Shown here piece after piece: positions 1-64,000 of a stretch of 64,000 nucleotides of DNA. The translations under genes were made by a program, and so were the position numbers. The notes below the pieces were generated by a model that saw only the letters and a list, made by a program, of their open reading frames with translations, searched no databases and was not told the origin of the DNA. How positions within the stretch are numbered: position 1 is the first letter of the stretch; every line of letters begins with the position of its first letter. The DNA comes from Steroidobacteraceae bacterium (GTDB taxonomy: Bacteria > Pseudomonadota > Gammaproteobacteria > Steroidobacterales > Steroidobacteraceae), in assembly GCA_046347255.1 (NCBI GenBank), contig JAXMGO010000007.1, positions 18,031 to 82,030 of the forward strand, written 5' to 3'.

Positions 1-274
1 CGCCGACACCAAGGGCTTCGGCTTCCACCACTGGGGACTCGCGAGCAGCGATGTCGACGCCGACATCGCGCGCTACGCGAAGCTCGGCATGCAGGTCGCG
101 TTCCGCGCCGGCGTGCCCACCGGCGGCGACGTCGCCTACCTGGACACCGCCGGCACGATGCCGGGCTTCATCGAGCTGATCCAGACCAACCCGCTGATGG
201 AACGCATCTTCGCCGGCTGGCACGGCCAGGCGCTCGCCTGGGATGGCAGCAATCCCGTACGGCCGTTCATGTAA
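1..274 (+). CDS. VOC/glyoxalase-family protein, 3' portion (5' end outside window)
   Basis: Open frame runs from window edge to stop at 274. C-terminal sequence (…FHHWGLASSDVDADIARYAKLGMQVAF…GFIELIQ) resembles vicinal-oxygen-chelate fold proteins. Confidence 0.45.
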   Translation, partial: ADTKGFGFHHWGLASSDVDADIARYAKLGMQVAFRAGVPTGGDVAYLDTAGTMPGFIELIQTNPLMERIFAGWHGQALAWDGSNPVRPFM

Positions 275-292
275 AGGACCCGCGAACCACGC

Positions 293-1747
293 ATGCAAGC
301 CACCGCCGACATCGCCGTCATCGGCCTGGCCGTGATGGGCCAGAACCTGATCCTCAACATGGACGACCACGGCTTCACCGTGGTCGCCTTCAACCGCAGC
401 GTCGACAAGGTCGACCAGTTCCTCGCCAACGAGGCGCGCGGCACGCGCGTCATCGGTGCGCATTCGGTCGCGGAGATGGTCGCCCTGCTCAAGCGCCCGC
501 GGCGCGTGATGCTGATGGTCAAGGCCGGCCAGCCGGTCGACGACTTCATCGAGCAGCTGCTGCCGCACCTGGAGCCGGGCGACATCATCATCGACGGCGG
601 CAACTCGCTGTTCGAGGACACGGCGCGGCGGGTGAAGTACGTCGAGGGCAAGGGCCTGCTGTACATCGGCACCGGCGTCAGTGGCGGCGAGGAAGGCGCG
701 CGGCGCGGCCCGAGCATCATGCCGGGCGGCTCGCCCAAGGCCTGGCCGCACGTCAAGCCGATCTTCCAGGCGATCGCCGCGAAGGTCGAGGACGGCACGC
801 CCTGCTGCGACTGGGTCGGCGAGGGCGGCGCGGGCCACTACGTCAAGATGGTCCACAACGGCATCGAGTACGGCGACATGCAGCTCATCTGCGAGGCCTA
901 CCAGCTGATGAAGGTGGGCCTGGGCATGAGCGCGCCGGAGATGCACCAGGTGTTCGCCCGGTGGCAGGAGGGCGACCTCGATTCCTACCTGGTCGAGATC
1001 ACGCGCGACATCCTCGCCTTCCAGGACAAGGACGGGCAGCCGCTGGTCGAACGGATCCTCGACGCCGCCGGCCAGAAGGGCACCGGCAAGTGGACGGTGA
1101 TCTCCTCGCAGGAGCTCGGCATCCCGATCACGCTGATGGCCGAAGCGGTCTACGCCCGCTGCCTCTCGGCGCTGAAGGACGAGCGCGTCGCGGCGGCGAA
1201 GAGCCTGAAGGGGCCCAAGCCCGCGATCAGCGGCAACCGCGACAAGTTCGTCGAGGACATCCGCCGCGCACTGTACGCCTCGAAGATCATCTCCTACGCG
1301 CAGGGCTACCAGCTGATGCGCGCAGCGGCGGCGCAGTACGGCTGGAACCTCAACTACGGCGGCATCGCGCTCATGTGGCGCGGCGGCTGCATCATCCGCA
1401 GCGTGTTCCTCGGTCGCATCAAGGAAGCCTTCGACCGCAACCGCAAGCTCGCGAGCCTGCTGGTCGCGCCGTTCTTCAGGAAGGCGATCCGCGAGAGCCA
1501 GCGCTCCTGGCGCAACGTGGTGGCCACCGCGGCGAAGAAGGGCATCCCGGTGCCGGCCTTCAGCACTGCGCTCGCCTATTACGACGGCTACCGCAGCGCG
1601 ACGCTGCCCGCCAACCTGCTGCAGGCGCAGCGCGACTTCTTCGGCGCGCACACCTACGAACGCACCGACGCGCCGCGCGGCGAGTACTTCCACACCAACT
1701 GGACCGGCCACGGCGGCACCACCGCCTCGAGCACCTACACGGTGTAG
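293..1747 (+). CDS. gnd: 6-phosphogluconate dehydrogenase (NADP+, decarboxylating)
   Basis: 484-aa intact ORF. N-terminal Rossmann motif IAVIGLAVMGQNL and conserved Gnd core recognised by eye along full length. Confidence 0.95.
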   Translation: MQATADIAVIGLAVMGQNLILNMDDHGFTVVAFNRSVDKVDQFLANEARGTRVIGAHSVAEMVALLKRPRRVMLMVKAGQPVDDFIEQLLPHLEPGDIIIDGGNSLFEDTARRVKYVEGKGLLYIGTGVSGGEEGARRGPSIMPGGSPKAWPHVKPIFQAIAAKVEDGTPCCDWVGEGGAGHYVKMVHNGIEYGDMQLICEAYQLMKVGLGMSAPEMHQVFARWQEGDLDSYLVEITRDILAFQDKDGQPLVERILDAAGQKGTGKWTVISSQELGIPITLMAEAVYARCLSALKDERVAAAKSLKGPKPAISGNRDKFVEDIRRALYASKIISYAQGYQLMRAAAAQYGWNLNYGGIALMWRGGCIIRSVFLGRIKEAFDRNRKLASLLVAPFFRKAIRESQRSWRNVVATAAKKGIPVPAFSTALAYYDGYRSATLPANLLQAQRDFFGAHTYERTDAPRGEYFHTNWTGHGGTTASSTYTV

Positions 1748-1750
1748 CGC

Positions 1751-1769
1751 GCGCGGCGCGACCCGCGCC
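1751..1769. terminator. possible bidirectional GC hairpin between convergent gnd and SDR genes
   Basis: GCGCGG-cgcgac-CCGCGC inverted repeat sits in the 22-nt gap between convergent stop codons. No T-run. Confidence 0.25.
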
Positions 1770-2537
1770 TCAGCCGCGGCCGACGAAGGGCATGCCGCTC
1801 GCCATCACCGTGAGGTTGAGCACGTTGGCGGCGAGCGGCAGGCTCGCCATGTAGCGCACCGCATTGGCGACGTCGCGGACGTCGATCATCGGCTCGATGA
1901 GCCGCGAGCCGTCGGGCTGGAGCGCACCCTGCGAGACGTGGCCGCCGATGGCCGTGGCGGCATTGCCGATGTCGATCTGGCCGCAGGCGATGTCGAAGGC
2001 GCGGCCGTCGAGCGCGGTGGACTTCGTCAGGCCGAGGATCGCGTGCTTGCTCGCCGTGTACGGCGCCGACAACGGCCGCGGCACGTGCGCCGAGATCGAG
2101 CCGTTGTTGATGATGCGCCCGCCGCGCGGGGACTGCGCCTTCATCAGCCGCATGGCTTCCTGGGTGCAGAGGAACGCGCCGGTCAGGTTGGTGTCGAGCA
2201 CCGCGCGCCATTCGGCGAGCGCGAGTTCCTCGAGCGGCACGGCGCGCGCGGCGATGCCGGCGTTGTTGAACAGCAGGTCGAGGCGGCCGTATTCGCTGCG
2301 CACGCGCGCGAACAGCGCGCCGGTCGACGCCTCGTCGGTCACGTCGGCCGCCACGGCGAGCGCGCGAGCGCCGGTCTGCGCGATGCGCGCGGCGAGTTCG
2401 CCGAGCGGCTCGGGGCGGCGTCCCGCCAGCACCACGGTGAAGCCATCGGCGGCGAGCGCCTCGCTCACGGCGCGGCCGATGCCGCTGCCGGCGCCGGTGA
2501 CGAGGGCGATCTTCGCGGCAAGGTTTGCAGTGTTCAT
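1770..2537 (-). CDS. SDR-family short-chain dehydrogenase/reductase
   Basis: 255 aa. [10 protein letters not shown] glycine-rich NAD(P)-binding motif at N-terminus; YxxxK catalytic region present (YTASKHAI). Confidence 0.85.
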
Positions 2538-2549
2538 GGGCGGTGCGCC

Positions 2550-4604
2550 TCAGGAGGTCCAGCCCGTGCCCTGGCCGTAGGGCACGCGGCGCACGAGGTC
2601 CTCGATGTGGCGGATGCGGCCGCCGTCGATGCGGAACAGTTGCGCGTGCAGGTCGGTCCAGGGCGCGAGGCAGGAGGCGGGCACCTGCACGCGCCCGGTG
2701 CCCGGGATCTCCACGGCGCGCGTGGTCGCCGGGTTGTCGAGCGTGGCGAGGTCGAGCACCAGCCCGGCCGCCTCGTCCACCAGCCAGGTGCGATGTTCGC
2801 GCAGGCGCGCGACGCGCGCGAGGAAACCGGCGTCGAGCTCGCCGGCGCAATCGGCCGCGTACAGCCGGAAGCCGGGCACCGCCGGGTCGAGGGCCGGCGC
2901 CTGCGCATTGCCGCTCGCGGCCACGCCGTTCTCGCGCCGCCGGCAGCCGGCCGCCAGCGGCGCGCGCGCGCCAGCGCGCGCCGTGAAGGCCTCGTGGTAC
3001 TGCTCGACCGCGGCGAGCAGGGCGGCGCGCGGCGTCGCGTTGCCCTTGGCACTCAATGCCGGATCGGGCGCCGCGAAGCCCTGCGGGTCGAGGTTGGCGA
3101 GCAACGGCGGCACGAACATCGTGTAGGTCGCGCCCTTGAGCTCGACCTCGGAGCCGCCGTCGCCGTGCGACTTCACGACCGCCTCGACTTCGGGGCGCGC
3201 GATCAACGTCTCGATCTCCGTGACCAACCCGCCGGCCGTGCGGTAGCGCAGCGCCAGCGCGGCGAACAGCCCGAACTCATCCAGCGCGCCGTACCAGCCC
3301 GCCTGGCCGGTGGCCGGGTCGGCGAGGAAGGTGCCCGCGCCGCGCAGGCCGACCAGGCTCTTCCACAGGCCCTCGCCCAGCGCCACGTCGCGCCCGTTCT
3401 CGGTGTAGCGCACGCCGGGCGCGAGCGGCAGGTCCCAGGGCGCGTTGCGGACCAGGCCGTCGAGCACGCGGGTGGTGAGCGCGCGCAGCTGCGCGCGGGT
3501 CGCGGTCGGGACCGGCTTCGCCGGCGGGCGCGTCGCGGCGTAGGTGAGGCTCACGGTGGGCGGGCGCTGCGGCACGACCTGGCGCGAGCCGAACGGCACC
3601 TCCATCAGCGTCATCTCGATGTAGCGGAACGAGCCGTTGATCACCTTGAACGCCTCGGTGACCTGGTGGCAGCGCGGCGTGCGGAAGTACGGCGGGATCT
3701 TCCAGTCGTTGCCGGCGCGGAAGTGGATCGACTCGAGCGTGCCGTCGAAGTCCCACACCGACTGTCCGAGCACCGCGCCGCGCTCGATGTCGACCACCGC
3801 CGCGCGGCGGTCGCGGATGCGCGTCACGAAGGCCATCAGGCCGAGCTGGTACTGCTCCTTCGCCGACAGCGTGATGAAGTTGGTCGCCGTGTCGGAGTGG
3901 CCGTAGCCCTCGACCTTCGGCTGGTGCACGGTGCGGCGCGCGTGCTCGATGCGCTCGCAGTCGTCGCGGAACGGATAGACGCCGGCGCCGTCATTGCGCT
4001 CCAGCGACTGGAAGTAGATCCACGCCGCCGCCTCGAGCGCCTCGCGCGACTGGCGCTGCGCCGGCGGGATCGGCTCGAACCACACCGGATCGGGCTGGCC
4101 GAGCTCCTCGTAGGTCTTCGCGCCGTGCGGATCGCGGATGACGAACTGCTCGGCCCAGGCGATCTCGCGGCCGCGCATCTGGAGGGTCGCGATCAGGATG
4201 CAGCCCTGGCCGTTCTCGACCGCGTTGGCGATGACGCCGGCGAGGCCGTTCTCGGGCTCGGCGAAGTGATGGCGGTAGCGCCCGAGCCGCTCGAGCGTGC
4301 GCCAGCTGCCGTCGCCGAGCGGCAGCCGCTGGTCGTTCTCCGCATAGAAGGCGTCGGCGGCGAAGGGCGCGCGCGCCGGATCGTGCGCGACGAGCGCCTC
4401 GAGGTAGGTGTCGAGCATGCGCTCGAGGAAGGCCCGATCGTAGGGCGCGAGGGCGGCGGGTTGCGCGGTGGCCGGCGTCGCATTCGGCGCCGCGTCCTGC
4501 GCGGCGGCCCGGCCCGCGGCGAGGGCCGCGGCGGTTCCGGTCACCAGCGCGGCACCGGCGCCGGCCATCACGTCGCGACGGCTGATCGTATCGCGGGTCT
4601 TCAC
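2550..4604 (-). CDS. hypothetical exported protein with two tandem homologous halves (Tat-type signal)
   Basis: 684-aa ORF. N-terminus SRRDVMAGAGAALVTGTAAALA resembles a twin-arginine signal. The two halves share recognisable similarity (FYAENDQRLPLGDGSWRTLERLG vs RYTENGRDVALGEGLWKSLVGLRG). Confidence 0.6.
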   Translation of the reverse strand: MKTRDTISRRDVMAGAGAALVTGTAAALAAGRAAAQDAAPNATPATAQPAALAPYDRAFLERMLDTYLEALVAHDPARAPFAADAFYAENDQRLPLGDGSWRTLERLGRYRHHFAEPENGLAGVIANAVENGQGCILIATLQMRGREIAWAEQFVIRDPHGAKTYEELGQPDPVWFEPIPPAQRQSREALEAAAWIYFQSLERNDGAGVYPFRDDCERIEHARRTVHQPKVEGYGHSDTATNFITLSAKEQYQLGLMAFVTRIRDRRAAVVDIERGAVLGQSVWDFDGTLESIHFRAGNDWKIPPYFRTPRCHQVTEAFKVINGSFRYIEMTLMEVPFGSRQVVPQRPPTVSLTYAATRPPAKPVPTATRAQLRALTTRVLDGLVRNAPWDLPLAPGVRYTENGRDVALGEGLWKSLVGLRGAGTFLADPATGQAGWYGALDEFGLFAALALRYRTAGGLVTEIETLIARPEVEAVVKSHGDGGSEVELKGATYTMFVPPLLANLDPQGFAAPDPALSAKGNATPRAALLAAVEQYHEAFTARAGARAPLAAGCRRRENGVAASGNAQAPALDPAVPGFRLYAADCAGELDAGFLARVARLREHRTWLVDEAAGLVLDLATLDNPATTRAVEIPGTGRVQVPASCLAPWTDLHAQLFRIDGGRIRHIEDLVRRVPYGQGTGWTS

Positions 4605-4697
4605 GTCGCTGCCCCCTCGAGGCTCCGTGCCGCGGGTCGCGGCCAGGGGACAAGCGTAGCGCCAACCGGTGCCCGGGGCGCAAGCCTTTCGCCGCGG

Positions 4698-5348
4698 TCA
4701 GCCGGCCATCAGCCCCGGCTTGCCGGCCTGCCAGCGCGCGAGCTCGGTCTCGAGCAGCGCGACGTGCTCGACCTCCTCGGCGGCAAGCTCGCGGTAGAGC
4801 TGCTGTTCGGGCGAGCCGGCCGCCACGGTGCGGGCGCGCTCGGTGAAGAAGGCCACGGCGCGTTTCTCGAAGGTGATCGCGGCCCGGAACAGCGTGGCCG
4901 GATCGTCGATGGAGCCGTCGACGCCGGCGTTGATCGCCGCGATGTCGACGCGGAAGCCGGTGGTCGGCTCGGGCATGCTCACGTGGTAGCGACGGCTGAG
5001 CGTGTCCATGTGCTCGCGCTCCATCTCCGAGAAGCGCCCGAACAGCGCCTTGAGCACCGGGTCGGAGACGCGGGCGGCGGCACGGTCATAGAACGCCTGG
5101 CCGCCGAGTTCGATCTGGAAGGCGGCGCGGATCGCATCCAGCCCGGCCTCGCCCTTCACGGCGCCGCGGCTCAGGGCCTCGAGGCGGCCGCCGCAATGCG
5201 GGCACATGCCGTAGGGGAAGGCGAAACCCTCGCTCACCTTGGCGCAGCTCTGGCAGCGCCACTGCAGCGTCGCGCCGGCACAGCAGATGTAGGACTCCTC
5301 CGAGTCGAGTGGCTGCTGGCACTTCGGGCAGACTCCGACGCCTGACAT
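4698..5348 (-). CDS. rubrerythrin/ferritin-like diiron protein with N-terminal Cys-rich zinc-ribbon
   Basis: 216 aa starting MSGVGVCPKCQQ. Four CxxC pairs at N-terminus, then ferritin-like ExxH motifs (EMEREH, EEVEH). Same strand as and adjacent to the NfnAB-like gene. Confidence 0.75.
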   Translation of the reverse strand: MSGVGVCPKCQQPLDSEESYICCAGATLQWRCQSCAKVSEGFAFPYGMCPHCGGRLEALSRGAVKGEAGLDAIRAAFQIELGGQAFYDRAAARVSDPVLKALFGRFSEMEREHMDTLSRRYHVSMPEPTTGFRVDIAAINAGVDGSIDDPATLFRAAITFEKRAVAFFTERARTVAAGSPEQQLYRELAAEEVEHVALLETELARWQAGKPGLMAG

Positions 5349-5368
5349 GGTCGCGCTCCTTCGGCGGT

Positions 5369-7759
5369 TCAGTGGGACGTGGGCGTACCGGCGGGCGCCG
5401 CCGCGGCCGGTTTCGCGGGCGCGGCGGCCGCGGGTGCCGCGGCCTCGGCCGGCGCGACATCCTCGGGCAGCAACGGCCACTTCGACTTGCCGCCGCGCAG
5501 CCAGGTGCTGATGGCCTTCGCCGCGCGCCGTCCGGCACCCATCGCGAGGATGACCGTCGCGCCACCGGTGACGATGTCGCCGCCGGCGAACACGCCCGGC
5601 AGGTTGGTGCACTGGCTGGGTTCGTCGGCGGCGATGTTGCCCCAGCGATTGAGCGCCAGCCCCGGCGTCGCGCGCCCGATGATCGGGTTCGGTTTGGTGC
5701 CGAGGGCGTAGATCACCGTGTCGCAGTCGAGCTCGACGAACTCGTCCGTCGGCACCGGCTTGCGCCGGCCGCGCTCGTCGGGCTCGCCGAGCTGCATCTT
5801 CTGCACCTTCATGCCGCGCACGTCGCCGGCCTCGTTCAGCAGGATCTCGACCGGGCCGTGCAGGAAGAAGAACTCGACGCCCTCCTCGCGCGCGTGCCGC
5901 AGCTCCTCGATGCGGGCGGGCGCCTCGGCCTCCGAGCGGCGATAGACGCAGCGCACGCGCTCGACGCCGAGCCGGCGCGCCACCCGCAGGCAGTCCATGG
6001 CGGTGTTGCCGGCGCCGATGACGACCACGCTCTTGCCGCGGCTGATCGGCGTGTCCAGGTACGGGAAGCGGTCGCCGCCCATCAGGTTGACGCGGGTGAG
6101 GAACTCGTTGGCCGAGTAGACCTGGCCAGCGTTCTCGCCCGGGATGCCGAGGAAGGCGGGCGCGCCGGCGCCAGCGCCGACGAACACCGCGTCGTAGCCC
6201 ATGCGTCCCATCAGGTCGGGGATCGTGAAGGTCTTGCCGATGACCTTGTTGGTCTCGAAGCGCACGCCCATGTCGCGCAGGCGCTGAACTTCGCGCGAGA
6301 TGATGTCGCGCGGCAGGCGGAAGGCCGGGATGCCGTACTGCAGGACGCCACCGAGCACGTGCAGCGCCTCGTACACCGTGACCTCGCCGCCCTCGCGCAC
6401 CAGGTCGGCTGCGGCCGCGAGGCCCGCGGGTCCCGAGCCGACGATGGCGATGCGGCCGAGCTTCGCGGCCACCTTGGGCGGCACCGCCTTCGGCGCGCGC
6501 GCATGGTCGCCGACGAAGCGCTCCAGGCGGCCGATGCCCACGGCCTCGAGCTTCGGCGCCTTGCTGCGCAGCAGCAGGCACTGCGCCTCGCACTGGGTCT
6601 CCTGCGGGCAGACGCGGCCGCACACCGAGGGGAAGACGCTCGATTCGTGGATGGTCGCGAGCGCGCCGTCGAAGTCGCGCAGCAGCACCTTGCGGATGAA
6701 GGTCGGGATGTCGATGCCGACCGGGCAGCCGGCGATGCACGGCGCCTTGTTGCACTGGATGCAGCGCTCGGCCTCGCGCAGCGCGTCGGCGATCGAGTAG
6801 CCGAGGTTCACCTCGTTGAAGTTGTGCGAGCGCTCCGACGCGTCGCGCTCGGGCATGCGCACCTGCTCGGGCTCGAGGGCGGCGAACTTCTTGTAGTTGC
6901 GCCGCCCCTGCGTCACCAGCTGCTTCTCGACCTGGCAGACGTGCTCGAGGTCGGCGTTGGCCTCGGCCTCCTGGGAGCGGAAGCGCTTCTGCCGCGCCAT
7001 CAGCTCCTTGAAGTCGACCTGGTGGCCGTCGAAGTCCGGGCCGTCGACGCAGGCGAACTTGACCTCCCCGCCCACCGTCACGCGGCAGGAGCCGCACATG
7101 CCGGTGCCGTCCACCATGATGGTGTTGAGCGAGACCAGGGTGCGCACGCCGTAGGGCCGCGTGGCCTCGACGCAGGCGTTCATCATCGGCAGCGGGCCGA
7201 TGGCGATCACCAGGTCGGGGCGGTCGCGCTCCAGCACCTCTTTCAGCGGCCCGGTGACCTGGCCGGCGCGGCCGTAGCTGCCATCGTCGGTGCCGATGAT
7301 CAGCTCGTCGCAGCTGGCCCGGAACTTGTCCTCCCAGAAGACCAGCGGCTTGCTGCGGAAGCCCATGATCGCGGTGGTGCGGTTGCCGGCCGCGCGGAAG
7401 GCCCGCAGCTGCGGGAACACCGGCGCGACGCCCAGGCCGCCGCCGACCAGCACCACGTGGCCGACCTTGGCGACATGCTGCGCGAGGCCGAGCGGACCGA
7501 CGAAATCCGGGAAGCTGTCGCCCTCGCGGAAGTCCTCGCGCATCTCCTGCGTGGTCTTGCCGAGCGTCTGCACGACCATGGTGACGGTGCCGCGCTCGCG
7601 GTCGAAGTCCGCGACCGTGAGCGGGATGCGCTCGCCGCCCTCGAACAATCGCACCATGACGAAGTGCCCGGGCTCGGCGGCGCGCGCGATGTCCGGCGCC
7701 TCGACCTCCCAGAGGAAGGTGGATTCGGTCAGGTCCTCGCGCCGGACGATCGGGTACAT
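5369..7759 (-). CDS. fused NfnA-like (FAD/NAD, 2Fe-2S) and GltD-like (NADPH-dependent glutamate synthase small-subunit family) oxidoreductase
   Basis: 796-aa single ORF. N-terminal ~280 aa is PyrK/SudB-like (GGGLGVAP, C-x-C cluster). The remainder carries GltD-type Cys clusters (CIQCNKAPCIAGCP, CGRVCPQETQCEAQC) and a GSGPAGLAAA FAD/NADPH motif. Confidence 0.8.
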   Translation of the reverse strand: MYPIVRREDLTESTFLWEVEAPDIARAAEPGHFVMVRLFEGGERIPLTVADFDRERGTVTMVVQTLGKTTQEMREDFREGDSFPDFVGPLGLAQHVAKVGHVVLVGGGLGVAPVFPQLRAFRAAGNRTTAIMGFRSKPLVFWEDKFRASCDELIIGTDDGSYGRAGQVTGPLKEVLERDRPDLVIAIGPLPMMNACVEATRPYGVRTLVSLNTIMVDGTGMCGSCRVTVGGEVKFACVDGPDFDGHQVDFKELMARQKRFRSQEAEANADLEHVCQVEKQLVTQGRRNYKKFAALEPEQVRMPERDASERSHNFNEVNLGYSIADALREAERCIQCNKAPCIAGCPVGIDIPTFIRKVLLRDFDGALATIHESSVFPSVCGRVCPQETQCEAQCLLLRSKAPKLEAVGIGRLERFVGDHARAPKAVPPKVAAKLGRIAIVGSGPAGLAAAADLVREGGEVTVYEALHVLGGVLQYGIPAFRLPRDIISREVQRLRDMGVRFETNKVIGKTFTIPDLMGRMGYDAVFVGAGAGAPAFLGIPGENAGQVYSANEFLTRVNLMGGDRFPYLDTPISRGKSVVVIGAGNTAMDCLRVARRLGVERVRCVYRRSEAEAPARIEELRHAREEGVEFFFLHGPVEILLNEAGDVRGMKVQKMQLGEPDERGRRKPVPTDEFVELDCDTVIYALGTKPNPIIGRATPGLALNRWGNIAADEPSQCTNLPGVFAGGDIVTGGATVILAMGAGRRAAKAISTWLRGGKSKWPLLPEDVAPAEAAAPAAAAPAKPAAAAPAGTPTSH

Positions 7760-7989
7760 GGTCCACCGGGACGCCCGCAGGGCGGGCTCATTGCAGGATG
7801 GATATCGGTAACACGCGGCCCACGGGCCAGCAAGTCAGGAAGAACCGTTAGGCCCTGCGCGTGCGGCGCAGTCCGTGGGGTTCCTGGCCGCCGGGGCTGC
7901 GGCGGCGCGGCCATCGGCCGCCGCCCCCGATGGCGGGGCGGGCGACGCCGGGTGCCGGTCCGGCGGGGAGGCCTCCGGCCTGGCCGTGC

Positions 7990-10434
<2,445 letters not shown>

Positions 10435-11496
10435 TTATAGCGTGATAACGCGTCCTTGTTCCACGTGGAACGCGCGCTCCGGAGGGCCGAATTCCGGGCG
10501 GTCGGGGTCGAGGCTGGTGATGATCAGCTGGCAGTCCAGGCTGGCGATTTCATCGATCAGGAGGCGGGTCTTCTCGCGGTCGAGTTCGGCGGCCGGATCG
10601 TCCAGCAGCAGCATCGGCAGGCGCTCGGGCGCCGTCCTGGACGCCAGGCGGGCCATGGCCAAGGTCATCGAGGCGCCCAGGAGCTTCTGCTGCCCCCGGG
10701 AGAGCACTTCGCGCGCCAGCCGGCCCTCCACCTTCAGCGCCACATCGAACCGATGGGCCCCGGTCCCGGTGCTCCCGCGCTCCCGATCCCGGGCTAGGTG
10801 CAGGGCGAGCGATTCCATCAGGCTGTGCTCCTGGCTCCAGCCCCGGTGGAAACTCCAGTCGAGCTCCAGCCCCCCCAGCAGGCGCCGGCAGATCGCCTGC
10901 CACTCCGAATGCAGGGCGTCGAGCAGCGACTGGCGCGAGAGGGCCAGCCCCTCCCCCAGCCGTGCAAGCTCCGGGTCCCAGGGATCCGTGGAATCTCCGA
11001 GCTTGAGCGCGGCGTTCCGCTGCCGCAGGGCCCGGGTGTAGTCGCTCCAGGCCCGGATGAAGCCAGGTTCCACGTGGAACACTCCCCAGTCGACCCAGCG
11101 ACGCCGCTGGAGGGGTCCCTCCTCGACCAGACGGTGGATCCCCGGGTCGATCAGCTGCAGCGGAAGCAGGGCCGACAGCTCGGCCAGTGAATCCACGGGG
11201 CGGCGATCGATCCGGGCCTCGACGCCGCGCTCCCGGTCGCAGCCGACGCCCAGATCGTGCGGCAGGTTGTCCGCCGTACGCCCGAAGACCAGGAGCCGGG
11301 CCTCGCCCCGCCGGATGAGCCGCTCGGTGTTCCGCGTGCGGAAGGAGCGTCCGCGCCCCAGCAGGTGGATGGCCTCAAGGAGCGAGGTCTTGCCCGATCC
11401 GTTGGGACCGGAGATCAGGTTCAGCCGCGGAGCGAATTCCAGCTCCGCGGCCGGGATGCAGCGCAGGTCCTGGACCCGAAGCTCCTGCAGGCTCAT
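10435..11496 (-). CDS. recF: DNA replication and repair protein RecF
   Basis: 353 aa. Walker A GPNGSGKTSLLEAI; synteny. Confidence 0.95.
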   Translation of the reverse strand: MSLQELRVQDLRCIPAAELEFAPRLNLISGPNGSGKTSLLEAIHLLGRGRSFRTRNTERLIRRGEARLLVFGRTADNLPHDLGVGCDRERGVEARIDRRPVDSLAELSALLPLQLIDPGIHRLVEEGPLQRRRWVDWGVFHVEPGFIRAWSDYTRALRQRNAALKLGDSTDPWDPELARLGEGLALSRQSLLDALHSEWQAICRRLLGGLELDWSFHRGWSQEHSLMESLALHLARDRERGSTGTGAHRFDVALKVEGRLAREVLSRGQQKLLGASMTLAMARLASRTAPERLPMLLLDDPAAELDREKTRLLIDEIASLDCQLIITSLDPDRPEFGPPERAFHVEQGRVITL

Positions 11497-11523
11497 GCCG
11501 GTGGCGCGGGCCCGGCGCCGCGC

Positions 11524-12621
11524 CTACAGGCGCATCGGCATGACGACGAACTTGACGCTCGCATCCCTTGGGCTGCGGATCAGGCAGCTGCTGTTCGCGT
11601 CCGTCAATGCGACTTCCACGGTGTCGGCGTCGACAGCTCCAAGCGCGTCCAGCAGGTAGGTGACGTTGAAGCCGATCTCGACCTCGCCACCCTTGTAGCT
11701 CACCTCGATCTGGTCCTCCGCCTCTTCCTGCTCGGGGTTATGTGCCTGGATCGTCAGCAATCCGTCGGCGAAAACGAGGCGAATTCCGCGGTACTTCTCG
11801 TTCGAGAGGATCGACGTGCGCTGCAGCGCCTGCCGCAGCAGGTCCTTGGCGGCGGACATCGTCCGCGTCGGTTTTTCCGGGATGACGCGGCCATATTCCG
11901 GGAACTTGCCGTCAATCAGCTTCGAAGTGAAGCGAATTTCGCCGATCTGGGCGCGAACATGGTTCGATCCGATGCTGAGCTCGAGATCGCCGTCGGTGGC
12001 CAGGATCCGCTGCAGCTCCAGCACGCCCTTGCGCGGCACGATGACCTGCTGGCGCGTCGTGACCTCATCGGCCAGCTCGGTCTCGCAGAGCGAGAGCCGG
12101 TGCCCGTCGGTCGCCACCGCGCGCAGCGTCTTGCCGTGCGTCTCGAGCAGGGTCCCGTTGAGGTAGTAGCGCACGTCCTGCTGCGCCATCGCGAAGTGCG
12201 TCTTCTCGATCATCCGCCGCAGCCCCGAGCGCGTGAGCTTCAGGACCTGCTTGCTGTTGATGTCCTCGATCACCGGGAATTCGCTCGCCGGAAGCGTCGA
12301 GAGGCTGAAGCGGCTGCGCCCGGCGCGCAGCACGATCTTCTCGCCCTCGCGCGTGATCGTGACCGAGGACTTCTCCGGGAGCGTGCGCACGATGTCGAGG
12401 AACTTGCGTCCCGGCACGGTCACCTCGCCCGGCTGCTGCACCGACACCTCGGCGGCCGCGACCAGTTCCACCTCCAGGTCCGTGCCGGTGATGCCCAGGC
12501 GGTCCTTCGCCGCCACCAGCAGCACATTGGCCAGCACTGGCATCGTCTGGCGGCGTTCGACCACGCCGATCACGCTCTGCAATGCACCGAGCAGGTTTTC
12601 CCGCGTCGCGGAGACTTTCAT
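11524..12621 (-). CDS. dnaN: DNA polymerase III beta sliding clamp
   Basis: 365 aa. DnaN-like sequence throughout; synteny. Confidence 0.95.
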   Translation of the reverse strand: MKVSATRENLLGALQSVIGVVERRQTMPVLANVLLVAAKDRLGITGTDLEVELVAAAEVSVQQPGEVTVPGRKFLDIVRTLPEKSSVTITREGEKIVLRAGRSRFSLSTLPASEFPVIEDINSKQVLKLTRSGLRRMIEKTHFAMAQQDVRYYLNGTLLETHGKTLRAVATDGHRLSLCETELADEVTTRQQVIVPRKGVLELQRILATDGDLELSIGSNHVRAQIGEIRFTSKLIDGKFPEYGRVIPEKPTRTMSAAKDLLRQALQRTSILSNEKYRGIRLVFADGLLTIQAHNPEQEEAEDQIEVSYKGGEVEIGFNVTYLLDALGAVDADTVEVALTDANSSCLIRSPRDASVKFVVMPMRL

Positions 12622-12844
12622 GGGCTGTTCCGGCGTTCCTTGAGGAGTGGCTACGGATCTATCTTCTTCTTAGGTTAGATAGATCAGTTATGAATATTAA
12701 GCCTGTGGGTCATGGTGAGAACAGCGGAATCGCCTGTGATTCACGGCGCCGCACACCGGCCGTGGGGTCCAACAAGCCGACCCATGAGCTGTGCGTGACC
12801 TGTGGGTTGTTTAGTCCACAGTTTCGTGCACAGGAAATCCACCC

Positions 12845-14170
12845 TCATCCCGCCAGGGTTCTCAACAGGTTCATGTAGTCCTCGGCCATCCGCTGGTCGC
12901 TGTCGCGCAGCTCGCGGATGCGCTTGCACGCGTGCAGCACCGTCGTGTGGTCGCGGCCGCCGAACGCGTCGCCGATCTCCGGCAGGCTGTGGCTGGTGAG
13001 TTCCTTGGCGAGGGCCATCGCCACCTGGCGCGGGCGCGCCACCGAGCGGCTGCGGCGCTTGGAGAGCAGGTCGGCGATGCGGACCTTGAAGTAATCGGCG
13101 ACGGTCTTCTGGATGTTCTCGACGGTCACCAGGCGCGCCTGCAGTGTCAGCAGGTCCTTGAGGGCTTCCTTGGTGAACTCCAGCGTGATCGGAACGCCGG
13201 CGAAGCGCGCGTTGGCGATCACCCGCCGCAGCGCGCCCTCGAGCTCGCGCACGTTGGAGCGGATGCGCTTGGCGATGAAGAAGGCGACTTCCTCGGGTAG
13301 GGCGACGCCCGCGGCCTGCGCCTTGCCGATCAGGATGGCCACGCAGGTCTCGAGTTCCGGCGGTTCGATGGCCACCGTGAGGCCCCAGCCGAAACGGGAC
13401 TTCAGCCGTTCCTCCAGCCCGTCGACCTCCTTCGGATAGCGGTCGCAGGTGAGGATGATCTGATGCTGGCCCTCCAGCAAGGCATTGAAAGTATGGAAGA
13501 ACTCTTCCTGCGAGCGCTCCTTGCCGGCGAAGAACTGGATGTCGTCGATCAGCAGGGCGTGGAGGGTGCGGTAGGAGTTCTTGAAGGCGTCGATCGTGTT
13601 GTGCTGGAGGGAGCGCACCATCTCGCTCACGAAGCGCTCGGAGTGCACGTAGGCGACCCGGGCCTGGGGGTTGCGCTCCAGGATCAGGTGGCCGATCGCG
13701 TGCATCAGGTGGGTCTTGCCGAGGCCGACGCCGCCGTAGATGAACAGCGGGTTGTAGGCGCGGCCGGGGTTCTCCGCCACCTGGAGCGCTGCCGCCTTGG
13801 CGAAATGGTTGCTCTTGCCCTCGATGAAGCTGTCGAAGGTGAAGTCCGGGTTCAGGCGTGCGCAATTTGGGGCGGCCCGGCCGGGCGGGCGGAACGCTCG
13901 TCCGGACCTCGGAGGCCGCGCCGGCACGAGGCCGGGAGCCGACCTCCAGCACCACGCTCTCGTGCTCGCCGGAGGCCTGCATCAAGGGCTTCGATCCGTG
14001 CCAGGGCATGGCCGCGGACCCAGTCGACCACGAAGCGGTTGGGGGCCAGCAGCCGTAGCGAGCCATTCACCTCGATGGCCTGCAGGGCCTGATCCAGGTG
14101 TTGAACTGCTGTTCAGGCAGTTCGGATTCCAGCGCGCGCAGGCACCGGGTCCACAGCGACTCCTCCACCG
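12845..14170 (-). pseudogene. dnaA: chromosomal replication initiator DnaA, reading frame broken by at least two apparent indels
   Basis: N-terminal domain I (VEESLWTRCLRALESELPEQQFNT…LLAPNRFVVDWVRGHALARIEAL) starts at a GTG with upstream GGGGGAGG. It shifts frame near 14.09 kb and again near 13.9 kb before the intact AAA+ and DNA-binding domains (12845..13927 frame). Confidence 0.85.
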
Positions 14171-14305
14171 GCCTCTGGCCTCCCCCTCGCGCTCGACCGT
14201 GACTCCCGGCAGGCAGGGCGCGCCGCCGCACGAGATCGCGGTGCCCTGCCTCGGGAAAAGGGGCGGAAGTCTATACCGGGCCTTGGGCGGCCGGAAGGCG
14301 CTGTA

Positions 14306-14334
14306 TTGACACCCGAGGGGCGCGAGCCTACTCT
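14306..14334 (+). promoter_or_regulatory. candidate sigma70 promoter of rpmH (TTGACA - 17 nt - TACTCT)
   Basis: -35 TTGACA at 14306-14311 and -10-like TACTCT at 14329-14334, about 40 nt upstream of the rpmH ATG. Confidence 0.4.
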
Positions 14335-14373
14335 GCCCGGCCATTTTCCCTTCGAGTTCAGGGCTGTTGCACC

Positions 14374-14553
14374 ATGAAACGCACCTATCAACCCAGCAAA
14401 GTGCGCCGCGCGCGGCACGCACGGTTTCCGTGCCCGCATGGCGACCAAGAATGGGCGCAAGGTCCTCAGCCGGCGCCGGGCGAAGGGCCGCAAGCGGCTG
14501 ATCCATGGAGCTGCGCGCGGGGCCATCGCATCCACCGGCGGCAATCGCCGTGA
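14374..14553 (+). pseudogene. rpmH: 50S ribosomal protein L34, frame disrupted
   Basis: Starts [14 protein letters not shown] then leaves frame. The conserved continuation [28 protein letters not shown] is readable in the +1 frame, consistent with a 1-nt deletion. Confidence 0.7.
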
Positions 14554-14903
14554 CCGAGCCCGGGAGCGCCCGCGCGCTCTTCCGCCGCGCGCGGCGCTGC
14601 GCCGGCCGGCACAGTTCCGTGACGTCTACGCCGAAGGCCGGATCGGCAATGAGATGTTCGCCGCCAACATACTCGCCAGCAGCACCGACACCGCCCGGCT
14701 CGGGCTGTCCATCGCCGTGCGCACGCTCGGCGGCGCCGTAGGGCGCAATCGCGTGCGCCGCCTCATCCGTGAATCCTTCCGCTACCGGCGCGCGCTGCCG
14801 GCGGTCGACATCGTGGTCAGCGCGCGCACGCGAGCGCGTGGCGCGAGCGCCGCGGAGCTGCGCGGCGCGCTCGAGCGCCTGGCAGCGGATCGCCGCGTCG
14901 TGA
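14550..14903 (+). pseudogene. rnpA: RNase P protein component, frame disrupted
   Basis: Conserved core (…[11 protein letters not shown]…[32 protein letters not shown]…) is readable across more than one frame with no in-frame stop. Boundaries approximate. Confidence 0.6.
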
Positions 14904-15144
14904 GCACGCTGATCCGCGCCCTGCACCCGCGCCTCTACCAGCTGACCCTGAGTCCGCTGCTCGGGCCGCGCTGCCGCTTCCACCCCTCCTGCTCGCATTA
15001 CATGCAGGAGGCCGTCGCCACGCACGGCGCGTTGCGCGGCGTGTGGCTGAGGCTGCGGCGCCTGGCGCGCTGCCATCCGTTCAATCCAGGCTACGATCCG
15101 GTGCCGCCGCGCAAGACCGCAAAGGCCTGCTGCCATGCCCATGA
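14900..15144 (+). pseudogene. yidD: membrane protein insertion efficiency factor YidD, frame disrupted
   Basis: YidD signature [44 protein letters not shown]…[13 protein letters not shown]. Expected stop (TGA within ATGA at 15141-15144) lies in a different frame from the body. Boundaries approximate. Confidence 0.55.
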
Positions 15145-16905
15145 CCCCCAACCTGCGCGTGTTCCTGTGGGCGCTGCTCGTCGCGGCGCTCTTCATGAGC
15201 TTCGAGATGTGGCAACACGACTATCCGCCGCCGCCCGCGGTCCGCACCGGCGGCGACGGCCCCGGCGGCGGCGCTCGACAGCGGCGTGCCGACCGCGGCC
15301 GCGCCGGTTGCTCCGAACGCCGCGCCCGCGGCGAGGCCGCGGAGTGCCGCGGGGCCCGCTGCGGCGAAGACGATCTGCTGCGCGGCGCCGTCGGCGCAGC
15401 CGCGTGCTGCCGTTGCGGCGCCTGCCGCCGCGGCGGGCGCCGAAGCCACGCCCGACGCCGCGCTCGCCGGCGCGCCGCTCGTGCACGTCGTCACCGACGT
15501 GCTGGACCTCGACGTGAGCCTCGCGGAGCGGCGAGCTGCGGCGCGCCGACCTGACGCAGTACGCGCGCGTGAAGGGCCAGCCCGAGCCGGTGCGGCTGCT
15601 CAACCGCGACGGCGCCGAGAGCCTCTACGTCCTGCAGAGCGGGCTCGCCGGCGCCGAGGGTGCCGCCGCGCCGACGCACGTCGCCATGTACAGCAGCAGC
15701 GCGCGCGAGCTGCGCCTCGCCGACGGCGCCGATGAACTGCGCGTGCCGCTGACCTGGACCGACAGCGTCGGCGTCACCGTGACCAAGACCTACGTGTTCC
15801 GCCGCGGCTCGTACCAGGTGGGGCTCAGTACGCGATCACCAACGCTTCCGCCCAGCCGATAGGTGTACCAGCCCTACGCGCAGCTGCTGCGCAACAACCC
15901 GCCGGTCGAGCGCTCGATGTTCAACGTCGAGAGCTACTCGTTCAAGGGCCGGCGTACGACGGCACCAAGTACCAAGCTCAAGCTCGGCGACAAGGACACG
16001 CACCTCGACCGTGACGTTGCCGGTGGCTGGGTGGCCGCGCTGCAACACCACTTCGTAGCCGCGATCGTGCCGCCCGTTGGGGGAGAGCTGGCACTACCGC
16101 CTGAAGATCCAGGGCAACCAGTTCCTGCTCGCGACCAGCGCCGCGAGGCCGCAGCCTCGCGCCGGGCGCGAGCGCAACTCAGCAGACGCTGTTCGTCGGT
16201 CCCAAGCTCCAGTCGCAGCTCGACGATGCCGACCCCGCGCACGGACCTGGTGGCGGACTACGGCTGGCTCACGACGCTGGCGCGCCCGCTGTTCTGGCTG
16301 CTCGAGAAGGTGCACGCGCTCATCGGCAACTGGGGCTTCACGATCATCATCGTGACCTTCCTGCTCAAGCTCCTTTTCTATCCGCTCTCCGGAGCGAGCG
16401 GCAAATCGATGGCGAAGATGAAGACGCTGGCGCCGCGGATTGAAGAACCTGCAGGAGCTCTACAAGGACGACCGCGAGAAGCTCGGCCGCGCCACGACAT
16501 GGAGATGTACCAGAAGGAGAAGGTCAATCCGCTGGCCGAGTGCCTGCCGATGCTGATCCAGATCCCGGTGTTCCTGGCGTTCTACTGGGTGCTGCTCGAG
16601 AGCGTGGAGATGCGCCAGGCGCCGTTCCTCGCTGGCTCAACGACCTCTCGTCCAAGGACCCGTACTACATCCTGCCCGCGATCATGGCGGGCGCGATGTT
16701 CGTGCAGTTCAAGCTGAACCCGCAGATGGGCGACCCGGTGCAGCAGAAGATCATGATGATCATGCCGCTCGCGATGTCGGTGACCTTCGCGTTCTTCCCC
16801 TCGGGCCTGGTGCTCTACTGGGTGACGAACACCGTCCTCTCGATCCTGCAGCAGTGGAACATCAACCGCCGCATCGCCGCCCAGGCCGCGAAGGCGCGGG
16901 CGTAG
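15135..16905 (+). pseudogene. yidC: membrane protein insertase YidC, many frame disruptions
   Basis: YidC N-terminus [27 protein letters not shown]. Conserved segments are spread over at least five ORF fragments in all three frames, ending with the conserved C-terminus (…[22 protein letters not shown]) in frame 16540..16905. Confidence 0.85.
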
Positions 16906-16940
16906 CGGCGGGCGCCGCCGCGGCGCAGCCGGCTGATACC

Positions 16941-18274
16941 GTGCCGGCCGATACCATCGTCGCAGTCGCGACCCCGCCAAGGCGCGGCGCCATCGGCATC
17001 GTCCGCCTGAGCGGCCCGGCGGTGCCGGAGGTCCTTGCGCTGCGCCGGCGCGCTGCCCGAGCCGCGCCGCGCCACGCTGTGCGGGTTCCGCGATGCCGCC
17101 GGCGCGGCGATCGACACCGGCCTCGCGCTGCATTTTCCGCACCGCATTCCTATACCGGCGAGCCCATGCTGGAACTGCAGGGCCACGGCGGCGCGGTGGT
17201 GCTCAGTACTCTGGTGCAGCGGGCGGTGGCGCTCGGCTGCCGGCGCGCGCGCGCCGGGGAGTTCCCGAGCGCGCCTTCCTCAACGGGCGGCTCGATCTGG
17301 CGCAGGCGGAGGCGGTGATCGACCTCATCGACGCGGCCTCGGCGGCCGGTGCGCGCGCCGCGCTGCGCTCGCTCCGGGGCGAGTTCTCGAACGCCGTCCA
17401 CGCGCTGGTCGAGGGGCTCACCGCGCTGCGGGTGCAGGTGGAGGCGGCCATCGACTTCGCCGACGAGGACATCGAGCCGCTCGCCGGCGGCGGCGTGGTC
17501 GCACGCTGCGCGCAGCTGCAGGAGCGCCTGGCCGCGCTGCTGGCGCAGGGCCGCGAGGGGACGCGTGCTGACCGAAGGCGTCACGGTCGTCATCGCCGGA
17601 CGCCCGAACGCCGGCAAGTCCACGCTCCTCAACCGCCTCGCCGGCCACGACGCCGCCATCGTCAGCGCCACGCCCGGCACGACGCGCGACCTGCTGCGCG
17701 AGCGGATCCTCATCGACGGCCTGCCGCTGCACCTCATCGACACGGCCGGCCTGCGACGGGGCGGGGATGACATCGAAGCCGAGGGCATGCGGCGCGCGCG
17801 CGCCGCCATGGCCCAGGCCGACCGCGTGCTGTTCCTCGTGGACGTGGTCGCCGATCCGACCGCGGCGAGCCTCGCCGACCTGCGCGAGGAGTTGCCGGCC
17901 AGCGTCCCGTCACGGTGGTCTACAACAAGTGCGACCGCCTGCCCGGGGCCTGGCCGGCGGACACCGAGCGCGCTGCCTCTCCGCCGCGACCGGCGCGGGG
18001 CTCGACGCGCTGCGCGCGCACCTCAAGGCGATCGCCGGCTGGAGCGGGGCGGAGGAGGCGTGGTCTCGGCGCGCGCCCGCCACTCGTCGAGGCGCTCGCC
18101 GCCGCCCAGGCGCACCTGCTCGCGGCGCGGCGCGAGCTCGGCGCGAGCGCCGCGCCGGAACTCGTCGCCGAGGAGCTGCGGCTCGCGCAGCGCGGGCTCG
18201 AGCTGATCACCGGCGAGGTGAGTTCGGACGACCTGCTGGGGCGGATCTTCGGGGAGTTCTGCATCGGCAAGTGA
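16941..18274 (+). pseudogene. mnmE: tRNA modification GTPase MnmE, multiple frame disruptions
   Basis: TIVAVATPPRRGAIGIVRLSGP N-terminus; G-domain [16 protein letters not shown]…DTAGLR; C-terminal FCIGK*. Segments lie in three different frames. Confidence 0.85.
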
Positions 18275-18338
18275 GGCCCGATTCTCCAATCCTGGAGCAG
18301 GATTTGCCATGACTCCATGTATGGGTAACCTCGGCCGC

Positions 18339-18800
18339 ATGAAGACGTCCACTCCCGGGTCGTCCGCAGCACGCCCCGTCCACGGACCAGCGCCCGGCCG
18401 GCGCGGAGCGGCTTGCTGCCCCCGCCCTGCGCGCCTTCTTCGCCATCGCGGCGCGCTGGGGCCTGAAGCGCCGCCCAGCAGCGCACGCTGCTCGGCAGCC
18501 CGCCGTCCTCCACCTTCTTCAAGTGGAAGAAGGAGCAGGGGCGAAGAACCTGCCGCGCGACGTGCTGGAGCGCATCAGCTACGTGCTGGGCATCTACAAG
18601 GCGCTGCAGATCCTGCTGCCCGAGCCCGAACAGGCCGACCGCTGGATCACGACGCCCAACGCGGCGCCGCTGTTCGGCGGCGGCACGGCACTGGAGCGCA
18701 TGCTGGCAGGCAACGTCGGCGACCTGTTCGCGGTGCGCCAGTACCTCGACGCGCAGCGCGGCGACTGGCATGGCGCGCGCGCCGCGGCCGAGGTCCGTTG
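18339..18800 (+). pseudogene. Xre-like/DUF2384 antitoxin (ParS/MbcA-like), frame disrupted
   Basis: Conserved antitoxin core AKNLPRDVLERISYVLGIYKALQILLPEPEQADRWITTPNAAPLFGGGTALERMLAGNVGDLFAVRQYLDAQRG; N-terminal part is in another frame. Boundaries approximate. Confidence 0.6.
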
Positions 18801-18829
18801 CAGGCGGTGGCGGGGCGGGCGCCGCTTCC

Positions 18830-19505
18830 GCCGTGCCGCTCGCGCATCCGCTGGCGCCAAGCCTACCGCCTCGTCCCCAGCCGCTTTCCGCCGGTCGGTC
18901 CCTGGGACCTGTCCGCCCGCGAGGACTTCGAGGCGCTGGCCGAGGTGGAAGCGCTCACCAGCCTTCGCGCCTGCGCGAGGAGCTCGGGGCACTCGCCTGA
19001 TCCCGAAGGAGCGCCGCGTCGCCGGCCCCGGCACCACGCCGATCATGGCGGCCTTCACCCACCTGAACCCCGAAGGCTCCGCGCTTCGGCGACGGCAGCT
19101 ATGGCGTCTTCTACGCCGGCCGCGAGCTCGAGACCGCGATCCGCGAGACCGTGTACCACCGCGAGCGCTTCATGGCGCGCACCGCCGAGCCGCCGATGGC
19201 GCTGCAGATGCGCTGCTACGTCACGTCGCTCTCCCGCCGGCTGCACGACCTGCGGGGCGGCTACCAGCGGGAGCACGCGCCCGACGACTACGGTCCCGGC
19301 CAGCGCCTCGGCGCCGCGCTGCGCGCCGCCGGCTCCGACGGCCTGGTCTACGACAGCGTGCGGCACCGCAGCGGGCAGTGCGCCGCGCTCTTCTGGCCGG
19401 ACTGCGTCGCCCTGCGTCGAGGCGGGCCACTACGCCTACCACTGGGACGGAGCGCGCATCGCGCACGTCGTCGAGCTCACGGCGGTCCCGCTGGCCGGCG
19501 CCTGA
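18830..19505 (+). pseudogene. RES-domain toxin (ParT/MbcT-like), frame disrupted
   Basis: RES-family hallmarks spread over three frames: YRLVPSRFPPVGPWDLSAREDFEALAEVEALTS / GDGSYGVFYAGRELETAIRETVYHRERF…DYGPGQRLGAALRAAGSDGLVYDSVRHRSGQCAALFWPDCV / VEAGHYAYHWDGARIAHVVEL. Confidence 0.65.
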
Positions 19506-19522
19506 CGTACAATCCCGCCCCC

Positions 19523-21274
19523 ATGCGCCACGCTCCCTCCCATGACGTCATCGTGGTCGGCGGCGGCCACGCCGGCACCGAGGCCGCACTCGCCGCGGCG
19601 CGCATGGAGCGCGCGCACGCTGCTCGTGACGCAGAACATCGAGCAGCTCGGCGCGATGTACGGCCCGGCGATCGGCGGCGTCGGCAAGGGGCACCTGGTG
19701 CGCGAGATCGACGCGCTCGGTGGCGCGATGGCGCGCGCCGCCGACCGCGCCGGCATCCAGTTCCGCACCTTGAACGCCAGCAAGGGCCCGGCGGTGCGCG
19801 CGACGCGCGCAGGCCGACCGCCTGCTCTACCGGCGCGCGATCCGCGCCCGGCTCGAGACGCAGCCGGGCCTGGAGCTCTTCCAGCAGGAGGTCGCGGACC
19901 TCATCGTCGAAGGCGGGCGCGTGCGCGGCGTGCTGACCGTCGGCGGCGTGCGCTTCGAGGCGCCGGCGGTGGTGCTGACCGTGGGCACCTTCCTCGCCGG
20001 CCGCATCCACGTCGGGCTCGAGAACCACGCCGGCGGCCGCGCCGGCGAGCCGCCATCGGTCGCGCTGGCCGCGCGCCTGCGCGAGATCGCGCCGCGCGTC
20101 AGGCGGCTCAAGACCGGCACGCCGCCGCGCATCGACGGGCGCAGCATCGACTTCGATCGCCTGGTGGCGCAGCCGAGCGATGAGCCGCGGCCGGTGTTCT
20201 CCTTCCTCGGCCGGCGGGCGAACTCCGCCGCGACTGCTACATCACGCACACCACCGCCGCGACCCGCACCCCGATCATCCGCCGCCCGCCTTCGACCGCT
20301 CGCGCTGTTCACCAGGCGCATCGAGGGCGTCGGGCGGCGCTGCCCTGCCCTTCGGTCGAGGACAAGGTGCACCGCTTCGCCGCGCGCGATTCGCACCAGG
20401 TGTTCCTCGAGCCCGAGGGCCTCGAGACACGCAAGAGGAGATCTATCAAGAACGGCATCTCCACCAGCCTGCCGTACGAAGTGCAGCAGGCCTTCGTGCG
20501 CACGATCCCGGGGCTCGAGCAGGCGCGCATCACGCGGCCGGGCTATGCGATCGAGTACGACTTCTTCGATCCGCGCGACCTGCGCGGCTCGCTCGAGACG
20601 CAGTCGGTCGCGAGGCCTCTACTTCGCCGGCCAGATCAACGGCACCACCGGCTACGAGGAAGCGGCGGCGCAGGGGCTGCTCGCGGGACTGAACGCCGCG
20701 CTGCAGGTGCGCGGCGACGCTTCCTGGTGCCGACGCGCGGCGAGGCCTACCTCGGCGTGCTGGTCGACGACCTCGTGACGCGCGGCACGCGCGAGCCTAC
20801 CGCATGTTCACCAGCCGCGCCGAGCACCGCCTGGTGCTGCGCGAGGACAATGCCGACGCGCGCCTCACGCCCGTCGGCCACCGCCTCGGGCTGGTCGACG
20901 ACGAGCGCTGGGCCTTCTTCGAGGCCAAGCAGGCCGCGATCCAGGCGGTACGCGCCGGCGTCGCGCCCCCCGATGCCGACGAGCGGCTGGCGGAGCAGGT
21001 GCGCTCCGCGATCGAGGCCGACGCGCTCTACGCCGGCTACATCCGCCGCGCCGAGCAGGAGATCGCGCAGCAGCGGCGGCACGAGCAGTGGCCGCTGCCG
21101 CGCGATCTCGACTACCACGCGCTTGCTGGCCTCTCGCACGAGATCCGGCAGAAGCTCGACGAGGCGCGGCCCGACACGCTTGGGCAGGCGGCGCGCGTGC
21201 CGGGCGTGACGCCCGCCGCGGTGTCGATGCTGCTCGTCCACCTCAAGCGCCGCGCCGGCGCGGCCGGCGCCTGA
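19523..21274 (+). pseudogene. mnmG: tRNA uridine 5-carboxymethylaminomethyl modification enzyme MnmG, several frame disruptions in first ~1.3 kb
   Basis: N-terminus [28 protein letters not shown]. Conserved blocks are distributed over ORFs in different frames up to ~20.8 kb. The last ~470 nt (20804..21274) is a clean frame ending in the MnmG C-terminus. Confidence 0.88.
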
Positions 21275-21321
21275 GCGGCACCGGGCCGGCACGCGGAAGT
21301 TCCAGCCAAGGAGGCCAGCGC

Positions 21322-21918
21322 ATGAAACTCTACTGGTGCCCGAAGACGCGCGCGGTGCGCGCGCTGTGGATGCTCGAGGAACTCGGCCAGCCCTACGAGC
21401 GCGTGCTCATCGACATCCGCGATCCGGTGGCGAAGCAGGACGCAGGCTTCCGCGCCGCCTCGCCGATGGGCAAGGTGCCGGCGCTGGTCGACGGCGCGAC
21501 GCGGCTGTGGGACTCGGGCGCGATCCGCGCCTACCTCGCGGACCAGTACCCGGCGGCCGGCCTGGCGCCGCCCATCGGCCATCCCGATCGCGGCGCGTGG
21601 CTGCAGTGGCTGATGTACACCAATTCGGTGATCGAGCCGGCGATGGCCGAGAAGTTCAGCAAGGCGCCGGCGAGCACGGTGGCACACGGCTGGGGCAGCT
21701 ACGATCAGATGCTCGAGGTGCTGCGCGCCGGCCTCGCGCGCGGCCCCTGGGTCCTCGGCGAACGCTTCAGCGCCGCCGACGTGCTGCTCGGCATGGCCTG
21801 CTACTTCCTGAAGCAGTTCGGCATCCTGCAGGACGAGCCGCTGCTGTTCGCATACATCGAACGCTGTATGGCCAGGCCAGCCCTGCAGCGCGCACTGGCA
21901 CTCGAAGCCCTGCCATAG
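21322..21918 (+). CDS. glutathione S-transferase family protein
   Basis: MKLYWCPKTRAVRALWMLEE… thioredoxin-like GST N-domain followed by a helical C-domain. AAGGAGG ribosome-binding site 8 nt upstream of the ATG. Confidence 0.85.
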   Translation: MKLYWCPKTRAVRALWMLEELGQPYERVLIDIRDPVAKQDAGFRAASPMGKVPALVDGATRLWDSGAIRAYLADQYPAAGLAPPIGHPDRGAWLQWLMYTNSVIEPAMAEKFSKAPASTVAHGWGSYDQMLEVLRAGLARGPWVLGERFSAADVLLGMACYFLKQFGILQDEPLLFAYIERCMARPALQRALALEALP

Positions 21919-22052
21919 GCGCGCGACGCCGGGCCTGGCCCGGCCATCCCGCCGCGTGCCGGAGCCGCCGCCCGCGGGCTTGACCCCCATGCCGGCGCCG
22001 CGTGGTATGGTGTTCCGGCCGGGCGCATCGGCTCGCGAAAGGCAGGGACACC

Positions 22053-22988
22053 ATGTTCGGTATCGACGTCGGCTGGCTGCCGATCATCATCGTCATCGCG
22101 GTGGTGGTCGTCCTCTCCAAGGCCTGGGTCACCGTGCCGCAGGGCTACGCGTACACGCTCGAGCGCTTCGGGCGCTTCAAGAAGACGCTCGAGCCGGGCT
22201 TCCACCTGATCACGCCGGTGTTCGAGGCCATCGGCCGGCGCATGAACATGATGGAGCAGGTGCTGGACGTGCCGCGCCAGGAAGTCATCACCAAGGACAA
22301 CGCCATGGTCGGCGTCGACGCGGTGGTGTTCTACCAGGTGCTCGATGCCGCCAAGGCGGCCTACGAGGTCGACAACCTGCGCCTGGCGGTCACGAACCTC
22401 ACGATGACCAACATCCGCACCGTGGTTGGCTCGATGGACCTGGACGAGACGCTGTCGAAGCGCGATGACATCAACCACCGCCTGCTGCGGGTGGTCGACG
22501 ACGCGACCATGCCCTGGGGCATCAAGGTCACGCGCATCGAGATCCGCGACATCCAGCCGCCGGCCGACCTGATCGAATCGATGGGCCGCCAGATGAAGGC
22601 GGAGCGCGACAAGCGCGCCAACATCCTCGAGGCCGAGGGTTTCCGCCAGGCCGCGATCCTCAAGGCCGAGGGCGAGAAGCAGGCCGCGGTGCTGCAGGCC
22701 GAAGGCGCCCGCGAGGCCGCGTTCCGCAACGCCGAGGCGCGCGAGCGCCTGGCCGAGGCCGAAGCCAAGGCGACCACGCTGGTGTCGACGGCGATCGCGC
22801 AGGGCAACGTGCAGGCGATCAACTACTTCGTCGCGCAGAAATACGTCGAGGCGATGAAGGACTTCGCCCACTCGCCGAACCAGAAGGTGTTCTTCATGCC
22901 GGTCGAGGCCTCGGGGATCCTCGCCTCGCTCGGCGGCATCGCCGAACTGGCGCGCGACGCCGTGCAGAAGCCGGCGGGAAAGCCGTGA
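22053..22988 (+). CDS. SPFH/band-7 stomatin-like membrane protein
   Basis: N-terminal TM then SPFH domain, followed by a coiled region rich in EAEG/KAEGE repeats. Next gene is NfeD-like, the usual partner. Confidence 0.85.
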
Positions 22989-23001
22989 CGGCACGCGCCA
23001 C

Positions 23002-23460
23002 ATGATCGAATTCGCTTCGCACCTGCAGTGGTGGCACTGGTGGATCGCGGCGGCGGTGCTCGCGGCGACCGAGACCGTGCTGCCCGGGGCGGTGGCGATC
23101 TGGTTCGCCGCCGGCGCCGCCGTCGTCGGCGCCCTGCTGCTGGTGGTACCGCTCCCCTGGCAGCTGCAGCTGGTGCTGTTCGGCGTGCTGTCGGTCGCGG
23201 CGCTGTTCACCTGGCGCCACTTCCGCAGCGGCGGGCCGGAGAGCGGCGAGATGCCGCGGCTCAACCGCCGCGGCGAGCAGTACGCCGGGCAGGTGTGCAC
23301 GCTGCTGGAGGCGATCAGCGGCGGCTACGGCCGCGCCCGCGTCGGCGACACGGTGTGGAAGGTGCGCGGACCGGACCTGCCGGCCGGCGCCAGCGTGCGC
23401 ATCACGGGCGCGGACGGCACGGTGCTGACGGTGGAACCGGCCGGAGGCACTGGCCGCTAG
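23002..23460 (+). CDS. NfeD-family membrane protein (stomatin operon partner)
   Basis: 152 aa with a hydrophobic N-half and a C-terminal OB-like soluble part. Lies immediately downstream of the stomatin-like gene. Confidence 0.75.
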   Translation: MIEFASHLQWWHWWIAAAVLAATETVLPGAVAIWFAAGAAVVGALLLVVPLPWQLQLVLFGVLSVAALFTWRHFRSGGPESGEMPRLNRRGEQYAGQVCTLLEAISGGYGRARVGDTVWKVRGPDLPAGASVRITGADGTVLTVEPAGGTGR

Positions 23461-23512
23461 CGGCGGCACGCGCAGCGCGGATTTCAGTCATCGGAACAAG
23501 GGGGACAGGGCC

Positions 23513-23944
23513 ATGGTGACAGCAGCCGATCTGTTGCAGCAGAAGAAGAGCCCGGCGATCCACGCGATCGAACCGGAATCGCCGGTGCTCGAGGCCGTGC
23601 GGCTGATGGCCGAGCATGGCATCGGCGCGTTGCTGGTGATGAACGGCACGCTGCTGGCCGGCATCGTTTCCGAGCGCGACTACGCCCGCAAGGTGGTGCT
23701 GCTCGGCCGCTCCTCGAGCGAGACGCCGGTGTGGCAGATCATGAGTTCGCCGGTGCATTCGGTCGAGCCGGACGCCAGCGTGCAGCAGTGCATGCAGATC
23801 ATGACCGAGAAGCGCGTGCGCCACCTGCCGGTGATGCGTGCCGGCCGCGTGCTCGGCGTGCTCTCGATCGGCGACCTGGTGCGCGCGGTGCTCGCGGAGC
23901 AGCAGCGCACCATCGCGGAGCTCGAACACTACATCCACGGCTAG
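23513..23944 (+). CDS. CBS-domain pair protein
   Basis: 143 aa with two CBS-like repeats (…GIGALLVMNG…GIVSERD… / …RVRHLPVMRAGRVLGVLSIGDL…). Confidence 0.8.
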   Translation: MVTAADLLQQKKSPAIHAIEPESPVLEAVRLMAEHGIGALLVMNGTLLAGIVSERDYARKVVLLGRSSSETPVWQIMSSPVHSVEPDASVQQCMQIMTEKRVRHLPVMRAGRVLGVLSIGDLVRAVLAEQQRTIAELEHYIHG

Positions 23945-23998
23945 GCCGCGCGCCGGGCCGGAGCCGCCCGGCCCGCGCCGCCCCCGCGCCGCCGCGCG

Positions 23999-25456
23999 CT
24001 ACTTGCGCCAGAACGTCGGCGTGAACAGCACCGCGAAGGTGATGATCTCGATGCGCCCGACGAACATCGCCAGCGAGCACACCCAGGTCTGGAAGGCGTT
24101 CAGCGCCGCGTAGTCGGCGTGCGGGCTCATGATGCCGAGCCCGGCGCCGACGTTGTTGACGCAGCCGATGACCGCGGTGAAGGCCGAGACGAAATCCAGG
24201 CCGGAGGCGAGCAGCGCGAAGGTCAGCACCGCGATCGCCATGAAGTACAGGAAGATGTAGGCGAGCACGCCGTACACCACGCGGTTCGGCACCACCTGCT
24301 GCGCGACCTTCAGCGGCAGCACCGCCTGCGGGTGCACCAGCGTGAACATCTCGCGCAGCGACTGCTTGATCAGCACCAGCGAGCGGAACATCTTGATGCC
24401 GCCGCCGGTCGAGCCGCTGCTGGCGCACAGGCAGGCGAGCAGCAGCATCCACATCGGCGCGAACACCGGCCAGCGGGTGTAGTCGGCGCCGGTGAACCCG
24501 GCGCTGGTGGCGAACGAGACGACGTTGAAGCCACCGTGGCGCAGCGCCGTGAAGAAGTCCGGATAGCTGCCGGTCAGCCACAGGTCGAGCGCCACCGCCA
24601 CGCAGCTCACGCCGATCCAGGCGAGCAGCCAGCGCGCCTCCGGGTCGCGGCCGTAGAGCTTGAGGTCGCCGCGCCGCAGCGCGAGGAAGTGCGTGGTGTA
24701 GTTCATCGCCGCCAGCAGGCTGAAGGCCACCAGCACGGACTCGACCAGCGGCGAATCGAACCAGGCGATGTTGGCGTCGTGCGTCGAGAAGCCGCCGAGC
24801 GCCAGCGTCGAGAGCGCGTGGCACAACGCGTCGAACGGCGTCATGCCGGCGCCCCACAGCGCCGCGAAGCAGGCGGCCGTCAGGATCGCGTACACGGTCC
24901 ACAGCAGGCGCGCCGTCTCGGCGATGCGCGGGCCGAGCGAGAAGTGCTTGAGGCCGCCGGGCGTCTCGGCGCGGTGGATCTGCATGCCGCCGACGCCGAG
25001 CACCGGCAGCACCGCGACCGCCAGCACGATCACGCCCATGCCGCCGAGCCAGGAGAGCGCGTGGCGCCACAGCAGCACCGAGCGCGGCAGGCCGTCGAGG
25101 CCCTCGAGCACGGTCGCGCCGGTGGTCGACAGGCCCGACATGGCCTCGAAGAACGCGTCGGTGAAGCCCAGCTGCGGCAGGTCGAGCAGCAGCGGGATGG
25201 TCGCGACCGCCGCCAGCACCGGCCAGGTGGCCGATACCAGCAGGTAGCCGTCGCGCGGCCGCAGCGTGCCGCGGTAGCGCCAGGTCGCCGCGCGCAGCGC
25301 CAGCCCGAGTCCGCCCGACACGCCGGCGCCGACCAGGAAGCCGACCAGCGCGTGCTCGCCGAGCGCCGCCGCCGTGACGATCGGCGGCACGAAATACAGC
25401 GCGAACAGCGCCAGCATCGCGCCGAGGAAGTTCAGTACGCTGAGGATCGAGCGCAT
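23999..25456 (-). CDS. trkH: Trk-type K+ uptake transporter membrane subunit
   Basis: 485-aa polytopic protein with TrkH/KtrB-like repeated pore segments; adjacent to trkA. Confidence 0.9.
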   Translation of the reverse strand: MRSILSVLNFLGAMLALFALYFVPPIVTAAALGEHALVGFLVGAGVSGGLGLALRAATWRYRGTLRPRDGYLLVSATWPVLAAVATIPLLLDLPQLGFTDAFFEAMSGLSTTGATVLEGLDGLPRSVLLWRHALSWLGGMGVIVLAVAVLPVLGVGGMQIHRAETPGGLKHFSLGPRIAETARLLWTVYAILTAACFAALWGAGMTPFDALCHALSTLALGGFSTHDANIAWFDSPLVESVLVAFSLLAAMNYTTHFLALRRGDLKLYGRDPEARWLLAWIGVSCVAVALDLWLTGSYPDFFTALRHGGFNVVSFATSAGFTGADYTRWPVFAPMWMLLLACLCASSGSTGGGIKMFRSLVLIKQSLREMFTLVHPQAVLPLKVAQQVVPNRVVYGVLAYIFLYFMAIAVLTFALLASGLDFVSAFTAVIGCVNNVGAGLGIMSPHADYAALNAFQTWVCSLAMFVGRIEIITFAVLFTPTFWRK

Positions 25457-25472
25457 GCGCGCCGCGCTCCCG

Positions 25473-26840
25473 TCAGCTCTCGGCCTGGAAGAGCTGCGCG
25501 ACCGCGTCGACGTGGCGCCGGTCGGCGAGGAACACGATCACGTGGTCCTCGTTCTCCACCTGAGTGTCGTGGTGCGCCATGATGACCTGCTCGCCGCGCA
25601 CGATCGCGACGATGCTGGCGCCCTCGGGCAGGCGGATTTCCTCGACGCGCCGGCCGACGACGCGCGAGCGGCCCTCGCCGCCGTGCACCACCGCCTCCAT
25701 CGCCTCGGCCGCGCCGCGCCGCAGCGAATGCACGCGCACCACGTCGCCGCGGCGCACGTGCGCCAGCAGCGACCCGATGGTGATGGTCTGCGGCGAGAGC
25801 ACGATGTCGATGTTGCGGTTCTCCATCAGCTCGCCGTAGGAGGGGCGGTTCACCAGCGCCATCACGCGCCGTGCGCCCAGCCGCTTGGCGAGCATGGCCG
25901 AGAGCACGTTGGCCTCCTCGGAGTTGGTCAGCGCGGCGAACACGTCGGCGCTGTCGATGTTCTCCTCGATCAGCAGCTCCTCGTCGGCGGCGTCGCCGTT
26001 GAGCACGATGGCGTGCTGCAGCAGCTCGGAGATGCGCCGCGCGCGCCGGGCGTCGCGCTCGATCACCTTGACCTGGTTGCTCTTCTCGAGCGTGTGCGCC
26101 AGGCGGAAGCCGATGTTGCCGCCGCCCGCGATCACCAGCCGGCGCACCGGCTCCTCGCTGCGGCGCAGCTCGGCCATCACGCGCTTGAGGTCGTCGGAGG
26201 CGGCGACGAACAGGATCTCGTCCTCCTCCTCGATCACCGTGTCGCCGCCGACCGGCAGCAGCTTGCCGTCGCGGTAGATCGCCGCGACGCGCGCGTCGGT
26301 GTCGGGCAGGTGCTCGCGCAGCGTCCGCAGCTGCTTGCCGACCAGCAGGCCGTCGCGCCGCGCGCGCACGCCGACCAGGTGGACGCGCCCGTCGGCGAAC
26401 TCCACCACCTGCAGCGCGCCCGGGTAGGACAGCAGCCGCGCGATGTGCTCGGTGACCAGCTGCTCGGGGTTGATCCACACGTCGACCGCGATGGCGCCCT
26501 CGGTGAACAGCTGCTCGCGCGTGGTGTACTCGGAGGAGCGGATGCGCGCGATCTTGGTCGGCGTGCGGTAGAGCGCGTGGGCGATCTCGCAGGCCACCAT
26601 GTTGACCTCGTCGCTGCTGGTCAGCGCGACCAGCACCTCGGTGTCGGCGATGCCGGCGGCCTCGAGCACGCCGGGGAAGGCGCCGTGGCCGGCGACCGCG
26701 CGGATGTCGAGCCGGTCCTGCAGGTCGCGCAGCAGCTCCTCGTTGGTGTCGACGACGGTGACTTCATTGGCGGGCTCGCGCGCCAGGTGATGGGCGGCGG
26801 TGCGCCCGACCTGTCCGGCCCCCAGGATCAGGATCTTCAT
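25473..26840 (-). CDS. trkA: Trk system K+ uptake protein TrkA (tandem RCK/NAD-binding)
   Basis: 455 aa. MKILILGAGQVGRT Rossmann motif, and a second Rossmann motif mid-protein (IAGGGNIG). Confidence 0.9.
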   Translation of the reverse strand: MKILILGAGQVGRTAAHHLAREPANEVTVVDTNEELLRDLQDRLDIRAVAGHGAFPGVLEAAGIADTEVLVALTSSDEVNMVACEIAHALYRTPTKIARIRSSEYTTREQLFTEGAIAVDVWINPEQLVTEHIARLLSYPGALQVVEFADGRVHLVGVRARRDGLLVGKQLRTLREHLPDTDARVAAIYRDGKLLPVGGDTVIEEEDEILFVAASDDLKRVMAELRRSEEPVRRLVIAGGGNIGFRLAHTLEKSNQVKVIERDARRARRISELLQHAIVLNGDAADEELLIEENIDSADVFAALTNSEEANVLSAMLAKRLGARRVMALVNRPSYGELMENRNIDIVLSPQTITIGSLLAHVRRGDVVRVHSLRRGAAEAMEAVVHGGEGRSRVVGRRVEEIRLPEGASIVAIVRGEQVIMAHHDTQVENEDHVIVFLADRRHVDAVAQLFQAES

Positions 26841-29021
26841 CTACACCACCTCGAGCTTGGCGTAGCTCAGCATGAGCCACTTCGCGCCCTGGCGCTCGAA
26901 ATTCACGTGCACGCGCGCGTGCGCGCCCTGGCCCTCGATGTCGAGCACCACGCCCTCGCCGAACTTGCCGTGGCGCACGCGCGTGCCGAGCCGCATGCCG
27001 CCCGGCGCCGGCGGTTCCACCACGCGGCCGAAGGGCTGCTCGGCGCGGCGCGTGCTCGCCGGCGCGCTCGGCGCCGCGTGCGGCATGCGGATGCGCGGCC
27101 GCACCTCCTCGAGCAGCTCCTCCGGCACCTCCTGCAGGAAGCGCGAGGGGGCGTTGTAGCTGTCGATGCCGTGCAGGCGGCGCTGCTCGGCGTGCGTCAG
27201 GTAGAGCTGGCGCATCGCGCGCGTCATGCCGACGTAGCAGAGCCGCCGCTCCTCCTCCAGCCCCTCGAGGTCGTGCAGCGAGCGCTGGTGCGGGAACAGC
27301 CCGTCCTCGAGGCCCGCCAGGAACACCAGCGGGAACTCCAGGCCCTTGGCGCTGTGCAGCGTCATCATCTGCACGCAGTCGTCGGCCGGGCCGCCCTGCG
27401 CCTCGCCGGACTCGAGCACCGCGTGCGCCAGGAAGCTCTCGAGCGGCGGCAGCTCGCCCTCGGGCTCGAAGCCGCGTGCGGCGCTCACCAGTTCCTCGAG
27501 GTTCTCGACGCGCGCCTCGCCGCGGTCGGCCTTGTCCTTCTGGTGGTGCTCGATAAGCCCGCTGGCGCGGATCACGTGGTCGACCTGCTCGTGCAGCGGC
27601 AGGCCCGCGACCTCGCGCGCCAGCCGCTCGACGAGCCCGAGGAAGCCCATCAGCGCGAGCGAGCCGCGCGTGCCCGGCGCCTCGGCGACCGCCGTGCCGG
27701 CGGCGCGCCACAGGGAGCTGCCGGCGCCGCGGGCGCCCTCGCGCAGCGCGTCGAGCGTCTTGGCGCCGATGCCGCGCGCCGGCAGGTTCACCACCCGCTC
27801 GAAGGAGCCGTCGTCGTCGCGGTTGGCGGTCAGCCGCAGGTACGCGAGCGCGTCCTTGATCTCGGCGCGCTCGAAGAACCTCAGGCCCCCGTAGACGCGG
27901 TAGGGGATGCGCGCCTGGATCAGCGCCTCCTCGAACACGCGCGACTGGGCGTTGGAGCGGTACAGGATCGCGCACTCGCGCCGCGCGCCGCCGTGCGCGA
28001 TCCAGTCGAGGATGCGCGCCTGCACGAAGGCCGCCTCGTCGCGCTCGTTGTACGCCGAGTAGACGCGCACCGGATCGCCGCGCGCGCCGGCGGTCCACAG
28101 GTTCTTGCCGAGGCGGCTGCTGTTGTGGGCGATGAGGGCGTTGGCGGCGTCGAGGATCGCGCCGGTGGAGCGGTAGTTCTGCTCCAGGCGCACCAGCTGG
28201 CACTGCGGGAAGTCGTTGCGGAAGCGCTGCAGGTTCTCGACGCGCGCGCCGCGCCAGCGGTAGATCGACTGGTCATCGTCGCCGACCGCGAAGGGCACGC
28301 CCTCGGCGCCGACCAGCAGCCGGAGCCACGCGTACTGGATCGCGTTGGTGTCCTGGAACTCGTCGATCAGCACGTGGCGGAAGCGGCGGCGGTAGTGCTG
28401 CAGCAGCTCCGCGTTGTCGCGCCACAGCTCGAAGGCGCGCAGCAGGAGCTCGGCGAAGTCGACCACGCCGGCGCGCCGGCAGGCCTCCTCGTACTCCACG
28501 TACAGGCGGATCAGCTGCTTCTCGGTCGGATCGCCGTTGTCCTTCAGGCCGGCGGGCCGGCGGCCCTCGTCCTTGTGCTTGTTGATGAAGTACTGCACGT
28601 CGCGCGGCGCCCAGCGCTCCTCGTCGAGGCCGAGCGCCTTGACGAGCTTCTTGACGAGCCGCAGCTGGTCCTCGCCGTCGAGGATCTGGAAGGTCTGCGG
28701 CAGGCCGGCCTCGCGCCAGTGCAGCCGCAGCAGCCGGTGCGCGAGGCCATGGAAGGTGCCGAGCCAGAGCGAGCCGCCGGGGATGCCGAGGAGCGACTCG
28801 ATGCGGCTGCGCATCTCGGCCGCGGCCTTGTTGGTGAAGGTGACGGCCAGCACCGAATGGGGCGAGGCGCCCTCGGCGCGGATCAGCCAGGCGACGCGGT
28901 GCGTGAGCACGCGCGTCTTGCCGCTGCCGGCGCCGGCCAGCACCAGCAGCGGGACGAGCGGCGCGGTCACGGCCTCGCGCTGCGCGTCGTTGAGGGGCGA
29001 GAGAATCGGGGAGACGTCCAT
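26841..29021 (-). CDS. uvrD: UvrD/Rep-family ATP-dependent DNA helicase
   Basis: 726 aa. Walker A AGAGSGKTRVLTHRVAWLI and other SF1 helicase motifs. Confidence 0.9.
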   Translation of the reverse strand: MDVSPILSPLNDAQREAVTAPLVPLLVLAGAGSGKTRVLTHRVAWLIRAEGASPHSVLAVTFTNKAAAEMRSRIESLLGIPGGSLWLGTFHGLAHRLLRLHWREAGLPQTFQILDGEDQLRLVKKLVKALGLDEERWAPRDVQYFINKHKDEGRRPAGLKDNGDPTEKQLIRLYVEYEEACRRAGVVDFAELLLRAFELWRDNAELLQHYRRRFRHVLIDEFQDTNAIQYAWLRLLVGAEGVPFAVGDDDQSIYRWRGARVENLQRFRNDFPQCQLVRLEQNYRSTGAILDAANALIAHNSSRLGKNLWTAGARGDPVRVYSAYNERDEAAFVQARILDWIAHGGARRECAILYRSNAQSRVFEEALIQARIPYRVYGGLRFFERAEIKDALAYLRLTANRDDDGSFERVVNLPARGIGAKTLDALREGARGAGSSLWRAAGTAVAEAPGTRGSLALMGFLGLVERLAREVAGLPLHEQVDHVIRASGLIEHHQKDKADRGEARVENLEELVSAARGFEPEGELPPLESFLAHAVLESGEAQGGPADDCVQMMTLHSAKGLEFPLVFLAGLEDGLFPHQRSLHDLEGLEEERRLCYVGMTRAMRQLYLTHAEQRRLHGIDSYNAPSRFLQEVPEELLEEVRPRIRMPHAAPSAPASTRRAEQPFGRVVEPPAPGGMRLGTRVRHGKFGEGVVLDIEGQGAHARVHVNFERQGAKWLMLSYAKLEVV

Positions 29022-29068
29022 CGGGGCCCGCGGTCGGCCGGTAAACGCGCAATTCTACCGCGTCGCGC

Positions 29069-29857
29069 TCACCAGCTGTTGCGCAGCTCCCGCAGGGCGA
29101 GGAACACCGACCGCGGGTCGCCGGGGCCGAGCGCGGGCTGCCGGCGCCGCAGGTTCTCGACCAGTTCCGCCTCCCGCAGCCGGAAGAAGGTGTTGTAGGC
29201 GAGCTCCTCGGCGAGGGTCAGGACCGGCATCGCCTCGGGGGCCGTGCCGGCGGTGCGCGCGTGCAGCGCGCGGGCGACGGCATTCCCCGGCTCCAGGTCG
29301 AGCGTGAACTCGAGGTTGCGCCGCAGGTAGTCGTGGCCGGGGTGGAGGCGCGTGCCGGGGGGGAGCTTTGCCAGCACCTCCGAGCAGGTACGGTACAGGC
29401 TGGCCGGATCGCCGCCGCCGCGGCAGTTGCCGACGCCGGCGTTGAACAGCGTGTCGCCGCTGAAGAGTAGCGGCGCATCGCCCGGGGCGTACAGGCAGAT
29501 GTGCGCCATCGTATGCCCGGGCGTGTCGAGGCACTGCAGGTGCACGTCGCGACCGAGGGTGATGGCATCGCCCCCCTGCAGCGCGCGGTCGACGCCGCCG
29601 ATGCGCGCGGCCCCGGCCGCATGCGCCATGACCCGGGCCCCGGTGGCCGCCACCACGCCGGCGTTGCCCGCCGTGTGGTCCAGGTGCTCGTGGGTGTTGA
29701 GGATCTGCGTGATGGTCCAGCCGCGCTCGCGGGCGCGCGCCAGGACGTCGGCGGCGTTCAGCGGGTCGACGGCCAGGGCCTCGCCGCTCGCCTCGGAGGC
29801 GATCAGGTACTGGTAATTGCGCAGCTCGTTGGCCGCCCAGATGCGTTCGATCAGCAT
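29069..29857 (-). CDS. gloB: hydroxyacylglutathione hydrolase (glyoxalase II), MBL fold
   Basis: 262 aa. THEHLDHTAG metal-binding motif and GloB-like overall sequence. Confidence 0.85.
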   Translation of the reverse strand: MLIERIWAANELRNYQYLIASEASGEALAVDPLNAADVLARARERGWTITQILNTHEHLDHTAGNAGVVAATGARVMAHAAGAARIGGVDRALQGGDAITLGRDVHLQCLDTPGHTMAHICLYAPGDAPLLFSGDTLFNAGVGNCRGGGDPASLYRTCSEVLAKLPPGTRLHPGHDYLRRNLEFTLDLEPGNAVARALHARTAGTAPEAMPVLTLAEELAYNTFFRLREAELVENLRRRQPALGPGDPRSVFLALRELRNSW

Positions 29858-29877
29858 GGCGCGGAGCTTACGTCATA

Positions 29878-30531
29878 ATGGCGCCCATGCAACTGGCCGT
29901 CGTCCCCGTCACCCCGTTCCAGCAGAACTGCTCCGTGCTGTGGTGCGAGCGCAGCCGCGCCGCGGCGATCGTCGACCCCGGCGGCGAGCTCGAGCGCGTG
30001 CTCGCCGTGGTGCGCAAGCAGGGCCTGACGCTCGCGAAGATCCTGCTGACGCACGCGCACCTCGACCACTGCGCCGCCACGGCGGAGCTGGCGCGGCGCG
30101 AGCGCCTGCCGATCGAGGGCCCGCAGCGCGGCGATGCGTTCTGGATCGAGACGCTGGCCGAGCAGGCCGCGCAGTTCGGCTTCCCGCCCGCCGAACGCTT
30201 CGAGCCGACGCGCTGGCTCGAGCACGGCGATCGGGTGCAGCTCGGCGAGGGCGAGCTCGAGGTGCTGCACTGCCCCGGCCACACGCCGGGGCACGTGGTG
30301 TTCTTCGACCGCCCCGGGCAGCTCGCGATCGTCGGCGACGTGCTGTTCCAGGGCTCGATCGGCCGCACGGATTTTCCCGGCGGGGACTACGACACGCTGA
30401 TCGGCTCGATCCGCGAGCGCCTGTTCCCGCTGGGCGACGACGTGCGCTTCCTGCCCGGCCACGGCCCGATGTCCACCTTCGGCGCCGAACGGCGCGGCAA
30501 CCCCTTCGTCGCCGACAGCCTGTTCCGGTGA
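29878..30531 (+). CDS. MBL-fold metallo-hydrolase (YcbL-like)
   Basis: 217 aa. THAHLDHCAA motif and HCPGHTPGHVVFF. Confidence 0.8.
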   Translation: MAPMQLAVVPVTPFQQNCSVLWCERSRAAAIVDPGGELERVLAVVRKQGLTLAKILLTHAHLDHCAATAELARRERLPIEGPQRGDAFWIETLAEQAAQFGFPPAERFEPTRWLEHGDRVQLGEGELEVLHCPGHTPGHVVFFDRPGQLAIVGDVLFQGSIGRTDFPGGDYDTLIGSIRERLFPLGDDVRFLPGHGPMSTFGAERRGNPFVADSLFR

Positions 30532-30947
30532 ACGCAGCGCGCGAGCTCGAGGCCGCCTATCGCGCCACCGACTACGTGGTCGAGGCGGCGGAAGGCCGCT
30601 TCACCCTGCGCGTCGACGAGGCGAGCGCCGCGCTCGCGGCGCTGCACGCGCGCCGCGGCGTGAGCGGCTCCATCTACCTGAGCGCCTGGAACCCGGGCAG
30701 CACCGCGCTGCCTTCGGACCGGAACCACGCCGCGCACGCGCGGCTGCTCGCGGCGCTGGCCGCGGCCGGCCTCGAGGCGATCGAGGGCTGGGGGCGGGAC
30801 CCGAGCGGCGAATGGCCGGCGGAACGGAGCCTCCTGGTGCCCGGCCTGCCGCCCGAGCTGGCCCTGGAGCTGGCGCGCCGCTTCGGCCAGAACGCGTTCC
30901 TGCAGGCGGCCGCGGACGCGGTGCCGCGGCTGGTTTGGGCCGGATAG
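30529..30947 (+). CDS. DUF3293-like hypothetical protein
   Basis: GTG start overlapping the upstream stop (GTGA); 139-aa conserved hypothetical protein. Family assignment is from memory. Confidence 0.5.
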
Positions 30948-30989
30948 ACCGCGATATACAATGTCCGCGAACTCAGGGAGGGGGGAGCC

Positions 30990-33011
30990 GTGGATATCCT
31001 GATCGAACACTGGCAGATCGTCGTCGGCGTGATCGCCGCCCTGCTCATCGTGATGAGCTACAAGTCGCTGTTGTGGCTGTGCGGCGTGATCATCGTGCCG
31101 GACGACAGCATCGGCGTGGTGACCAAGAAGTTCGTGCTGTTCGGCACGCACCGGAGCCTCCCGGACGGGCGCATCATCGCGCTCGGCGGCGAGGCGGGCT
31201 ACCAGGCCGATTCGCTCCCCCCGGGGCTGCACATCGGCCTGTGGCCCTGGCAGTACCGCGTCGAGCAGGTGAAGTTCTTCACCGTGCCGCCCGGCAAGGT
31301 CGGCTGCGTCGAGGCCTGCGACGGCAAGCCGCTGCCGAGCGGCCGCATCGTCGCGCGCCAGGTCGAGTGCGATGCCTTCCAGGATGCGCGCGCCTTCCTC
31401 GAGGGCGGCGGCGAGCGCGGACCCCAGATGGATCTGATCCCGCCGGGCACCTACCGCATCAACACGCTGCTGTTCACGGTGACGCTCACCGACGCGGTCA
31501 CGATCCCGCCCGGCAAGATCGGCGTGGTCGAGGCGCGCGACGGCAAGCCGCTCGCCACCGGCCGCGTGATCGCGCGGCACGTCGATTGCGATTCCTTCCA
31601 GGACGCCAAGGCGTTCATGGCCAGTGGCGGCGAACGCGGTCCGCAGATGGCGGTGATCACGCCGGGAAGCTACCGCATCAACCCCTACCTCTTCGCGTTG
31701 CAGACGGCCGACGCGATCGACATCCCGGACAACAAGGTCGGCATCGTGACGACGCGCGAGGGCCAGCCGCTCGGCAAGGGCGAGATCGCCGGCCCGGTGG
31801 TCGACGGCCACGACATGTTCCAGAAGCCGCAGGCCTTCGTGGACCGCGGCGGCAGCAAGGGCCTGCAGGAACAGGTGCTGCTGGCGGGTCGCTACTTCCT
31901 CAACCCGCGCTTCGTCACCGTCGAGATCGTCGACATGTTCGACGTGCCGATCGCGCACGTCGGTGTCGTGATCGCCTACGTCGGCCGCGAGGGCCAGGAC
32001 GTCACCGGCGATACCTTCCGCCACGGCAACCTGGTCAGCAAGGGCGAGAAGGGCGTGTGGGTCGAGCCGCTCGACCCGGGCAAGTACCCGATGAACCCCT
32101 ACACGCACAAGGTCAGCAACGTCCCGACCGCCAACGTGGTCCTCAACTGGGCCACCGGCAAGACCGAGGCCCACAAGCTCGACGCCAACCTCTCGACGAT
32201 CTCGGTGCGCTCGGCCGACGGCTTCAAGTTCAACCTGGACGTATCGCAGATCATCCACATCCCGCGCAATGACGCGCCGAAGGTGATCGCCCGCTTCGGT
32301 GACATGTCGGCGCTCGTCACCCAGGTGCTGGAGCCGACGATCGGCAACTACTTCCGCAACGCCGCGCAGGGCTCGGACATCATCGATTTCCTCAAGAACC
32401 GCTCGCTGCGGCAGACCGAGGCGCGCGACGCGATCTCGGCGGCGCTGCGCGAGTACAACGTCGGCGCGGTCGACACGCTGATCGGCGACATCGTGCCACC
32501 CGAGGAGCTGATGAAGACGCTCACCGACCGCAAGATCGCCGAGCAGGAGCGCGTCACCTACGAGACCCAGCGCCAGGCGCAGGTCGTGAAGCAGCAGCTC
32601 GAGCAGGCGACGGCGCTCGCCGCCACGCAGGCCAAGGTCGTCGATGCCGAGCGCCAGGTGGCGATCGCGGAATTCAATGCGCGTGCCAACGTCAAGTCGG
32701 CCGAGGGAACCGCCGAGGCCAAGAAGATCAACGCCTCCGCCGATGCCCAGGTGCTGCGCACCGTCGGCGAGGCCGAGGCGGCCAAGACCCAGGCGGTCGG
32801 CGGGGCCGAGGCTGAGGTCATCAAGCTCAAGATCGCCTCGATGGAATCGGGCAACTACGCGATCGTGCAGGTGGCCGAGGCGCTCTCCAAGGCGGGCGTC
32901 AAGCTCGTGCCGGACGTGGTCGCCGGCGGCGGCGCCAACGGCGGCACGCTGGTCGACGTGCTGCTCGCCAACCTGGTGCGCGAGGGCATCAGCCGCCCGC
33001 CGGCACGCTGA
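30990..33011 (+). CDS. flotillin-like SPFH-domain protein (YqiK-like) with internal ~64-aa tandem duplication
   Basis: 673 aa. N-terminal TM, SPFH region, long Ala/Glu/Gln-rich coiled C-terminal half typical of flotillins. Residues ~97-160 and ~163-226 are near-identical repeats (PPGK[VI]G.VEA.DGKPL..GR[IV][IV]AR.V[ED]CD[AS]FQDA[RK]AF…GGERGPQM). Confidence 0.8.
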   Translation: MDILIEHWQIVVGVIAALLIVMSYKSLLWLCGVIIVPDDSIGVVTKKFVLFGTHRSLPDGRIIALGGEAGYQADSLPPGLHIGLWPWQYRVEQVKFFTVPPGKVGCVEACDGKPLPSGRIVARQVECDAFQDARAFLEGGGERGPQMDLIPPGTYRINTLLFTVTLTDAVTIPPGKIGVVEARDGKPLATGRVIARHVDCDSFQDAKAFMASGGERGPQMAVITPGSYRINPYLFALQTADAIDIPDNKVGIVTTREGQPLGKGEIAGPVVDGHDMFQKPQAFVDRGGSKGLQEQVLLAGRYFLNPRFVTVEIVDMFDVPIAHVGVVIAYVGREGQDVTGDTFRHGNLVSKGEKGVWVEPLDPGKYPMNPYTHKVSNVPTANVVLNWATGKTEAHKLDANLSTISVRSADGFKFNLDVSQIIHIPRNDAPKVIARFGDMSALVTQVLEPTIGNYFRNAAQGSDIIDFLKNRSLRQTEARDAISAALREYNVGAVDTLIGDIVPPEELMKTLTDRKIAEQERVTYETQRQAQVVKQQLEQATALAATQAKVVDAERQVAIAEFNARANVKSAEGTAEAKKINASADAQVLRTVGEAEAAKTQAVGGAEAEVIKLKIASMESGNYAIVQVAEALSKAGVKLVPDVVAGGGANGGTLVDVLLANLVREGISRPPAR

Positions 33012-33106
33012 CGCGGCGGCGCCGCACGCTTGAGCCACAGCGTGCATGCGCATCGAGGAGGCGCATGCCCGACTGCCTGCGGAGCGAGCCGCGGCTTGCC
33101 GGTGGG

Positions 33107-33820
33107 TCAGAGCGCCTGCCGTCGCAGCACGAGGGCTGCGCGCATTCCGCGGCGAGCGGGGTAGCGAAGCGCATGCCGGATCAGCCAGCGCCGTTCGGCG
33201 GATGCGTCCGTGAGCCATTGACGACACAGGGCCAAGGCCAGTCCAGGGTGGTCCTTGGCGATGTCGCCGACATGGTTGGCGACGCTGCGCCGGACGTACA
33301 GGTCCGGATCGTCCTTCAGCGCCTCCAGGATAGGCAGCAGCGGCCGCGGATCGGCCATGAAGTCCGGCAGGCGCGCCGCCCACGGCAGGCGTGGCCGCGT
33401 CCCTTCCGAGCACAGGCGGCGCACGTGGGGGTCGGCATCGCGCGTCCAGCGCTGCAGGACGCGCAGCGTGCGCTCCGGTTGCGCGGCGAGGAAGGCGCGC
33501 AGCGAGAACTCGCTGCTGAAGCGGCGCGTGAGTTCGTACTGGGCGCGCATCGATGCTCCGAACGGATCGCGCCCACCGTTGTGGGTAGGGTCGAGGCCGT
33601 AGAGCGTGACGAAGCTGATGTGCGGCAGGTAGAAGAAGCCTCCCAGGCCGAACCGATCGGTGCGCGCGAGCGGCGGTGTCAGCGAGGCGAGCATGACGTC
33701 GATCGCGTCGGCATAGCGAGCCGGCAGGTGGGCACGCATCACGCGCGCCAGGTGCGCGCCACGCTGCATCAGCGACAGCGGTGCAAGACCGCGCAGGGCG
33801 TCGGTGCGGAAACGCGCCAT
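33107..33820 (-). CDS. DNA alkylation repair enzyme (AlkD-like, HEAT-repeat) family protein
   Basis: 237 aa from MARFRTDALRG. C-terminal motifs (DPDLYVRRSVANHVGDIAKDHP…) match the AlkD-like family. True start could lie further upstream. Confidence 0.55.
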   Translation of the reverse strand: MARFRTDALRGLAPLSLMQRGAHLARVMRAHLPARYADAIDVMLASLTPPLARTDRFGLGGFFYLPHISFVTLYGLDPTHNGGRDPFGASMRAQYELTRRFSSEFSLRAFLAAQPERTLRVLQRWTRDADPHVRRLCSEGTRPRLPWAARLPDFMADPRPLLPILEALKDDPDLYVRRSVANHVGDIAKDHPGLALALCRQWLTDASAERRWLIRHALRYPARRGMRAALVLRRQAL

Positions 33821-33996
33821 GTCCAGCGGCGCATGCACCCGCCACAGGTTGCGCGCCAGGTGCGACACCGCGGCGCGCCCCAGCAACGAGCGCAGCGTTG
33901 ACCCGCGGCGGATGGCGCGCGGGGCACGAGGCAGGGTCGGCCGGGCTGGAGCGCGCGAGGCGCCGCGCCGCCCGCTGGTCGTCGAGCGCCGCACGT

Positions 33997-34914
33997 TCAA
34001 CTTATTGTCACGCGCACCGACACGTAATGGTCGACCAGCAGCGCGAGGAACAGCAGCGCGAGGTAGCGGATCGAGAACCAGAACACGCGCATCGGCAGAT
34101 CGGTGCGCGGGCTGCGCTTCATCTGCACGGCGAGCCACAGGAAGCGCGCGTCCAGCGCCAGCGCGCTCGCCAGGTAGATGAGCCCGCACATGCCGGTGAT
34201 GTAGGGCAGCAGCGTCACCAGGCACAGGATCACGGTGTACTGCAGCACGTGCAGGCGCGTGAACTCGACGCCGTGGGTCACCGGCAGCATCGGGATGTCG
34301 ACCTTGGCGTAGTCGTGGCGGCGCGCGATCGCCAGCGCCCAGAAATGCGGCGGCGTCCATGCGAACACGATCAGGAACAGCAGCAGCGCGTTCGGATCGA
34401 TGTGGCCGGTGACGGCGATCCAGCCGAGCACCGGCGGCGCGGCGCCGGCGGCGCCGCCGATGACGATGTTCTGCGGCGTCGCGCGCTTGAGCCACAGCGT
34501 GTAGACGATGGCGTAGCCGATCAGCGAGGCGCAGGTCAGCACCGCCGTCAGCACGTTGACCCACGCGACCAGCACCGTCATCGAGGCGACGCCGAGCACG
34601 AGCGCGAAGGCGAGCGCCCGCCGGTGCGAGAGGTGGCCGGTCGGCAGCGGGCGGTTGCGCGTGCGCGCCATGTACGCGTCGATGCGCCGGTCGAGCACGT
34701 GGTTGATCGCGGCGGCCGAGGCCGCCGCCAGGCCGATGCCGAGGTTGCCCAGCAGCAGCGGGCCGGGCGGCGGGAGCCCGGGCGTCGCGAGCAGCGCGCC
34801 GACCACCGCGGTGAGCACCAGCAGCGCGACCACGCGCGGCTTGGTGAGCTCGAGGTAGTCGCGCCAGGACGGCGCGATGGCGGACGCGGCCGGCGGCGCG
34901 GCGACGCTTGCCAT
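33997..34914 (-). CDS. cyoE: protoheme IX farnesyltransferase (heme O synthase)
   Basis: 305 aa, UbiA-fold prenyltransferase. Lies in the cox cluster next to ctaA. Confidence 0.9.
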
Positions 34915-34916
34915 GT

Positions 34917-35933
34917 TCAGGTCGGGCGCAGCGTGCGGTTCAGCGCGACGGTGCCGAGCAGCAGCAGGGCCGCGCCGGCGTTGTGCGCGGTGGCGAGCCA
35001 CAGCGGGAAGCCGAGCAGCACCGTCGCGATGCCGATCGTGAGCTGCAGCGCCAGCAGCACGAGCACGGCCCAGGCGGCCCGGCGCGCACCCGCGTCGCGG
35101 CGCGCGCGCAGCACGATCACCGCGGCCCACAGCAGCGCGGCGGCAGCGACCAGCGCGCCGAGCCGGTGCGTCAGGTGGATCGCGACGCGCGCCGGCTGCT
35201 CGAGCACGCCACCGAGGTAGTTGACGCCGAGGCCACGCCACAGCACGAACGCCGCGGGGTAGTCGGTCGCCGGCCACCACTCGCCCTGGCAGCGCGGGAA
35301 ATCCGGGCAGGCGATCGCCGCGTAGTTGCTGCTGGTCCAGCCGCCGAGCGCGATCTGCAGCGCGAGCGCCACGAGGCCGATGGCGGCGATGCGCCGCGCG
35401 CGCTCCAGCGGCACGCCGAGGAAGGCGGTCGAGGTGCTCCAGGCGCCGCCGCGGCGCCGCCCGAGCGTGAGCACCAGCCACCACAGCAGCGCCAGCGTCG
35501 TCATGCCGAACAGCAGGTGGAGCGTCACGACCAGCGGCTTGAGCAGCCAGGTCACGGTGAGCATGCCGAGCACGCCCTGCAGCACGACGATGGCCAGCAG
35601 CGCCAGCGCGTAGCCCGGCGCGGCGAGCTGCTCGCGGCGCCAGCGCCAGGCGAGCGCGGCGATCAGCACGATCAGCAGCCCGAGGGTCGAGGCGGCATAG
35701 CGATGGATCATCTCGCGCCAGGCCTTGCCGGTCTCGAGCGGGATCGAGTAGGCGGCGGTGCCGGCCGCATCGGCCGCGGCAGCCGTGGGCGTCAGGTGGC
35801 CGTAGCAGCCGGGCCAGTCCGGGCAGCCGAGCCCGGCCGCCGACAGCCGCACGTAGCCGCCGAGCACGACGACGATGAGGCACAGGCCGAAGCCCGTGGC
35901 CGCCAGTGTACGGATCCATGCCAAGTGCGTCAT
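34917..35933 (-). CDS. ctaA: heme A synthase (COX15/CtaA)
   Basis: 338-aa polytopic protein. [10 protein letters not shown] motif near N-terminus. Confidence 0.85.
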
Positions 35934-35936
35934 GTG

Positions 35937-36527
35937 TCAACCGATGTGGGAGAGTTGCAGCAGCTTCCTCAGGTCCTGCAGCAGGCCCCTGGGACCGAGG
36001 CCGGTATCGTAGCGCATCATGAGATTGCCGAGCGGATCGACGATGAAAATCCCGCGTTGCCGGTATTCCTGCGGAAATGCCGCAAGCAGCGCCGCGTCCG
36101 CCGGGCCGCCGGCATCGATGAGCCGCAGGCCCGGATGCTCGCGGTCGAGGAACGCATGGTCGCAGCACGCCGCCGTGGCGAGCAGCACCTGCTGCACGCG
36201 CGGCTGCAGGCGCCCGAGCGCGGCGTGCGTCTGCCGCATCTGCAGCAGCGCCTGGCGGCAATCCGCATCGCAACGGCCGTCGCCGACGTAGACCAGCGAC
36301 CATTTGTCCACGAAGGGCCGGCGCGCGGCCGCGTCGGCTTGCGGCAGCGCGCGCTCGGGCAGCGGCCGCGCGGGCTCTATCAGCTCGCCGTGGTTGGTGC
36401 GTCCGGCCGGTCGCCACGGCGATCCGTAGTACAGCCAGAATGCGGCGAGGAGCGGCGCGAAGAACAGCAGCACCAGCAGCCAGAGCGGGCGGCGCGAGCC
36501 GCCGGGAGTCGCGGGAGCAGTCGTCAT
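35937..36527 (-). CDS. Sco-like/thioredoxin-fold cytochrome oxidase biogenesis protein (hypothetical)
   Basis: 196 aa. N-terminal [18 protein letters not shown] with CxxxC. 4-nt overlap with surf1 stop. Conserved position between surf1 and ctaA. Confidence 0.5.
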
Positions 36528-37267
36528 GTCGGGCGTTTCCGCAGGTTCATGAACAGGTACAGCACGAGGGCCAGCAGCGCGAGGCCCCACCATTGGACGG
36601 CGTAGGCGATGTGGCGTTCGGGGCCGAAGCCGCTCCCGGCGCCCTGCCACTCGCGCCGGTAGCCGTCGGGCACGTCGGCGGCGAGCAGCAGCTGGCGCGG
36701 CTCGAGCGCATGGCCGAGCGCGGCGGCGAGCTCGGCGCTGCGCGGGAAGCTGGTGAGCCGCGGCCAGGCGCCACCGGGCGCGGGCGGCTGGCGTCCGGCC
36801 GCGATCCCGGCGACCGGCAGCTCGTCGAGCCGGCCACGGAGCGAGCGCAGGTCGCCGGCCGCGAACGCGATGTCGGGAAGCCGCGCGCGCGCGCCCGCGA
36901 CCAGCGGCAGCCAGCCGCGGTTCACGAGCAGCCAGCGGCCATCCTCGAGCTCGAAGGGCGTGAGCACCTCGTAGCCGGGGGCCGGGCCGCGGCTGCTGTT
37001 GTCGAGCAGGAACTGGTGCGTGGCGTCGTAGCGGCCGCGCACGCCGATCTCGCGATAGCGCGGCAGCGCCACGGTGCCGCGCGCGCCGAGCGCTTCGGCC
37101 GTGCCGCCGCCACTGGCGAAGGCGGCGACCAGCGCGCGCTTCTCCTCCGCGCGCCGCCACTGCCAGTGGCCCAGCGCGCCAAACAGCGCCACGCCGGCGA
37201 GCGTCAGCAGCAGCGCCCACCAGGGGCCGCGCAGTTCCCGCTGGCCGAGGGGGACTCGCAGTGCCAC
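36524..37267 (-). CDS. surf1: SURF1-family cytochrome oxidase assembly protein
   Basis: GTG start with upstream GGAGG. Two TM segments flank a SURF1-like periplasmic domain (…LVNRGWLP…). Confidence 0.8.
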
Positions 37268-37431
37268 GTCGCCTCCGGTCCGCCTGTCACGGGCCCGCAG
37301 GCCCCAAGGACCGGCATTGTGCCGGCAGCCCGGCGGCAGGTACAGGCACGCACGGCGCAGGCGCGGCGGCGCGGCGGCCACGCGCCCGAGGCCCTATACT
37401 CCGCGCTGCAACGACAGGCAGGGGCTCGAGG

Positions 37432-37644
37432 GTGGACGGATTACGCTTGCTGATCATCGCCGCGCTGGTCGCGATCGTCGCCAGCCTCGGCACCGCGCTG
37501 TTCCACCTCGCCTCCGGCCGCGGCGACTCCGGCAAGATGGTGCGCGCGCTCGCGATCCGCGTCGGCCTGTCGGTGGCGCTGTTCATCCTGCTGATCATCG
37601 CCTGGCGCTCCGGGCTGATCGCCCCGCATGGGCTCCAGCGCTGA
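37432..37644 (+). CDS. twin-transmembrane-helix small protein (DUF2909-like)
   Basis: ~70 aa: LRLLIIAALVAIVASLGTALFHL…MVRALAIRVGLSVALFILLIIAWRSGLIAPHGL. Start codon uncertain (GTG 37432 or TTG 37447). Confidence 0.5.
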   Translation: MDGLRLLIIAALVAIVASLGTALFHLASGRGDSGKMVRALAIRVGLSVALFILLIIAWRSGLIAPHGLQR

Positions 37645-38545
37645 GGGCCAGCGCCGGCGCGCGACCTTCGGACTGGCCTGCGCCCTCGCCGGTGCGGTCG
37701 GCTTCGCCTTCAAGTCGGTGCTGATCAAGGCCGCGTACCGCCACGGCGTCGACGCCACCACGCTGCTGGCGCTGCGCATGCTGTATTCGCTGCCGCTGTT
37801 CCTGCTGATGGGGCTGGTGGCGCAGCGCAGCCAGCCACTGCGGCCGACGCCGGCCCTGGCCGGCGAGTTCGCGCAGCTCGGCTTCCTCGGCTACTACGCG
37901 GCGAGCTACCTGGACTTCCTCGGACTGAAGTACATCTCGGCGGCGCTCGAGCGCATGATCCTGTTCATCTACCCGACGCTGGTCGTGGTTTTCTCGGCGC
38001 TGTGGAAGCGCCAGCGCATCGCGCCGCACGTCGCGCTGGCGCTGCTGCTGTGCTACCTGGGGATCGCGCTCGCGGTCGGCCATGACCTGCGCGGTGGCGC
38101 TGCCGGCGACGTGTTGCGCGGTGGCCTGCTGGTCTTCGGCAGCGCCCTGTGCTTCGCGCTCTACCTGTTGCGCGTCGGCCCGATGATCACGCGCTGCGGC
38201 TCGATGCACGTCACCGCCTGGGCCACCACGGCCGCGACACTGTTCGTGCTGGCGCAGTTCGCCGCGCTGCGGCCGCTGCAGGCGCTGGCGCAACCCTGGC
38301 CGGTGCAGGCGCTGTCCATGGCGTTGGCGGTGTTCTCGACGGTGCTGCCGATCTGGCTGGTGGTCGAGGCGATCCGCCACCTCGGCGCCGCGCCGACGGC
38401 CATCATCGGCTCGCTCGGGCCGGTGCTGACGCTGCTGCTCGCCTGGGCGCTGCTCGGCGAGCCGTTCGGCCTGCTGCAGGTCGCCGGCGCCGTGCTGGTG
38501 ATCGCCGGCGTTGCCCTGGTCGGCCGGCGGCGCCAGGGCGCCTAG
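37628..38545 (+). CDS. DMT-superfamily (EamA-like) transporter
   Basis: 305-aa polytopic protein with duplicated EamA-like halves. Confidence 0.75.
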   Translation: MGSSAEGQRRRATFGLACALAGAVGFAFKSVLIKAAYRHGVDATTLLALRMLYSLPLFLLMGLVAQRSQPLRPTPALAGEFAQLGFLGYYAASYLDFLGLKYISAALERMILFIYPTLVVVFSALWKRQRIAPHVALALLLCYLGIALAVGHDLRGGAAGDVLRGGLLVFGSALCFALYLLRVGPMITRCGSMHVTAWATTAATLFVLAQFAALRPLQALAQPWPVQALSMALAVFSTVLPIWLVVEAIRHLGAAPTAIIGSLGPVLTLLLAWALLGEPFGLLQVAGAVLVIAGVALVGRRRQGA

Positions 38546-38576
38546 GGCCGGCCGCGCGGCGTGCCTTCGCGCGCGG

Positions 38577-39461
38577 CTAGACCCAGTAGACGAACACGTA
38601 CAGGCCGAGCCAGACCACGTCGACGAAGTGCCAGTACCAGGCCACCGCCTCGAAGGCGAAGTGGCGCTGCGGCGTGAAGTGGCCCTTCAGGCAGCGCAGC
38701 CAGATCACCAGCAGCATGATCGCGCCGACGGTGACGTGCAGGCCGTGGAAGCCGGTCAGCATGAAGAAGGTCGAGCCGTAGATGCCGGTGCCGAGCTGCA
38801 GCCCGAGCTTCGTCCAGGCTTCGTGGTATTCGCCGGCCTGCAGGTACACGAAGGTGAAGCCCAGCAGGAAGGTGGCGGCGAGGAAGATCGCCAGCTGCGT
38901 GCGGTGCCCGGCGCGCAGCGCGTGGTGCGCGATCGTCACGGTGAGGCCGCTGGTCAGCAGGATCGCGGTGTTGAGCAGCGGCACGCCGAAGGCCGGGATG
39001 GTCTCGAAGCTGCCGTTGGCGTTCGGGCCGAGGTGCAGCGGGCCGTTGGTCGGCCAGCCGCCGAGGTAGTCCTTCCACAGGTACACGCGGTTGAAGATCT
39101 TGACGCCCTCGCCGGCGATCCACGGCACCGACAACGTGCGCGCGTAGAACAGCGCGCCGAAGAAGGCGGCGAAGAACATCACCTCGGAGAAGATGAACCA
39201 CATCATTCCCATGCGGAACGAGCGGTCGACCTCGAGGTTGTAGGCGCCGGCCTGGTTCTCGCCGATGACGGTGCGGAACCAGAAGAAGAACATCGCCGCG
39301 ATCAGCACCGCGCCGGGCAGGAACGACCAGGCCCCGGTCCACTCGTTCAGGTAGGCGGCCGAGCCCAGCACCATCGAGAACAGCGCGATCGATCCGAGGA
39401 TCGGCCAGGGGCTGCCGTGCGGGACGTAGTACTTGCTGCTGTCGGCGTGTGCGTGTGCCAT
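38577..39461 (-). CDS. coxC: cytochrome c oxidase subunit III
   Basis: MAHAHADSSKYYVPHGSPWP… typical subunit III N-terminus; 7-TM protein. Confidence 0.9.
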   Translation of the reverse strand: MAHAHADSSKYYVPHGSPWPILGSIALFSMVLGSAAYLNEWTGAWSFLPGAVLIAAMFFFWFRTVIGENQAGAYNLEVDRSFRMGMMWFIFSEVMFFAAFFGALFYARTLSVPWIAGEGVKIFNRVYLWKDYLGGWPTNGPLHLGPNANGSFETIPAFGVPLLNTAILLTSGLTVTIAHHALRAGHRTQLAIFLAATFLLGFTFVYLQAGEYHEAWTKLGLQLGTGIYGSTFFMLTGFHGLHVTVGAIMLLVIWLRCLKGHFTPQRHFAFEAVAWYWHFVDVVWLGLYVFVYWV

Positions 39462-39501
39462 CGGTACGGATTCCTTAGCGAAAGATCGTGGCCGGCGCCC
39501 T

Positions 39502-40053
39502 TCAGCGGGCGGCGACCCGGGAAACTCCATCGTAGAACGTGTAGCTGAGCGTCAGCCGGTCGATGTAGGCCGGCAGGTCGCGGTCGACGAAGAAACGCAC
39601 CTTCAGCGCGCGCGCCTCGCCGGCGCGGAAGGCCTGCGGCGAGAAGCAGAAGCACTCGGTCTTGTGGAACCAGCTGGTCGCCTTGGCCGGCGCGACGTCG
39701 GGGATCGCCTGTGCGACCACGTCGTGCCCGGTCAGGTTGCGCGCGTAGAACTCCGCCTCGTAGAGCCGCCCGGGATGCACCTTGAGCGCACCCACCACCG
39801 GGCGGAACTCCCAGTTGCCGACCGTCGGCAGCGTCGCCATCAGCTCGACCGTGACCTCGCGCTGCGCATCGACGGCGCCGCCCTGGCGCGCGCTCGCCTT
39901 CACCAGCGCCTTCTCGTTGCCGGCGCCGGTGATGTTGCACAGCACGCTGTACAGCGGCACCAGCGCGAAGCCGAAGGCGAAGCTGCCGGCCGTGAAGGCC
40001 GCCAGCTTCCACGTCAGCCGGCGATTGGAGCCGTTGCGGTCAGCCGCGTGCAT
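39502..40053 (-). CDS. ctaG: cytochrome c oxidase assembly protein CtaG/Cox11
   Basis: 183 aa. Single TM followed by the Cox11 copper-binding CFCF motif ([10 protein letters not shown]). Confidence 0.9.
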
Positions 40054-40176
40054 CTACCCCGCCTTGTGGACCGAGAGCGCGATGAACAGCACGTACACGC
40101 CCGCCGCCAGCAATCCCAGCAGGAGGGTGCTGCGGCGGATGCGCCGGCGGCGCTCGACGTCCGCGTCGATGCTCAA
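40054..40176 (-). CDS. small membrane protein between coxA and ctaG (40 aa, TTG start overlapping coxA stop)
   Basis: MSIDADVERRRRIRRSTLLLGLLAAGVYVLFIALSVHKAG. TTG shares TG with the coxA TGA (…caTTGAgc…). Single TM after an Arg-rich N-terminus. Confidence 0.4.
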   Translation of the reverse strand: MSIDADVERRRRIRRSTLLLGLLAAGVYVLFIALSVHKAG

Positions 40177-41777
40177 TGCCCGGCCCCGCGGGCGATCAGC
40201 GCGGCCGAGGGCGCCTCTTCCCAGGAATGGTGCGGCGCCGGCGACGGCAGTTCCCACTCCAGGCCATGCGCGCCTTCCCAGGTGCGGGCCTCGGCGCGGG
40301 CGCCGCCGCGCACGCACTTCCAGATGATGTACGGGAACAGCAGCTGCGAGAGGCCGAAGGCGAAGCCGCCGAGCGAGGACACCATGTTCCAGTCGGCGAA
40401 CTGCGTCGAGTAGTCGGGGATGCGGCGCGGCATGCCGGCCAGCCCGAGGAAGTGCTGCGGGAAGAACAGCACGTTGACGAAGATCGTCGACAGCCAGAAG
40501 TGCAGCTTCGCGAGCGTCATGTCGTACATGTGGCCGGTCCACTTCGGCAGCCAGTAGTACACGGCGCCCATGATGGCGAACACCGCGCCCGGCACCAGCA
40601 CGTAGTGGAAGTGGGCCACGACGAAGTAGGTGTCGTGGTACTGGAAGTCGGAGGGCGCCATCGCCAGCATCAGGCCGGAGAAGCCGCCGATCGTGAACAG
40701 GAACAGGAAGGCGATCGCGAACAGCATCGGCGGCTCGAAGCTGATCGAGCCCTTCCACATGGTCGTGCACCAGTTGAAGACCTTCACGCCGGTCGGGATC
40801 GAGATCAGCATCGTCGAGAGCATGAAGAACATCTCGCCGGCGAGCGGCATGCCCACCGTGAACATGTGGTGCGCCCAGACGATGAACGACAGGAAGGCGA
40901 TCGAGGCGGTGGCGTACACCATGGCCTCGTAGCCGAACAGCGGCTTGCGCGAGAAGGTCGGGATGATCTCCGAGACCACGCCGAAGGCCGGCAGGATCAT
41001 GATGTAGACCTCGGGGTGCCCGAAGAACCAGAACAGGTGCTGGAACAGCACCGGGTCGCCGCCGCCGGCGGCGTTGAAGAAGCTGGTGCCGAAGAAGTGG
41101 TCGGTCAGCAGCATGGTGACGGCGCCGGCCAGCACCGGCATCACCGCGATCAGCAGGTAGGCGGTGATCAGCCAGGTCCAGACGAAGATCGGCATGCGCA
41201 GCAGCGAGATGCCCGGCGCGCGCATGTTCATGATGGTCACGATCACGTTGATCGCGCCCATGATCGAGGAGGCGCCCATCAGGTGGATCGCGAAGATCGC
41301 CAGCGGCAGCGCGTCACCGCCCTGCAGCACCAGCGGCGGGTACAGCGTCCAGCCGCCGGCCGGCGCGCCGCCCGGCAGGAACAGCGTCAGGATCAGCAGC
41401 GTGAACGCGAACGGCAGGATCCAGAAGCTGAAGTTGTTCATGCGCGGCAGCGCCATGTCGGGCGCGCCGACCTGCATCGGGATCATCCAGTTGGCGAGGC
41501 CGACGAACGCCGGCATCACCGCGCCGAACACCATGACCAGCGCGTGCACGGTGGTCATCGAGTTGAAGAACGCCGGGTCGAGGAACTGCAGGCCGGGCTT
41601 GAACAGCTCGGCGCGGATCAGCATCGCCATCGCGCCGCCGACGAAGAACATGATGCCGCTGAACACCAGGTACAGCGTGCCGATGTCCTTGTGGTTGGTG
41701 GTGGTGAGCCAGCGCCGGATGCCCGTGGGCGCGTGGTCGTGGTGCTCGTGCGTGGCGGCGTGTGCGGTGTTGGCCAT
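40173..41777 (-). CDS. ctaD: cytochrome c oxidase subunit I
   Basis: 534 aa; canonical CoxA sequence throughout. Confidence 0.95.
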   Translation of the reverse strand: MANTAHAATHEHHDHAPTGIRRWLTTTNHKDIGTLYLVFSGIMFFVGGAMAMLIRAELFKPGLQFLDPAFFNSMTTVHALVMVFGAVMPAFVGLANWMIPMQVGAPDMALPRMNNFSFWILPFAFTLLILTLFLPGGAPAGGWTLYPPLVLQGGDALPLAIFAIHLMGASSIMGAINVIVTIMNMRAPGISLLRMPIFVWTWLITAYLLIAVMPVLAGAVTMLLTDHFFGTSFFNAAGGGDPVLFQHLFWFFGHPEVYIMILPAFGVVSEIIPTFSRKPLFGYEAMVYATASIAFLSFIVWAHHMFTVGMPLAGEMFFMLSTMLISIPTGVKVFNWCTTMWKGSISFEPPMLFAIAFLFLFTIGGFSGLMLAMAPSDFQYHDTYFVVAHFHYVLVPGAVFAIMGAVYYWLPKWTGHMYDMTLAKLHFWLSTIFVNVLFFPQHFLGLAGMPRRIPDYSTQFADWNMVSSLGGFAFGLSQLLFPYIIWKCVRGGARAEARTWEGAHGLEWELPSPAPHHSWEEAPSAALIARGAGH

Positions 41778-41838
41778 GGTCGTTCCGTACTGAAATTGCG
41801 TGCGTGGAAGGCTTGCGGTGGCGGAGCGGTGCGCGGGC

Positions 41839-42693
41839 TCAGCCGGCCGGCCGCTGCGTCGCGTCGAGCGCCGCGGTGGCCGCGGGCGCGGAGGCCGCCT
41901 GCTGCGACTTCAGCCAGGCCTCGAAGTCCTGCTTGCTGCGCACGTCGAGCACCACCGGCATGAAGCCGTGGTCGCGGCCGCACAGCTCGGCGCACTGGCC
42001 GCGATACACGCCGGTCTTGTCGGCGTCGATCTTGAACCAGGCCTCGTTGATGTAGCCCGGGATCGCATCCTTCTTGATCGCGAGCGCCGGCACCCACCAG
42101 GAGTGGATCACGTCCTGCGCGCCGATCAGCAGGCGCACCTTGGTGCCGGCCGGCACCACCAGCGGGTTGTCGACCGACAGCAGGTAGTTCTCCACCTGGT
42201 TCGGGTCGCGGCCCGAGCCGAGCGCGCGCGTGGCGTCGCTGGCGCGATCCAGCGTCGAGAAGAAGCTGACGCCGGCATTGACGTACTCGTACTGCCACTT
42301 CCACTGGTAGCCGGTGATGCGGATCGTGAGCTCGGTGCCGCTGGCGTCCTCCATCTGGATGAGCGCCTTGGCGGCCGGCACCGCCATCGACACGAGGATC
42401 AGCACCGGGATCACGGTCCAGATCACCTCGGCCTTGGTGTTGTGCACCAGCTTCGTGTCGGGGATGGCGCCGGTGGATTTGCGGAAGCGCACCAGCGAAT
42501 AGATCATCCACGCGAACACGAACACGCCGATCGCCACGCACCACCAGAACATCAGCATGTGGATCTTGTAGGCCTCGCGCGAGATCTCGCTGATGCCCGG
42601 CGTCATGTTGAGTGCCCAGGCGGCGTGCGCCGCGGGCGCGCCGAACAGACCCGCGAGCGATGCGGCGACGGCCAATACGTATCGATGCTTCAT
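41839..42693 (-). CDS. coxB: cytochrome c oxidase subunit II
   Basis: 284 aa with a signal peptide, two TM segments, and the CuA motif HSWWVPALAIKKDAIPG…CAELCGRDHGFM. Confidence 0.95.
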   Translation of the reverse strand: MKHRYVLAVAASLAGLFGAPAAHAAWALNMTPGISEISREAYKIHMLMFWWCVAIGVFVFAWMIYSLVRFRKSTGAIPDTKLVHNTKAEVIWTVIPVLILVSMAVPAAKALIQMEDASGTELTIRITGYQWKWQYEYVNAGVSFFSTLDRASDATRALGSGRDPNQVENYLLSVDNPLVVPAGTKVRLLIGAQDVIHSWWVPALAIKKDAIPGYINEAWFKIDADKTGVYRGQCAELCGRDHGFMPVVLDVRSKQDFEAWLKSQQAASAPAATAALDATQRPAG

Positions 42694-42705
42694 CTTTTAC
42701 GGACC

Positions 42706-43197
42706 CTAGCTGTTGGCCGCTTCGAACAGCGGCGGCGATTCATTGACGTGCCCGACCAGTCGCTGCAGGCGACCGGCCACTCCCCTGCGTTCTTCTTCCG
42801 TGAGAAACCGCCCGACCTCGCATGCGCGCCCGTGCGACTCGATCACGAGTCGGCTCGGATGCCAGGGCGAGACGGCCCGGCGCAGTGTAACGTGAGCCCA
42901 GTGCCGCGAGAACACGACGTGTTCGCGCTCGCCGGGCAGTTGCGAATCGATCTCGACTGTCCCGTCGCTGACGACGATGGACTGCGAATGCTCGCGGCGC
43001 GCGAGCGATGCGCGCAGCGCCCAGCCGAGCAGCAGCAACTCGAGGCCGGCGAACGGCAGGATCGGCCAGAGGCCGCGCAGCACGAACGGCAGGGCGACGG
43101 CGAGCGCGGTGCCGCAGACGCCCGCATAGAAGAGTCCGGCCGAGCGCGGCGTCAGCGCGCAATTGGGGCGCAGGATGAGGGTCTCGGCCGCAGGCAT
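42706..43197 (-). CDS. DUF2244-like integral membrane protein upstream of coxB
   Basis: 163 aa from MPAAETLIL. Two TM segments then a small soluble domain. Conserved location upstream of coxB. Confidence 0.55.
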   Translation of the reverse strand: MPAAETLILRPNCALTPRSAGLFYAGVCGTALAVALPFVLRGLWPILPFAGLELLLLGWALRASLARREHSQSIVVSDGTVEIDSQLPGEREHVVFSRHWAHVTLRRAVSPWHPSRLVIESHGRACEVGRFLTEEERRGVAGRLQRLVGHVNESPPLFEAANS

Positions 43198-43266
43198 CCG
43201 GCAATGATACGTGTTCCGGAAAAATCCCTGCAACCGTAGGAACTTGGATCGTTGGCTGCAACCTGA

Positions 43267-43956
43267 CTAGAGGCGGCGCGCGAGATCGGCCAGCGGGGCG
43301 TGGATATCCACGGGCACCGCGACCTCCGCGGGCGCGTACGGCAGCACCGCGAGCGGCGGCGCCTCGAGCAACCGGGTGAGCGTGGCGAGGTTCGCCTCCG
43401 GCAGCAGGTAGCGCGGGTCGACGCGGTTGCCGATCCAGCCGGCGAAGGTGCAGCCCCGCGCGCGGATCGATGCGGCCGTGAGCAGCGCGTGGTTGATGCA
43501 GCCGAGCTTCAGGCCCACGACCAGGATCACCGGCAACCCCAGGGCCGCCGCCACGTCGGCCATGGTCGTGCGTGCGCCGATCGGGCAGAGCCAGCCGCCG
43601 GTGCCTTCGACGAGCACCCGGTCGGCATGGGGCCCGAGCGCGCTGAAATCGGCGACGATCGCGCCAATATCGACGCTTATCCCGGCCATTTCAGCCGCAA
43701 TGTCCGGCGAAACGGGTGGCTCGAAGATGTAGGTGTTCGTGCGGAGATCTGTCGCTATCTTCGAAGAATTCGCTGCGATCTGCGCGACATCATCGCTCAC
43801 GAGGCAGCCTTGTACCCGGTCCGCCCCTGAAGCGACCGGTTTCATGCCCACGGCCCGATGCCCGCAGGCGGCGAGCGATCGGAGCAGCGCGCAGGTCACG
43901 CGGGTCTTGCCCGCCCCGGTATCCGTACCCGCGATGAAGTAGCCACGCGGGCTCAT
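43267..43956 (-). CDS. bioD: dethiobiotin synthetase
   Basis: 229 aa. P-loop GTDTGAGKT. Last gene of the bio operon. Confidence 0.9.
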   Translation of the reverse strand: MSPRGYFIAGTDTGAGKTRVTCALLRSLAACGHRAVGMKPVASGADRVQGCLVSDDVAQIAANSSKIATDLRTNTYIFEPPVSPDIAAEMAGISVDIGAIVADFSALGPHADRVLVEGTGGWLCPIGARTTMADVAAALGLPVILVVGLKLGCINHALLTAASIRARGCTFAGWIGNRVDPRYLLPEANLATLTRLLEAPPLAVLPYAPAEVAVPVDIHAPLADLARRL

Positions 43957-44879
43957 GGCGGACCGGAATCCGTCCGGTGCCGTCGCCGCAGGCTGGCCAC
44001 CGGAACGAGCTGCTCGCCCAGGCTTGGGCCCGCCGCCAGGGCTCCCGCGGGTGCGGCGCCCGCGAAGGCGGCGCCGTAGAACAGCTCCCAGGTTGCCGGA
44101 ATGCCCTCCGGCTGCCGCCGTTCCTCGTAGCGCTCGATCATGCGCGCGAGCGTGCGCGGACCCGTGAGTCCGCGCGTGCGCGCCGATGCCGCGTTGCGCG
44201 CGCCGATCGCGCGCAGCTCCTCCATCAGCGCACGCACGTCCGGGTAATGGCGCACGACGCGGTCGGCATCCAGCACCGGCTCGGCGAAGCGTGCATGTTG
44301 CAGCGCTGCGGCGAGATCCGGCATGTCGGCGAACAGGCTGACGCGCGGCGCCGCGTCCACCGCCGCCCAGGCCTCGCGCAGCTCGCCGAGCGTGTCCGGC
44401 CCGAAGCTGCTGAACAGCAGCAATCCGCCCGGCCGCAGCACGCGCGCGCACTCCTCGAACACGCGATCCGGCCGGTCGCTCCATTGCAGCATCAGGCTGC
44501 TGAAAACCAGGTCGACGCTGGCCGTGCGCAGCGGCAGCGCATGCGCATCGGCGCACACGCAGTCGAAGCGTCGCCAGGGCCAGCGGCGGCGCTGCGCCGC
44601 GCGCAGCATGCCCGGCGCGATGTCGAGCGCGAGCACGCGCGCGCGGCGGAAGCGACGCCGCAGCGCGACGGTCGCGCTGCCGGTGCCGGCGCCGAGGTCG
44701 AGCACGACGGCGGGTGCGAGCCTGAAGTAGCCGAGCCGCTCGAGCAGCTCCGCGCGCACCTGTTCCTGCAGGTGCGCCGCGGCGTCGTAGCGCGCGGCCG
44801 CGCGGTCGAAGGCCGCGGCCCCGGCGGGCCGGTCGAAGCCGAAGCCACCGGGTCCGGCGCCCTCGTGCGGTGCGCTCAT
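43953..44879 (-). CDS. bioC: malonyl-ACP O-methyltransferase
   Basis: 308 aa. SAM-methyltransferase motif VLDLGAGTG. Stop overlaps the bioD start. Confidence 0.85.
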   Translation of the reverse strand: MSAPHEGAGPGGFGFDRPAGAAAFDRAAARYDAAAHLQEQVRAELLERLGYFRLAPAVVLDLGAGTGSATVALRRRFRRARVLALDIAPGMLRAAQRRRWPWRRFDCVCADAHALPLRTASVDLVFSSLMLQWSDRPDRVFEECARVLRPGGLLLFSSFGPDTLGELREAWAAVDAAPRVSLFADMPDLAAALQHARFAEPVLDADRVVRHYPDVRALMEELRAIGARNAASARTRGLTGPRTLARMIERYEERRQPEGIPATWELFYGAAFAGAAPAGALAAGPSLGEQLVPVASLRRRHRTDSGPP

Positions 44880-45661
44880 GCGGCGGCTCCGCTCGCGGCC
44901 GGCGCCAGGAATTCCTGCAGCGCGGCCAGCACCGCCGCCGGATGCGAGAGGAACGGCACGTGCGCGGCGCGGCGCAACTCGACCAGGCGCGCCCGTGGCA
45001 GCAGGCCCGCGAAGGCGCGCGCGGCATCCGGCGGCGTCACGCGATCGTTCTGGCCGTTCACCAGCAGCACGGGCAGCGCCAGCGCGGGCGCCAGCTGCCG
45101 CAGGTCGCCGGCGGCGAGCCAGTCGAGTCCCGCGGCGAGCGCCTGCGGCCGCGCGGCACCGTGCGTGGCCAGCGCGCCGTGCAGCGTGGCGAGCGCGGCC
45201 TCGGCCCCGGCGCCGCCGCGCACCTGCAGCTCGAGGAACTCCTCGAGCGTGCGCGCGGGATCGCGCGCCAGGCCAGCCGCAACGCCCTGCAGCGCCGCGG
45301 CCGCGAGTCCGTGCGGCCAGTCCGCGGTGGCGAGGAAGCGCGGTGTGCTCGCCAGCAGCACCAGCCGCGCGATGCGCGCCGGCGCGCGCGCGGCCATGCG
45401 CAGCGCGAGCTGGCCGCCCAGCGACCAGCCGACGAGCGTCGCGCGCTCCGGCAGGGATTCGAGCAGCCAGTCCGCGGCGGCGTCGGCGCCGAGCCCCTCG
45501 CGCCAGGGACTGCGGCCGTGCCCCGGCAGGTCGAGCCGCGTGACGGTGTGGTGCGGGGCGAGGGCAGCCGCCAGCGCGTCGAACACGCCGAGGTTCATCG
45601 CCCAGCCGTGCAGCAGCACGAGGGGCGGGCCGGCGCCGAGCGTTTCGCCGTGCAGGCGCAT
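44876..45661 (-). CDS. bioH: pimeloyl-ACP methyl ester esterase (alpha/beta hydrolase)
   Basis: [23 protein letters not shown]…GWSLGG nucleophile elbow. Sits between bioF and bioC. Confidence 0.8.
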   Translation of the reverse strand: MRLHGETLGAGPPLVLLHGWAMNLGVFDALAAALAPHHTVTRLDLPGHGRSPWREGLGADAAADWLLESLPERATLVGWSLGGQLALRMAARAPARIARLVLLASTPRFLATADWPHGLAAAALQGVAAGLARDPARTLEEFLELQVRGGAGAEAALATLHGALATHGAARPQALAAGLDWLAAGDLRQLAPALALPVLLVNGQNDRVTPPDAARAFAGLLPRARLVELRRAAHVPFLSHPAAVLAALQEFLAPAASGAAA

Positions 45662-46848
45662 CAGTGCCCTGCGGCCCGCGCCGCCGCCAGCGTCGCCACC
45701 AGTGCGTCGACGTCCGCCTCGCGATGCAGCGCCGAGAGCGTGATGCGCAGGCGCGCGCTGCCCTCGGGCACGGTCGGCGGGCGGATCGCCGCGACCCAGA
45801 ACCCGGCATCGCGCAGCGCGGCGCTGAGCCGCAGCGCCTCGCCTTCTGCGCCGACGACCAGCGGCTGGATCGGCGTCGTGCTGGCGCCCAGCGCGAGCCC
45901 GGCCCGCAGCGCAGCGGCGCGGAAGCGTGCGACGAGCGCGCGCAGGCGCTCGCGGCGCCACTCCTCGGCGGCCGCGAGGCGCAGCGCGACGCGCGTCGCC
46001 GCCGCCACGGCCGGCGGCAGCGCGGTCGTGTAGATGTACGTGCGCGCGTGCTGCAGCAGGAATTCGATCGTGTCCTCGTCGCCGGCGACGAAGGCGCCGA
46101 AGCTGCCGAAGGCCTTGCCGAGCGTGCCGACCAGCAACGGCACCGCATCGGCCCCGAGGCCGGCCGCTGCGAGCGTGCCGCCACCGCCTGCGCCCAGCAC
46201 GCCGAGGCCGTGGGCGTCGTCGACCAGCAGCCAGGCGCGCGCGCGCGCCGCGAGCCCTGCGAGCGCGGCCACCGGCGCGACATCGCCGTCCATGCTGAAC
46301 ACGCCGTCGGTGGCCAGCAGCGCGACATCGTCGCGCCCCGCGAGCATCCGGCCGGCCGCCTCCGCGTCGGCGTGCGCAAAGCGCAGCAGCCGCGCACCTG
46401 ACAGCCGCGCGCCGTCGATGAGCGAGGCATGGTTGAGGCGGTCCTCGAGCACGACCTCGCCGCGCCCGGCGAAAGCGCTGATCACGCCGAGGTTGGCCAT
46501 GTAGCCGGTGGAGAACAGCAGCGCGCGCCCGCGCCCGGTGAAGTGCGCGAGCTCCTCCTCGAGCGCGTGGTGCGGCGCCGAGTGGCCGCTGCCGGCTGCG
46601 CGCGCGCGGCGCGCGCGGCCCGCGCCGAACGCGGCCGCCGCCGGCCCGAGCGCGGCGACCACCTCCGGGTGGCGCGCGAGGCCGAGGTAATCGTTGCTGC
46701 AGAAATCGAGCAGCGCGCGTCCTCGACCACGACGCGCGCGCGCCTCGCCCGCGTCGAGCACGCGCTCGACGACCGCGCGGCGGCGCAGGCGCGCGGCGGC
46801 GATCAGCCGCGCGCGGTCGCGCGCCAGGACTTCAGGATCGCGGCGCAT
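45661..46848 (-). CDS. bioF: 8-amino-7-oxononanoate synthase
   Basis: PLP-dependent; FCSNDYLGL motif and the [11 protein letters not shown] lysine region. Confidence 0.85.
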
Positions 46849-47932
46849 GGGCGGCGCGCGCCGCGGCCGAAGGCTCGCGCACCGCCGGGGCCGGTTCGCG
46901 CACCGCCGCGGCATCGCGCGCCGCGGTGCCGTCGCGCGGCTCGGTGACGCTCACCTCGGCGTGCGCCGACAGCGTGGGCGCGAGGCCGAGGCGCGCGAGC
47001 AGCGCGCGGTCGTGCTCGACGTCCGGGTTGCCGGTGGTCAGCAGCTTCTCGCCGTAGAAGATCGAATTGGCGCCCGCGAGGAAGGCGAGCGCCTGCAGCT
47101 CGTCGCTCATCGCGCCGCGCCCGGCCGACAGCCGTACCTGCGAGCGCGGCAGCATGATGCGCGCGACGGCGATGGTGCGGATGAAGTCGAAGGGATCGGT
47201 CGGCGCCGCGTGCTCGAGCGGCGTGCCCGGCACCGGCACCAGCTGGTTGATCGGCACGCTCTCCGGCTGCGTCGGCAGGTTGGCGAGCGTCACCAGCATG
47301 CTGGCGCGGTCGCGCTGCGATTCGCCCATGCCGACGATGCCGCCCGAGCACACCTTCAGGCCGGCATCGCGCACCGCCGCGAGCGTGTCGAGGCGGTCCT
47401 GGTAGGTGCGCGTCGTGATGATCCGGCCGTAGAACTCCTCGGAGGTGTCGACGTTGTGGTTGTAGTAGTCCAGGCCGCAGTCCCTGAGCTGCCGCGCCTG
47501 CTCGCCGGTCAGCATGCCGAGCGTGGCGCAGGTCTCCATGCCGAGCTCGCGCACCGCCCGCACCATCGAGCCGATCTGCTCGAGCTCCTTCGCCTTCGGC
47601 GAGCGGTAGGCCGCGCCCATGCAGAAGCGCGTCGCGCCGGCATCGCGCGCCGCGCGGGCGCGTTCCAGCACTTCGGCGAGCGGCAGCAGCTTCTCGCGCT
47701 CCAGGCCGGTGTCGTGGCGCACGCTCTGCGGGCAGTAGGCGCAGTCCTCGGGGCAGGCGCCGGTCTTGATCGACAGCAGGCTGCTCATCTGCACCGTGTT
47801 GGCGGGCTGGCAGGCGCGATGCACCTCCTGAGCACGATGCAGGAGGTCCAGGAACGGCAGGGCGAACAGCGCCTCGGCTTCCGCCAGCGACCAGTCATGA
47901 CGCACGGCCGCGATCGGGACACTTGCAACCAT
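46832..47932 (-). CDS. bioB: biotin synthase (radical SAM)
   Basis: [11 protein letters not shown] radical-SAM cluster motif. Start MVASV… (an alternative ATG lies 21 nt upstream). Confidence 0.9.
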
Positions 47933-48004
47933 CTGATTTAACTCCCAAAACACCAGATATGGAGCTTGCCGCGGGCTCGCGCGGCCCGCAGGCTTGGCGG
48001 CCGC

Positions 48005-48727
48005 ATGTTCGGACGCACCTCCATGACTGTCAACCTGCCGGCAGCCGCCTGGTCGACAATCGGGGCTTTGTTGTCCATTTGCCGCGGCGGCCTACTGCCC
48101 CCCTGCTGCCTCCTGTGCGGCGGCCCCGGCGGCGCCACGGGCCTGGACCTGTGCGAGGACTGCACGCGGTGGCTGGTGCCGGCCGCCGCGCCACCGCTCG
48201 CTCCCTTCGCGCGCGTGGTCTGCTCCTGGCACTACGCCTGGCCGCTCGATCGTGGCATCCAGGCCTTCAAGTTCCAGGGCGAACGCGCCTGGGCGCAGGT
48301 GTTCGGCGTCGCGCTCGCCGCGGCCCGCCTGGCCGGCGGCGGGCCGTTGCCCGATTTGCTCGTGCCGGTGCCGCTGCACCTCGCGCGCCAGCGCACGCGC
48401 GGCTTCAACCAGTCCGCCGACATCGCGCGCTGCGCCGCGCGCCGGCTGCGCCTGCCCTGCGCGGCGCACGCGCTGGAGCGCTGGCGCGCCACCGGCACGC
48501 AGAGCACGCTGCCGGCGGCGGGCCGCGCCGCCAACGTGGCCGGCGCCTTCCGCGCCACGCGCGCGCTCAAGGGGCTGCGCATCGCGCTCATCGACGACGT
48601 GCTGACCACCGGCAGTACCGCCAGTGCGGCTGGCGAAGCGCTGATCGCCGCCGGTGCCGGCGCGCTGGAGCTGTGGGTGGTGGCGCGCGCCGCCGGCGGC
48701 GACGCGGGCGGCGCCGCCGCGCGTTAG
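48005..48727 (+). CDS. ComF-family protein (phosphoribosyltransferase-like)
   Basis: N-terminal CxxC x2 zinc-finger (CCLLCG…CEDC) and C-terminal PRTase motif [12 protein letters not shown]. Confidence 0.7.
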
Positions 48728-48740
48728 CCGCCGGTGGCCG

Positions 48741-49619
48741 CTAGCGCCGCACCGCGAACTCGAGGATCAGCCCCCCGAGCACGACCATGCCGAAGTAGTT
48801 GTTGTTGTGGAAGGCGCGCTGGCAGCCGTCGTTGTCGCGGCGGCGCGCGATCCACTGCTGCCAGGCGAAGCACAGCCCGCCGACCGCAAGCGCCGCGAAA
48901 TAGATCGGGCTCAGCGCCAGCGCGCGTCCCATCAGCAGCAGCGCGACGAGCATCATCAGCTGCATCACGCCGATCAGCAGCAGGTCGAGGTCGCCGAACA
49001 GCAGCGCGCTCGACTTCACGCCGAGGCGCGCATCGTCGGCGCGATCCATCATCGCGTACCAGGTGTCGTAGACGCCGGCCCATAGCACCGCCGCGACCAG
49101 CATCAGCCAGCCGGCGCGCGGCACTGCGCCGAGCTCGGCGGCGAAGGCCATCGGCACGCCCCAGCCGAAGGCGAGGCCGAGGTAGAGCTGCGGGATCGGG
49201 AAGAAGCGCTTGAACAGCGGGTAGGTGACGGTGATCGCCGCGCCGACGCAGGCGAGGCGCAGCGTCGTGCCGTTGAGCTGCAGCGCCAGCACGAGCGCGA
49301 GCAGCGCGAGCGCGGCGGCGAACGCCAGCGCCTCCCACGGCGAGCGCCGCCGCGCCGCCAGCGGTCGCCAGCGCGTGCGGCGCACGTATGGGTCGATGTT
49401 GCGGTCGAAGAAGTCGTTGACCACGCAGCCGGCCGAGCGCATCAGCACGGTGCCGATGGTGAAGATCGCGAGCAGCGCGAGGCTCGGGCGGCCGCGCGAG
49501 GCGACCCACAGCGCCCACAGCGTCGGCCACAGCAGCAGCGCGATGCCGATCGGGCGGTCGAGCCGCGCGAGCTGCACGTAGTCCTCCAGCCGCCGGCGCA
49601 TCGCCGGCGACAGGCGCAT
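48741..49619 (-). CDS. ubiA: 4-hydroxybenzoate polyprenyltransferase
   Basis: UbiA motifs NDFFDRNIDP and YDTWYAMMDRADD. Start chosen at the ATG with the best ribosome-binding-site spacing (GAGG-7nt-ATG). Confidence 0.85.
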   Translation of the reverse strand: MRLSPAMRRRLEDYVQLARLDRPIGIALLLWPTLWALWVASRGRPSLALLAIFTIGTVLMRSAGCVVNDFFDRNIDPYVRRTRWRPLAARRRSPWEALAFAAALALLALVLALQLNGTTLRLACVGAAITVTYPLFKRFFPIPQLYLGLAFGWGVPMAFAAELGAVPRAGWLMLVAAVLWAGVYDTWYAMMDRADDARLGVKSSALLFGDLDLLLIGVMQLMMLVALLLMGRALALSPIYFAALAVGGLCFAWQQWIARRRDNDGCQRAFHNNNYFGMVVLGGLILEFAVRR

Positions 49620-49629
49620 GCGCAGTGCC

Positions 49630-51726
49630 TCAACCGACGCGCGCATATTCCTCCCCCGCCCCGACCCAGCGCGCGCACAGCGGCGCGACGCGCTCGGGAT
49701 GCTCGCCGAGCAGGCGCGCCGCCGCCGCGCGCACCGCGTCCAGAAGGTCGGCATCGCGCACCAGGTCGGCGACCTTGAGCTGCGCGAGCCCCGTCTGGCG
49801 CGTGCCGAGCAGCTCGCCCGGGCCGCGCAGCTCCAGGTCGCGGCGCGCGATCTCGAAGCCGTCGCTGCTCTCGCGCAGCGTGGCGAGGCGGGCGCGCGCC
49901 ATCTCCGACAGCGGCGAGCGGTACAGCAGCACGCAGCTCGAGGCATGCGCGCCGCGCCCGACGCGGCCGCGCAGCTGGTGCAGCTGCGCGAGCCCCATGC
50001 GCTCGGCGTTCTCCACCACCATGACGGTGGCGTTCGGCACGTCGACGCCCACCTCGATCACCGTGGTCGCGACCAGCAGGTCGAGCTCGCCGCGGCTGAA
50101 AGCCTGCATCACCGCGTCCTTGGCGCGCGGCGCGAGGCGCCCGTGCACCAGGCCGACGCGGCGCGCCGGCAGCGCCTCGGTGAGCGCGGCCGCGGCCTCC
50201 TCGGCGGCCTGCCAGCCGAGCTCGTCGGACTCCTCGATCAGCGCGCACACCCAGTAGGCCTGGCGCCCGCCGCGGCAGGCCTCTTCGATGCGCGCCACCA
50301 CCTCGGCGCGCCGCTCCTCGGGGACCACCACGGTGCGCACCGGCGTGCGTCCCGGCGGCAGCTCGTCGATGATCGAGACGTCGAGGTCGGCGTAGGCGGT
50401 CATCGCCAGGGTGCGTGGGATCGGCGTTGCCGTCATGATCAGCTGGTGCGGCAGGCGCGCGCCGGCCGCGCCCTTCTGCTGCAGCGCCAGCCGCTGCTGC
50501 ACGCCGAAACGGTGCTGCTCGTCGATGACGATGAGCGCCAGGTCGCGGAAGCGCATCGCGTCCTGGAACAGCGCATGCGTGCCGACCACCAGGCGCGCGT
50601 GGCCGGCGGCGATCGCCGCCAGCGCCGTGCGGCGCGCCGCGGCGCGCTGCGAGCCGCTGACCAGCGTCACCTGGATGCCGAGCGGCGCGAACCAGCGCTC
50701 CAGCGAGCGCGCATGCTGCTCGGCCAGCAGCTCGGTCGGCGCCATCAGCGCCGCCTGGTGGCCGCTGCCGAGCGCGCGCGCCGCCGCCGCCGCCGCGACC
50801 ACGGTCTTGCCGCAGCCGACGTCGCCCTGGATGAGGCGCGCCATCGGCACCGCGCCGGCGAGGTCGCGGTCGATCTCGGCGAGCACGCGCCGCTGCGCGC
50901 CGGTGGGTGCGAAGGGCAGCGCGGCCAGCAGCCGCCGCTGCAGGCCGGCGCCGTCCTCGAGCGCGGGCGCGTGGCCGCGCTGCGTCGCGCGGCGCAGCGC
51001 CAGCAGCGCGAGCTGGTGCGCCAGCAGTTCCTCGAAGGCGAGCCGGCGCTGCGCCGGATGCCGCCCGGAGAGCAGCTCGCGCGCGTCGGTCCCGACCGGT
51101 GGCTGGTGCATGAACTCCAGCGCCACGCGCAGGCCGGGGAGCCCGAGGCCTTCCAGCAACGCCGGCGGCAGGTAGTCGGTGAGCCCGGCCTGGCCGACGG
51201 CGGCGAGCGCCTGGCGCACCAGCGCGCGGATGCGCCCCTGCGTCAGGCCCTCGCAGGCCGGGTACACCGGCGTCAGCGTCTGCGACAGCGCCTCGCCCTC
51301 CGGCGCGATGCGCCGGTATTCGGGATGCACGATCTCCAGGCCCAGCGGGCCGCGGCGCACGTCGCCGTAGCAGCGCAGCCAGGTGCCGCGCTCGAGTCCG
51401 GCGCGCTGCGCCTGCGTGAAGTGGAAGAAGCGCAGCGTGAGGCTCCCGCTGCGGTCGGCGAGGCGCACCAGCAGCTGGCGCCGGCGGCGGAAGGCGATCT
51501 CGGCGAGCAGCACCTCGCCCTCGACGAGCGCCGGCGCGCCGGGACTGAGCGCGCCGATGGGCTCGACGCGCGTGCGGTCCTCGTAGCGCACCGGCAGCAC
51601 GAACAGCAGGTCGGCGACGCTGCGCACGCCGAGGCGCGCGAGCCGCTCGGCGGCCACGTCGCCGACGCCGCGCAGTCCCGTGAGTGCGGTCGCCTCCTGC
51701 CCGCCACTACGCGCGTTCACGCCCAT
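49630..51726 (-). CDS. recG: ATP-dependent DNA helicase RecG
   Basis: ~698 aa. Wedge domain plus SF2 helicase (GDVGCGKT Walker A, DEQHRFG DEQH box). Confidence 0.9.
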   Translation of the reverse strand: MGVNARSGGQEATALTGLRGVGDVAAERLARLGVRSVADLLFVLPVRYEDRTRVEPIGALSPGAPALVEGEVLLAEIAFRRRRQLLVRLADRSGSLTLRFFHFTQAQRAGLERGTWLRCYGDVRRGPLGLEIVHPEYRRIAPEGEALSQTLTPVYPACEGLTQGRIRALVRQALAAVGQAGLTDYLPPALLEGLGLPGLRVALEFMHQPPVGTDARELLSGRHPAQRRLAFEELLAHQLALLALRRATQRGHAPALEDGAGLQRRLLAALPFAPTGAQRRVLAEIDRDLAGAVPMARLIQGDVGCGKTVVAAAAAARALGSGHQAALMAPTELLAEQHARSLERWFAPLGIQVTLVSGSQRAAARRTALAAIAAGHARLVVGTHALFQDAMRFRDLALIVIDEQHRFGVQQRLALQQKGAAGARLPHQLIMTATPIPRTLAMTAYADLDVSIIDELPPGRTPVRTVVVPEERRAEVVARIEEACRGGRQAYWVCALIEESDELGWQAAEEAAAALTEALPARRVGLVHGRLAPRAKDAVMQAFSRGELDLLVATTVIEVGVDVPNATVMVVENAERMGLAQLHQLRGRVGRGAHASSCVLLYRSPLSEMARARLATLRESSDGFEIARRDLELRGPGELLGTRQTGLAQLKVADLVRDADLLDAVRAAAARLLGEHPERVAPLCARWVGAGEEYARVG

Positions 51727-51746
51727 GCTCCTCGCGACACCCGGCC

Positions 51747-52127
51747 CTAGAACGCCAGGATGCACTCCATCTCGACGCGCGCGCCACGCGGCAGCGCGGC
51801 CACGCCGACCGCGGCGCGCGCCGGATAGGGCTCGCGGAAGTAGGTCGCCATGATCTCGTTGACCTTGGGGAAGTGGCCGAGGTCGGTGAGGAACACCGTC
51901 AGCTTGGCCACGTTGGCGAGCGAGCCGCCGGCGGCGGTGGCGATCGCCGCGAGGTTGTCGAACACGCGGCGGATCTCGGCCTCGATGTCGCCGCTGAGCA
52001 GCTGCCCGCTGACCGGGTCGAGCGGGATCTGGCCGGAGACGTACACCGTGTTGCCGACGCGCACCGCCTGCGAGTAGGTGCCGATGGCCTTGGGTGCATG
52101 CTCGGTGTGGATGATGCTGCGGCTCAT
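51747..52127 (-). CDS. ridA: RidA/YjgF-family reactive intermediate deaminase
   Basis: 126-aa YjgF/chorismate-mutase-like fold sequence. Start overlaps the spoT stop. Confidence 0.85.
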
Positions 52128-54328
52128 GGTGCGTTGGCTTCCTTCTTGCGGAGCTGGGTGGCGATGGTACGCGTGACCTTGAGGACGTCGGGCATGCGGC
52201 GCACGGTGCGCATCACCTGCGCGAGGTGCTGGCGGTCGCGCACCTCGAGCACGAACACGATCACCGATACGTCCGGATCGCGCTGCTCGATCGTCACCAT
52301 GTTGATGTTGGTCTGGGTCGCGGCGATCGCGGCGGAGAGCGCCGCCAGCATGCCGACGCGGTTGATGACGCCGACGCGGACCTCGGAGAGGAACTGGCGC
52401 TTCGGGCTCGCCTGCCAGGTGACCGGCAGCCAGTTCTCCGGCCGCTTGCGGTAGTCCTCGACATTGGCGCAGGTCTCGCGGTGGATGACGATGCCGCGGC
52501 CGCTGCTGAGGTAGGCGAGGATCGGATCGTCCGGCACCGGGTAGCAGCAGTGCGCGTAGCTGACCAGCAGGCCCTCGGTGCCCGCGACCGCGAGCGGCGC
52601 CGGCGCGCCGGCCGCCGTGCCGGCCCCCGCGGCCGCCGCCGCGCCCTCGAGCGGCGCCAGCCGCCGCGCCACCAGCGGCGCCAGGCGCTCGCCCAGGCCG
52701 ATCTTCTCGAACAGGTCCTCGGTGGTCCCGATGCTGAATTCGGCGAGGGCCGCCTTGAGCAATTCCGGCCGGATGTCGTCCAGGTCGGCCTTCATCTCGC
52801 CGAGCGCCTGCTTGAGCAGCCGGCGGCCGAGGTCGACCGCCTCGCTGCGCCGCAGGTTCTTCAGGTAATGGCGGATCGCGGTGCGCGCCTTGGCGGTGAC
52901 GACGAAGTTCACCCAGGCGGGATTGGGCGTCGCGCCCTTGGCGGTGATGATCTGCACCGTCTGGCCGTTGCGCAGCACGGTGCGCAGGGGCGTGAGGCGC
53001 CGGTCCACCTTGGCGGCGACGCAGCGGTTGCCGATGTCGGTGTGCACCGCGTAGGCGTAGTCGACCACGGTGGCGCCGCGCGGCAGCCGCATGATCTCGC
53101 CCTTGGGCGTGAACACGTAGACCTTGTCGGGGAACAGGTCGACCTTGACGCTCTCGATGAATTCCTCGGAGCTGCCGCCGGCCTGCATCTCCATCAGGCT
53201 CGTGAGCCATTGGCGCGCGCGTTCCTGCTGCGCCGAGCCCTCGCCGCTGTGCTCCTTGTATTTCCAGTGCGCCGCGATGCCGGATTCGGCCACGCGGTCC
53301 ATGTCCTCGGTGCGGATCTGCACCTCGATCGGCACGCCGTTCGGGCCGAACAGCGTGGTGTGCAGCGACTGGTAGCCGTTGACGCGCGGGATCGCGACGT
53401 AGTCCTTGAAGCGCCCCGGCATCGGCCGGTAGACGCCGTGCACCACGCCGAGCGCGCGGTAGCAGGTGTCGCCGGTGTCGACGATGATGCGCAGGCCGTA
53501 GACATCGACGATCTCGGAGAGCTGCGAGCGCTTGCTGAGCATCTTCTTGTAGATGCTGTAGAGGTGCTTCTCGCGCGCCTCGACGCGCGCCTGCATGCCG
53601 GCCTTGGCGAGCGCCGCCTCGAGCTGCGCGCGGATCTTGCCGAGGAATTCCTTCTGGTTGCCGCGCGCGCGCTTGAGCGCGCGCTCGATCACGCGGTAGC
53701 GGTGCGGATAGAGCGTGCGGAAGCCGAGGTCCTCGAGCTCGAGCTTGATGCCGTACAGGCCGAGCCGCTCGGCCACCGGCGCGTAGATGTCGAGCGTCTC
53801 GCGGGCGATCTGCCGGCGCTTGGCCGGCGCCATCGCCTCGATGGTGCGCAGGTTGTGCGTGCGGTCGGCGAGCTTGACCAGGATGACGCGCAGGTCGCGC
53901 ACCATCGCCAGCAGCATCTTGCGGAAGCTCTCGGCCTGCGCCTCCTGGCGGTTCTTGAAGCGGATCTGGTCGAGCTTGGTGACGCCGTCCACGATCTCGG
54001 CCACGTCGTGGCCGAAGCGCTGCTCGAGCTCGTCCTTGGAGATCGGCGTGTCCTCGATGACGTCGTGCAGGATCGCGCCGACGATGGTGTCGGCGTCGAG
54101 GTGCAGCTCGGCGAGGATCGCGGCCGCGGCCACCGGGTGGGCGATGTAGGCCTCGCCCGAGAGGCGCTTCTGGCCGCGGTGCGCCTGCGCGCCGAACTCC
54201 GCGGCCTTGTCGATGCGCTCGACCTGTTCGGGCGGCAGGTACTTCGAGCAGGTGGCGAGCAGTTCCTTCAGGCCCGGGGTGCGACGGGTACCTGGCAGCA
54301 GTCCAAGCAGCGAGGACGCATAGTCCAT
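52124..54328 (-). CDS. spoT: bifunctional (p)ppGpp synthetase/hydrolase
   Basis: 734 aa. HD hydrolase domain (HD…ILHDVIEDT), synthetase, TGS and ACT regions. Conserved spoT-rpoZ-gmk neighbourhood. Confidence 0.9.
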
Positions 54329-54347
54329 GGCACCGGCGGGCCGGCTC

Positions 54348-54644
54348 CTAGAGCTCGCGCTCCCCGATCAGCCCGAACTGCGGCGCGCGGAACAGCGCCT
54401 CGTTGTCGGCATCCGGCACGGCGGCCTCGGGCTGCGGCGGCCGCTCCACTTCCTGCAGCATCTCCGGCGTGATGGTCCCCGCCGCGATCTCGCGCAGGGC
54501 CACGACCGTGGGCTTGTCGTTCTCCAGCGGCACGGTCGGCTCGGCGCCATTCGCCAGGCGGCGGGCGCGCTGCGAGGCGAGCAGCACGAGCTGGAACAGG
54601 TTTTCGACGTTCTGCAGGCAGTCTTCGACGGTTACGCGTGCCAT
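54348..54644 (-). CDS. rpoZ: DNA-directed RNA polymerase subunit omega
   Basis: [30 protein letters not shown] canonical omega N-terminus. Confidence 0.9.
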
Positions 54645-54708
54645 GGCCGTGCCAAATTCCTGAAATTCGAGGGTTTTCGGCCTTTCAGTCTAAGCGAAGA
54701 CGGCCGGT

Positions 54709-55329
54709 TCACGCCAGCAGGCGGGCCACGAAATCCGCGATTCCGGGCCGGTCGGTCCGCTGCTGCGCACCGTGGCCGTCCAGGATGGCCGCGAGCTCCG
54801 CCACCGCCTGCTCGAAGCGGTCGTTGACCACCACGTAGTCGAACTCGCTCCAGTGGGACATGTCGGCGACCGCGTCGGCCAACCGGCGGGCGATGACCTC
54901 CGGGCTGTCGGTGCCGCGCCCCCGCAGGCGCTGCTCCAGCGTGGCGCGCGAGGGGGGCAGGATGAAGATGCTGGTGCAGGCCGGGAGCGCCGCGCGCACC
55001 TGGCGCGCGCCCTGCCAGTCGATCTCCAGGATCACGTCCCGGCCGGCGGCGAGCTGCGCCTCGAGTTGCCGCTGGCTGGTGCCGTAGCAGTTGTCGAACA
55101 CGCGCGCGTGCTCGAGGAAGTCGCCGGCCGCGACCATCCGCTCGAAGCACGGCAGGTCGATGAAGTGGTAATCGCGCCCGTCCACTTCGTTGGGGCGCTG
55201 GCGGCGCGTGGTGTGCGAGACCGAGACCGCGAGGTTGGCGCGCGCGGCGAGCAGCGCCTTCACCAGGCTGGTCTTGCCGGCGCCGGAAGGCGCGGAGATC
55301 ACGTACAGATGGCTGGTCGGACGGCTCAT
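54709..55329 (-). CDS. gmk: guanylate kinase
   Basis: P-loop SAPSGAGKTSL and conserved Gmk body. Confidence 0.9.
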   Translation of the reverse strand: MSRPTSHLYVISAPSGAGKTSLVKALLAARANLAVSVSHTTRRQRPNEVDGRDYHFIDLPCFERMVAAGDFLEHARVFDNCYGTSQRQLEAQLAAGRDVILEIDWQGARQVRAALPACTSIFILPPSRATLEQRLRGRGTDSPEVIARRLADAVADMSHWSEFDYVVVNDRFEQAVAELAAILDGHGAQQRTDRPGIADFVARLLA

Positions 55330-55997
55330 GGTCGCACCGCAGTGTAGCAACGGCATTCGGGCGTCGCCCGCGAGGCCGTACCGGCCGGCGGCGCGGCGGC
55401 AGGCGCAGGGGCGATCGCCGGACGATGAAGCGCTGACTCTGCTATATTCCTCGCCCGCTCGCCGCAGCCCGCGGCGGCACCCGAACGGGAAAGCTGTTGG
55501 CCAAGACTCCGAACTATCGCCAGCAGAAGCGCCAGAGGGAACTGACGCGCATGTCGCGGCAATCCGTCAAGCAGCAGGCGCGCCGGCCGCGTGCCCCTGA
55601 GGATGCGAGCCCCGCGTCCGACGCCGCCTCCCCCGACGTCCGCCCGGAACCCAAGTGATGGCCGGCGCCGCGGACCAGGGGGCGCCATGGTGACCACGAT
55701 GATCATCCTGCTCGCGGCCAGCAGCGCCTGGCTCTGGTGGCGACTCACCTGCGCCAACGGCCTCAACGCCGAACTGCGCTCCGAGCTGGCGAAGTTGCGC
55801 CGCAAGGTCCAGGCGCGCGGCTAGCTGGCTGGCCGCGTCGACGGGCACGCCGGGCCAGCATCCGCTTCGACTCCGCCGCATCGGCGGCTCATTCGATGTT
55901 CTGCACCTGCTCGCGCAGGCCGGCGCCAAGATTCTGATTTATCGGCACAATGTCTTATTCAGAATTGGTCCAGCTACATAGCTAGCTACAGAGCAGG

Positions 55998-57116
55998 CTA
56001 CGCTTCTTCGGTCCACTGGTAGCGCACCCTCAAGTGGTTCAGGCGATTGTATGGAACCAGCTTTTCGTGCTGAAGCCTGCCAACAACGATGCTTGGCGCA
56101 ATTCCTATGGAATTCGCGAACTGAACAATTCCAGGTTCGGTAATCGCGAGATTAGACGACACGAATTCGGACCACTTATTTGGAGGAATGAGGCGATTTC
56201 TGGAGAACTCGTTCGCTTCCTGTTCGTGCTCCTCCGTCATTCCGGACTCTTCCAAGAAGAGGATTTTCTTGCCGTGCAAGGCAATGTGTCCGCACTCGTG
56301 GAAGAAGGTGAACCACAGCACGTCGTCGCTAAGTTGTCGGACACTAAGTTGGATTAGCGCCTTGTTTGGGGAAAGCCAGCGAACGGCCCCACTAATCGGG
56401 CAGCCCTTAGGGGCCCTCACGATTACTACAGCGACGCCACACTCCGCGAAAAGTTTCCTCAATTTCGGAACGTAATCCGAGGGTTCCCTCTCCACCGTCA
56501 TGGCGCGAGCTTCTTGAACCGCAGCCATGAACTTGTCTCGATCAAAGGGCGCGCACTCAACGTGGCTGGCCTGCAATTCGCCTGCTCGTAGCCAAGCAGC
56601 TACAGAACCCTGTTTGGCCTTGACCTTTTCCGATGCTCGATAGGCCGCGCCCTGAACCTCTTTGACGCAGTGCTCCTGCCATGCGGCAACGGATGCGACG
56701 CCAAAATAGCGGAGGCATTCCTCGACGACAGCCGCCGATCTGCCGGCGGTCTTGATCCAGCCAAATTTGCGCATGTCCAGCAGCGGGAGTTGATCCAGCC
56801 AAGAGACGCTTTGCTCAAGTTGCTCCGTGGCTTCCTCACGAGCTTTGGCTTCCTGGAATCGGGCATCACGGCTAAGCCAGAAGGCTGCAGACGTTCCAAG
56901 GGCCTTTTCCAGAGCAAGCGCCGTTCCCGGAGTGATCGCGACTTTTCCGGCAATCAATTCGTTTACAAACTTCGGCGTGACACCCATGCGCGTGGCCAGC
57001 TCGTTTTGCCGAAGCGCTCTCTCTTCAAGTAAGTCGGCCAGGGTGTCCCCGGGTGGGCTCAGCGAGGAAGGGCGGTACTGGGTTTCGATGTGGTGCTCAG
57101 TCATGGTAGTTGCCAA
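55998..57116 (-). CDS. XRE-family HTH protein fused to ImmA/IrrE-family (COG2856) zinc metallopeptidase; HigA-like antitoxin/regulator
   Basis: N-terminal HTH (…LRQNELATRMGVTPKFVNELIAGK…), C-terminal HEXXH (FFHECGHIALH) with downstream E. Overlaps the upstream HigB-like gene by 20 nt. Confidence 0.75.
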   Translation of the reverse strand: MATTMTEHHIETQYRPSSLSPPGDTLADLLEERALRQNELATRMGVTPKFVNELIAGKVAITPGTALALEKALGTSAAFWLSRDARFQEAKAREEATEQLEQSVSWLDQLPLLDMRKFGWIKTAGRSAAVVEECLRYFGVASVAAWQEHCVKEVQGAAYRASEKVKAKQGSVAAWLRAGELQASHVECAPFDRDKFMAAVQEARAMTVEREPSDYVPKLRKLFAECGVAVVIVRAPKGCPISGAVRWLSPNKALIQLSVRQLSDDVLWFTFFHECGHIALHGKKILFLEESGMTEEHEQEANEFSRNRLIPPNKWSEFVSSNLAITEPGIVQFANSIGIAPSIVVGRLQHEKLVPYNRLNHLRVRYQWTEEA

Positions 57117-57450
57117 TGAAGACGACGCGGATGGCTGTGACCTCTGCGAGATTCACAGAGCCATCTGGAAGATGTGGAACCGGATTCTTGGCTGGTTCAA
57201 CAACCAACCGAAATCCCCCGGTGAGGTGAAAAGCGTACTGACCCGCCCGGTCGGCCTTGAGTGCATGAAAACGCCCCGGCAGGGACGGAGCGACTGCCAG
57301 ATGCTGAGCGGCATCCAGATCTGCTAAGCGCGCAAAAAGTTTTCTTGCGCAGGGGGCACCAAGAACACCTGTGGCAAAGGATTGGTCATGGCACAGCGTC
57401 TCCAGCTTCTTGGAGCGGAAAACTATATCCACGCAGGGTCCGCCTGTCAA
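57097..57450 (-). CDS. higB: HigB-like (RelE/ParE superfamily, 'killer protein') toxin
   Basis: 117 aa. …RFHALKADRAGQYAFHLTGGFRLVVE…VTAIRVVFIGNYHD resembles the HigB/plasmid-maintenance killer family. First gene of a two-gene toxin-then-antitoxin arrangement. Confidence 0.65.
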   Translation of the reverse strand: MTGGPCVDIVFRSKKLETLCHDQSFATGVLGAPCARKLFARLADLDAAQHLAVAPSLPGRFHALKADRAGQYAFHLTGGFRLVVEPAKNPVPHLPDGSVNLAEVTAIRVVFIGNYHD

Positions 57451-57540
57451 AGAATTTCATGCACCTTAAGGGTTATTGAAATTCTATTCCACTCCGATTA
57501 CTATGCACCGGACATGTTAATCAATTCGGAGCTGACACTC

Positions 57541-57855
57541 ATGAACATTCCCCACGACTCGGCTGAAAAGGTCGCCCAGCACAATCCTCAAGAGCCGCCA
57601 CATATCCGGCATCAGGAGCATCCGCCACACCCAGATCCCAATCTGGTTTCGGTAACCCTCAACCGCAACCCCGTGACCATTCGCCGCGGCCAGTACACCG
57701 GCGCGGAATTGAAGGCCGCCCTGGGAGTGCCTGCTGATCACGAGCTCGATCTGGTCGTGAACGGCGAGTTCAAGCCCATCGCCAACGAGGACAAACACCA
57801 TGTCCGCGGCGGCGAGGTCTTTGTCAGCCAGGTGGGGCAGGGCCAGTCCTCGTGA
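57541..57855 (+). CDS. ubiquitin-like beta-grasp protein (multiubiquitin/BilA-like Ubl) of Ubl-conjugation operon
   Basis: 104 aa. GGAG ribosome-binding site 10 nt upstream. His/Pro-rich N-terminal tail then a single beta-grasp-like segment (VTLNRNPVTIRRGQYTGAELKAALGVPADHELDLVVNGEFKPIANEDKHHVRGGEVFV), ending QVGQGQSS. Stop overlaps the start of the next gene. Confidence 0.55.
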   Translation: MNIPHDSAEKVAQHNPQEPPHIRHQEHPPHPDPNLVSVTLNRNPVTIRRGQYTGAELKAALGVPADHELDLVVNGEFKPIANEDKHHVRGGEVFVSQVGQGQSS

Positions 57856-58187
57856 CCGAGGAGGAGTCCCAGCTGCAGGGCCTGCTCTCCATCAGTGAGC
57901 AGGCTGCTGTGGTTCAGGACGGCGCGATCCTGGGTGTCTTGCTGCCCGGCATCCGCATCCAGTCTCCAGCTGGAACCGAAGTCATGGACGCCATGCTTTG
58001 TCCGCGCGGACAGGGCGGCTACGTAACGCGGCTACTGTTGGAGCGGCGGGTCCCGGGCCGAGACAACCTCAATTGGCAGCAGGTGATGGCCTTCGGGCGC
58101 AACTGGCAGACCTGGAGCTGGCAGAACGTCCCGGCCGCGCAGCCGTGGATCAACATCTTTGCCGCCCACGCGAGAGTACTGAGGTGA
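57852..58187 (+). CDS. small putative E2-like (UBC-fold) protein of the operon
   Basis: 111 aa, GTG start overlapping the Ubl stop (GTGA). Positioned where E2 sits in Ubl-E2-JAB-E1 operons. Single Cys (AMLCPRGQGG) as candidate catalytic residue. Assignment is by position only. Confidence 0.35.
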   Translation: MTEEESQLQGLLSISEQAAVVQDGAILGVLLPGIRIQSPAGTEVMDAMLCPRGQGGYVTRLLLERRVPGRDNLNWQQVMAFGRNWQTWSWQNVPAAQPWINIFAAHARVLR

Positions 58188-58702
58188 AGACACACCTCAA
58201 GATCCCGGGCTCGTTGTTGCATGAGATCCATGAGGATCTGTCTCGCCCACACAAGTTCGCGGCCGAGCGGGTCGGGTTCCTTACGTGCGGGATCGCCGAT
58301 GATGGTGGTGGGGGCCACGTTCTGCTGGCCAACCGTTGGCATAGCGTTGCCGACGAGGATTACGTGGACAACCCTCGGGTCGGGGCGGCGATCGGTGGAG
58401 GTGCGTTCCGCAAGATTCTGCAGTACGCCTACAGCAACCCCGTGAGCATCCTTCATATCCATCGCCACGATCACCGCGGCGCCCCGAGGTTCAGCCCGAC
58501 CGATTTGCGCAGCGCCAGTGAGTACGTACCGAGTTTCTTCAATGTCCAGCGCGCGATGCCGCACGGCATTGTGGTGCTCAGTCTCGACCATGCCGCCGGG
58601 CAGGTTTGGGATTTCGGGCGGTCGGCAGCCAGGCAGATTGATGTATTTCAGGTTGTGGGCTATCCGCTGATTGTGGGCTATCCGCTGAGGAAGTGGCAAT
58701 GA
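58184..58702 (+). CDS. JAB/MPN (JAMM-type) metallo-isopeptidase
   Basis: 172 aa, GTG start overlapping the upstream stop. His-rich metal site HIHRHDH…FSPTD (H-x-H…S-x-x-D) and upstream Glu (HEIHEDL). Carries the 18-bp tandem duplication listed as a repeat below. Confidence 0.7.
   Translation: MKTHLKIPGSLLHEIHEDLSRPHKFAAERVGFLTCGIADDGGGGHVLLANRWHSVADEDYVDNPRVGAAIGGGAFRKILQYAYSNPVSILHIHRHDHRGAPRFSPTDLRSASEYVPSFFNVQRAMPHGIVVLSLDHAAGQVWDFGRSAARQIDVFQVVGYPLIVGYPLRKWQ
58653..58688 (+). repeat. perfect 18-bp tandem duplication (TTGTGGGCTATCCGCTGA x2) at 3' end of JAB gene
   Basis: Read directly: copies at 58653-58670 and 58671-58688. In-frame, duplicating VGYPLI/VGYPL. Confidence 0.9.
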
Positions 58703-59523
58703 ACATCAGCCAGCGGTCCAAGCGACAGAGCTTTTTGGGCGACGATAGTGACGAGGTGTTGGCTGGCCTCACCATCGCGGTTATCGGCGCCAGCGGCGGC
58801 GGTTCCCATATTGCGCAGCAACTGGCCCACGTCGGCTTTGGGGCGGTCCATCTGATCGACCATGATCACGCGGAGGAACATCATCGTCACCGCCTCATCG
58901 GCATCAGCCGGGCCGCTGTGAAACACGCCTGGCCCAAGGTCAATGTCCTGCGGCGGCTTATGCAAAGGATTCACCCGGAAGGCCGCGTCATCATTCACCC
59001 GAAGCGCTGGCAGGAGGTCCACGAAATCCTCCGCACCTGCGATCTGGTCTTCACCTGCATTGACGGGTATCTGGCGCGAGAGGAGATCGAGCGCTACTTG
59101 CGCCGCTACCTGGTGCCGATGATCGACGTCGGAATGGACGTGGTGAAGATTGCCGCCGGCCATCAGATCCGCGGGCAGATCATCATTTCAATGCCCGGGT
59201 ACCACTGCATGCGCTGCTTCGGGTTCATTCGCGATGACCTTCTCCGCGCCGAAGCTGCAAAGTACGGGGACGCTGGCGAATTCCCCCAGGTCGTCTGGTC
59301 GAACGGCGTTCTCGCGTCGACAGCTGTTGGTATTGCGACCTCGCTGTTCCTGCCTTGGCAGAGCCGGGACAACTCCTGTCCGTACTTGATCTACGACGGC
59401 AACGCTTCCACGGTGACACCGAGTCCACGCTTGTTGCATCTGCCGGCGTCATGCCGGCATTTCGATGGCCTGGCCATTCCAGGTGACTTGGTCATGTTCC
59501 CCAATTCAACGGCCGCCGCATGA
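58699..59523 (+). CDS. E1-like ThiF/MoeB-family adenylyltransferase
   Basis: 274 aa. Rossmann nucleotide loop IAVIGASGGGSHIAQQL, LIDHD, CxxC (HCMRC). ATGA overlap with the JAB stop. Confidence 0.8.
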   Translation: MNISQRSKRQSFLGDDSDEVLAGLTIAVIGASGGGSHIAQQLAHVGFGAVHLIDHDHAEEHHRHRLIGISRAAVKHAWPKVNVLRRLMQRIHPEGRVIIHPKRWQEVHEILRTCDLVFTCIDGYLAREEIERYLRRYLVPMIDVGMDVVKIAAGHQIRGQIIISMPGYHCMRCFGFIRDDLLRAEAAKYGDAGEFPQVVWSNGVLASTAVGIATSLFLPWQSRDNSCPYLIYDGNASTVTPSPRLLHLPASCRHFDGLAIPGDLVMFPNSTAAA

Positions 59524-59760
59524 GCGCCGGTGGGGGCATGGCACCGAACTTAAGATGCCTCGCGGGTGGGTAGCAGAGGTTTGATCGTACGTCAGACGAG
59601 GAAGTGTCCGCCGCCGGTCAGTCTTGACCCGGCATTTCAAATGGCCGCCATACGGACTTTCATTTGGCGGACCCATAACCCTGCAATCAGCCGACCCGGC
59701 GACATCAAGGAGAGGTTCCCCTAGCGCAAACGGGTGTATTGAGTAAAAATACTCAACACC

Positions 59761-60966
59761 GTGAGCAAACCGAAACCCGACTTCCAGCGCCCCCAAGCCG
59801 CCGCGCTCGCCGCCCGCCTCGCCGAGCCGCGCCGCTTCGTCCAGGTGGTCGCGGGCCCCCGTCAGGTCGGAAAATCCACGCTGGTCCAGCAGGTCACCGG
59901 CGGGCTCGATGTGCCGGTGCGCTACGTCAGCGCCGACGAACCGACGCTGCGCGCCGCGGACTGGATCGACCAGCAATGGGAAGCTGCCCGCCTCGAAGGC
60001 ACCGGCAAGTCCGGCTCCGTGCTCGTGCTCGACGAAATCCAGAAGATCCCGGCATGGTCCGAGACGGTCAAGCGCCTCTGGGATGAGGACACGCGCAAGA
60101 AGCGCCCGCTCAAGGTGGCGCTGCTGGGCTCGGCCCCGCTGCTCATCGCCCAGGGGCTGACAGAAAGCCTGGCCGGCCGGTTCGAGACGCTGCGCCTGCC
60201 GCACTGGTCGTTCAGTGAAATGCGCGAGGCCTTCGACTTCACGCTCGATGACTACCTGTACTTCGGCGGCTATCCCGGTGCGGCGCCGCTGGTGCGTGAT
60301 CCGGCGCGCTGGGCTCGCTACATCGCCGACAGTCTCATCGAGACCTCGATCTCGCGCGACGTGTTGCTGCTCACGCGCGTGGACAAGCCCGCGCTGCTGC
60401 GGCGACTGTTCGAGCTGGCCTGCCGCTATTCGGGCCATGTGCTCTCGTACACGAAGATGCTCGGCCAGCTGCAGGATGCCGGCAACGCCACGACGCTCGC
60501 GCACTACCTCGACCTGCTCGCCGGCGCCGGCATGGTCCGCGGCCTGCCGAAATTCGCGGGCGACGTGGCGCGCAGCCGCGGCTCCAGCCCGAAGCTGCAG
60601 GTGATGAACACGGCGCTGATGACGGTGACCGCGGGCCTGAGCCCCGCCGAAGTGCGTGCCGACCGCGAGTTCCGCGGGCGACTGATCGAGTCCGCGGTGG
60701 GCGCGCATCTGGCCAACGCCGCGGCCGCGGGGGAGTGCGAGCTGTTTTACTGGCGTGACCGGGGGCAGGAGGTGGATTTCGTCGTCCGCTCCCGCAATCG
60801 GCTGGTCGCGATCGAAGTGAAGAGTGGCCGCGCGCCGCAGGCCCATGCGGGGACGATGGCCTTCGCGGCGGCGTTCAAGGTTCGAACCTCGCTGCTGGTG
60901 GGCGGAGATGGGATCCCCGTGGAAGAATTCCTGACGCGGCCGGTCGCACACTGGCTGGCAGACTGA
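59761..60966 (+). CDS. AAA+ ATPase with C-terminal DUF4143-like domain
   Basis: 401 aa, GTG start. Walker A GPRQVGKST, Walker B VLVLDEIQ. C-terminal region typical of the AAA_14/DUF4143 ATP-binding protein family. Confidence 0.8.
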   Translation: MSKPKPDFQRPQAAALAARLAEPRRFVQVVAGPRQVGKSTLVQQVTGGLDVPVRYVSADEPTLRAADWIDQQWEAARLEGTGKSGSVLVLDEIQKIPAWSETVKRLWDEDTRKKRPLKVALLGSAPLLIAQGLTESLAGRFETLRLPHWSFSEMREAFDFTLDDYLYFGGYPGAAPLVRDPARWARYIADSLIETSISRDVLLLTRVDKPALLRRLFELACRYSGHVLSYTKMLGQLQDAGNATTLAHYLDLLAGAGMVRGLPKFAGDVARSRGSSPKLQVMNTALMTVTAGLSPAEVRADREFRGRLIESAVGAHLANAAAAGECELFYWRDRGQEVDFVVRSRNRLVAIEVKSGRAPQAHAGTMAFAAAFKVRTSLLVGGDGIPVEEFLTRPVAHWLAD

Positions 60967-61015
60967 CGCCATGACCGCGACTCCAATGGCCTCGCAATGA
61001 CCGCACAGGAGCTCG

Positions 61016-62866
61016 ATGCGTACCGCTGAAGATCTTTTACTCGAACTGCATTCGGTGGATGAATCCCATCGGATCGAGGCGAAGCGCGCGACACAGATCG
61101 ATCGGTCGGTTCTGGAGACCGTGTGCGCGTTCAGTAACGAGCCCGGCCTCGGCGGGGGCTATTTGCTCCTGGGCGTCGCGCACGATTCCGGCGATCTCTT
61201 CAACAACAAGTATGTAGTGGATGGCATCAGCAACCCTGACAAGTTGCAGTCCGATCTCGCCAGTCAATGCGCCAGCGCGTTGAACCGTCCCGTGCGGCCA
61301 CGAATCTCTGTCGAGACGTTGCAGGGCAAGTCAGTCCTTGTGGTCTTCGTACCGGAGGCCGCTCCGACCGAAAAGCCTGTTTTCCTTTCCAATCTCGGTC
61401 TTCCCAGAGGCGCATTCCGCCGCATCGGTTCCACGGATCAGGAAGGCACGGAAGATGACCTGATCGCTCTCTACGCTGGACACCAGCAGGACACTTACGA
61501 CGGCGCGGTTGTGCAGGACGGTGATCTTTCCGACATCGATCCGGCAGCCATCGCGGACTATCGAGAGCAGCGTCGACGTATCAATCCGGACGCCGAGGAG
61601 CTGACATGGTCCGACGCTGATCTGCTTCGCGCCGTGGGTGGCGCCAAGCTTGAAGGAAATCAGCTGAGGCCCACCGTGGCTGGCGTCTTGCTGTTCGGTA
61701 CTGCTGCCGCTCTCCGACGTTGTTTCCCGATGATGCGTATCGACTACATTCGCGTCGCTGGGAGGCAATGGATCGAGAATCCGGAACATCGCTTCGACAC
61801 GTTGGAAATCCGTGCACCATTGCTGACCGCCATTCGGCGCGCCACGAATGCCGTGCGGGATGAGCTCATCCAGTCCTTCTCCCTTCCGGAGGGTTCTCTC
61901 GCGCGAGAGGACGAGCCCGCTCTGCCGCTTCGGGTCATACGCGAAGCCGTGGTGAATGCCGTCATGCACCGCAGCTACCGCACGCACGGCGCCATTCAGA
62001 TCATCCGCTATGCCAACCGGCTGGAAGTGCGCAATCCCGGGCATTCGATCAAGGCCGAAGAGCAGCTGGGGGAAGCCGGGTCCGAAACCCGCAATCCGCG
62101 GATAGCGGCGGTTCTGCATGATGTGAACGTCGCCGAGACCAAAGGCAGCGGCATCCGCGCCATGCGCGAATTGATGCTGGCACAGAACCTCCTACCGCCT
62201 GCGTTCGAGTCGACCCGCCGGCCGGACCAGTTCGTTGCCACCTTCCTGTTCCATCACTTTCTGGGCGATTCCGACCTGGCCTGGTTGCGGCGGCTCTCCC
62301 AGGAGGCGCTCTCCGACGAGGAATCCCGGGCCCTGGTGTTCGTTCGCGAGGTTGGGGCAATCGACAACGCCGCGTACCGAGCCATCAACCGAACAGACAC
62401 CTTGAACGCCTCTGCGCATCTGCGGCGCCTGCGTGATTTGGGTCTGTTCGAGATGAAAGGCGCCGGCAACCGGGTCTACTACGTACCCTCGGCCACCTTC
62501 TCCCGCTGTCTGGAACCGCAGGCCCAGCCCGCACCCGCGGATTCCCACCAGCTATCCACGGATCCCCACCAGGTATCCCAGGATCCCCACCAGCTACTGG
62601 CGCAGATGCCCGAGGCTCTCCGGGCTCGCTTGCCTGCGCCCGGCAGCAAACCCCGCAAGGACGTCTTGCGCAGACTTCTGCAGGATCTTTGCAGCTGGCG
62701 CGCGCTGAGCGCCAGAGAACTCGGAGCCATTCTCGCGCGCCGCGACCACAAGGAGCTGGTCCGCGAGCACTTGACCCCCATGGTGGCTGAGGGGGCTCTC
62801 GCCTACACCGTCCCGGAAATGGAAAACCATCCGGATCAGCGATACACGGCGGCTGCTCGCCCATGA
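61016..62866 (+). CDS. Schlafen/AlbA_2-domain + HATPase_c_4 + wHTH protein ('RecG-like transcriptional regulator' family)
   Basis: 616 aa. N-terminal AlbA_2-like segment (…HRIEAKRATQIDRSVLETVCAFSNEPGLGGGYLLLGV…), then a central ATPase-like region and a C-terminal winged helix. Three 21-nt tandem repeats near the 3' end. Confidence 0.65.
   Translation: MRTAEDLLLELHSVDESHRIEAKRATQIDRSVLETVCAFSNEPGLGGGYLLLGVAHDSGDLFNNKYVVDGISNPDKLQSDLASQCASALNRPVRPRISVETLQGKSVLVVFVPEAAPTEKPVFLSNLGLPRGAFRRIGSTDQEGTEDDLIALYAGHQQDTYDGAVVQDGDLSDIDPAAIADYREQRRRINPDAEELTWSDADLLRAVGGAKLEGNQLRPTVAGVLLFGTAAALRRCFPMMRIDYIRVAGRQWIENPEHRFDTLEIRAPLLTAIRRATNAVRDELIQSFSLPEGSLAREDEPALPLRVIREAVVNAVMHRSYRTHGAIQIIRYANRLEVRNPGHSIKAEEQLGEAGSETRNPRIAAVLHDVNVAETKGSGIRAMRELMLAQNLLPPAFESTRRPDQFVATFLFHHFLGDSDLAWLRRLSQEALSDEESRALVFVREVGAIDNAAYRAINRTDTLNASAHLRRLRDLGLFEMKGAGNRVYYVPSATFSRCLEPQAQPAPADSHQLSTDPHQVSQDPHQLLAQMPEALRARLPAPGSKPRKDVLRRLLQDLCSWRALSARELGAILARRDHKELVREHLTPMVAEGALAYTVPEMENHPDQRYTAAARP
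62540..62602 (+). repeat. 3 x 21-nt imperfect tandem repeat (GATyCCCACCAG…) inside Schlafen-like gene
   Basis: Copies at 62540-62560, 62561-62581, 62582-62602 encode DSHQLST/DPHQVSQ/DPHQLLA. Confidence 0.7.
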
Positions 62867-62897
62867 CCCTTCGCACACTGGCTGACAGACTGACACC

Positions 62898-64000
62898 ATG
62901 ACCGAGACTCCCGAACAGAAAGCCCGTCACGACATCGACGCGAAGCTCATCGCGTCCGGCTGGCTCGTGCAGGACCGCGATGACCTCGACCTGACCGCCA
63001 GTCGCGGCATCGCCGTTCGCGAGTTCCCGATGAAGTCCGGCTTCGGCTTCGCCGACTACCTCCTCTACCTCGACCGCAAGGCCGTGGGTGCGGTCGAAGC
63101 AAAGGCTGCCGGCACCCTGACCGGCGTCGAGGCGCAGTCGGCCAAATACGCGGCCGGCCTGCCGGAAAACCTGCCCGCACATCGCCGTCCGCTGCCTTTC
63201 CTGTTCGAGTCCAACGGCGCGGTGACATTTTTCACGAACGGCCTCGACCCGAGGCCGCGTAGCCGCAAGGTGTTCAGCTTCCCGCGCCCCGAAACGCTGG
63301 CCGAGTGGGTGAGTCAGCCCGCCTCGATGCGCGGCAATCTCACTCACCTGCCGCCGCTCGGGGATGCCGGCCTCTGGAAAGTGCAGCACCAGGCCATCAC
63401 CAGCCTCGAAGGCTCGCTCGCCAAGGGCAATCCGCGCTCGCTCGTGCAGATGGCCACGGGTTCGGGCAAGACCTTCACGGCAGTGAACGCCGCCTACCGC
63501 CTGCTCAAGTTCGGCGGCGCGAAGCGCATCCTGTTTCTCGTGGATCGCGGCAACCTCGGCAAGCAGACCGAGGACGAGTTCGCCAACTTCACGCCGCCCG
63601 ACGACACGCGCAAGTTCCCGACGCTGTACACCGTGCAGCGGCTCAAGAGCAATTCGATCAACCCGGCCGCCAAGGTCGTCATCACGACCATCCAGCGCCT
63701 GTATTCGATGCTGAAGGGCGAGCCGGACTTCGACGCCGAGAGCGAGGAAGGCTCCAGCTTCGACACTGCCAAGCCCTGGAAGGGAGAGCCGCCGGACGTC
63801 GTCTACAACGCCGGCATCCCGCCGGAATTCTTCGACGTAGTGATCGTGGACGAGTGCCACCGCTCCATCTACGAGCTGTGGGCGCAGGTGCTGCTGTACT
63901 TCGATGCCTTCCTGATCGGCCTCACCGCGACACCGGCCGGCCGCACCATCGGGTTCTTCAACAAGAACCTCGTGATGCAGTACGGCCACGACGAGGCCGT
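62898..64000 (+). CDS. hsdR: type I restriction enzyme R subunit (HsdR), N-terminal part; continues past window
   Basis: MTETPEQKARHDIDAKLIASGW… N-terminal nuclease-like region, then helicase motif I (MATGSGKT) and DEAH-like VVIVDECHRS. Confidence 0.85.
   Translation, partial: MTETPEQKARHDIDAKLIASGWLVQDRDDLDLTASRGIAVREFPMKSGFGFADYLLYLDRKAVGAVEAKAAGTLTGVEAQSAKYAAGLPENLPAHRRPLPFLFESNGAVTFFTNGLDPRPRSRKVFSFPRPETLAEWVSQPASMRGNLTHLPPLGDAGLWKVQHQAITSLEGSLAKGNPRSLVQMATGSGKTFTAVNAAYRLLKFGGAKRILFLVDRGNLGKQTEDEFANFTPPDDTRKFPTLYTVQRLKSNSINPAAKVVITTIQRLYSMLKGEPDFDAESEEGSSFDTAKPWKGEPPDVVYNAGIPPEFFDVVIVDECHRSIYELWAQVLLYFDAFLIGLTATPAGRTIGFFNKNLVMQYGHDEA

Follow-up and report, generated by a model that had tools for sequence, protein, structure and literature searches.

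Results

A Frame-disrupted Block around dnaA

In the 64,000-nt stretch of Steroidobacteraceae DNA analyzed here (the window), nine genes around dnaA are broken by about 50 small insertions and deletions, which raises the question of whether these genes have been inactivated or whether the sequence is at fault. The reading-frame jumps reported by a first-pass annotation are confirmed to be truly in the sequence and far beyond chance: a GC3 frame plot and a Viterbi segmentation by codon usage agree on some 33 short coding segments (35–510 nt) between ~13.86 and 20.8 kb, and frameshift-aware alignment reveals the same jumps, the reading frame switching about every 150–200 nt from position 13,862 to position 20,913. 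Searches by tblastn with the stop-to-stop ORFs of relatives were very noisy, because off-frame ORFs cross-match in a genome of ~70% GC, and were replaced by a custom frameshift-aware dynamic-programming aligner. The references were the proteins of L081, a public Steroidobacteraceae MAG contig from the same population as the window, and the intact proteins of L163, an 88%-identical outgroup that has all of its genes intact. This protein-to-DNA alignment with homologs, a check that the first-pass annotation had proposed, places at least 48 frameshifts in the block (48 with the L163 proteins as queries), distributed over dnaA (N terminus only), rpmH, rnpA, yidC, mnmE, an Xre/RES gene pair, and mnmG.

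Comparison with L081 by blastn delimits the block sharply, with the first difference at 13,862 and the last at 20,913 (7.05 kb), and with no difference at all in 9,356–13,861 and 20,914–22,573. The disruption had been thought to extend over 12,845–20,800; most of dnaA (12,845–13,861) is in fact clean. Within the block there are 328 substitutions and 130 gap openings amounting to 176 gap bases, so that the proposed run of indels is real but is accompanied by an excess of substitutions that had been overlooked. The density of errors along the block is uneven, 16,500–17,000 for instance being nearly clean, and any explanation must therefore add partial polishing or mosaicism.

Genes within the Block

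The six frameshifts in dnaA (12,845–14,168, minus strand) fall within codons 28–100 (~14,084–13,863) in the alignments with both L081 and L163. Codons 101–439 are intact and identical to L081 at 338/338 residues, and a 360-aa ORF contains the Pfam domains Bac_DnaA and Bac_DnaA_C; L081, L163, and L082, a short-read metagenome contig, all encode an intact DnaA of 439 aa. All of the remaining genes of the block lie on the plus strand. The frame shift suspected in rpmH (L34; 14,374–14,508) is explained by one extra base at ~14,415–14,416, and the stop codon is lost, so that reading runs on into rnpA and yidD. In rnpA (14,550–14,901) there are two frameshifts, at ~14,595 and ~14,879. Frameshifts had also been claimed for yidD (14,879–15,146), where neither the L081 nor the L163 alignment contains one; the gene carries only in-frame indels and substitutions and retains 81/88 residues of L081.

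There are 12–14 frameshifts in yidC (15,135–16,905), its C-terminal 90 residues being clean (16,632–16,900), 8 in mnmE (16,900–18,274, start approximate), and 11 in mnmG (19,523–21,274), where they extend to ~20,796. The shifts postulated earlier for dnaA, yidC, mnmE, and mnmG are thus all present, but the minimum numbers given for them were too low. Likewise, the list of affected genes holds for dnaA, rpmH, rnpA, yidC, mnmE, and mnmG but omits two genes between mnmE and mnmG, encoding an Xre-like antitoxin (18,339–18,769; 3–4 frameshifts; PF20432/PF09722 in L081) and a RES-domain toxin (18,797–19,505; 5 frameshifts; PF08808 in L081). The last ~470 nt of mnmG, described previously as intact, are indeed in a single frame but contain a few substitutions, the last of them at 20,913. 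Two motifs of MnmG that are, to our knowledge, invariant across MnmG proteins are altered in the window, MSCNPAIGG to M-YGPAIGG and GPRYCPS to GRRCCPS, and both are intact in L081.

Flanks and the Remainder of the Window

The flanking genes are as undamaged as first described. To the left, gyrB, recF, and dnaN (7,990–12,621, minus strand) contain no frameshifts and encode proteins 100% identical to those of L081, the DNA differing by 7 synonymous SNPs and no indels. To the right, gst (21,322–21,918, plus strand) is likewise free of frameshifts with a protein 100% identical to that of L081, the Band_7/SPFH gene (22,002–22,988, plus strand) is intact, and the DNA equals L081 up to the point at which that contig ends (22,573). 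Smaller tracts with substitutions only occur at 3.8, 5.0–5.3, and 9.1–9.4 kb. Further frameshift patches at ~36.5, 43.7–46.8, and 49.6 kb were considered and rejected as ordinary gene boundaries, as all coincide with ORF stops. Beyond the block the window looks clean: closely spaced frame changes there (~35–37, 43–47, and 48–52 kb), in those cases inspected by hand, each adjoin the stop codon of an ORF. Structured RNAs were considered as a cause of non-coding-looking stretches, and no Rfam match was found in the window. A scan of DnaA boxes for oriC gave no consensus cluster at up to 1 mismatch, so that "origin-proximal" refers here to gene order only.

The Indels Are Private to the Window

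Every frameshifting indel that was checked is private to the window and absent from L081, L082, and L163. The alignment of the window with L081 and L082 has 21 indel columns, of which 20 are unique to the window and one differs in all three sequences; substitutions unique to the window number 35, and the other two branches have 8 and 10. The alignment of the window with L081 and L163 assigns 108 indel columns and 223 substitutions to the window alone, and 130 substitutions and 35 indel columns to L081 alone, 30 of these columns belonging to two stretches of 15. The outgroup L163 encodes full-length DnaA (439 aa), YidC (586 aa), MnmE (460 aa), and MnmG (604 aa), and also full-length L34, RnpA, YidD, Xre, and RES proteins, each of these block proteins with a complete set of Pfam domains. 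The idea that the errors lie in the comparison assemblies rather than in the window was rejected, since L081, L082, and L163 all lack the frameshifts of the window. L081 itself, from the public MAG GCA_046347215.1, has a few different frameshifts, in mnmE (~4,600–5,340 of L081) and in the N terminus of yidC (~7,256–7,312), so that this assembly has flaws in the block as well; some difficulty seems to be intrinsic to the block, or else mnmE could be decaying in the lineage.

An Error-like Spectrum of Changes

Among the 130 gaps in the blastn alignment with L081, 100 are of 1 nt and 20 are of 2 nt. An outgroup-polarized count (MAFFT) assigns 34 deletions and 29 insertions to the window, with 51 frameshifting window-private indels of 1–2 nt, and there are roughly 90 excess substitutions. 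Taken as errors, these changes would total ~3%, substitutions, deletions, and insertions being about equally frequent, and they ignore selective constraint, as is seen in the altered MnmG motifs and in the breakage of dnaA, rpmH, rnpA, and yidC alike. The association of the indels with homopolymers, which had been suggested as a check, is only modest: for indels of a single base type, deletions lie in runs of at least 3 in 9/19 cases, against a background of 10.5%, but insertions do so in only 3/20. Such a modest link is atypical of a polished nanopore consensus.

A Natural Haplotype beneath the Noise

The window agrees with L163 against L081 at the 130 substitutions and the two 15-column stretches that are found in L081 only. 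Third codon positions account for 145/253 (57%) of the mismatches, and the YidC residues LLEKVHALIGNWG and ESWHYRLKIQ of the window are common to P0121/L163 and other relatives but not to L081. Judged from its sequence, the agreement with the outgroup shows the block to be a genuine, distinct natural haplotype, ~3–4% diverged from L081, and not mere noise superimposed on L081. The noise and the natural divergence share their start and end to within ~100 nt. A clean copy of this haplotype was not recovered, either in a metagenome scan with YidC, where matches reached at most 85% amino acid identity, or in a search of 5.8 billion proteins with the frame-corrected YidC of the window, which returned nothing closer than L081 (89%); look-ups of three other proteins of the window by exact sequence gave no match either.

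Discussion

Because the genes are intact in three independent assemblies, the block is best regarded as a low-quality patch of assembly and not as biology. We consider, with a probability of roughly 0.86, that it is a long-read stretch of a minor strain variant, poorly polished and probably of low depth, and that its genes are not inactivated; the organism almost certainly has intact copies of dnaA, rpmH, rnpA, yidC, mnmE, and mnmG. The first-pass annotation had proposed local indel errors in a long-read segment of low coverage or polished with the wrong reads, and the privacy of the indels with respect to L081, L082, and L163, together with the altered MnmG motifs, supports that reading. The difference in haplotype favors a minor-strain branch or mismatched reads over simple low coverage of a single strain. 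The assembler may have followed a low-abundance strain variant through the block, either along the branch of a bubble or over a gap spanned by a single noisy long read or a few of them; another possibility is that the reads used for polishing came from the dominant strain and could not correct it. In either case the consensus of the block would have kept errors resembling those of raw reads, and the flanks, presumably shared between strains and covered at full depth, would have been polished to perfection.

Could the frameshifts be real? The block might be a decaying copy whose intact counterpart resides elsewhere, on another replicon or in a duplication, or it might belong to a non-viable or relic genome. 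That the block is a distinct haplotype and not pure noise speaks for decay, and the mnmE frameshifts in L081 make some real decay of that gene in the lineage conceivable. The flanks, however, are 100% identical to L081, which leaves no time for decay in situ, and the ~63–130 indel events set against 223 window-unique substitutions are far above the ratio that we would expect of natural change. Nearly all of these indels are of 1–2 nt and are unaccompanied by larger deletions, dnaA, rpmH, rnpA, and yidC are in their normal syntenic place, and the indels are missing from all three independent assemblies. No second copy of dnaA, rpmH, rnpA, or yidC was found within the 64-kb window. We therefore regard real frameshifts as extremely unlikely, and the specific case of a lineage that retains the decayed block in place and depends on an intact copy elsewhere, e.g. 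on a second replicon, as the least credible of all; were it true, the replication-initiation module would have to have moved recently. A genuine pseudogene cluster was likewise rejected, its frameshifts not being reproduced in L081, L082, or L163, as was programmed ribosomal frameshifting or recoding, given that the positions of the ~48 shifts are unrelated to one another and that L163 encodes the homologues in unbroken ORFs.

Two further explanations accept that the fault is technical. If the block were a patch of raw reads from the same strain as L081, every difference would be a sequencing error, and the predominance of window-unique changes (223 substitutions and 108 indel columns) and the corruption of conserved MnmG motifs would be accounted for. 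Pure noise would not, however, be expected to side with L163 at 130 positions and over both 15-column stretches, to produce multi-residue YidC variants that match other members of the family, or to favor third codon positions, and we judge this explanation very improbable. A contig-end or circularization artifact is hardly more plausible. Bacterial assemblies are commonly given an artificial start at dnaA, whose start codon (14,168) lies inside the block, and the errors are strictly local, as they would be had the chromosome been rotated to dnaA before polishing, with a drop of coverage at the junction leaving errors behind. Yet the damage is very asymmetric, reaching ~300 nt into dnaA versus 6.7 kb on the other side, the window is continuous across the supposed junction, and the coincidence of the noisy block with a distinct haplotype is left unexplained.

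The block matters chiefly for quality control. In automated annotation dnaA, rpmH, rnpA, yidC, mnmE, and mnmG will appear as a series of pseudogenes, marker-gene completeness scores will be lowered, and analyses of gene loss or essentiality may be misled. Evidently, a MAG or hybrid assembly can be flawless over tens of kilobases and nevertheless hold a sharply bounded patch of read-level quality. As patches of this kind can fall on a strain-variable segment, errors and haplotype alike may be chimeric relative to the remaining contig.

Indel errors are known to fragment genes in long-read and hybrid bacterial assemblies and MAGs (PMC8103633; PMC12007338, citing Watson and Warr), and both papers report a stronger effect at low coverage. 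The block resembles these cases in that indels of 1–2 nt give strings of apparent pseudogenes that are intact in relatives, but it differs in being a single, sharply bounded 7 kb in otherwise perfect sequence rather than a genome-wide scatter, and in its modest homopolymer link, excess of substitutions, and coincident strain haplotype. Its identical flanks, bounded segment of 3–4% divergence, third-position-biased substitutions, 15-column length differences, and outgroup alleles, like the smaller substitution-only tracts elsewhere in the window, are those of strain-variant bubbles or haplotype switching in metagenome assemblies and of natural homologous-recombination tracts between co-occurring strains, although a natural recombination tract by itself would keep its reading frames and the block carries ~50 frameshifts. 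The clustering of many frameshifted neighbors also recalls the pseudogene clusters of decaying genomes, e.g. those of host-restricted bacteria; unlike those clusters, the genes here are indispensable, the shifts are not found in sister assemblies, the flanks are undiverged, and the indels look like errors.

Frameshifts around dnaA

The window (GC ~70%), whose nearest named relatives are Steroidobacteraceae MAGs, carries gyrB, recF, dnaN and dnaA, in that order, on the minus strand and rpmH, rnpA, yidD, yidC, mnmE, an Xre-like antitoxin gene, a RES toxin gene, mnmG, gst and a Band_7 gene on the plus strand. In a GC3 frame plot the codon phase is steady inside each flanking gene and shifts every 100–400 nt across ~13,850–20,800. 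A Viterbi segmentation by codon usage, for which the long genes of the window itself were the training set, divides this interval into ~33 short coding segments. Outside the interval, each close frame change checked by hand sits beside an ORF stop, the pattern of ordinary gene boundaries. Because the two methods agree and the inspected outside changes adjoin ORF stops, the frame jumps are real and local, and do not come from reading a GC-rich genome by eye.

A search for exact copies of the window's DnaN protein gave two public contigs: L081 (NCBI MAG GCA_046347215.1, JAXMGP010000024.1), spanning window 1,524–22,573, and L082, a 4.2-kb short-read metagenome contig spanning 10,643–14,793. DnaA (439 aa) and L34 (44 aa) are intact in both. 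A third contig, L163 (1.03 Mb, JGI; DNA ~88% identical), was reached through a cluster-member look-up and has all block genes intact with full Pfam domain complements. By blastn, the window equals L081 outside 13,862–20,913 save for 22 substitutions in three small clusters; within this block 328 substitutions and 130 gap openings (176 gap bases) separate the two. The clusters (3765–3825, 4992–5280 and 9085–9355) consist of substitutions only, for the most part at third codon positions, in surroundings that are otherwise identical, and resemble small tracts of natural recombination or strain variation.

L081 proteins, run against the window in a custom frameshift-aware protein-to-DNA aligner, placed six frameshifts in dnaA, all within codons 28–100 (the remaining 338 residues are identical), one in rpmH together with loss of its stop codon, two in rnpA, 11 in yidC with three more in its N-terminal piece, four in Xre, five in RES and 11 in mnmG; a relative's protein as query gave eight in mnmE. 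The first-pass annotation had described a frameshift cluster at 12,845–20,800 striking dnaA, rpmH, rnpA, yidD, yidC, mnmE and mnmG. The cluster itself is confirmed by the plot, the segmentation and the alignment, its bounds and counts are corrected here, and yidD has no frameshift. The intact flanks described there also held, as gyrB, recF, dnaN and gst are free of frameshifts and 100% identical to L081. Queried with the L163 proteins, the window again had 48 frameshifts, and L081 had eight: four in mnmE (L081 ~4600–5341), a compensated pair at the yidC N terminus (L081 ~7256–7312) and two doubtful ones in Xre. These few frameshifts in the same block suggest a segment that varies between strains and is difficult to assemble in this population; as to those in mnmE, either the gene may truly be decaying in the lineage or the block may be imperfect in a second assembly.

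A natural haplotype beneath probable errors

Differences within the block were sorted by branch using L163 as the outgroup. The window alone accounts for 223 substitutions and 108 indel columns, and L081 alone, with the window equal to the outgroup, for 130 substitutions and 35 indel columns, 30 of them in two 15-column stretches. The L081-unique sites show that the window's block is a separate natural haplotype, which contradicts a reading of the block as L081 sequence plus pure noise. Mismatches favor the third codon position (145/253), and the frame-corrected window YidC variants LLEKVHALIGNWG, ESWHYRLKIQ and QSQL...DLVADYG match L163/P0121 and other family members, not L081. The limits of the natural divergence and of the noise coincide to within ~100 nt. 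Between L082 and the window the difference is ~6% across recF and close to nil across dnaN and dnaA, a pattern that points to a mosaic population.

If natural divergence is similar on both branches, the window has an excess of ~90 substitutions. An outgroup-polarised MAFFT count gave 63 window-private indel events, 51 of them frameshifting, divided similarly between deletions (34) and insertions (29). Nearly all indels in the block are of 1–2 nt. Runs of ≥3 bases contain 9/19 deletions, a moderate enrichment over the 10.5% background, and 3/20 insertions, no enrichment. In the three-way alignment of window, L081 and L082 (13,862–14,793), 20/21 indel columns are unique to the window, the remaining one differing in all three, and window-private substitutions number 35 vs 8 and 10 on the other branches. 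The noise turns the MnmG motifs MSCNPAIGG and GPRYCPS into M-YGPAIGG and GRRCCPS and causes small scrambles in 20,150–20,450 where L081 equals L163, and the density of differences is uneven, 16,500–17,000 being nearly clean.

Neighboring elements

The Xre-like antitoxin and RES-domain toxin pair (18339–19505) is inserted between mnmE and mnmG and is kept in L081; in L163 it is preceded by three more genes, for an unknown 178-aa protein, an AAA_14/DUF4143 ATPase and a Lum_binding protein. A low-GC stretch at 55300–62900 (0.56–0.62 vs ~0.70–0.75), to which the codon-usage model gives a non-native score, is possibly a mobile or defence island. It encodes an HTH_3 + Peptidase_M78 protein (55998–57116, minus strand), a ThiF-family E1-like protein (58693–59523) preceded by three small ORFs without a Pfam hit, an AAA_14/DUF4143 ATPase (59761–60966) and an AlbA_2 + HATPase_c_4 protein (61016–62866). 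A 97-nt tRNA-Arg(cct) called by ARAGORN at 4460–4556, within a long minus-strand ORF, is probably a false positive, since Rfam finds no match at the site. No consensus DnaA box (≤1 mismatch) lies in either intergenic region beside dnaA (12622–12845 and 14169–14373); the spacer between dnaN and dnaA is lower in GC (~0.5) and contains degenerate TGTGG/CCACA-like repeats. The GyrB ORFs of two related MAGs (L044 13838–17992 and L003 4721–9202; 1385–1494 aa) carry a ~570-aa insertion, probably an intein, that the window's 805-aa GyrB lacks.

Origin of the block

By what is established for these genes, losing the dnaA N-terminal domain, rpmH, rnpA and yidC together is not viable. Synteny, the identity of the flanks, the sister assemblies and the indel spectrum all contradict a real decayed copy of these genes whose function is covered by another copy elsewhere. 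The block could also be an artefact of circularisation or of a contig end at the dnaA start; the damage is, however, very asymmetric (~300 nt vs 6.7 kb), and the coincident haplotype would be left unexplained.

The flanks have zero divergence from the sister assembly, and the indels do not have the spectrum of natural decay. On the simplest reading, the assembler or polisher produced a low-quality consensus for this stretch. The block would then derive from a less abundant strain variant, perhaps as one branch of a bubble or as a gap that one or a few noisy long reads bridged, or else as a segment unpolishable with short reads from the dominant strain, in contrast to shared flanks at full depth; the sequencing platform and exact pipeline step are inferred. 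Sister assemblies, flank identity and indel spectrum thus support the earlier proposal of localized indel errors rather than real gene inactivation. The block is an assembly-quality artefact over an ordinary strain-level recombination tract and is of low biological interest.

Follow-up and report, generated by a model that had tools for sequence, protein, structure and literature searches.

A HigB-like and HTH-peptidase gene pair as a probable controller of a divergent ubiquitin-like operon

The window, i.e. the whole 64,000-nucleotide stretch of Steroidobacteraceae DNA analysed here, carries two overlapping open reading frames on the minus strand at 55998-57450. As originally predicted, they lie head-to-head with an operon at 57541-59523 that encodes a ubiquitin-like protein (Ubl, Multi_ubiq), an E2-like protein, a JAB peptidase and a ThiF/E1 enzyme. 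The six genes are the following.

55998-57104, minus strand: HTH-peptidase gene, 368 aa, with a HigA-type HTH and an M78 (ImmA/IrrE/CapP-like) zinc peptidase
57097-57432, minus strand: HigB-like gene, 111 aa, GTG start, RelE superfamily, overlapping the HTH-peptidase gene by 8 bp
57541-57855, plus strand: ubiquitin-like protein, 104 aa, a single beta-grasp, Multi_ubiq-related
57852-58187, plus strand: E2-like protein, 111 aa, labelled E2 from its position only
58184-58702, plus strand: JAB/JAMM peptidase, 172 aa, with the motif E...HxH...S..D
58693-59523, plus strand: ThiF-type E1 adenylating enzyme, 276 aa (Pfam ThiF, 1e-22)

The original prediction described the minus-strand genes as a toxin-antitoxin (TA)-like pair. 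Both reading frames are real, and their preferred starts differ slightly from those assumed earlier. For the HTH-peptidase, the most likely start codon is an ATG at 57104, which lies 8 bp into the stop end of the HigB-like gene (ATGACTGA). For the HigB-like protein, the GTG at 57432 appears to be the most likely start, giving a protein of 111 aa instead of the 117 aa proposed. The TTG at 57450, from which the longer protein would begin, is ruled out by the database homologues, all 24 of which are 109-121 aa long and begin with M-(D/E)-I. This TTG is part of a conserved TTGACA hexamer, and at the related locus L134 the spacing between the TTGAC hexamer and the start differs by 1 nt, which excludes that the stretch is coding. 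Because the HigB-like start moves to 57432, the intergenic region measures 108 bp and not 90 bp; its AT-richness holds, with 40% GC compared to 70% across the window.

The description of the second gene as an XRE HTH fused to a COG2856 zinc peptidase was confirmed. The N-terminal part matches Pfam HTH_3 (3e-9) and scores 50.3 bits against TIGR02607 (antidote_HigA), above the cutoff of 47.7, so that the HigA-family HTH antitoxin domain of HigBA systems is present; structurally it resembles Proteus vulgaris HigA, which is among its best structural matches. The remainder matches Pfam Peptidase_M78 (4e-6) and contains the FFHECGHIALH motif, and its nearest solved structure is CapP. Rather than a degenerate, inactive remnant, which the original prediction had named as a possible outcome of homology searches, we found an active site (HExxH and ExxAN) that is invariant or nearly so across 74 relatives. 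Thus, the peptidase is intact as judged from active-site conservation. Following ExxAN, about 70 residues are all helical in the AF2 model, which shows no C-terminal GAF domain, and there is no cysteine in the switch position within residues 274-293. The family comprises about 1,400 representatives when clustered at 50% identity.

Assignment of the HigB-like protein is strong by fold and weak by sequence. Its match to Pfam HigB-like_toxin is not significant (E 0.28), and PADLOC returned no match even at E<=10, the PD-Lambda-2_A model included. The AF2 model (pLDDT 95), however, finds its best PDB matches in P. vulgaris HigB (TM 0.78, E 7e-5), which strongly points to a HigB fold of the P. vulgaris type. 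Across the 24 homologues H56, R62, R75 and H110 are invariant and Y109 nearly so, and by our reading these correspond to the catalytic His, the Arg and the C-terminal Tyr-His of HigB. A putative toxin of the HigB/RelE fold is thus present by fold and catalytic residues, the Pfam match being non-significant. In the wider family, many relatives are paired with a HigB-like protein devoid of catalytic residues.

In the divergent operon, the ubiquitin-like protein matches Pfam Multi_ubiq at 2e-3 in the window and at 1e-20 in the homologues from loci L018 and L020; it ends in ...GQGQSS, so that C-terminal processing would be needed. The E2-like protein has no Pfam or PADLOC match and is kept as the second gene across 80 related operons. 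The window JAB protein likewise has no significant Pfam or PADLOC match, and its motif is invariant in the alignment (A4). None of the four proteins matched DUF6527 (BubE) in the Pfam scan, and no further gene lies between the E1 gene and an AAA_14/DUF4143 gene at 59761.

Our attention then turns to the intergenic region, in which the original prediction saw a direct ATGCACC repeat. The copy at 57503-57509 was correctly placed; the other lies at 57459-57465 and not at 57447-57453. As a stand-alone repeat the motif is not enriched (11 occurrences in the window compared to 7.7 expected). Each copy is one half of an imperfect 19-bp dyad with the family consensus ATTAACC-N5-GGTTAAT. The elements of the region are given below.

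57459-57477, no strand assigned: dyad A, proximal operator candidate, ATGCACC-ttaag-GGTTATT
57503-57521, no strand assigned: dyad B, distal operator candidate, ATGCACC-ggaca-TGTTAAT
57476-57504, plus strand: predicted sigma-70 Ubl promoter, TTGAAA-17-TACTAT, 9 of 12 matches in the promoter scan
57528-57531, plus strand: GGAG ribosome-binding site, 9 nt before the Ubl ATG, read from the sequence and invariant in the alignment of cassette relatives (A1)
57422-57450, minus strand: sigma-70-like element TTGACA-17-TATAGT, 11 of 12 matches, 8 nt downstream of dyad A

Dyads A and B match the family consensus better than any other site in the 64 kb; in shuffled sequences, a laxer threshold yields 1.2 sites per 64 kb. 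All close relatives that we inspected have an equivalent of dyad A, placed 40-46 nt upstream of the HigB-like start. As it is kept whether or not a Ubl operon is present, dyad A is a candidate for the pair's own operator. It sits between two back-to-back -35 hexamers and abuts the -35 of the predicted Ubl promoter, while dyad B overlies the -10 and start site of this promoter. The hexamers of the Ubl promoter are conserved in A1 and the spacer is variable; the promoter scan gave TTGAAA-17-TATGAT with 10 of 12 matches at L047 and recovered no Ubl promoter of such type in L132 or L134.

The minus-strand TTGACA-17-TATAGT element is conserved in L044, L047, L132, L134 (spacer of 18) and L138, and its -10 falls on codons 2-4 of the HigB-like gene. 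It is the strongest promoter-like element for the regulator operon and would start transcription inside the HigB-like reading frame, a start that the controller model given below does not account for. A perfect 9-nt inverted repeat, AGAATTTCA/TGAAATTCT (57451-57459 and 57477-57485), shares its centre with dyad A; the cassette relatives (A1) do not conserve its arms, and we regard it as an extension peculiar to the window.

A second dyad, at -87 to -89 and 44-46 bp from the first, was found only at loci with a divergent Ubl-first operon, either four-gene or Bil-like (seven distinct loci: the window, L044, L046, L047, L132, L134 and L141). A strict rule by which two dyads equal a divergent operon is ruled out by the DUF2188-led operons, which are divergent and carry one dyad each; a second dyad is thus not required for divergent control. 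A distant subfamily with a co-directional layout carries a related dyad, GTTACS-N5-SGWAAC, ahead of its HigB-like gene. At L018/19, L036/39 and L035 the dyad appears again past the HTH-peptidase stop and ahead of the Ubl or Bil-like operon, and TTGACx-17/18-TATxxT comes after it; the scan gave 20 sites compared to 5 expected.

The pair and the Ubl operon travel together. The six-gene cassette recurs with 60-93% protein identity between unrelated flanks on both sides (recombinase/terminase, DarTG, type I RM, Fic/relaxase and gmk/AAA-DUF4143) and has a GC content of 56-62% compared to 72% in the flank, host-level GC being regained at about 55900. The cassette is clearly mobile; a search for island boundaries revealed neither a tRNA gene nor flanking direct repeats. 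Inspection of the slot upstream of 42 related Ubl-E2-JAB-E1 operons showed CapP, with or without CapH, in 25 and fused PD-lambda-2B-like HTH-peptidases in five, three of these preceded by a PF09907 HigB toxin; a HigB-like and HTH-peptidase pair of the window type occupies the slot once. At L055, L060 and L065, genuine PD-lambda-2 A+B pairs lie directly upstream of Ubl operons, which stand in the place of gene C.

Family members at 54-63% identity adjoin Bil-like, Multi_ubiq+E1 and DUF2188-led operons, and the operon kinds beside family members match those reported for CapH/CapP. Others adjoin TIR or type III RM genes, and the family is also paired with type III RM, TIR and HNH operons that lack a Ubl. 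Further contexts comprise ParB-methylase/terminase and DNA hypermodification genes, and one member (L144) has no obvious cargo. Such no-cargo and mobile-element contexts are the expected look of a selfish TA module. One member lies beside genes that we read as IS66-like from their sizes, the genes not being annotated as such.

Comparison to known systems places the pair close to the CapH+CapP regulators. These control neighbouring immune operons, among them CBASS, Bub and DISARM, and 31% of Bub operons carry them (PMC11601596). In both, an XRE-type HTH goes together with an M78 zinc peptidase beside, and often divergent from, a defence operon; the window peptidase has HExxH and the downstream Glu ligand, and the pair adjoins the promoter of a putative defence or stress operon across the 108-bp divergent region. 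Both also partner with the same kinds of operon, beta-grasp/E1 and DUF2188. In contrast to the separate capH and capP genes, the window encodes a single 368-aa protein with an N-terminal HTH of the HigA subtype and a co-translated HigB-like partner. Moreover, it is missing the C-terminal GAF domain that forms the ssDNA-binding groove of CapP and the cysteine-switch loop between HExxH and the third ligand, a loop found in about 33% of CapP, and its match to the PADLOC capP model is confined to the catalytic core (1e-6). The proposed likeness to CapH/CapP stands as one of functional analogues, given the same slot, the conserved active site and CapP as the nearest solved peptidase. The proposed sensing of DNA damage is not transferable from CapP and is unsupported, because the HTH-peptidase has neither GAF domain nor cysteine switch.

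The second close relative is PD-lambda-2, a TA-like abortive-infection defence system in which the fused HTH-peptidase B is toxic alone, the HigB-like protein A rescues and a third gene, C, is required for defence (Vassallo et al. 2022, PMC9519451). Gene order is shared, with a HigB-like gene followed by a HigA-HTH/peptidase fusion, and the window protein matches PADLOC PD-Lambda-2_B (PDLC03982) at 2.6e-31, residues 13-352 aligning to profile positions 51-377 of 402. However, this match is to a distant subfamily at about 25-30% identity, the window HigB-like protein is of the P. vulgaris type, not PF09907, and fails the PD-Lambda-2_A model, and the P4-antitoxin-like gene C is missing, nothing further lying downstream of 55998.

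With P. vulgaris HigB-HigA, the pair shares both folds, the toxin-first order, two operators (candidates in the window) in the promoter region and the His/Arg/Tyr-His residues; unlike in that system, the antitoxin carries an extension of ~280 residues with an active-looking metallopeptidase, and the candidate operators reach onto the promoter of a divergent cargo operon as well. The occurrence of Xre-COG2856 fusions and RelE-family toxins within one operon was reported as early as 2009, when Makarova et al. predicted three-component TA systems of Xre-COG2856 with RelE or PIN toxins and suggested that a repressor/protease resembling LexA might govern a further component (PMC2701414). The window pair is exactly of this architecture class. 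No regulated target was named there, whereas the window offers a candidate target, the Ubl operon, together with candidate operators. The fusion architecture was thus already known (2009, 2022), and the pair is a variant of the CapH/CapP regulators and no new kind of system.

The divergent operon in turn follows the A-B-C-D order of type I Bub (6E.1), has a short E1 with a single ThiF domain and shares with Bub (6E) and Bil operons the association with Cap-type regulators. It differs from type I Bub in its four separate small genes, in place of Ubl-E2 and JAB-E1 fusions, in having no DUF6527 (BubE) and in an E2-like protein that matches no Pfam model. Unlike in Rosmer (RmrT/RmrA), there is no RmrT-like gene, and matches to RmrA are weak and partial (best 9.5e-8).

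Computation shows which domains are present, that the active sites are intact, where the dyads lie, that the cassette is inherited as a unit and that its slot is equivalent to that of CapH+CapP. The dyads on the predicted promoter, the shared cassette, the slot and the second dyad with promoter in the co-directional loci together make predicted control of the Ubl operon well supported, and the original suggestion of such regulation plausible. We consider it fairly probable that the pair is a HigBA-derived controller module of this operon, its most likely role being that of an on/off switch. The toxin and antitoxin roles are uncertain, since the fused protein is the toxic partner in PD-lambda-2, the only tested relative. 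Neutralisation of the HigB-like protein by the HTH-peptidase, as originally proposed, is likewise uncertain, many relatives also having a HigB-like protein without catalytic residues.

From this arrangement we infer DNA binding, repression, a trigger, a cleavage target and toxicity as follows. In unstressed cells, both 19-bp dyads of the 108-bp region would be bound by the HigA-type HTH, which is probably dimeric and, by analogy to P. vulgaris HigB2HigA2, probably joined by the HigB-like protein. With dyad A between the divergent -35 hexamers and dyad B over the Ubl -10 and start site, both operons would be repressed, the Ubl operon more tightly. Upon phage infection or a stress signal, the M78 peptidase would cleave either the repressor, in cis or in trans, or the HigB-like partner, in parallel to CapP/CapH, ImmA/ImmR, IrrE/DdrO and LexA. 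Repression of the Ubl operon would thereby be lifted, and the HigB-like protein, which in this subfamily has RNase-type residues, may be freed together and slow translation.

An unlikely alternative is that the pair is an autonomous PD-lambda-2-like TA or abortive-infection module that regulates only itself and came to lie beside the Ubl operon through defence-gene clustering or co-movement. The match to PD-Lambda-2_B, the TA behaviour of PD-lambda-2 as a defence system in its own right, the varied and sometimes cargo-free neighbourhoods, the retention of the proximal dyad with or without a Ubl operon and the conserved HigB active-site residues in the window subfamily all fit this reading. Against it, the third gene needed for defence is missing, the extra dyad is specific to Ubl-first divergent operons, Ubl or Bil-like operons in the co-directional layout are preceded by another, the six genes are inherited as a unit between differing flanks, the same slot is otherwise occupied by known regulators, and genuine PD-lambda-2 A+B pairs themselves lie directly upstream of Ubl operons in gene C's place. 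Less probable still is that the pair mainly acts as an addiction module stabilising the mobile six-gene cassette or island, with incidental effects on Ubl transcription. The deviating GC content and differing flanks of the cassette and the overlapping toxin-first layout typical of higBA would agree with this, but many HigB-like relatives lacking catalytic residues are still paired and found beside Ubl systems, and the candidate operators at Ubl promoters would be left unexplained; addiction is, moreover, compatible with a role as controller and not exclusive of it. We regard it as very improbable that the intact M78 peptidase acts in the Ubl pathway (on conjugates or the Ubl precursor, whose ...GQGQSS end would need processing) or on a phage protein, with the HTH only autoregulating, as the operon already has a JAB peptidase for processing, the family is also paired with non-Ubl type III RM, TIR and HNH operons, and the characterised M78 relatives ImmA, IrrE and CapP are each known to cleave an XRE repressor.

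As a controller of the Ubl operon, the pair would bear on the role of Bub-type operons, that is, phage immunity or a broader stress response, and the locus would form a compact testable switch with two 19-bp sites, a single promoter region of 108 bp and one catalytic glutamate. It joins three separate bodies of work, on HigBA, on Xre-COG2856 three-component TA systems with PD-lambda-2, and on Cap regulators. If the controller model is true, the oddity of PD-lambda-2, in which B is toxic and A rescues, would be that of a regulator with varying cargo, and the family of ~1,400 representatives would join the regulators that point to uncharacterised defence operons. Speculatively, and with a probability that we put rather low, pairs of HigB-like and HigA-M78 proteins, including PD-lambda-2 A+B, may be widespread, unrecognised TA-derived Cap-type controllers, in which one proteolytic event derepresses a defence operon and frees a HigB RNase, the trigger being sensed other than via a GAF domain or ssDNA groove; PD-lambda-2 would then consist of a regulator (A+B) and an effector (C). 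If so, induction of the neighbouring defence operons (Ubl/Bub-like, Bil-like, type III RM, TIR and HNH) would be mechanistically coupled to translational arrest.

The stretch at 55998-59523 is a low-GC insert (56% in the pair and 62% in the Ubl operon, compared with 72% in the left flank), bordered by gmk-rpoZ-spoT on one side and by an AAA_14/DUF4143 ATPase gene on the other. Two overlapping ORFs lie on its minus strand, and source annotations label the first of them RelE/ParE or HigB-1. Because homologues of this HigB-like protein measure 109-121 aa and begin with M-(D/E)-I, its start is likely GTG 57432, yielding 111 aa, and not TTG 57450 as originally predicted. The HTH-peptidase gene most likely starts at ATG 57104 with an 8-bp overlap with the HigB-like stop, and the gene calls in close homologues are concordant (111 aa and 367-368 aa); ORFs in the related loci (L numbers) were called heuristically. 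The elements are as follows, all promoter calls being consensus matches:

55998-57104, minus strand: HTH-peptidase gene, 368 aa
57097-57432, minus strand: HigB-like gene
57422-57450, minus strand: near-consensus sigma-70 element, TTGACA-17-TATAGT
57459-57477: dyad A, ATGCACC-ttaag-GGTTATT
57476-57504: predicted Ubl promoter, TTGAAA-17-TACTAT
57503-57521: dyad B, ATGCACC-ggaca-TGTTAAT
57541-59523, plus strand: Ubl operon, encoding Ubl (weak Multi_ubiq match), an E2-like protein (111 aa, without any family match), a JAB protein (E/HxH/S..D motif intact) and a ThiF E1 (276 aa)

Near its 3' end, the JAB gene contains a perfect 18-bp tandem duplication (58653-58688; VVGYPL|IVGYPL) that is missing from all four aligned homologues. 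Moreover, the 14-nt sequence TGTGGTGCTCAGTC is present in two identical direct copies, one at the HigB-like stop/HTH-peptidase start junction (57089-57102) and one within JAB (58570-58583), against an expectation of about 0.04 pairs of this kind in 4.6 kb. Right of the cassette, 59761-62866 encodes the AAA_14/DUF4143 ATPase (PADLOC PDC-S01, E 1e-174) and a Schlafen AlbA_2/HATPase_c_4 protein of 616 aa. This neighbourhood of gmk-rpoZ-spoT resembles a small defence island.

The best-supported reading of the pair is a HigBA-derived controller of the Ubl operon. The original prediction had placed a direct ATGCACC repeat at 57447 and 57503; the second copy stands, whereas the first lies at 57459, 12 nt away from its earlier coordinate. 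The 7-mer itself is not enriched within the window, and each copy forms one half of a 19-bp imperfect dyad. Dyads A and B are the top two matches in the whole window to the consensus ATTAACC-N5-GGTTAAT, which was derived from relatives and partly informed by those of the window's cassette, its perfect forms coming from loci without Ubl operons. At a laxer threshold, shuffled sequence gave 1.2 sites per 64 kb. In every close relative (L001, L002, L008, L013, L015, L023, L037, L136, L138, L142-L144), with or without a Ubl operon, a dyad precedes the HigB-like start by 40-46 nt, and this proximal dyad is therefore the module's own predicted operator. A further dyad, 44-46 bp more distal, is confined to loci with a divergent Ubl-first operon, either of the four-gene type (window, L044, L046, L047, L132) or Bil-like (L134, L141). 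In the window only, a perfect 9-nt inverted repeat, AGAATTTCA/TGAAATTCT (57451-57485), shares its exact centre with dyad A, lengthening it to a 35-bp dyad; its arms are unconserved among relatives.

Dyad A sits between two back-to-back -35 hexamers. On the Ubl side it abuts the -35 of the predicted promoter, and dyad B spans the -10 and the start site; the hexamers are conserved and the spacer is variable among cassette relatives, and the Ubl ATG has a conserved GGAG ahead of it. On the opposite side, the minus-strand element, which is conserved across relatives and whose TTGACA-17-TATAGT is invariant apart from the L134 spacer, begins 8 nt after dyad A, a layout that recurs in L044, L047, L132, L134 (spacer 18) and L138. 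As its -10 overlaps HigB-like codons 2-4, the transcript would begin within the gene, with no downstream in-frame start codon. This element might be an internal promoter for a transcript of the HTH-peptidase only, an idea against which counts the lack of an obvious ribosome-binding site of that gene's own.

A distant subfamily points the same way in a different gene arrangement. Here, a related dyad, GTTACS-N5-SGWAAC (20 sites found versus 5 expected in 240 kb), precedes the HigB-like gene by ~30 nt, and in L018/19, L036/39 and L035 a second copy, followed by TTGACx-17/18-TATxxT, is located between the HTH-peptidase stop and a co-directional Ubl/Bil-like operon. These cargo-side copies provide independent sequence support for a predicted operator of the HTH on the cargo promoter.

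The genomic neighbourhood was considered from both sides, with the reservation that related loci are phylogenetically non-independent. HTH-peptidase homologues at 80-89% identity always reside within the same six-gene unit, the flanks of which vary on both sides (recombinase/terminase, DarTG, type I RM, gmk/AAA in the window); a 62%-identity copy (L054 = L132) belongs to this unit too, with a Fic gene on one side and a relaxase on the other. Members at 54-63% identity neighbour Bil-like operons, DUF2188+Multi_ubiq+DUF6791-ThiF, DUF2188-324aa-HNH, a TIR operon or type III RM, and some have no obvious partner operon adjacent; DUF2188-led and beta-grasp/E1 partners are likewise among the kinds reported for CapH/CapP. 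In nine of the 43 genome loci that the HTH-peptidase search yielded, a Ubl/E1-type system lies alongside, in several architectures: Multi_ubiq-E2-JAB-E1, co-directional (L018/19), Multi_ubiq with a 500-aa ThiF protein (L020), DUF2604-CEHH with Prok-E2_C-ThiF (L034/36/39), Bil-like (L035), and JAB with or without E1 (L016, L025). In six genomes (L003, L017, L021, L022, L027, L028), convergent aGPT-Pplase3/ADDT and thymidylate-synthase-like genes come directly after the pair; their products are DNA hypermodification enzymes of a phage-typical kind.

Starting from the cargo instead, we scanned metagenomes with a JAB alignment and retrieved 80 Ubl-E2-JAB-E1 operons, 42 of them having at least 1.3 kb upstream of the Ubl gene. 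This slot was occupied by CapP(+CapH) in 25/42 (PADLOC capP down to 1.9e-60), by an unannotated pair of ~526 aa plus a smaller protein in 8/42, by a fused PD-lambda-2B-like HTH-peptidase in 5/42 and by a window-type pair in 1/42; nothing was detected in 3/42. Three of the five PD-lambda-2B-like cases are genuine PD-Lambda-2_B (E 3e-158) with a PF09907 HigB toxin ahead. In L055, L060 and L065 (about 3170-5660), PD-lambda-2 A+B immediately precede the Ubl operon on the same strand; this operon takes the position of gene C, encodes a longer Ubl (241-257 aa) and adjoins type I RM genes. The unannotated pairs (L058, L059, L063, L064, L079, L091, L106, L122; 504-555 aa plus 120-275 aa) are divergent from Ubl and gave no significant Pfam or PADLOC match, with one weak sub-threshold Sigma70_r2; they may represent a CapK/CapS-like type or yet another family of regulators.

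The 368-aa protein contains an M78 peptidase domain (Pfam 4e-6) and is matched almost full length by PADLOC PD-Lambda-2_B (2.6e-31), and over its core only by capP (1e-6) and RmrA. All 74 relatives compared (52-89% identity) have H269, E270, H273 and H277, and nearly all have E294/A297 of the ExxAN motif; the peptidase is therefore not the degenerate, inactive remnant that the original prediction had considered as an objection. DNA-damage sensing, proposed there by likeness to CapP, cannot be transferred from CapP, because the protein has neither the GAF domain nor the interdomain ssDNA groove of CapP. The GAF-less, HigB/HigA-derived family counts 1,398 representatives at E<=1e-30.

The 111-aa partner matches Pfam below significance (E 0.28), and its predicted fold (pLDDT 95) is best matched by P. 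vulgaris HigB (TM 0.78). Homologues all share H56, R62, R75 and H110, and nearly all share Y109; we read these residues as the catalytic His, Arg and C-terminal Tyr-His of HigB. A large, mostly alphaproteobacterial branch (L005-L009, L014, L016, L018-L020, L024, L030, L034, L035) has lost these residues and kept the gene pairing; judged by sequence, an RNase toxin is ruled out for its first gene. By analogy, toxin and antitoxin labels for the pair are unsafe: in PD-lambda-2, B is toxic alone and A rescues (PMC9519451).

Judging from position, conservation and analogy, on which all regulatory conclusions are based, the HigA domain, probably with its HigB-like partner, would occupy dyads A and B and repress both divergent promoters, acting on that of the Ubl operon at two points. 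P. vulgaris HigB2HigA2 offers a likeness, as the two operators that it binds overlap its own promoter. Upon a putative trigger, the M78 peptidase would cleave the repressor or its partner, as modelled on cleavage by CapP, ImmA and IrrE, and the HigB-like protein of the window's subfamily may also be set free as an RNase.

This kind of system is already known: a 2009 study reported Xre-COG2856 fusions sharing operons with RelE or PIN toxins and predicted that these form LexA-like three-component systems (PMC2701414), the same A+B architecture is that of PD-lambda-2, whose role in defence has been validated by experiment (PMC9519451), and CapH+CapP occur in 31% of Bub operons (PMC11601596). As far as we found, three points are undescribed: a proposed Cap-like role of this large, GAF-less HigB/HigA-derived family at Ubl, Bil and RM operons, the family's predicted operator, and the placement of that operator on cargo promoters.

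Follow-up and report, generated by a model that had tools for sequence, protein, structure and literature searches.

A four-gene ubiquitin-like cassette in a Steroidobacteraceae genome as a candidate minimal, split relative of the Bub (6e) lineage

The stretch of Steroidobacteraceae DNA analysed here (64,000 nucleotides, hereafter the window) carries a four-gene cassette for a ubiquitin-like protein (Ubl), an E2-like protein, a JAB/JAMM metallopeptidase and an E1, and our comparisons place this unannotated cassette as a minimal, split relative of the Bub lineage (6e of Iyer) rather than of Bil. Judging from the sequences, we consider it fairly probable that the four proteins form a Ubl conjugation system of Bub type operating through a Tyr/Ser oxyester relay, because Tyr189 of the E1 and Ser89 of the E2-like protein are invariant, the E1 crossover region is cysteine-free, and only 90 of 151 relatives retain Cys50 of the E2-like protein. 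All three enzymes, E1, E2-like protein and JAB, find their closest solved structure in Citrobacter Type I Bub (6e/DUF6527 family) and not in Bil. A preliminary description had labelled the genes 'Bil/6E-type', and of that label the 6E half names the correct superfamily, whereas the BilABCD-like half fails on both enzymes, the E1 lacking the IAD-AAD-CYS architecture and the E2-like protein being nearest BubB, not BilB.

The operon itself is as had been described, with four plus-strand genes visible in both the open reading frame list and the sequence and joined by stop/start overlaps (GTGA at 57852-57855, GTGA at 58184-58187 and ATGA at 58699-58702); an upstream GTG at 58693 offers an alternative E1 start that would give 276 aa. 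The NCBI pipeline calls the same four products on a Steroidobacteraceae MAG (104, 111, 172 and 274 aa) and names the first three 'hypothetical protein'. Across recovered genomes, the four genes abut in unchanged order in 33/33 loci (32 intact, 1 decayed), and they do so too in further metagenome and plasmid loci and in at least five phyla; with order and abutment recurring in this way, the association is not a matter of chance.

Table 1. Coordinates of the cassette and neighbouring features in the window.
Feature	Position	Strand	Description
HigA-type HTH fused to ImmA/IrrE (M78) metallopeptidase	55998..57116	-	372 aa
HigB-like small protein	57097..57450	-	divergent from operon; likely start GTG 57432, giving 111 aa
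Putative divergent control region	57451..57504	.	inverted repeat and promoter-like site upstream of Ubl gene
Ubl precursor	57541..57855	+	104 aa; His/Pro-rich N-terminal tail; C-terminus ...VGQG101-Q-S-S
E2-like protein	57852..58187	+	111 aa; minimal UBC fold; candidate nucleophile Ser89 in W-x-x-W-S-W
JAB/JAMM metallopeptidase, stand-alone	58184..58702	+	172 aa; E28, H93, H95, S104, D107
E1	58699..59523	+	274 aa from ATG; single ThiF-type adenylation domain
ResIII/HSDR_N restriction subunit	62898 to window end		

The cassette resolved into 242 clusters at 50% identity, with members in Pseudomonadota, Acidobacteriota, Spirochaetota, Chloroflexota and Saccharibacteria as well as on conjugative plasmids, and its cultured hosts include Geothrix fermentans DSM 14018, Noviherbaspirillum malthae, Terriglobus and Rhizobium leguminosarum (on plasmids). 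Every one of the approximately 38 intact related loci encodes JAB and E1 as two genes, the sole JAB-E1 reading frame seen being a transposon-truncated remnant in Spirosoma. Ubl and E2 are likewise separate in nearly all relatives, fusions being confined to a few members of the family, and a metagenome scan with one such fusion (P0235) returned its own contig plus one weak match and nothing else.

The 111-aa protein had been proposed as an E2 from its position, and structure prediction bears this out with a UBC fold (pLDDT 90.6) that has no conserved cysteine and an invariant serine at the catalytic position, which is a Bub/6e trait. Across 150 diverged relatives Ser89, W90, H106, Y57 and R60 vary little or not at all, and N74, W75 and W85 belong to the same conserved set. 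Ser89 sits in a W-S-W motif that matches that of the canonical BubB Ser-x-His, and hhalign of this serine motif to Bub gave a probability of 12% (E 0.0025). The companions of the Bub serine, His and Asp in Type I or Lys and His in Type II, are not found around it; position +2 is Gln, Asn, Arg or Lys rather than His (Gln91 in the window), Arg60 appears to occupy the Type I Asp position, and His106 is conserved in the family, yet lies elsewhere in the sequence than the Bub companion His. As an alternative nucleophile, Cys50 was down-weighted, being poorly conserved and aligned with a Pro of the LPPGYP motif, though its invariance in the close subfamily of the window protein leaves a thioester route some small probability for this member. 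The window E2-like and JAB proteins matched nothing in Pfam, NCBIfam or PADLOC, a scan of 80 E2-like relatives gave one marginal Prok-E2_E match (E 0.058), and the PDB, searched with the E2-like sequence and its profile, yielded noise only.

The ThiF-family assignment of the E1 is confirmed (PF00899, E 1e-22), and the protein is a ThiF-family adenylation domain whose best PDB match is BubCD (1e-18 with the single sequence, 4e-26 with the profile), followed by TcdA (5e-18), with MoeB and ThiF also close structurally; PADLOC 'E1-E2' models match it weakly. R65, K80 and D122, the residues of adenylation, do not vary in the family, and R65 aligns with BubCD R227. Both features singled out previously, a Rossmann loop (GASGGGS) and a CxxC (C170-x-x-C173), are present, but no crossover-loop nucleophile is to be seen in the CxxC; the conserved candidate residues are Tyr189 in the E1 and Ser89 in the E2-like protein. 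We rejected the CxxC in this role since it precedes the crossover region and pairs with invariant C252/H254, with which it probably forms a structural Zn site. A structural Zn CxxC motif likewise precedes the crossover region in MoeB and ThiF. The window E1 has no cysteine between C173 and C226, and none is conserved in the crossover region of the family, where Tyr189 is invariant, so that a BubD-related E1 here combines a Cys-less crossover loop with a conserved tyrosine as in Bub/6e. A Y-x6-P-[QS] spacing is common to the E1 and two canonical BubCD proteins, the MAFFT alignment of this loop with BubCD being offset by 2 residues, and it is by such motif alignment that we would equate Tyr189 and Ser89 with the Bub residues.

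The Ubl consists of an approximately 35-aa His/Pro-rich N-terminal tail, probably disordered, followed by what its sequence indicates is one multi-ubiquitin-type beta-grasp domain. The earlier reading of a small beta-grasp protein thus appears sound, the domain sharing homology with the final beta-grasp unit in multi-ubiquitin proteins: it aligns with residues 157-239 of the Ubl3-E2 fusion P0235 (44% identity, E 8e-18). Against Pfam Multi_ubiq it scores 18.5 bits, under the cutoff of 24.5, and 3/22 family members match that model at E<=0.01. A Ubl profile search of the PDB recovered no solved Ubl, matching designed repeat proteins alone, which we took as noise. Across the family the C-terminus reads F[VIL]SH..xG[GQSM]S[SA]-stop with the Gly at -4 invariant, a conservation that favours the suggestion, made when the unusual GQGQSS ending was first remarked on, that the JAB processes this end. 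The JAB has the claimed JAMM fold with its Zn ligands intact (H93-x-H95 and S104-x-x-D107, together with E28), and its predicted task is to trim the tail of the Ubl, perhaps with deconjugation as a second one. Because the family ends in G-x-S-S, trimming to the invariant Gly101 is probable, while the exact cleavage site is uncertain because the window Ubl has Gln, not Gly, after that residue.

To place the cassette in its surroundings, we evaluated the flanking sequence, where GC is 0.70-0.79 up to about 55.5 kb and 0.56-0.66 beyond it; the lower-GC island with toxin-antitoxin and restriction genes noted before is thus real, holding a HigB/HigA-like pair and the restriction subunit, with no tRNA gene found at its border. 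Other immediate neighbours of the operon are a PDC-S01 ATPase (E 1e-174) and a Schlafen/AlbA_2 protein. The HTH-M78 protein matches HTH_3 (3e-9) and Peptidase_M78 (4e-6) in Pfam, TIGR02607 HigA (1.6e-13), and PD-Lambda-2_B (2.6e-31) and capP (1e-6) in PADLOC, and orthologues at 39% identity adjoin the same operon in loci L027 and L009/L010. Relatives of the cassette usually carry divergent CapH/CapP-like regulators, and the HTH-M78 protein is a candidate repressor and sensor occupying their place. The HigB-like protein shares 36% identity (E 3e-16) with an ORF of L009/L010 and 29% with its L027 counterpart, its homologue alignments starting at residue 7; the L009/L010 ORF has a weak Pfam HigB-like_toxin match and the window protein no Pfam match, and the latter may be a co-travelling toxin or a piece of the regulatory module. 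An 11/12 sigma-70-like match at 57450-57422 on the minus strand falls within the longest HigB-like ORF. Between the divergent genes, a perfect inverted repeat (AGAATTTCA-N17-TGAAATTCT, 57451-57485) overlaps the -35 of a promoter-like site (TTGAAA-17-TACTAT, 57476-57504), and the equivalent region of L027 has inverted repeats of different sequence.

Taken together, these features suggest a working scheme in which the divergent HTH-M78 protein would repress the operon until stress or DNA damage induces it, as with CapH/CapP in relatives. The stand-alone JAB would then cut the precursor tail, most likely Q-S-S judging from its conservation, and bare Gly101, whose carboxylate the homodimer-type E1 would adenylate, as its conserved residues imply. 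By homology with Tyr370 of Citrobacter BubCD and Ser333 of BubB, the Ubl would next pass to Tyr189 as an oxyester, from there, again as an oxyester, to Ser89 of the E2-like protein, and finally to target lysines. More speculatively, the JAB may also reverse conjugation where no BubE is encoded. The role of such a pathway is probably defence or stress response, going by its island, plasmid and regulator context; defence is read from context because conjugation to phage structural proteins has been demonstrated for Bil alone and Bub operons have so far given no phage protection (bioRxiv 10.1101/2024.11.21.623953; PMC13373217).

Other readings of the same genes have to be weighed against this one. 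The preliminary description favoured a Bil-type (BilABCD-like) thioester cascade in which E1 and E2 cysteines carry the Ubl to phage structural proteins, and the gene order, which equals that of BilABCD, the defence-island-like surroundings, the conserved E1 cysteines C170/C173 and Cys50, invariant among the 19 closest E2-like homologues, all lean its way; we nonetheless hold it to be very improbable, the conserved catalytic Cys and adjacent His of the BilB active site being missing from the E2-like protein. Still more improbable is a sulfur-carrier pathway (ThiS/MoaD/CysO/QbsE-like) in which the JAB trims, the E1 adenylates and a thiocarboxylate ends in a small-molecule product, even though the E1 also matches ThiF, MoeB and Uba4 models and QbsD, a JAMM enzyme, trims a two-residue tail past the Gly-Gly of QbsE. 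Against it, neither ThiG, MoaE, CysM, rhodanese nor another acceptor lies beside the window operon or recurs in the related loci, whose recurrent neighbours are instead regulators typical of defence and stress operons; moreover, the UBC-fold partner is conserved and always there, and BubCD is the nearest E1 by 8 orders of magnitude in E-value.

Two further alternatives accept the lineage and question the enzyme or its purpose. Following the prediction of Iyer et al. 2006 for 6e E2-like domains, the 111-aa protein could be an inert RWD/UEV-like adaptor, with the Ubl transferred directly from the E1, used non-covalently or built into a filament, and we think this unlikely given that conjugation in the related Bub system depends on the corresponding serine and that the near-invariance of Ser89 and of the residues conserved with it resembles an active site more than a scaffold. 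A more serious contender, though one we would still not expect to prevail, keeps the enzymology and assigns it to a general DNA-damage or stress response or to plasmid and mobile-element maintenance, with host proteins modified and no anti-phage immunity. Canonical Bub gave protection against none of the phages tried, and those who described it bring up a role in stress response (bioRxiv 10.1101/2024.11.21.623953; PMC13373217), CapH/CapP-type regulators respond to DNA damage, exonuclease, PD-(D/E)XK and UvrD genes flank some relatives, and the cassette travels on conjugative plasmids and is absent from the phage collection, where a JAB search gave zero matches. Pulling the other way are the ATPase, Schlafen/AlbA_2 and ResIII neighbours typical of defence islands in the window, and AbiE beside some related loci.

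If the cassette does run a Bub-type Tyr/Ser relay, it bears on the only ubiquitin-like cascades reported to use Tyr and Ser oxyesters, for which target and phenotype are still lacking. As a second widespread lineage it would provide an independent test of this chemistry, since it keeps the Tyr and Ser while altering the surrounding catalytic residues, splitting the activities and dropping BubE. With four small, soluble-sized proteins it is also a minimal system for reconstitution, and its cultured hosts allow a search for its biological role. At present the annotation of such an operon reads 'hypothetical, hypothetical, hypothetical, ThiF', and catalogues based on DUF6527 or Prok-E2 models overlook it, because Pfam, NCBIfam and PADLOC miss the E2-like and JAB families.

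Comparison with known systems sets these features in order. In QbsE/QbsD and CysO/Mec+, a short tail past the Gly of a small beta-grasp protein is JAMM-trimmed before ThiF-type adenylation. To our knowledge, such JAMM-processed sulfur-carrier systems contain no E2-fold protein and are tied to sulfur-acceptor enzymes, whereas the window operon has the former and lacks the latter. Type II CBASS Cap2/Cap3 resembles the cassette in its homodimer-type E1 adenylation domain, JAB peptidase, CapH/CapP regulation and non-canonical E2 without C-terminal helices, but Cap2 is a Cys-using E2-E1 fusion acting on a CD-NTase rather than a Ubl, while here E2 and E1 are separate and no CBASS cyclase or effector gene was found near the window operon. 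Bil (Millman 2022, Chambers 2024, Hor 2024) shares the four genes in their order and a Ubl with a conserved Gly and removable tail, Type II Bil Ubls being of multi-ubiquitin type as well; a Ubl with such a tail and a JAB in one operon is common to Bub also and does not discriminate. Bil differs in BilD, a large IAD-AAD-CYS E1 with a catalytic Cys as opposed to a single ThiF domain of 274 aa, and in having been shown to act against phage by conjugation to a phage tail protein.

The closest comparison is with Bub, a pathway that apparently dispenses with catalytic cysteines (Ye et al., bioRxiv 10.1101/2024.11.21.623953). Type II Bub (6e.2; BubA, BubBD, BubE) shares Cys-independent E1/E2 chemistry and a multi-ubiquitin-type Ubl, but fuses E2 to E1, always includes BubE and as a rule lacks a JAB. 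Type I Bub, exemplified by BubAB-BubCD-BubE of Citrobacter sp. RHBSTW-00271 (PDB 9ea4/9ea5/9eae/9eav; bioRxiv 10.1101/2024.11.21.623953), has the same domain order of Ubl, E2-like, JAB and E1, the Cys-less E1 crossover region with its Tyr, the invariant E2 Ser in a W-S-x motif, a Ubl matured by a JAB at a conserved Gly and, as in cassette relatives, CapH/CapP-type regulators upstream, and its BubAB fusion persists in the rare Ubl-E2 fusions of the window family. Unlike Type I, the window encodes JAB and E1 on either side of a stop codon instead of as BubCD, and Ubl and E2 separately instead of as BubAB; canonical DUF6527-containing operons can also have Ubl and E2 unfused. Furthermore, the stand-alone Ubls keep a G-x-S-S tail where unfused canonical Bub Ubls end in Gly, the Ser is followed by Gln/Asn/Arg/Lys rather than His with Arg60 apparently in the Asp place, and Pfam and NCBIfam do not recognise the E2-like and JAB families.

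The published rule that 'all Bub operons encode BubE' (a DUF6527/PF20137 serine protease) does not hold for this cassette: none occurs among the eight genes examined around the window operon, in loci L001-L010 as annotated with Pfam or in about 38 related loci from at least five phyla, a statement on operon loci rather than whole genomes. No ORF of the cassette loci carries the C-x3-C-x30-45-H-x2-C signature, whereas canonical plasmid operons do show BubE, and no conserved downstream gene emerged in 36 loci. We therefore advance, tentatively and at a little short of even confidence, that the cassette is a third Bub-like, Cys-independent type, undescribed when set against the published accounts of Type I and Type II: a widespread set of four free-standing proteins without BubE, in which the JAB would be both maturase and only deconjugase, the E2 Ser would be backed by Arg60/His106, and HigB with HigA-M78 would replace CapH/CapP in some lineages.

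The operon at 57541-59523 belongs to the Bub/6e ubiquitination-like systems as an unfused branch that lacks BubE and has gone unannotated, and we consider it highly probable that it acts as a conjugation system of the Bub lineage. Comparisons of sequence and structure models show its predicted parts to be a beta-grasp-type Ubl precursor, a UBC-fold partner (the E2-like protein), a JAMM peptidase (JAB) and a minimal E1 whose adenylation residues are intact. The four ORFs are joined by stop/start overlaps (GTGA at 57852-57855, GTGA at 58184-58187 and ATGA at 58699-58702); the genes are predicted to be co-transcribed and are probably translationally coupled. In a Steroidobacteraceae MAG, NCBI has annotated the same four proteins on one contig (164.5 kb), giving the first three the name "hypothetical protein" and calling the last "ThiF family adenylyltransferase". 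GC content is 0.70-0.79 around spoT-rpoZ-gmk and drops to 0.56-0.66 over the remainder of the window, starting at about 55.5 kb; ARAGORN detected no tRNA gene in the 50-64 kb interval, and the part of the island that falls inside the window showed no integrase. The preliminary description of the four genes was borne out in every detail (ORFs, overlaps, GC drop, toxin-antitoxin-like and restriction neighbours).

Features of the operon, its island and the compared loci, with coordinates in the window or in the locus named
Feature	Coordinates	Strand	Remarks
Island left border	~55400-56000		Sharp GC fall, 0.70 to 0.56, right after gmk
HigB-like ORF and 372-aa HigA-type HTH/ImmA-IrrE M78 fusion	55998-57450	-	Fusion protein matches PADLOC PD-Lambda-2_B, 2.6e-31
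Sigma-70 consensus match (11/12)	57422-57450	-	TTGACA-17-TATAGT, within 5' end of longest HigB-like ORF
Inverted repeat, perfect, 9 nt	57451-57459 and 57477-57485		Candidate operator
Ubl	57541-57855	+	104 aa
Ubl N-terminal tail	57541-57645	+	~35 aa, His- and Pro-rich
E2-like protein	57852-58187	+	111 aa
JAB	58184-58702	+	172 aa
E1	58699-59523	+	274 aa
AAA_14 + DUF4143 ATPase	59761-60966	+	Immediately downstream of E1; PADLOC candidate defence protein PDC-S01, near end-to-end, E 1e-174; not conserved in related loci
Schlafen AlbA_2/HATPase_c_4 protein, 616 aa	61016-62866	+	Weak Fic-like C-terminal domain; partial PADLOC matches to pAgo (E 7e-21) and SIR2-associated (3e-11) models
Long ORF	62385-63989	-	Probably antisense shadow of the ResIII R subunit
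ResIII/DEAD helicase (restriction endonuclease R subunit), N-terminal 367 aa	62898-64000, past window end	+	Weak HSDR_N match
L001, 526-541-aa protein example	5147-6736	-	Upstream of operon
L006, nuclease-type genes	3512-4870 and 8425-10757
L008 (Pararobbsia alpina), solitary JAB gene	7001-7480		Decayed; partners absent
L009, HigB-like/HTH-M78 pair	1185-2616
L027 (Noviherbaspirillum malthae), HigB-like/HTH-M78 pair	6083-7508		Layout identical to window
L043, fragmented E2-like and E1 genes	7667-9483		Decayed
L044, nuclease-type genes	3637-6345
L046 (R. leguminosarum pRL4b1), nuclease-type genes	1542-2945 and 6541-10486
L047 (Spirosoma linguale pSLIN02), JAB remnant and E1	4001-5188		One frame; E1 45% identical
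L048 (Mesorhizobium plasmid), canonical DUF6527 Bub operon	4815-6299

The E1 carries a ThiF domain (E 1e-22), and against solved structures its single sequence best matched the E1 half of Citrobacter BubCD (E 1e-18) followed by Uba4 (4e-7), with the family profile likewise placing BubCD (4e-26) ahead of TcdA (5e-18) and of MoeB and ThiF (~1e-17). BubCD Arg227, the adenylation-site arginine mutated by Ye et al. (bioRxiv 10.1101/2024.11.21.623953), aligns with Arg65 of the window E1, and R65, K80 and D122 are invariant across the family. In 35 E1 sequences the stretch that follows the invariant C170-x-x-C173 is free of cysteine; this CxxC probably forms a structural zinc site together with C252 and H254. 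Tyr189, in the motif Y-G-x-A-G-x2-P-Q-V-x-W-x-N-G, is invariant in 35 E1 sequences, and the spacing Y-x6-P-[QS] is common to the window E1 and two DUF6527-linked canonical BubCD proteins (from Mesorhizobium and Pseudanabaena plasmids).

In the E2-like protein, Ser89 is kept in 148/148 aligned sequences (150 representatives of 50% identity clusters) and Cys50, which aligns to a proline of the canonical LPPGYP motif, in only 90 of 151 (50% identity representatives). Y57, N74, W75, W85 and H106 are likewise invariant or nearly so. The Ser89 motif of the window, GRNWQTWSWQNVPAAQPW, resembles the canonical BubB motifs GKSWQRWSRH and LWFSWHLAQPW, which contain the catalytic Ser-x-His, with an hhalign match to BubB that is weak (E 0.0025, probability 12%). 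Because of this conservation and likeness to the Bub hallmarks, Tyr189 and Ser89 are the probable nucleophiles of the E1 and the E2-like protein, respectively.

Judged from sequence and model (pLDDT 93.9 over 172 aa), the JAB is a JAMM peptidase with intact catalytic residues, its H93/H95/S104/D107 aligning on BubCD H91/H93/S101/D104 with E28 numbered alike in both; the best PDB sequence match of its family profile is BubCD (E 0.015). As a query it matched ten plasmids in the plasmid collection, nine of them over most of its length and mostly conjugative (hosts Rhizobium, Bosea, Methylocystis, Sphingobium and others) and the tenth being the Spirosoma remnant, and no carrier in the phage collection. 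The Ubl scores 18.5 bits with Multi_ubiq, under the 24.5 cutoff, a model that reaches E<=0.01 in 3 of 22 Ubl relatives. A 360-aa Ubl3-E2 fusion protein (P0235) resembles solved three-domain multi-ubiquitin Ubls in its first two domains (E 4e-24). Since its residues 157-239 match the window Ubl (44% identity, E 8e-18) and residues 241-360 align with the E2-like protein, these alignments identify the first two genes of the operon as a Ubl-E2 fusion that is split precisely where processing takes place. Free-standing Ubls of the family always end in F[VIL]SH..x-G-[G/Q/S/M]-S-[S/A]-stop, and G-x-S-[SA] is also seen at the Ubl-E2 junction of fused relatives. Maturation most likely leaves the invariant Gly at -4 (Gly101 in the window) as the C-terminal residue, so that the JAB would remove Q-S-S from the window Ubl; BubCD cuts after Gly229. 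A cut one residue later, possibly used instead, would leave Gly-Gly in most relatives and Gly-Gln in the window. The N-terminal tail (HNPQEPPHIRHQEHPPHPDP) varies in sequence and keeps its composition among close relatives, is replaced by 0-2 extra beta-grasp domains in other family members, and is possibly metal-binding or disordered.

An exhaustive profile search returned 242 clusters at 50% identity (E<=1e-3). Genome matches include Pseudomonadota (Steroidobacteraceae, Burkholderiales, Rhodanobacteraceae, Moraxellaceae, Phenylobacterium), many Acidobacteriota (Geothrix fermentans DSM 14018, Terriglobus), Spirochaetota, Anaerolineaceae, Syntrophobacteraceae and Saccharibacteria. When the ORFs lying within 5 kb were all clustered for 36 loci, the only recurrent neighbours were upstream and divergent, namely an M78 peptidase (21 loci) and a small HTH protein (17), and no downstream gene recurred. 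This is the CapH+CapP arrangement, which is found with 31% of Bub operons as well as with many defence systems and responds to DNA damage; CapH-CapP fusions are known. In the window its place is taken by the upstream, divergent HigB-like and HTH-M78 pair. Three independent loci (window, L027 and L009/L010; 29-39% identity) carry this pair next to the operon, two of them at the CapH/CapP place; in L009/L010 it coexists with a CapH/CapP pair. It might act as a substitute regulator module or be a toxin-antitoxin pair that travels with the operon. The inverted repeat, in the 90-bp intergenic region, overlaps the -35 of a promoter-like site before the Ubl gene. As homologue alignments start at residue 7, the true HigB-like start is probably GTG 57432 or further downstream. 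Five loci (L001, L011, L019, L020 and L025) have, after the HTH gene and replacing the M78 peptidase, a conserved 526-541-aa protein without a Pfam domain plus a 61-aa ORF; this protein may act as a different type of sensor or regulator. In some relatives (L046, L044, L006) nuclease-type genes bracket the operon, with an RNase_T/ExoI-like exonuclease after the CapP gene and, downstream of E1, either a PD-(D/E)XK nuclease and UvrD helicase or a 601-aa uncharacterised protein and an SNase; such genes may serve as accessory effectors or belong to neighbouring systems.

By homology with Bub, the JAB would trim the Ubl to Gly101, the E1 would adenylate it, and the Ubl would pass through an oxyester on Tyr189 and then one on Ser89 before transfer to lysines, and we hold this oxyester route with moderate confidence. 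A Bil-type thioester cascade is disfavoured by domain architecture and residue conservation. The original reading by Iyer, an inert RWD-like E2, is likewise disfavoured, given the strictly conserved polar residues and the Bub precedent, as is a sulfur-carrier pathway, for which neither the window flanks nor the recurrent neighbours yielded an acceptor enzyme and against which the obligatory E2-fold partner speaks.

As to role, we speculate that the HTH-M78 protein may repress the operon until damage or infection induces it, that the JAB may replace BubE as deconjugase, and that the system may serve defence. Action against phage is a tentative proposal that we hold at somewhat short of an even chance, because canonical Bub itself has given no phage protection so far (bioRxiv 10.1101/2024.11.21.623953; PMC13373217), and a general stress or mobile-element function instead of immunity is a serious alternative. 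The family offers an independent and minimal setting in which to test ubiquitin-like chemistry that uses no cysteine, and marks an annotation gap, its E2-like protein being missed by curated models (1 of 80 relatives matches Prok-E2_E, marginally).

The operon had been labelled BilABCD-like; the two defining features of Bil, a large E1 of IAD-AAD-CYS architecture that has a catalytic cysteine and an E2 whose active site is Cys/His, are both absent, and Bub is the nearer relative. The preliminary finding was thus real and correctly dissected, but it was assigned to the wrong relative and somewhat over-rated. Decayed copies were also seen: in L047, the only case of a single JAB-E1 reading frame in the lineage, a Tn3 transposase cuts the 5' side and neither the Ubl nor the E2-like gene is left, and L008 and L043 keep less than a full set of intact genes. 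The canonical operon of L048 has a 494-aa "phosphotransferase" gene between JAB-E1 and BubE and a divergent RES/Xre toxin-antitoxin pair upstream.

Bub is Iyer's family 6e and also goes by DUF6527. Its Type I has two fusions, Ubl-E2 and JAB-E1, alongside BubE, its Type II combines BubE with a Ubl and an E2-E1 fusion, and Bub chemistry uses an E1 crossover-loop tyrosine and an E2 serine. Like Bub, the operon family has both of these hallmarks. Unlike in Type I, the JAB and the E1 have a gene each in the window and in all intact relatives that were examined (33 species-representative-genome loci, 32 of them intact, three distinct metagenome loci, the P0235 locus and Rhizobium pRL4b1). Canonical plasmid Bub operons have DUF6527 right after the JAB-E1 gene, whereas BubE/PF20137 was absent among the window neighbours and the Pfam-annotated loci, and, besides the lack of a recurrent downstream gene, the Cys/His signature described for BubE by Iyer et al. 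turned up in none of the ORFs. At +2 from the E2-like serine, Gln, Asn, Arg or Lys stands in place of His, the aspartate position of Type I appears taken by the invariant Arg60, and unfused canonical Bub Ubls end directly in Gly in contrast to the G-x-S-S tails here. On these sequence features the operon fits neither Bub Type I nor Type II by their published definitions, and it is not a categorically new system.
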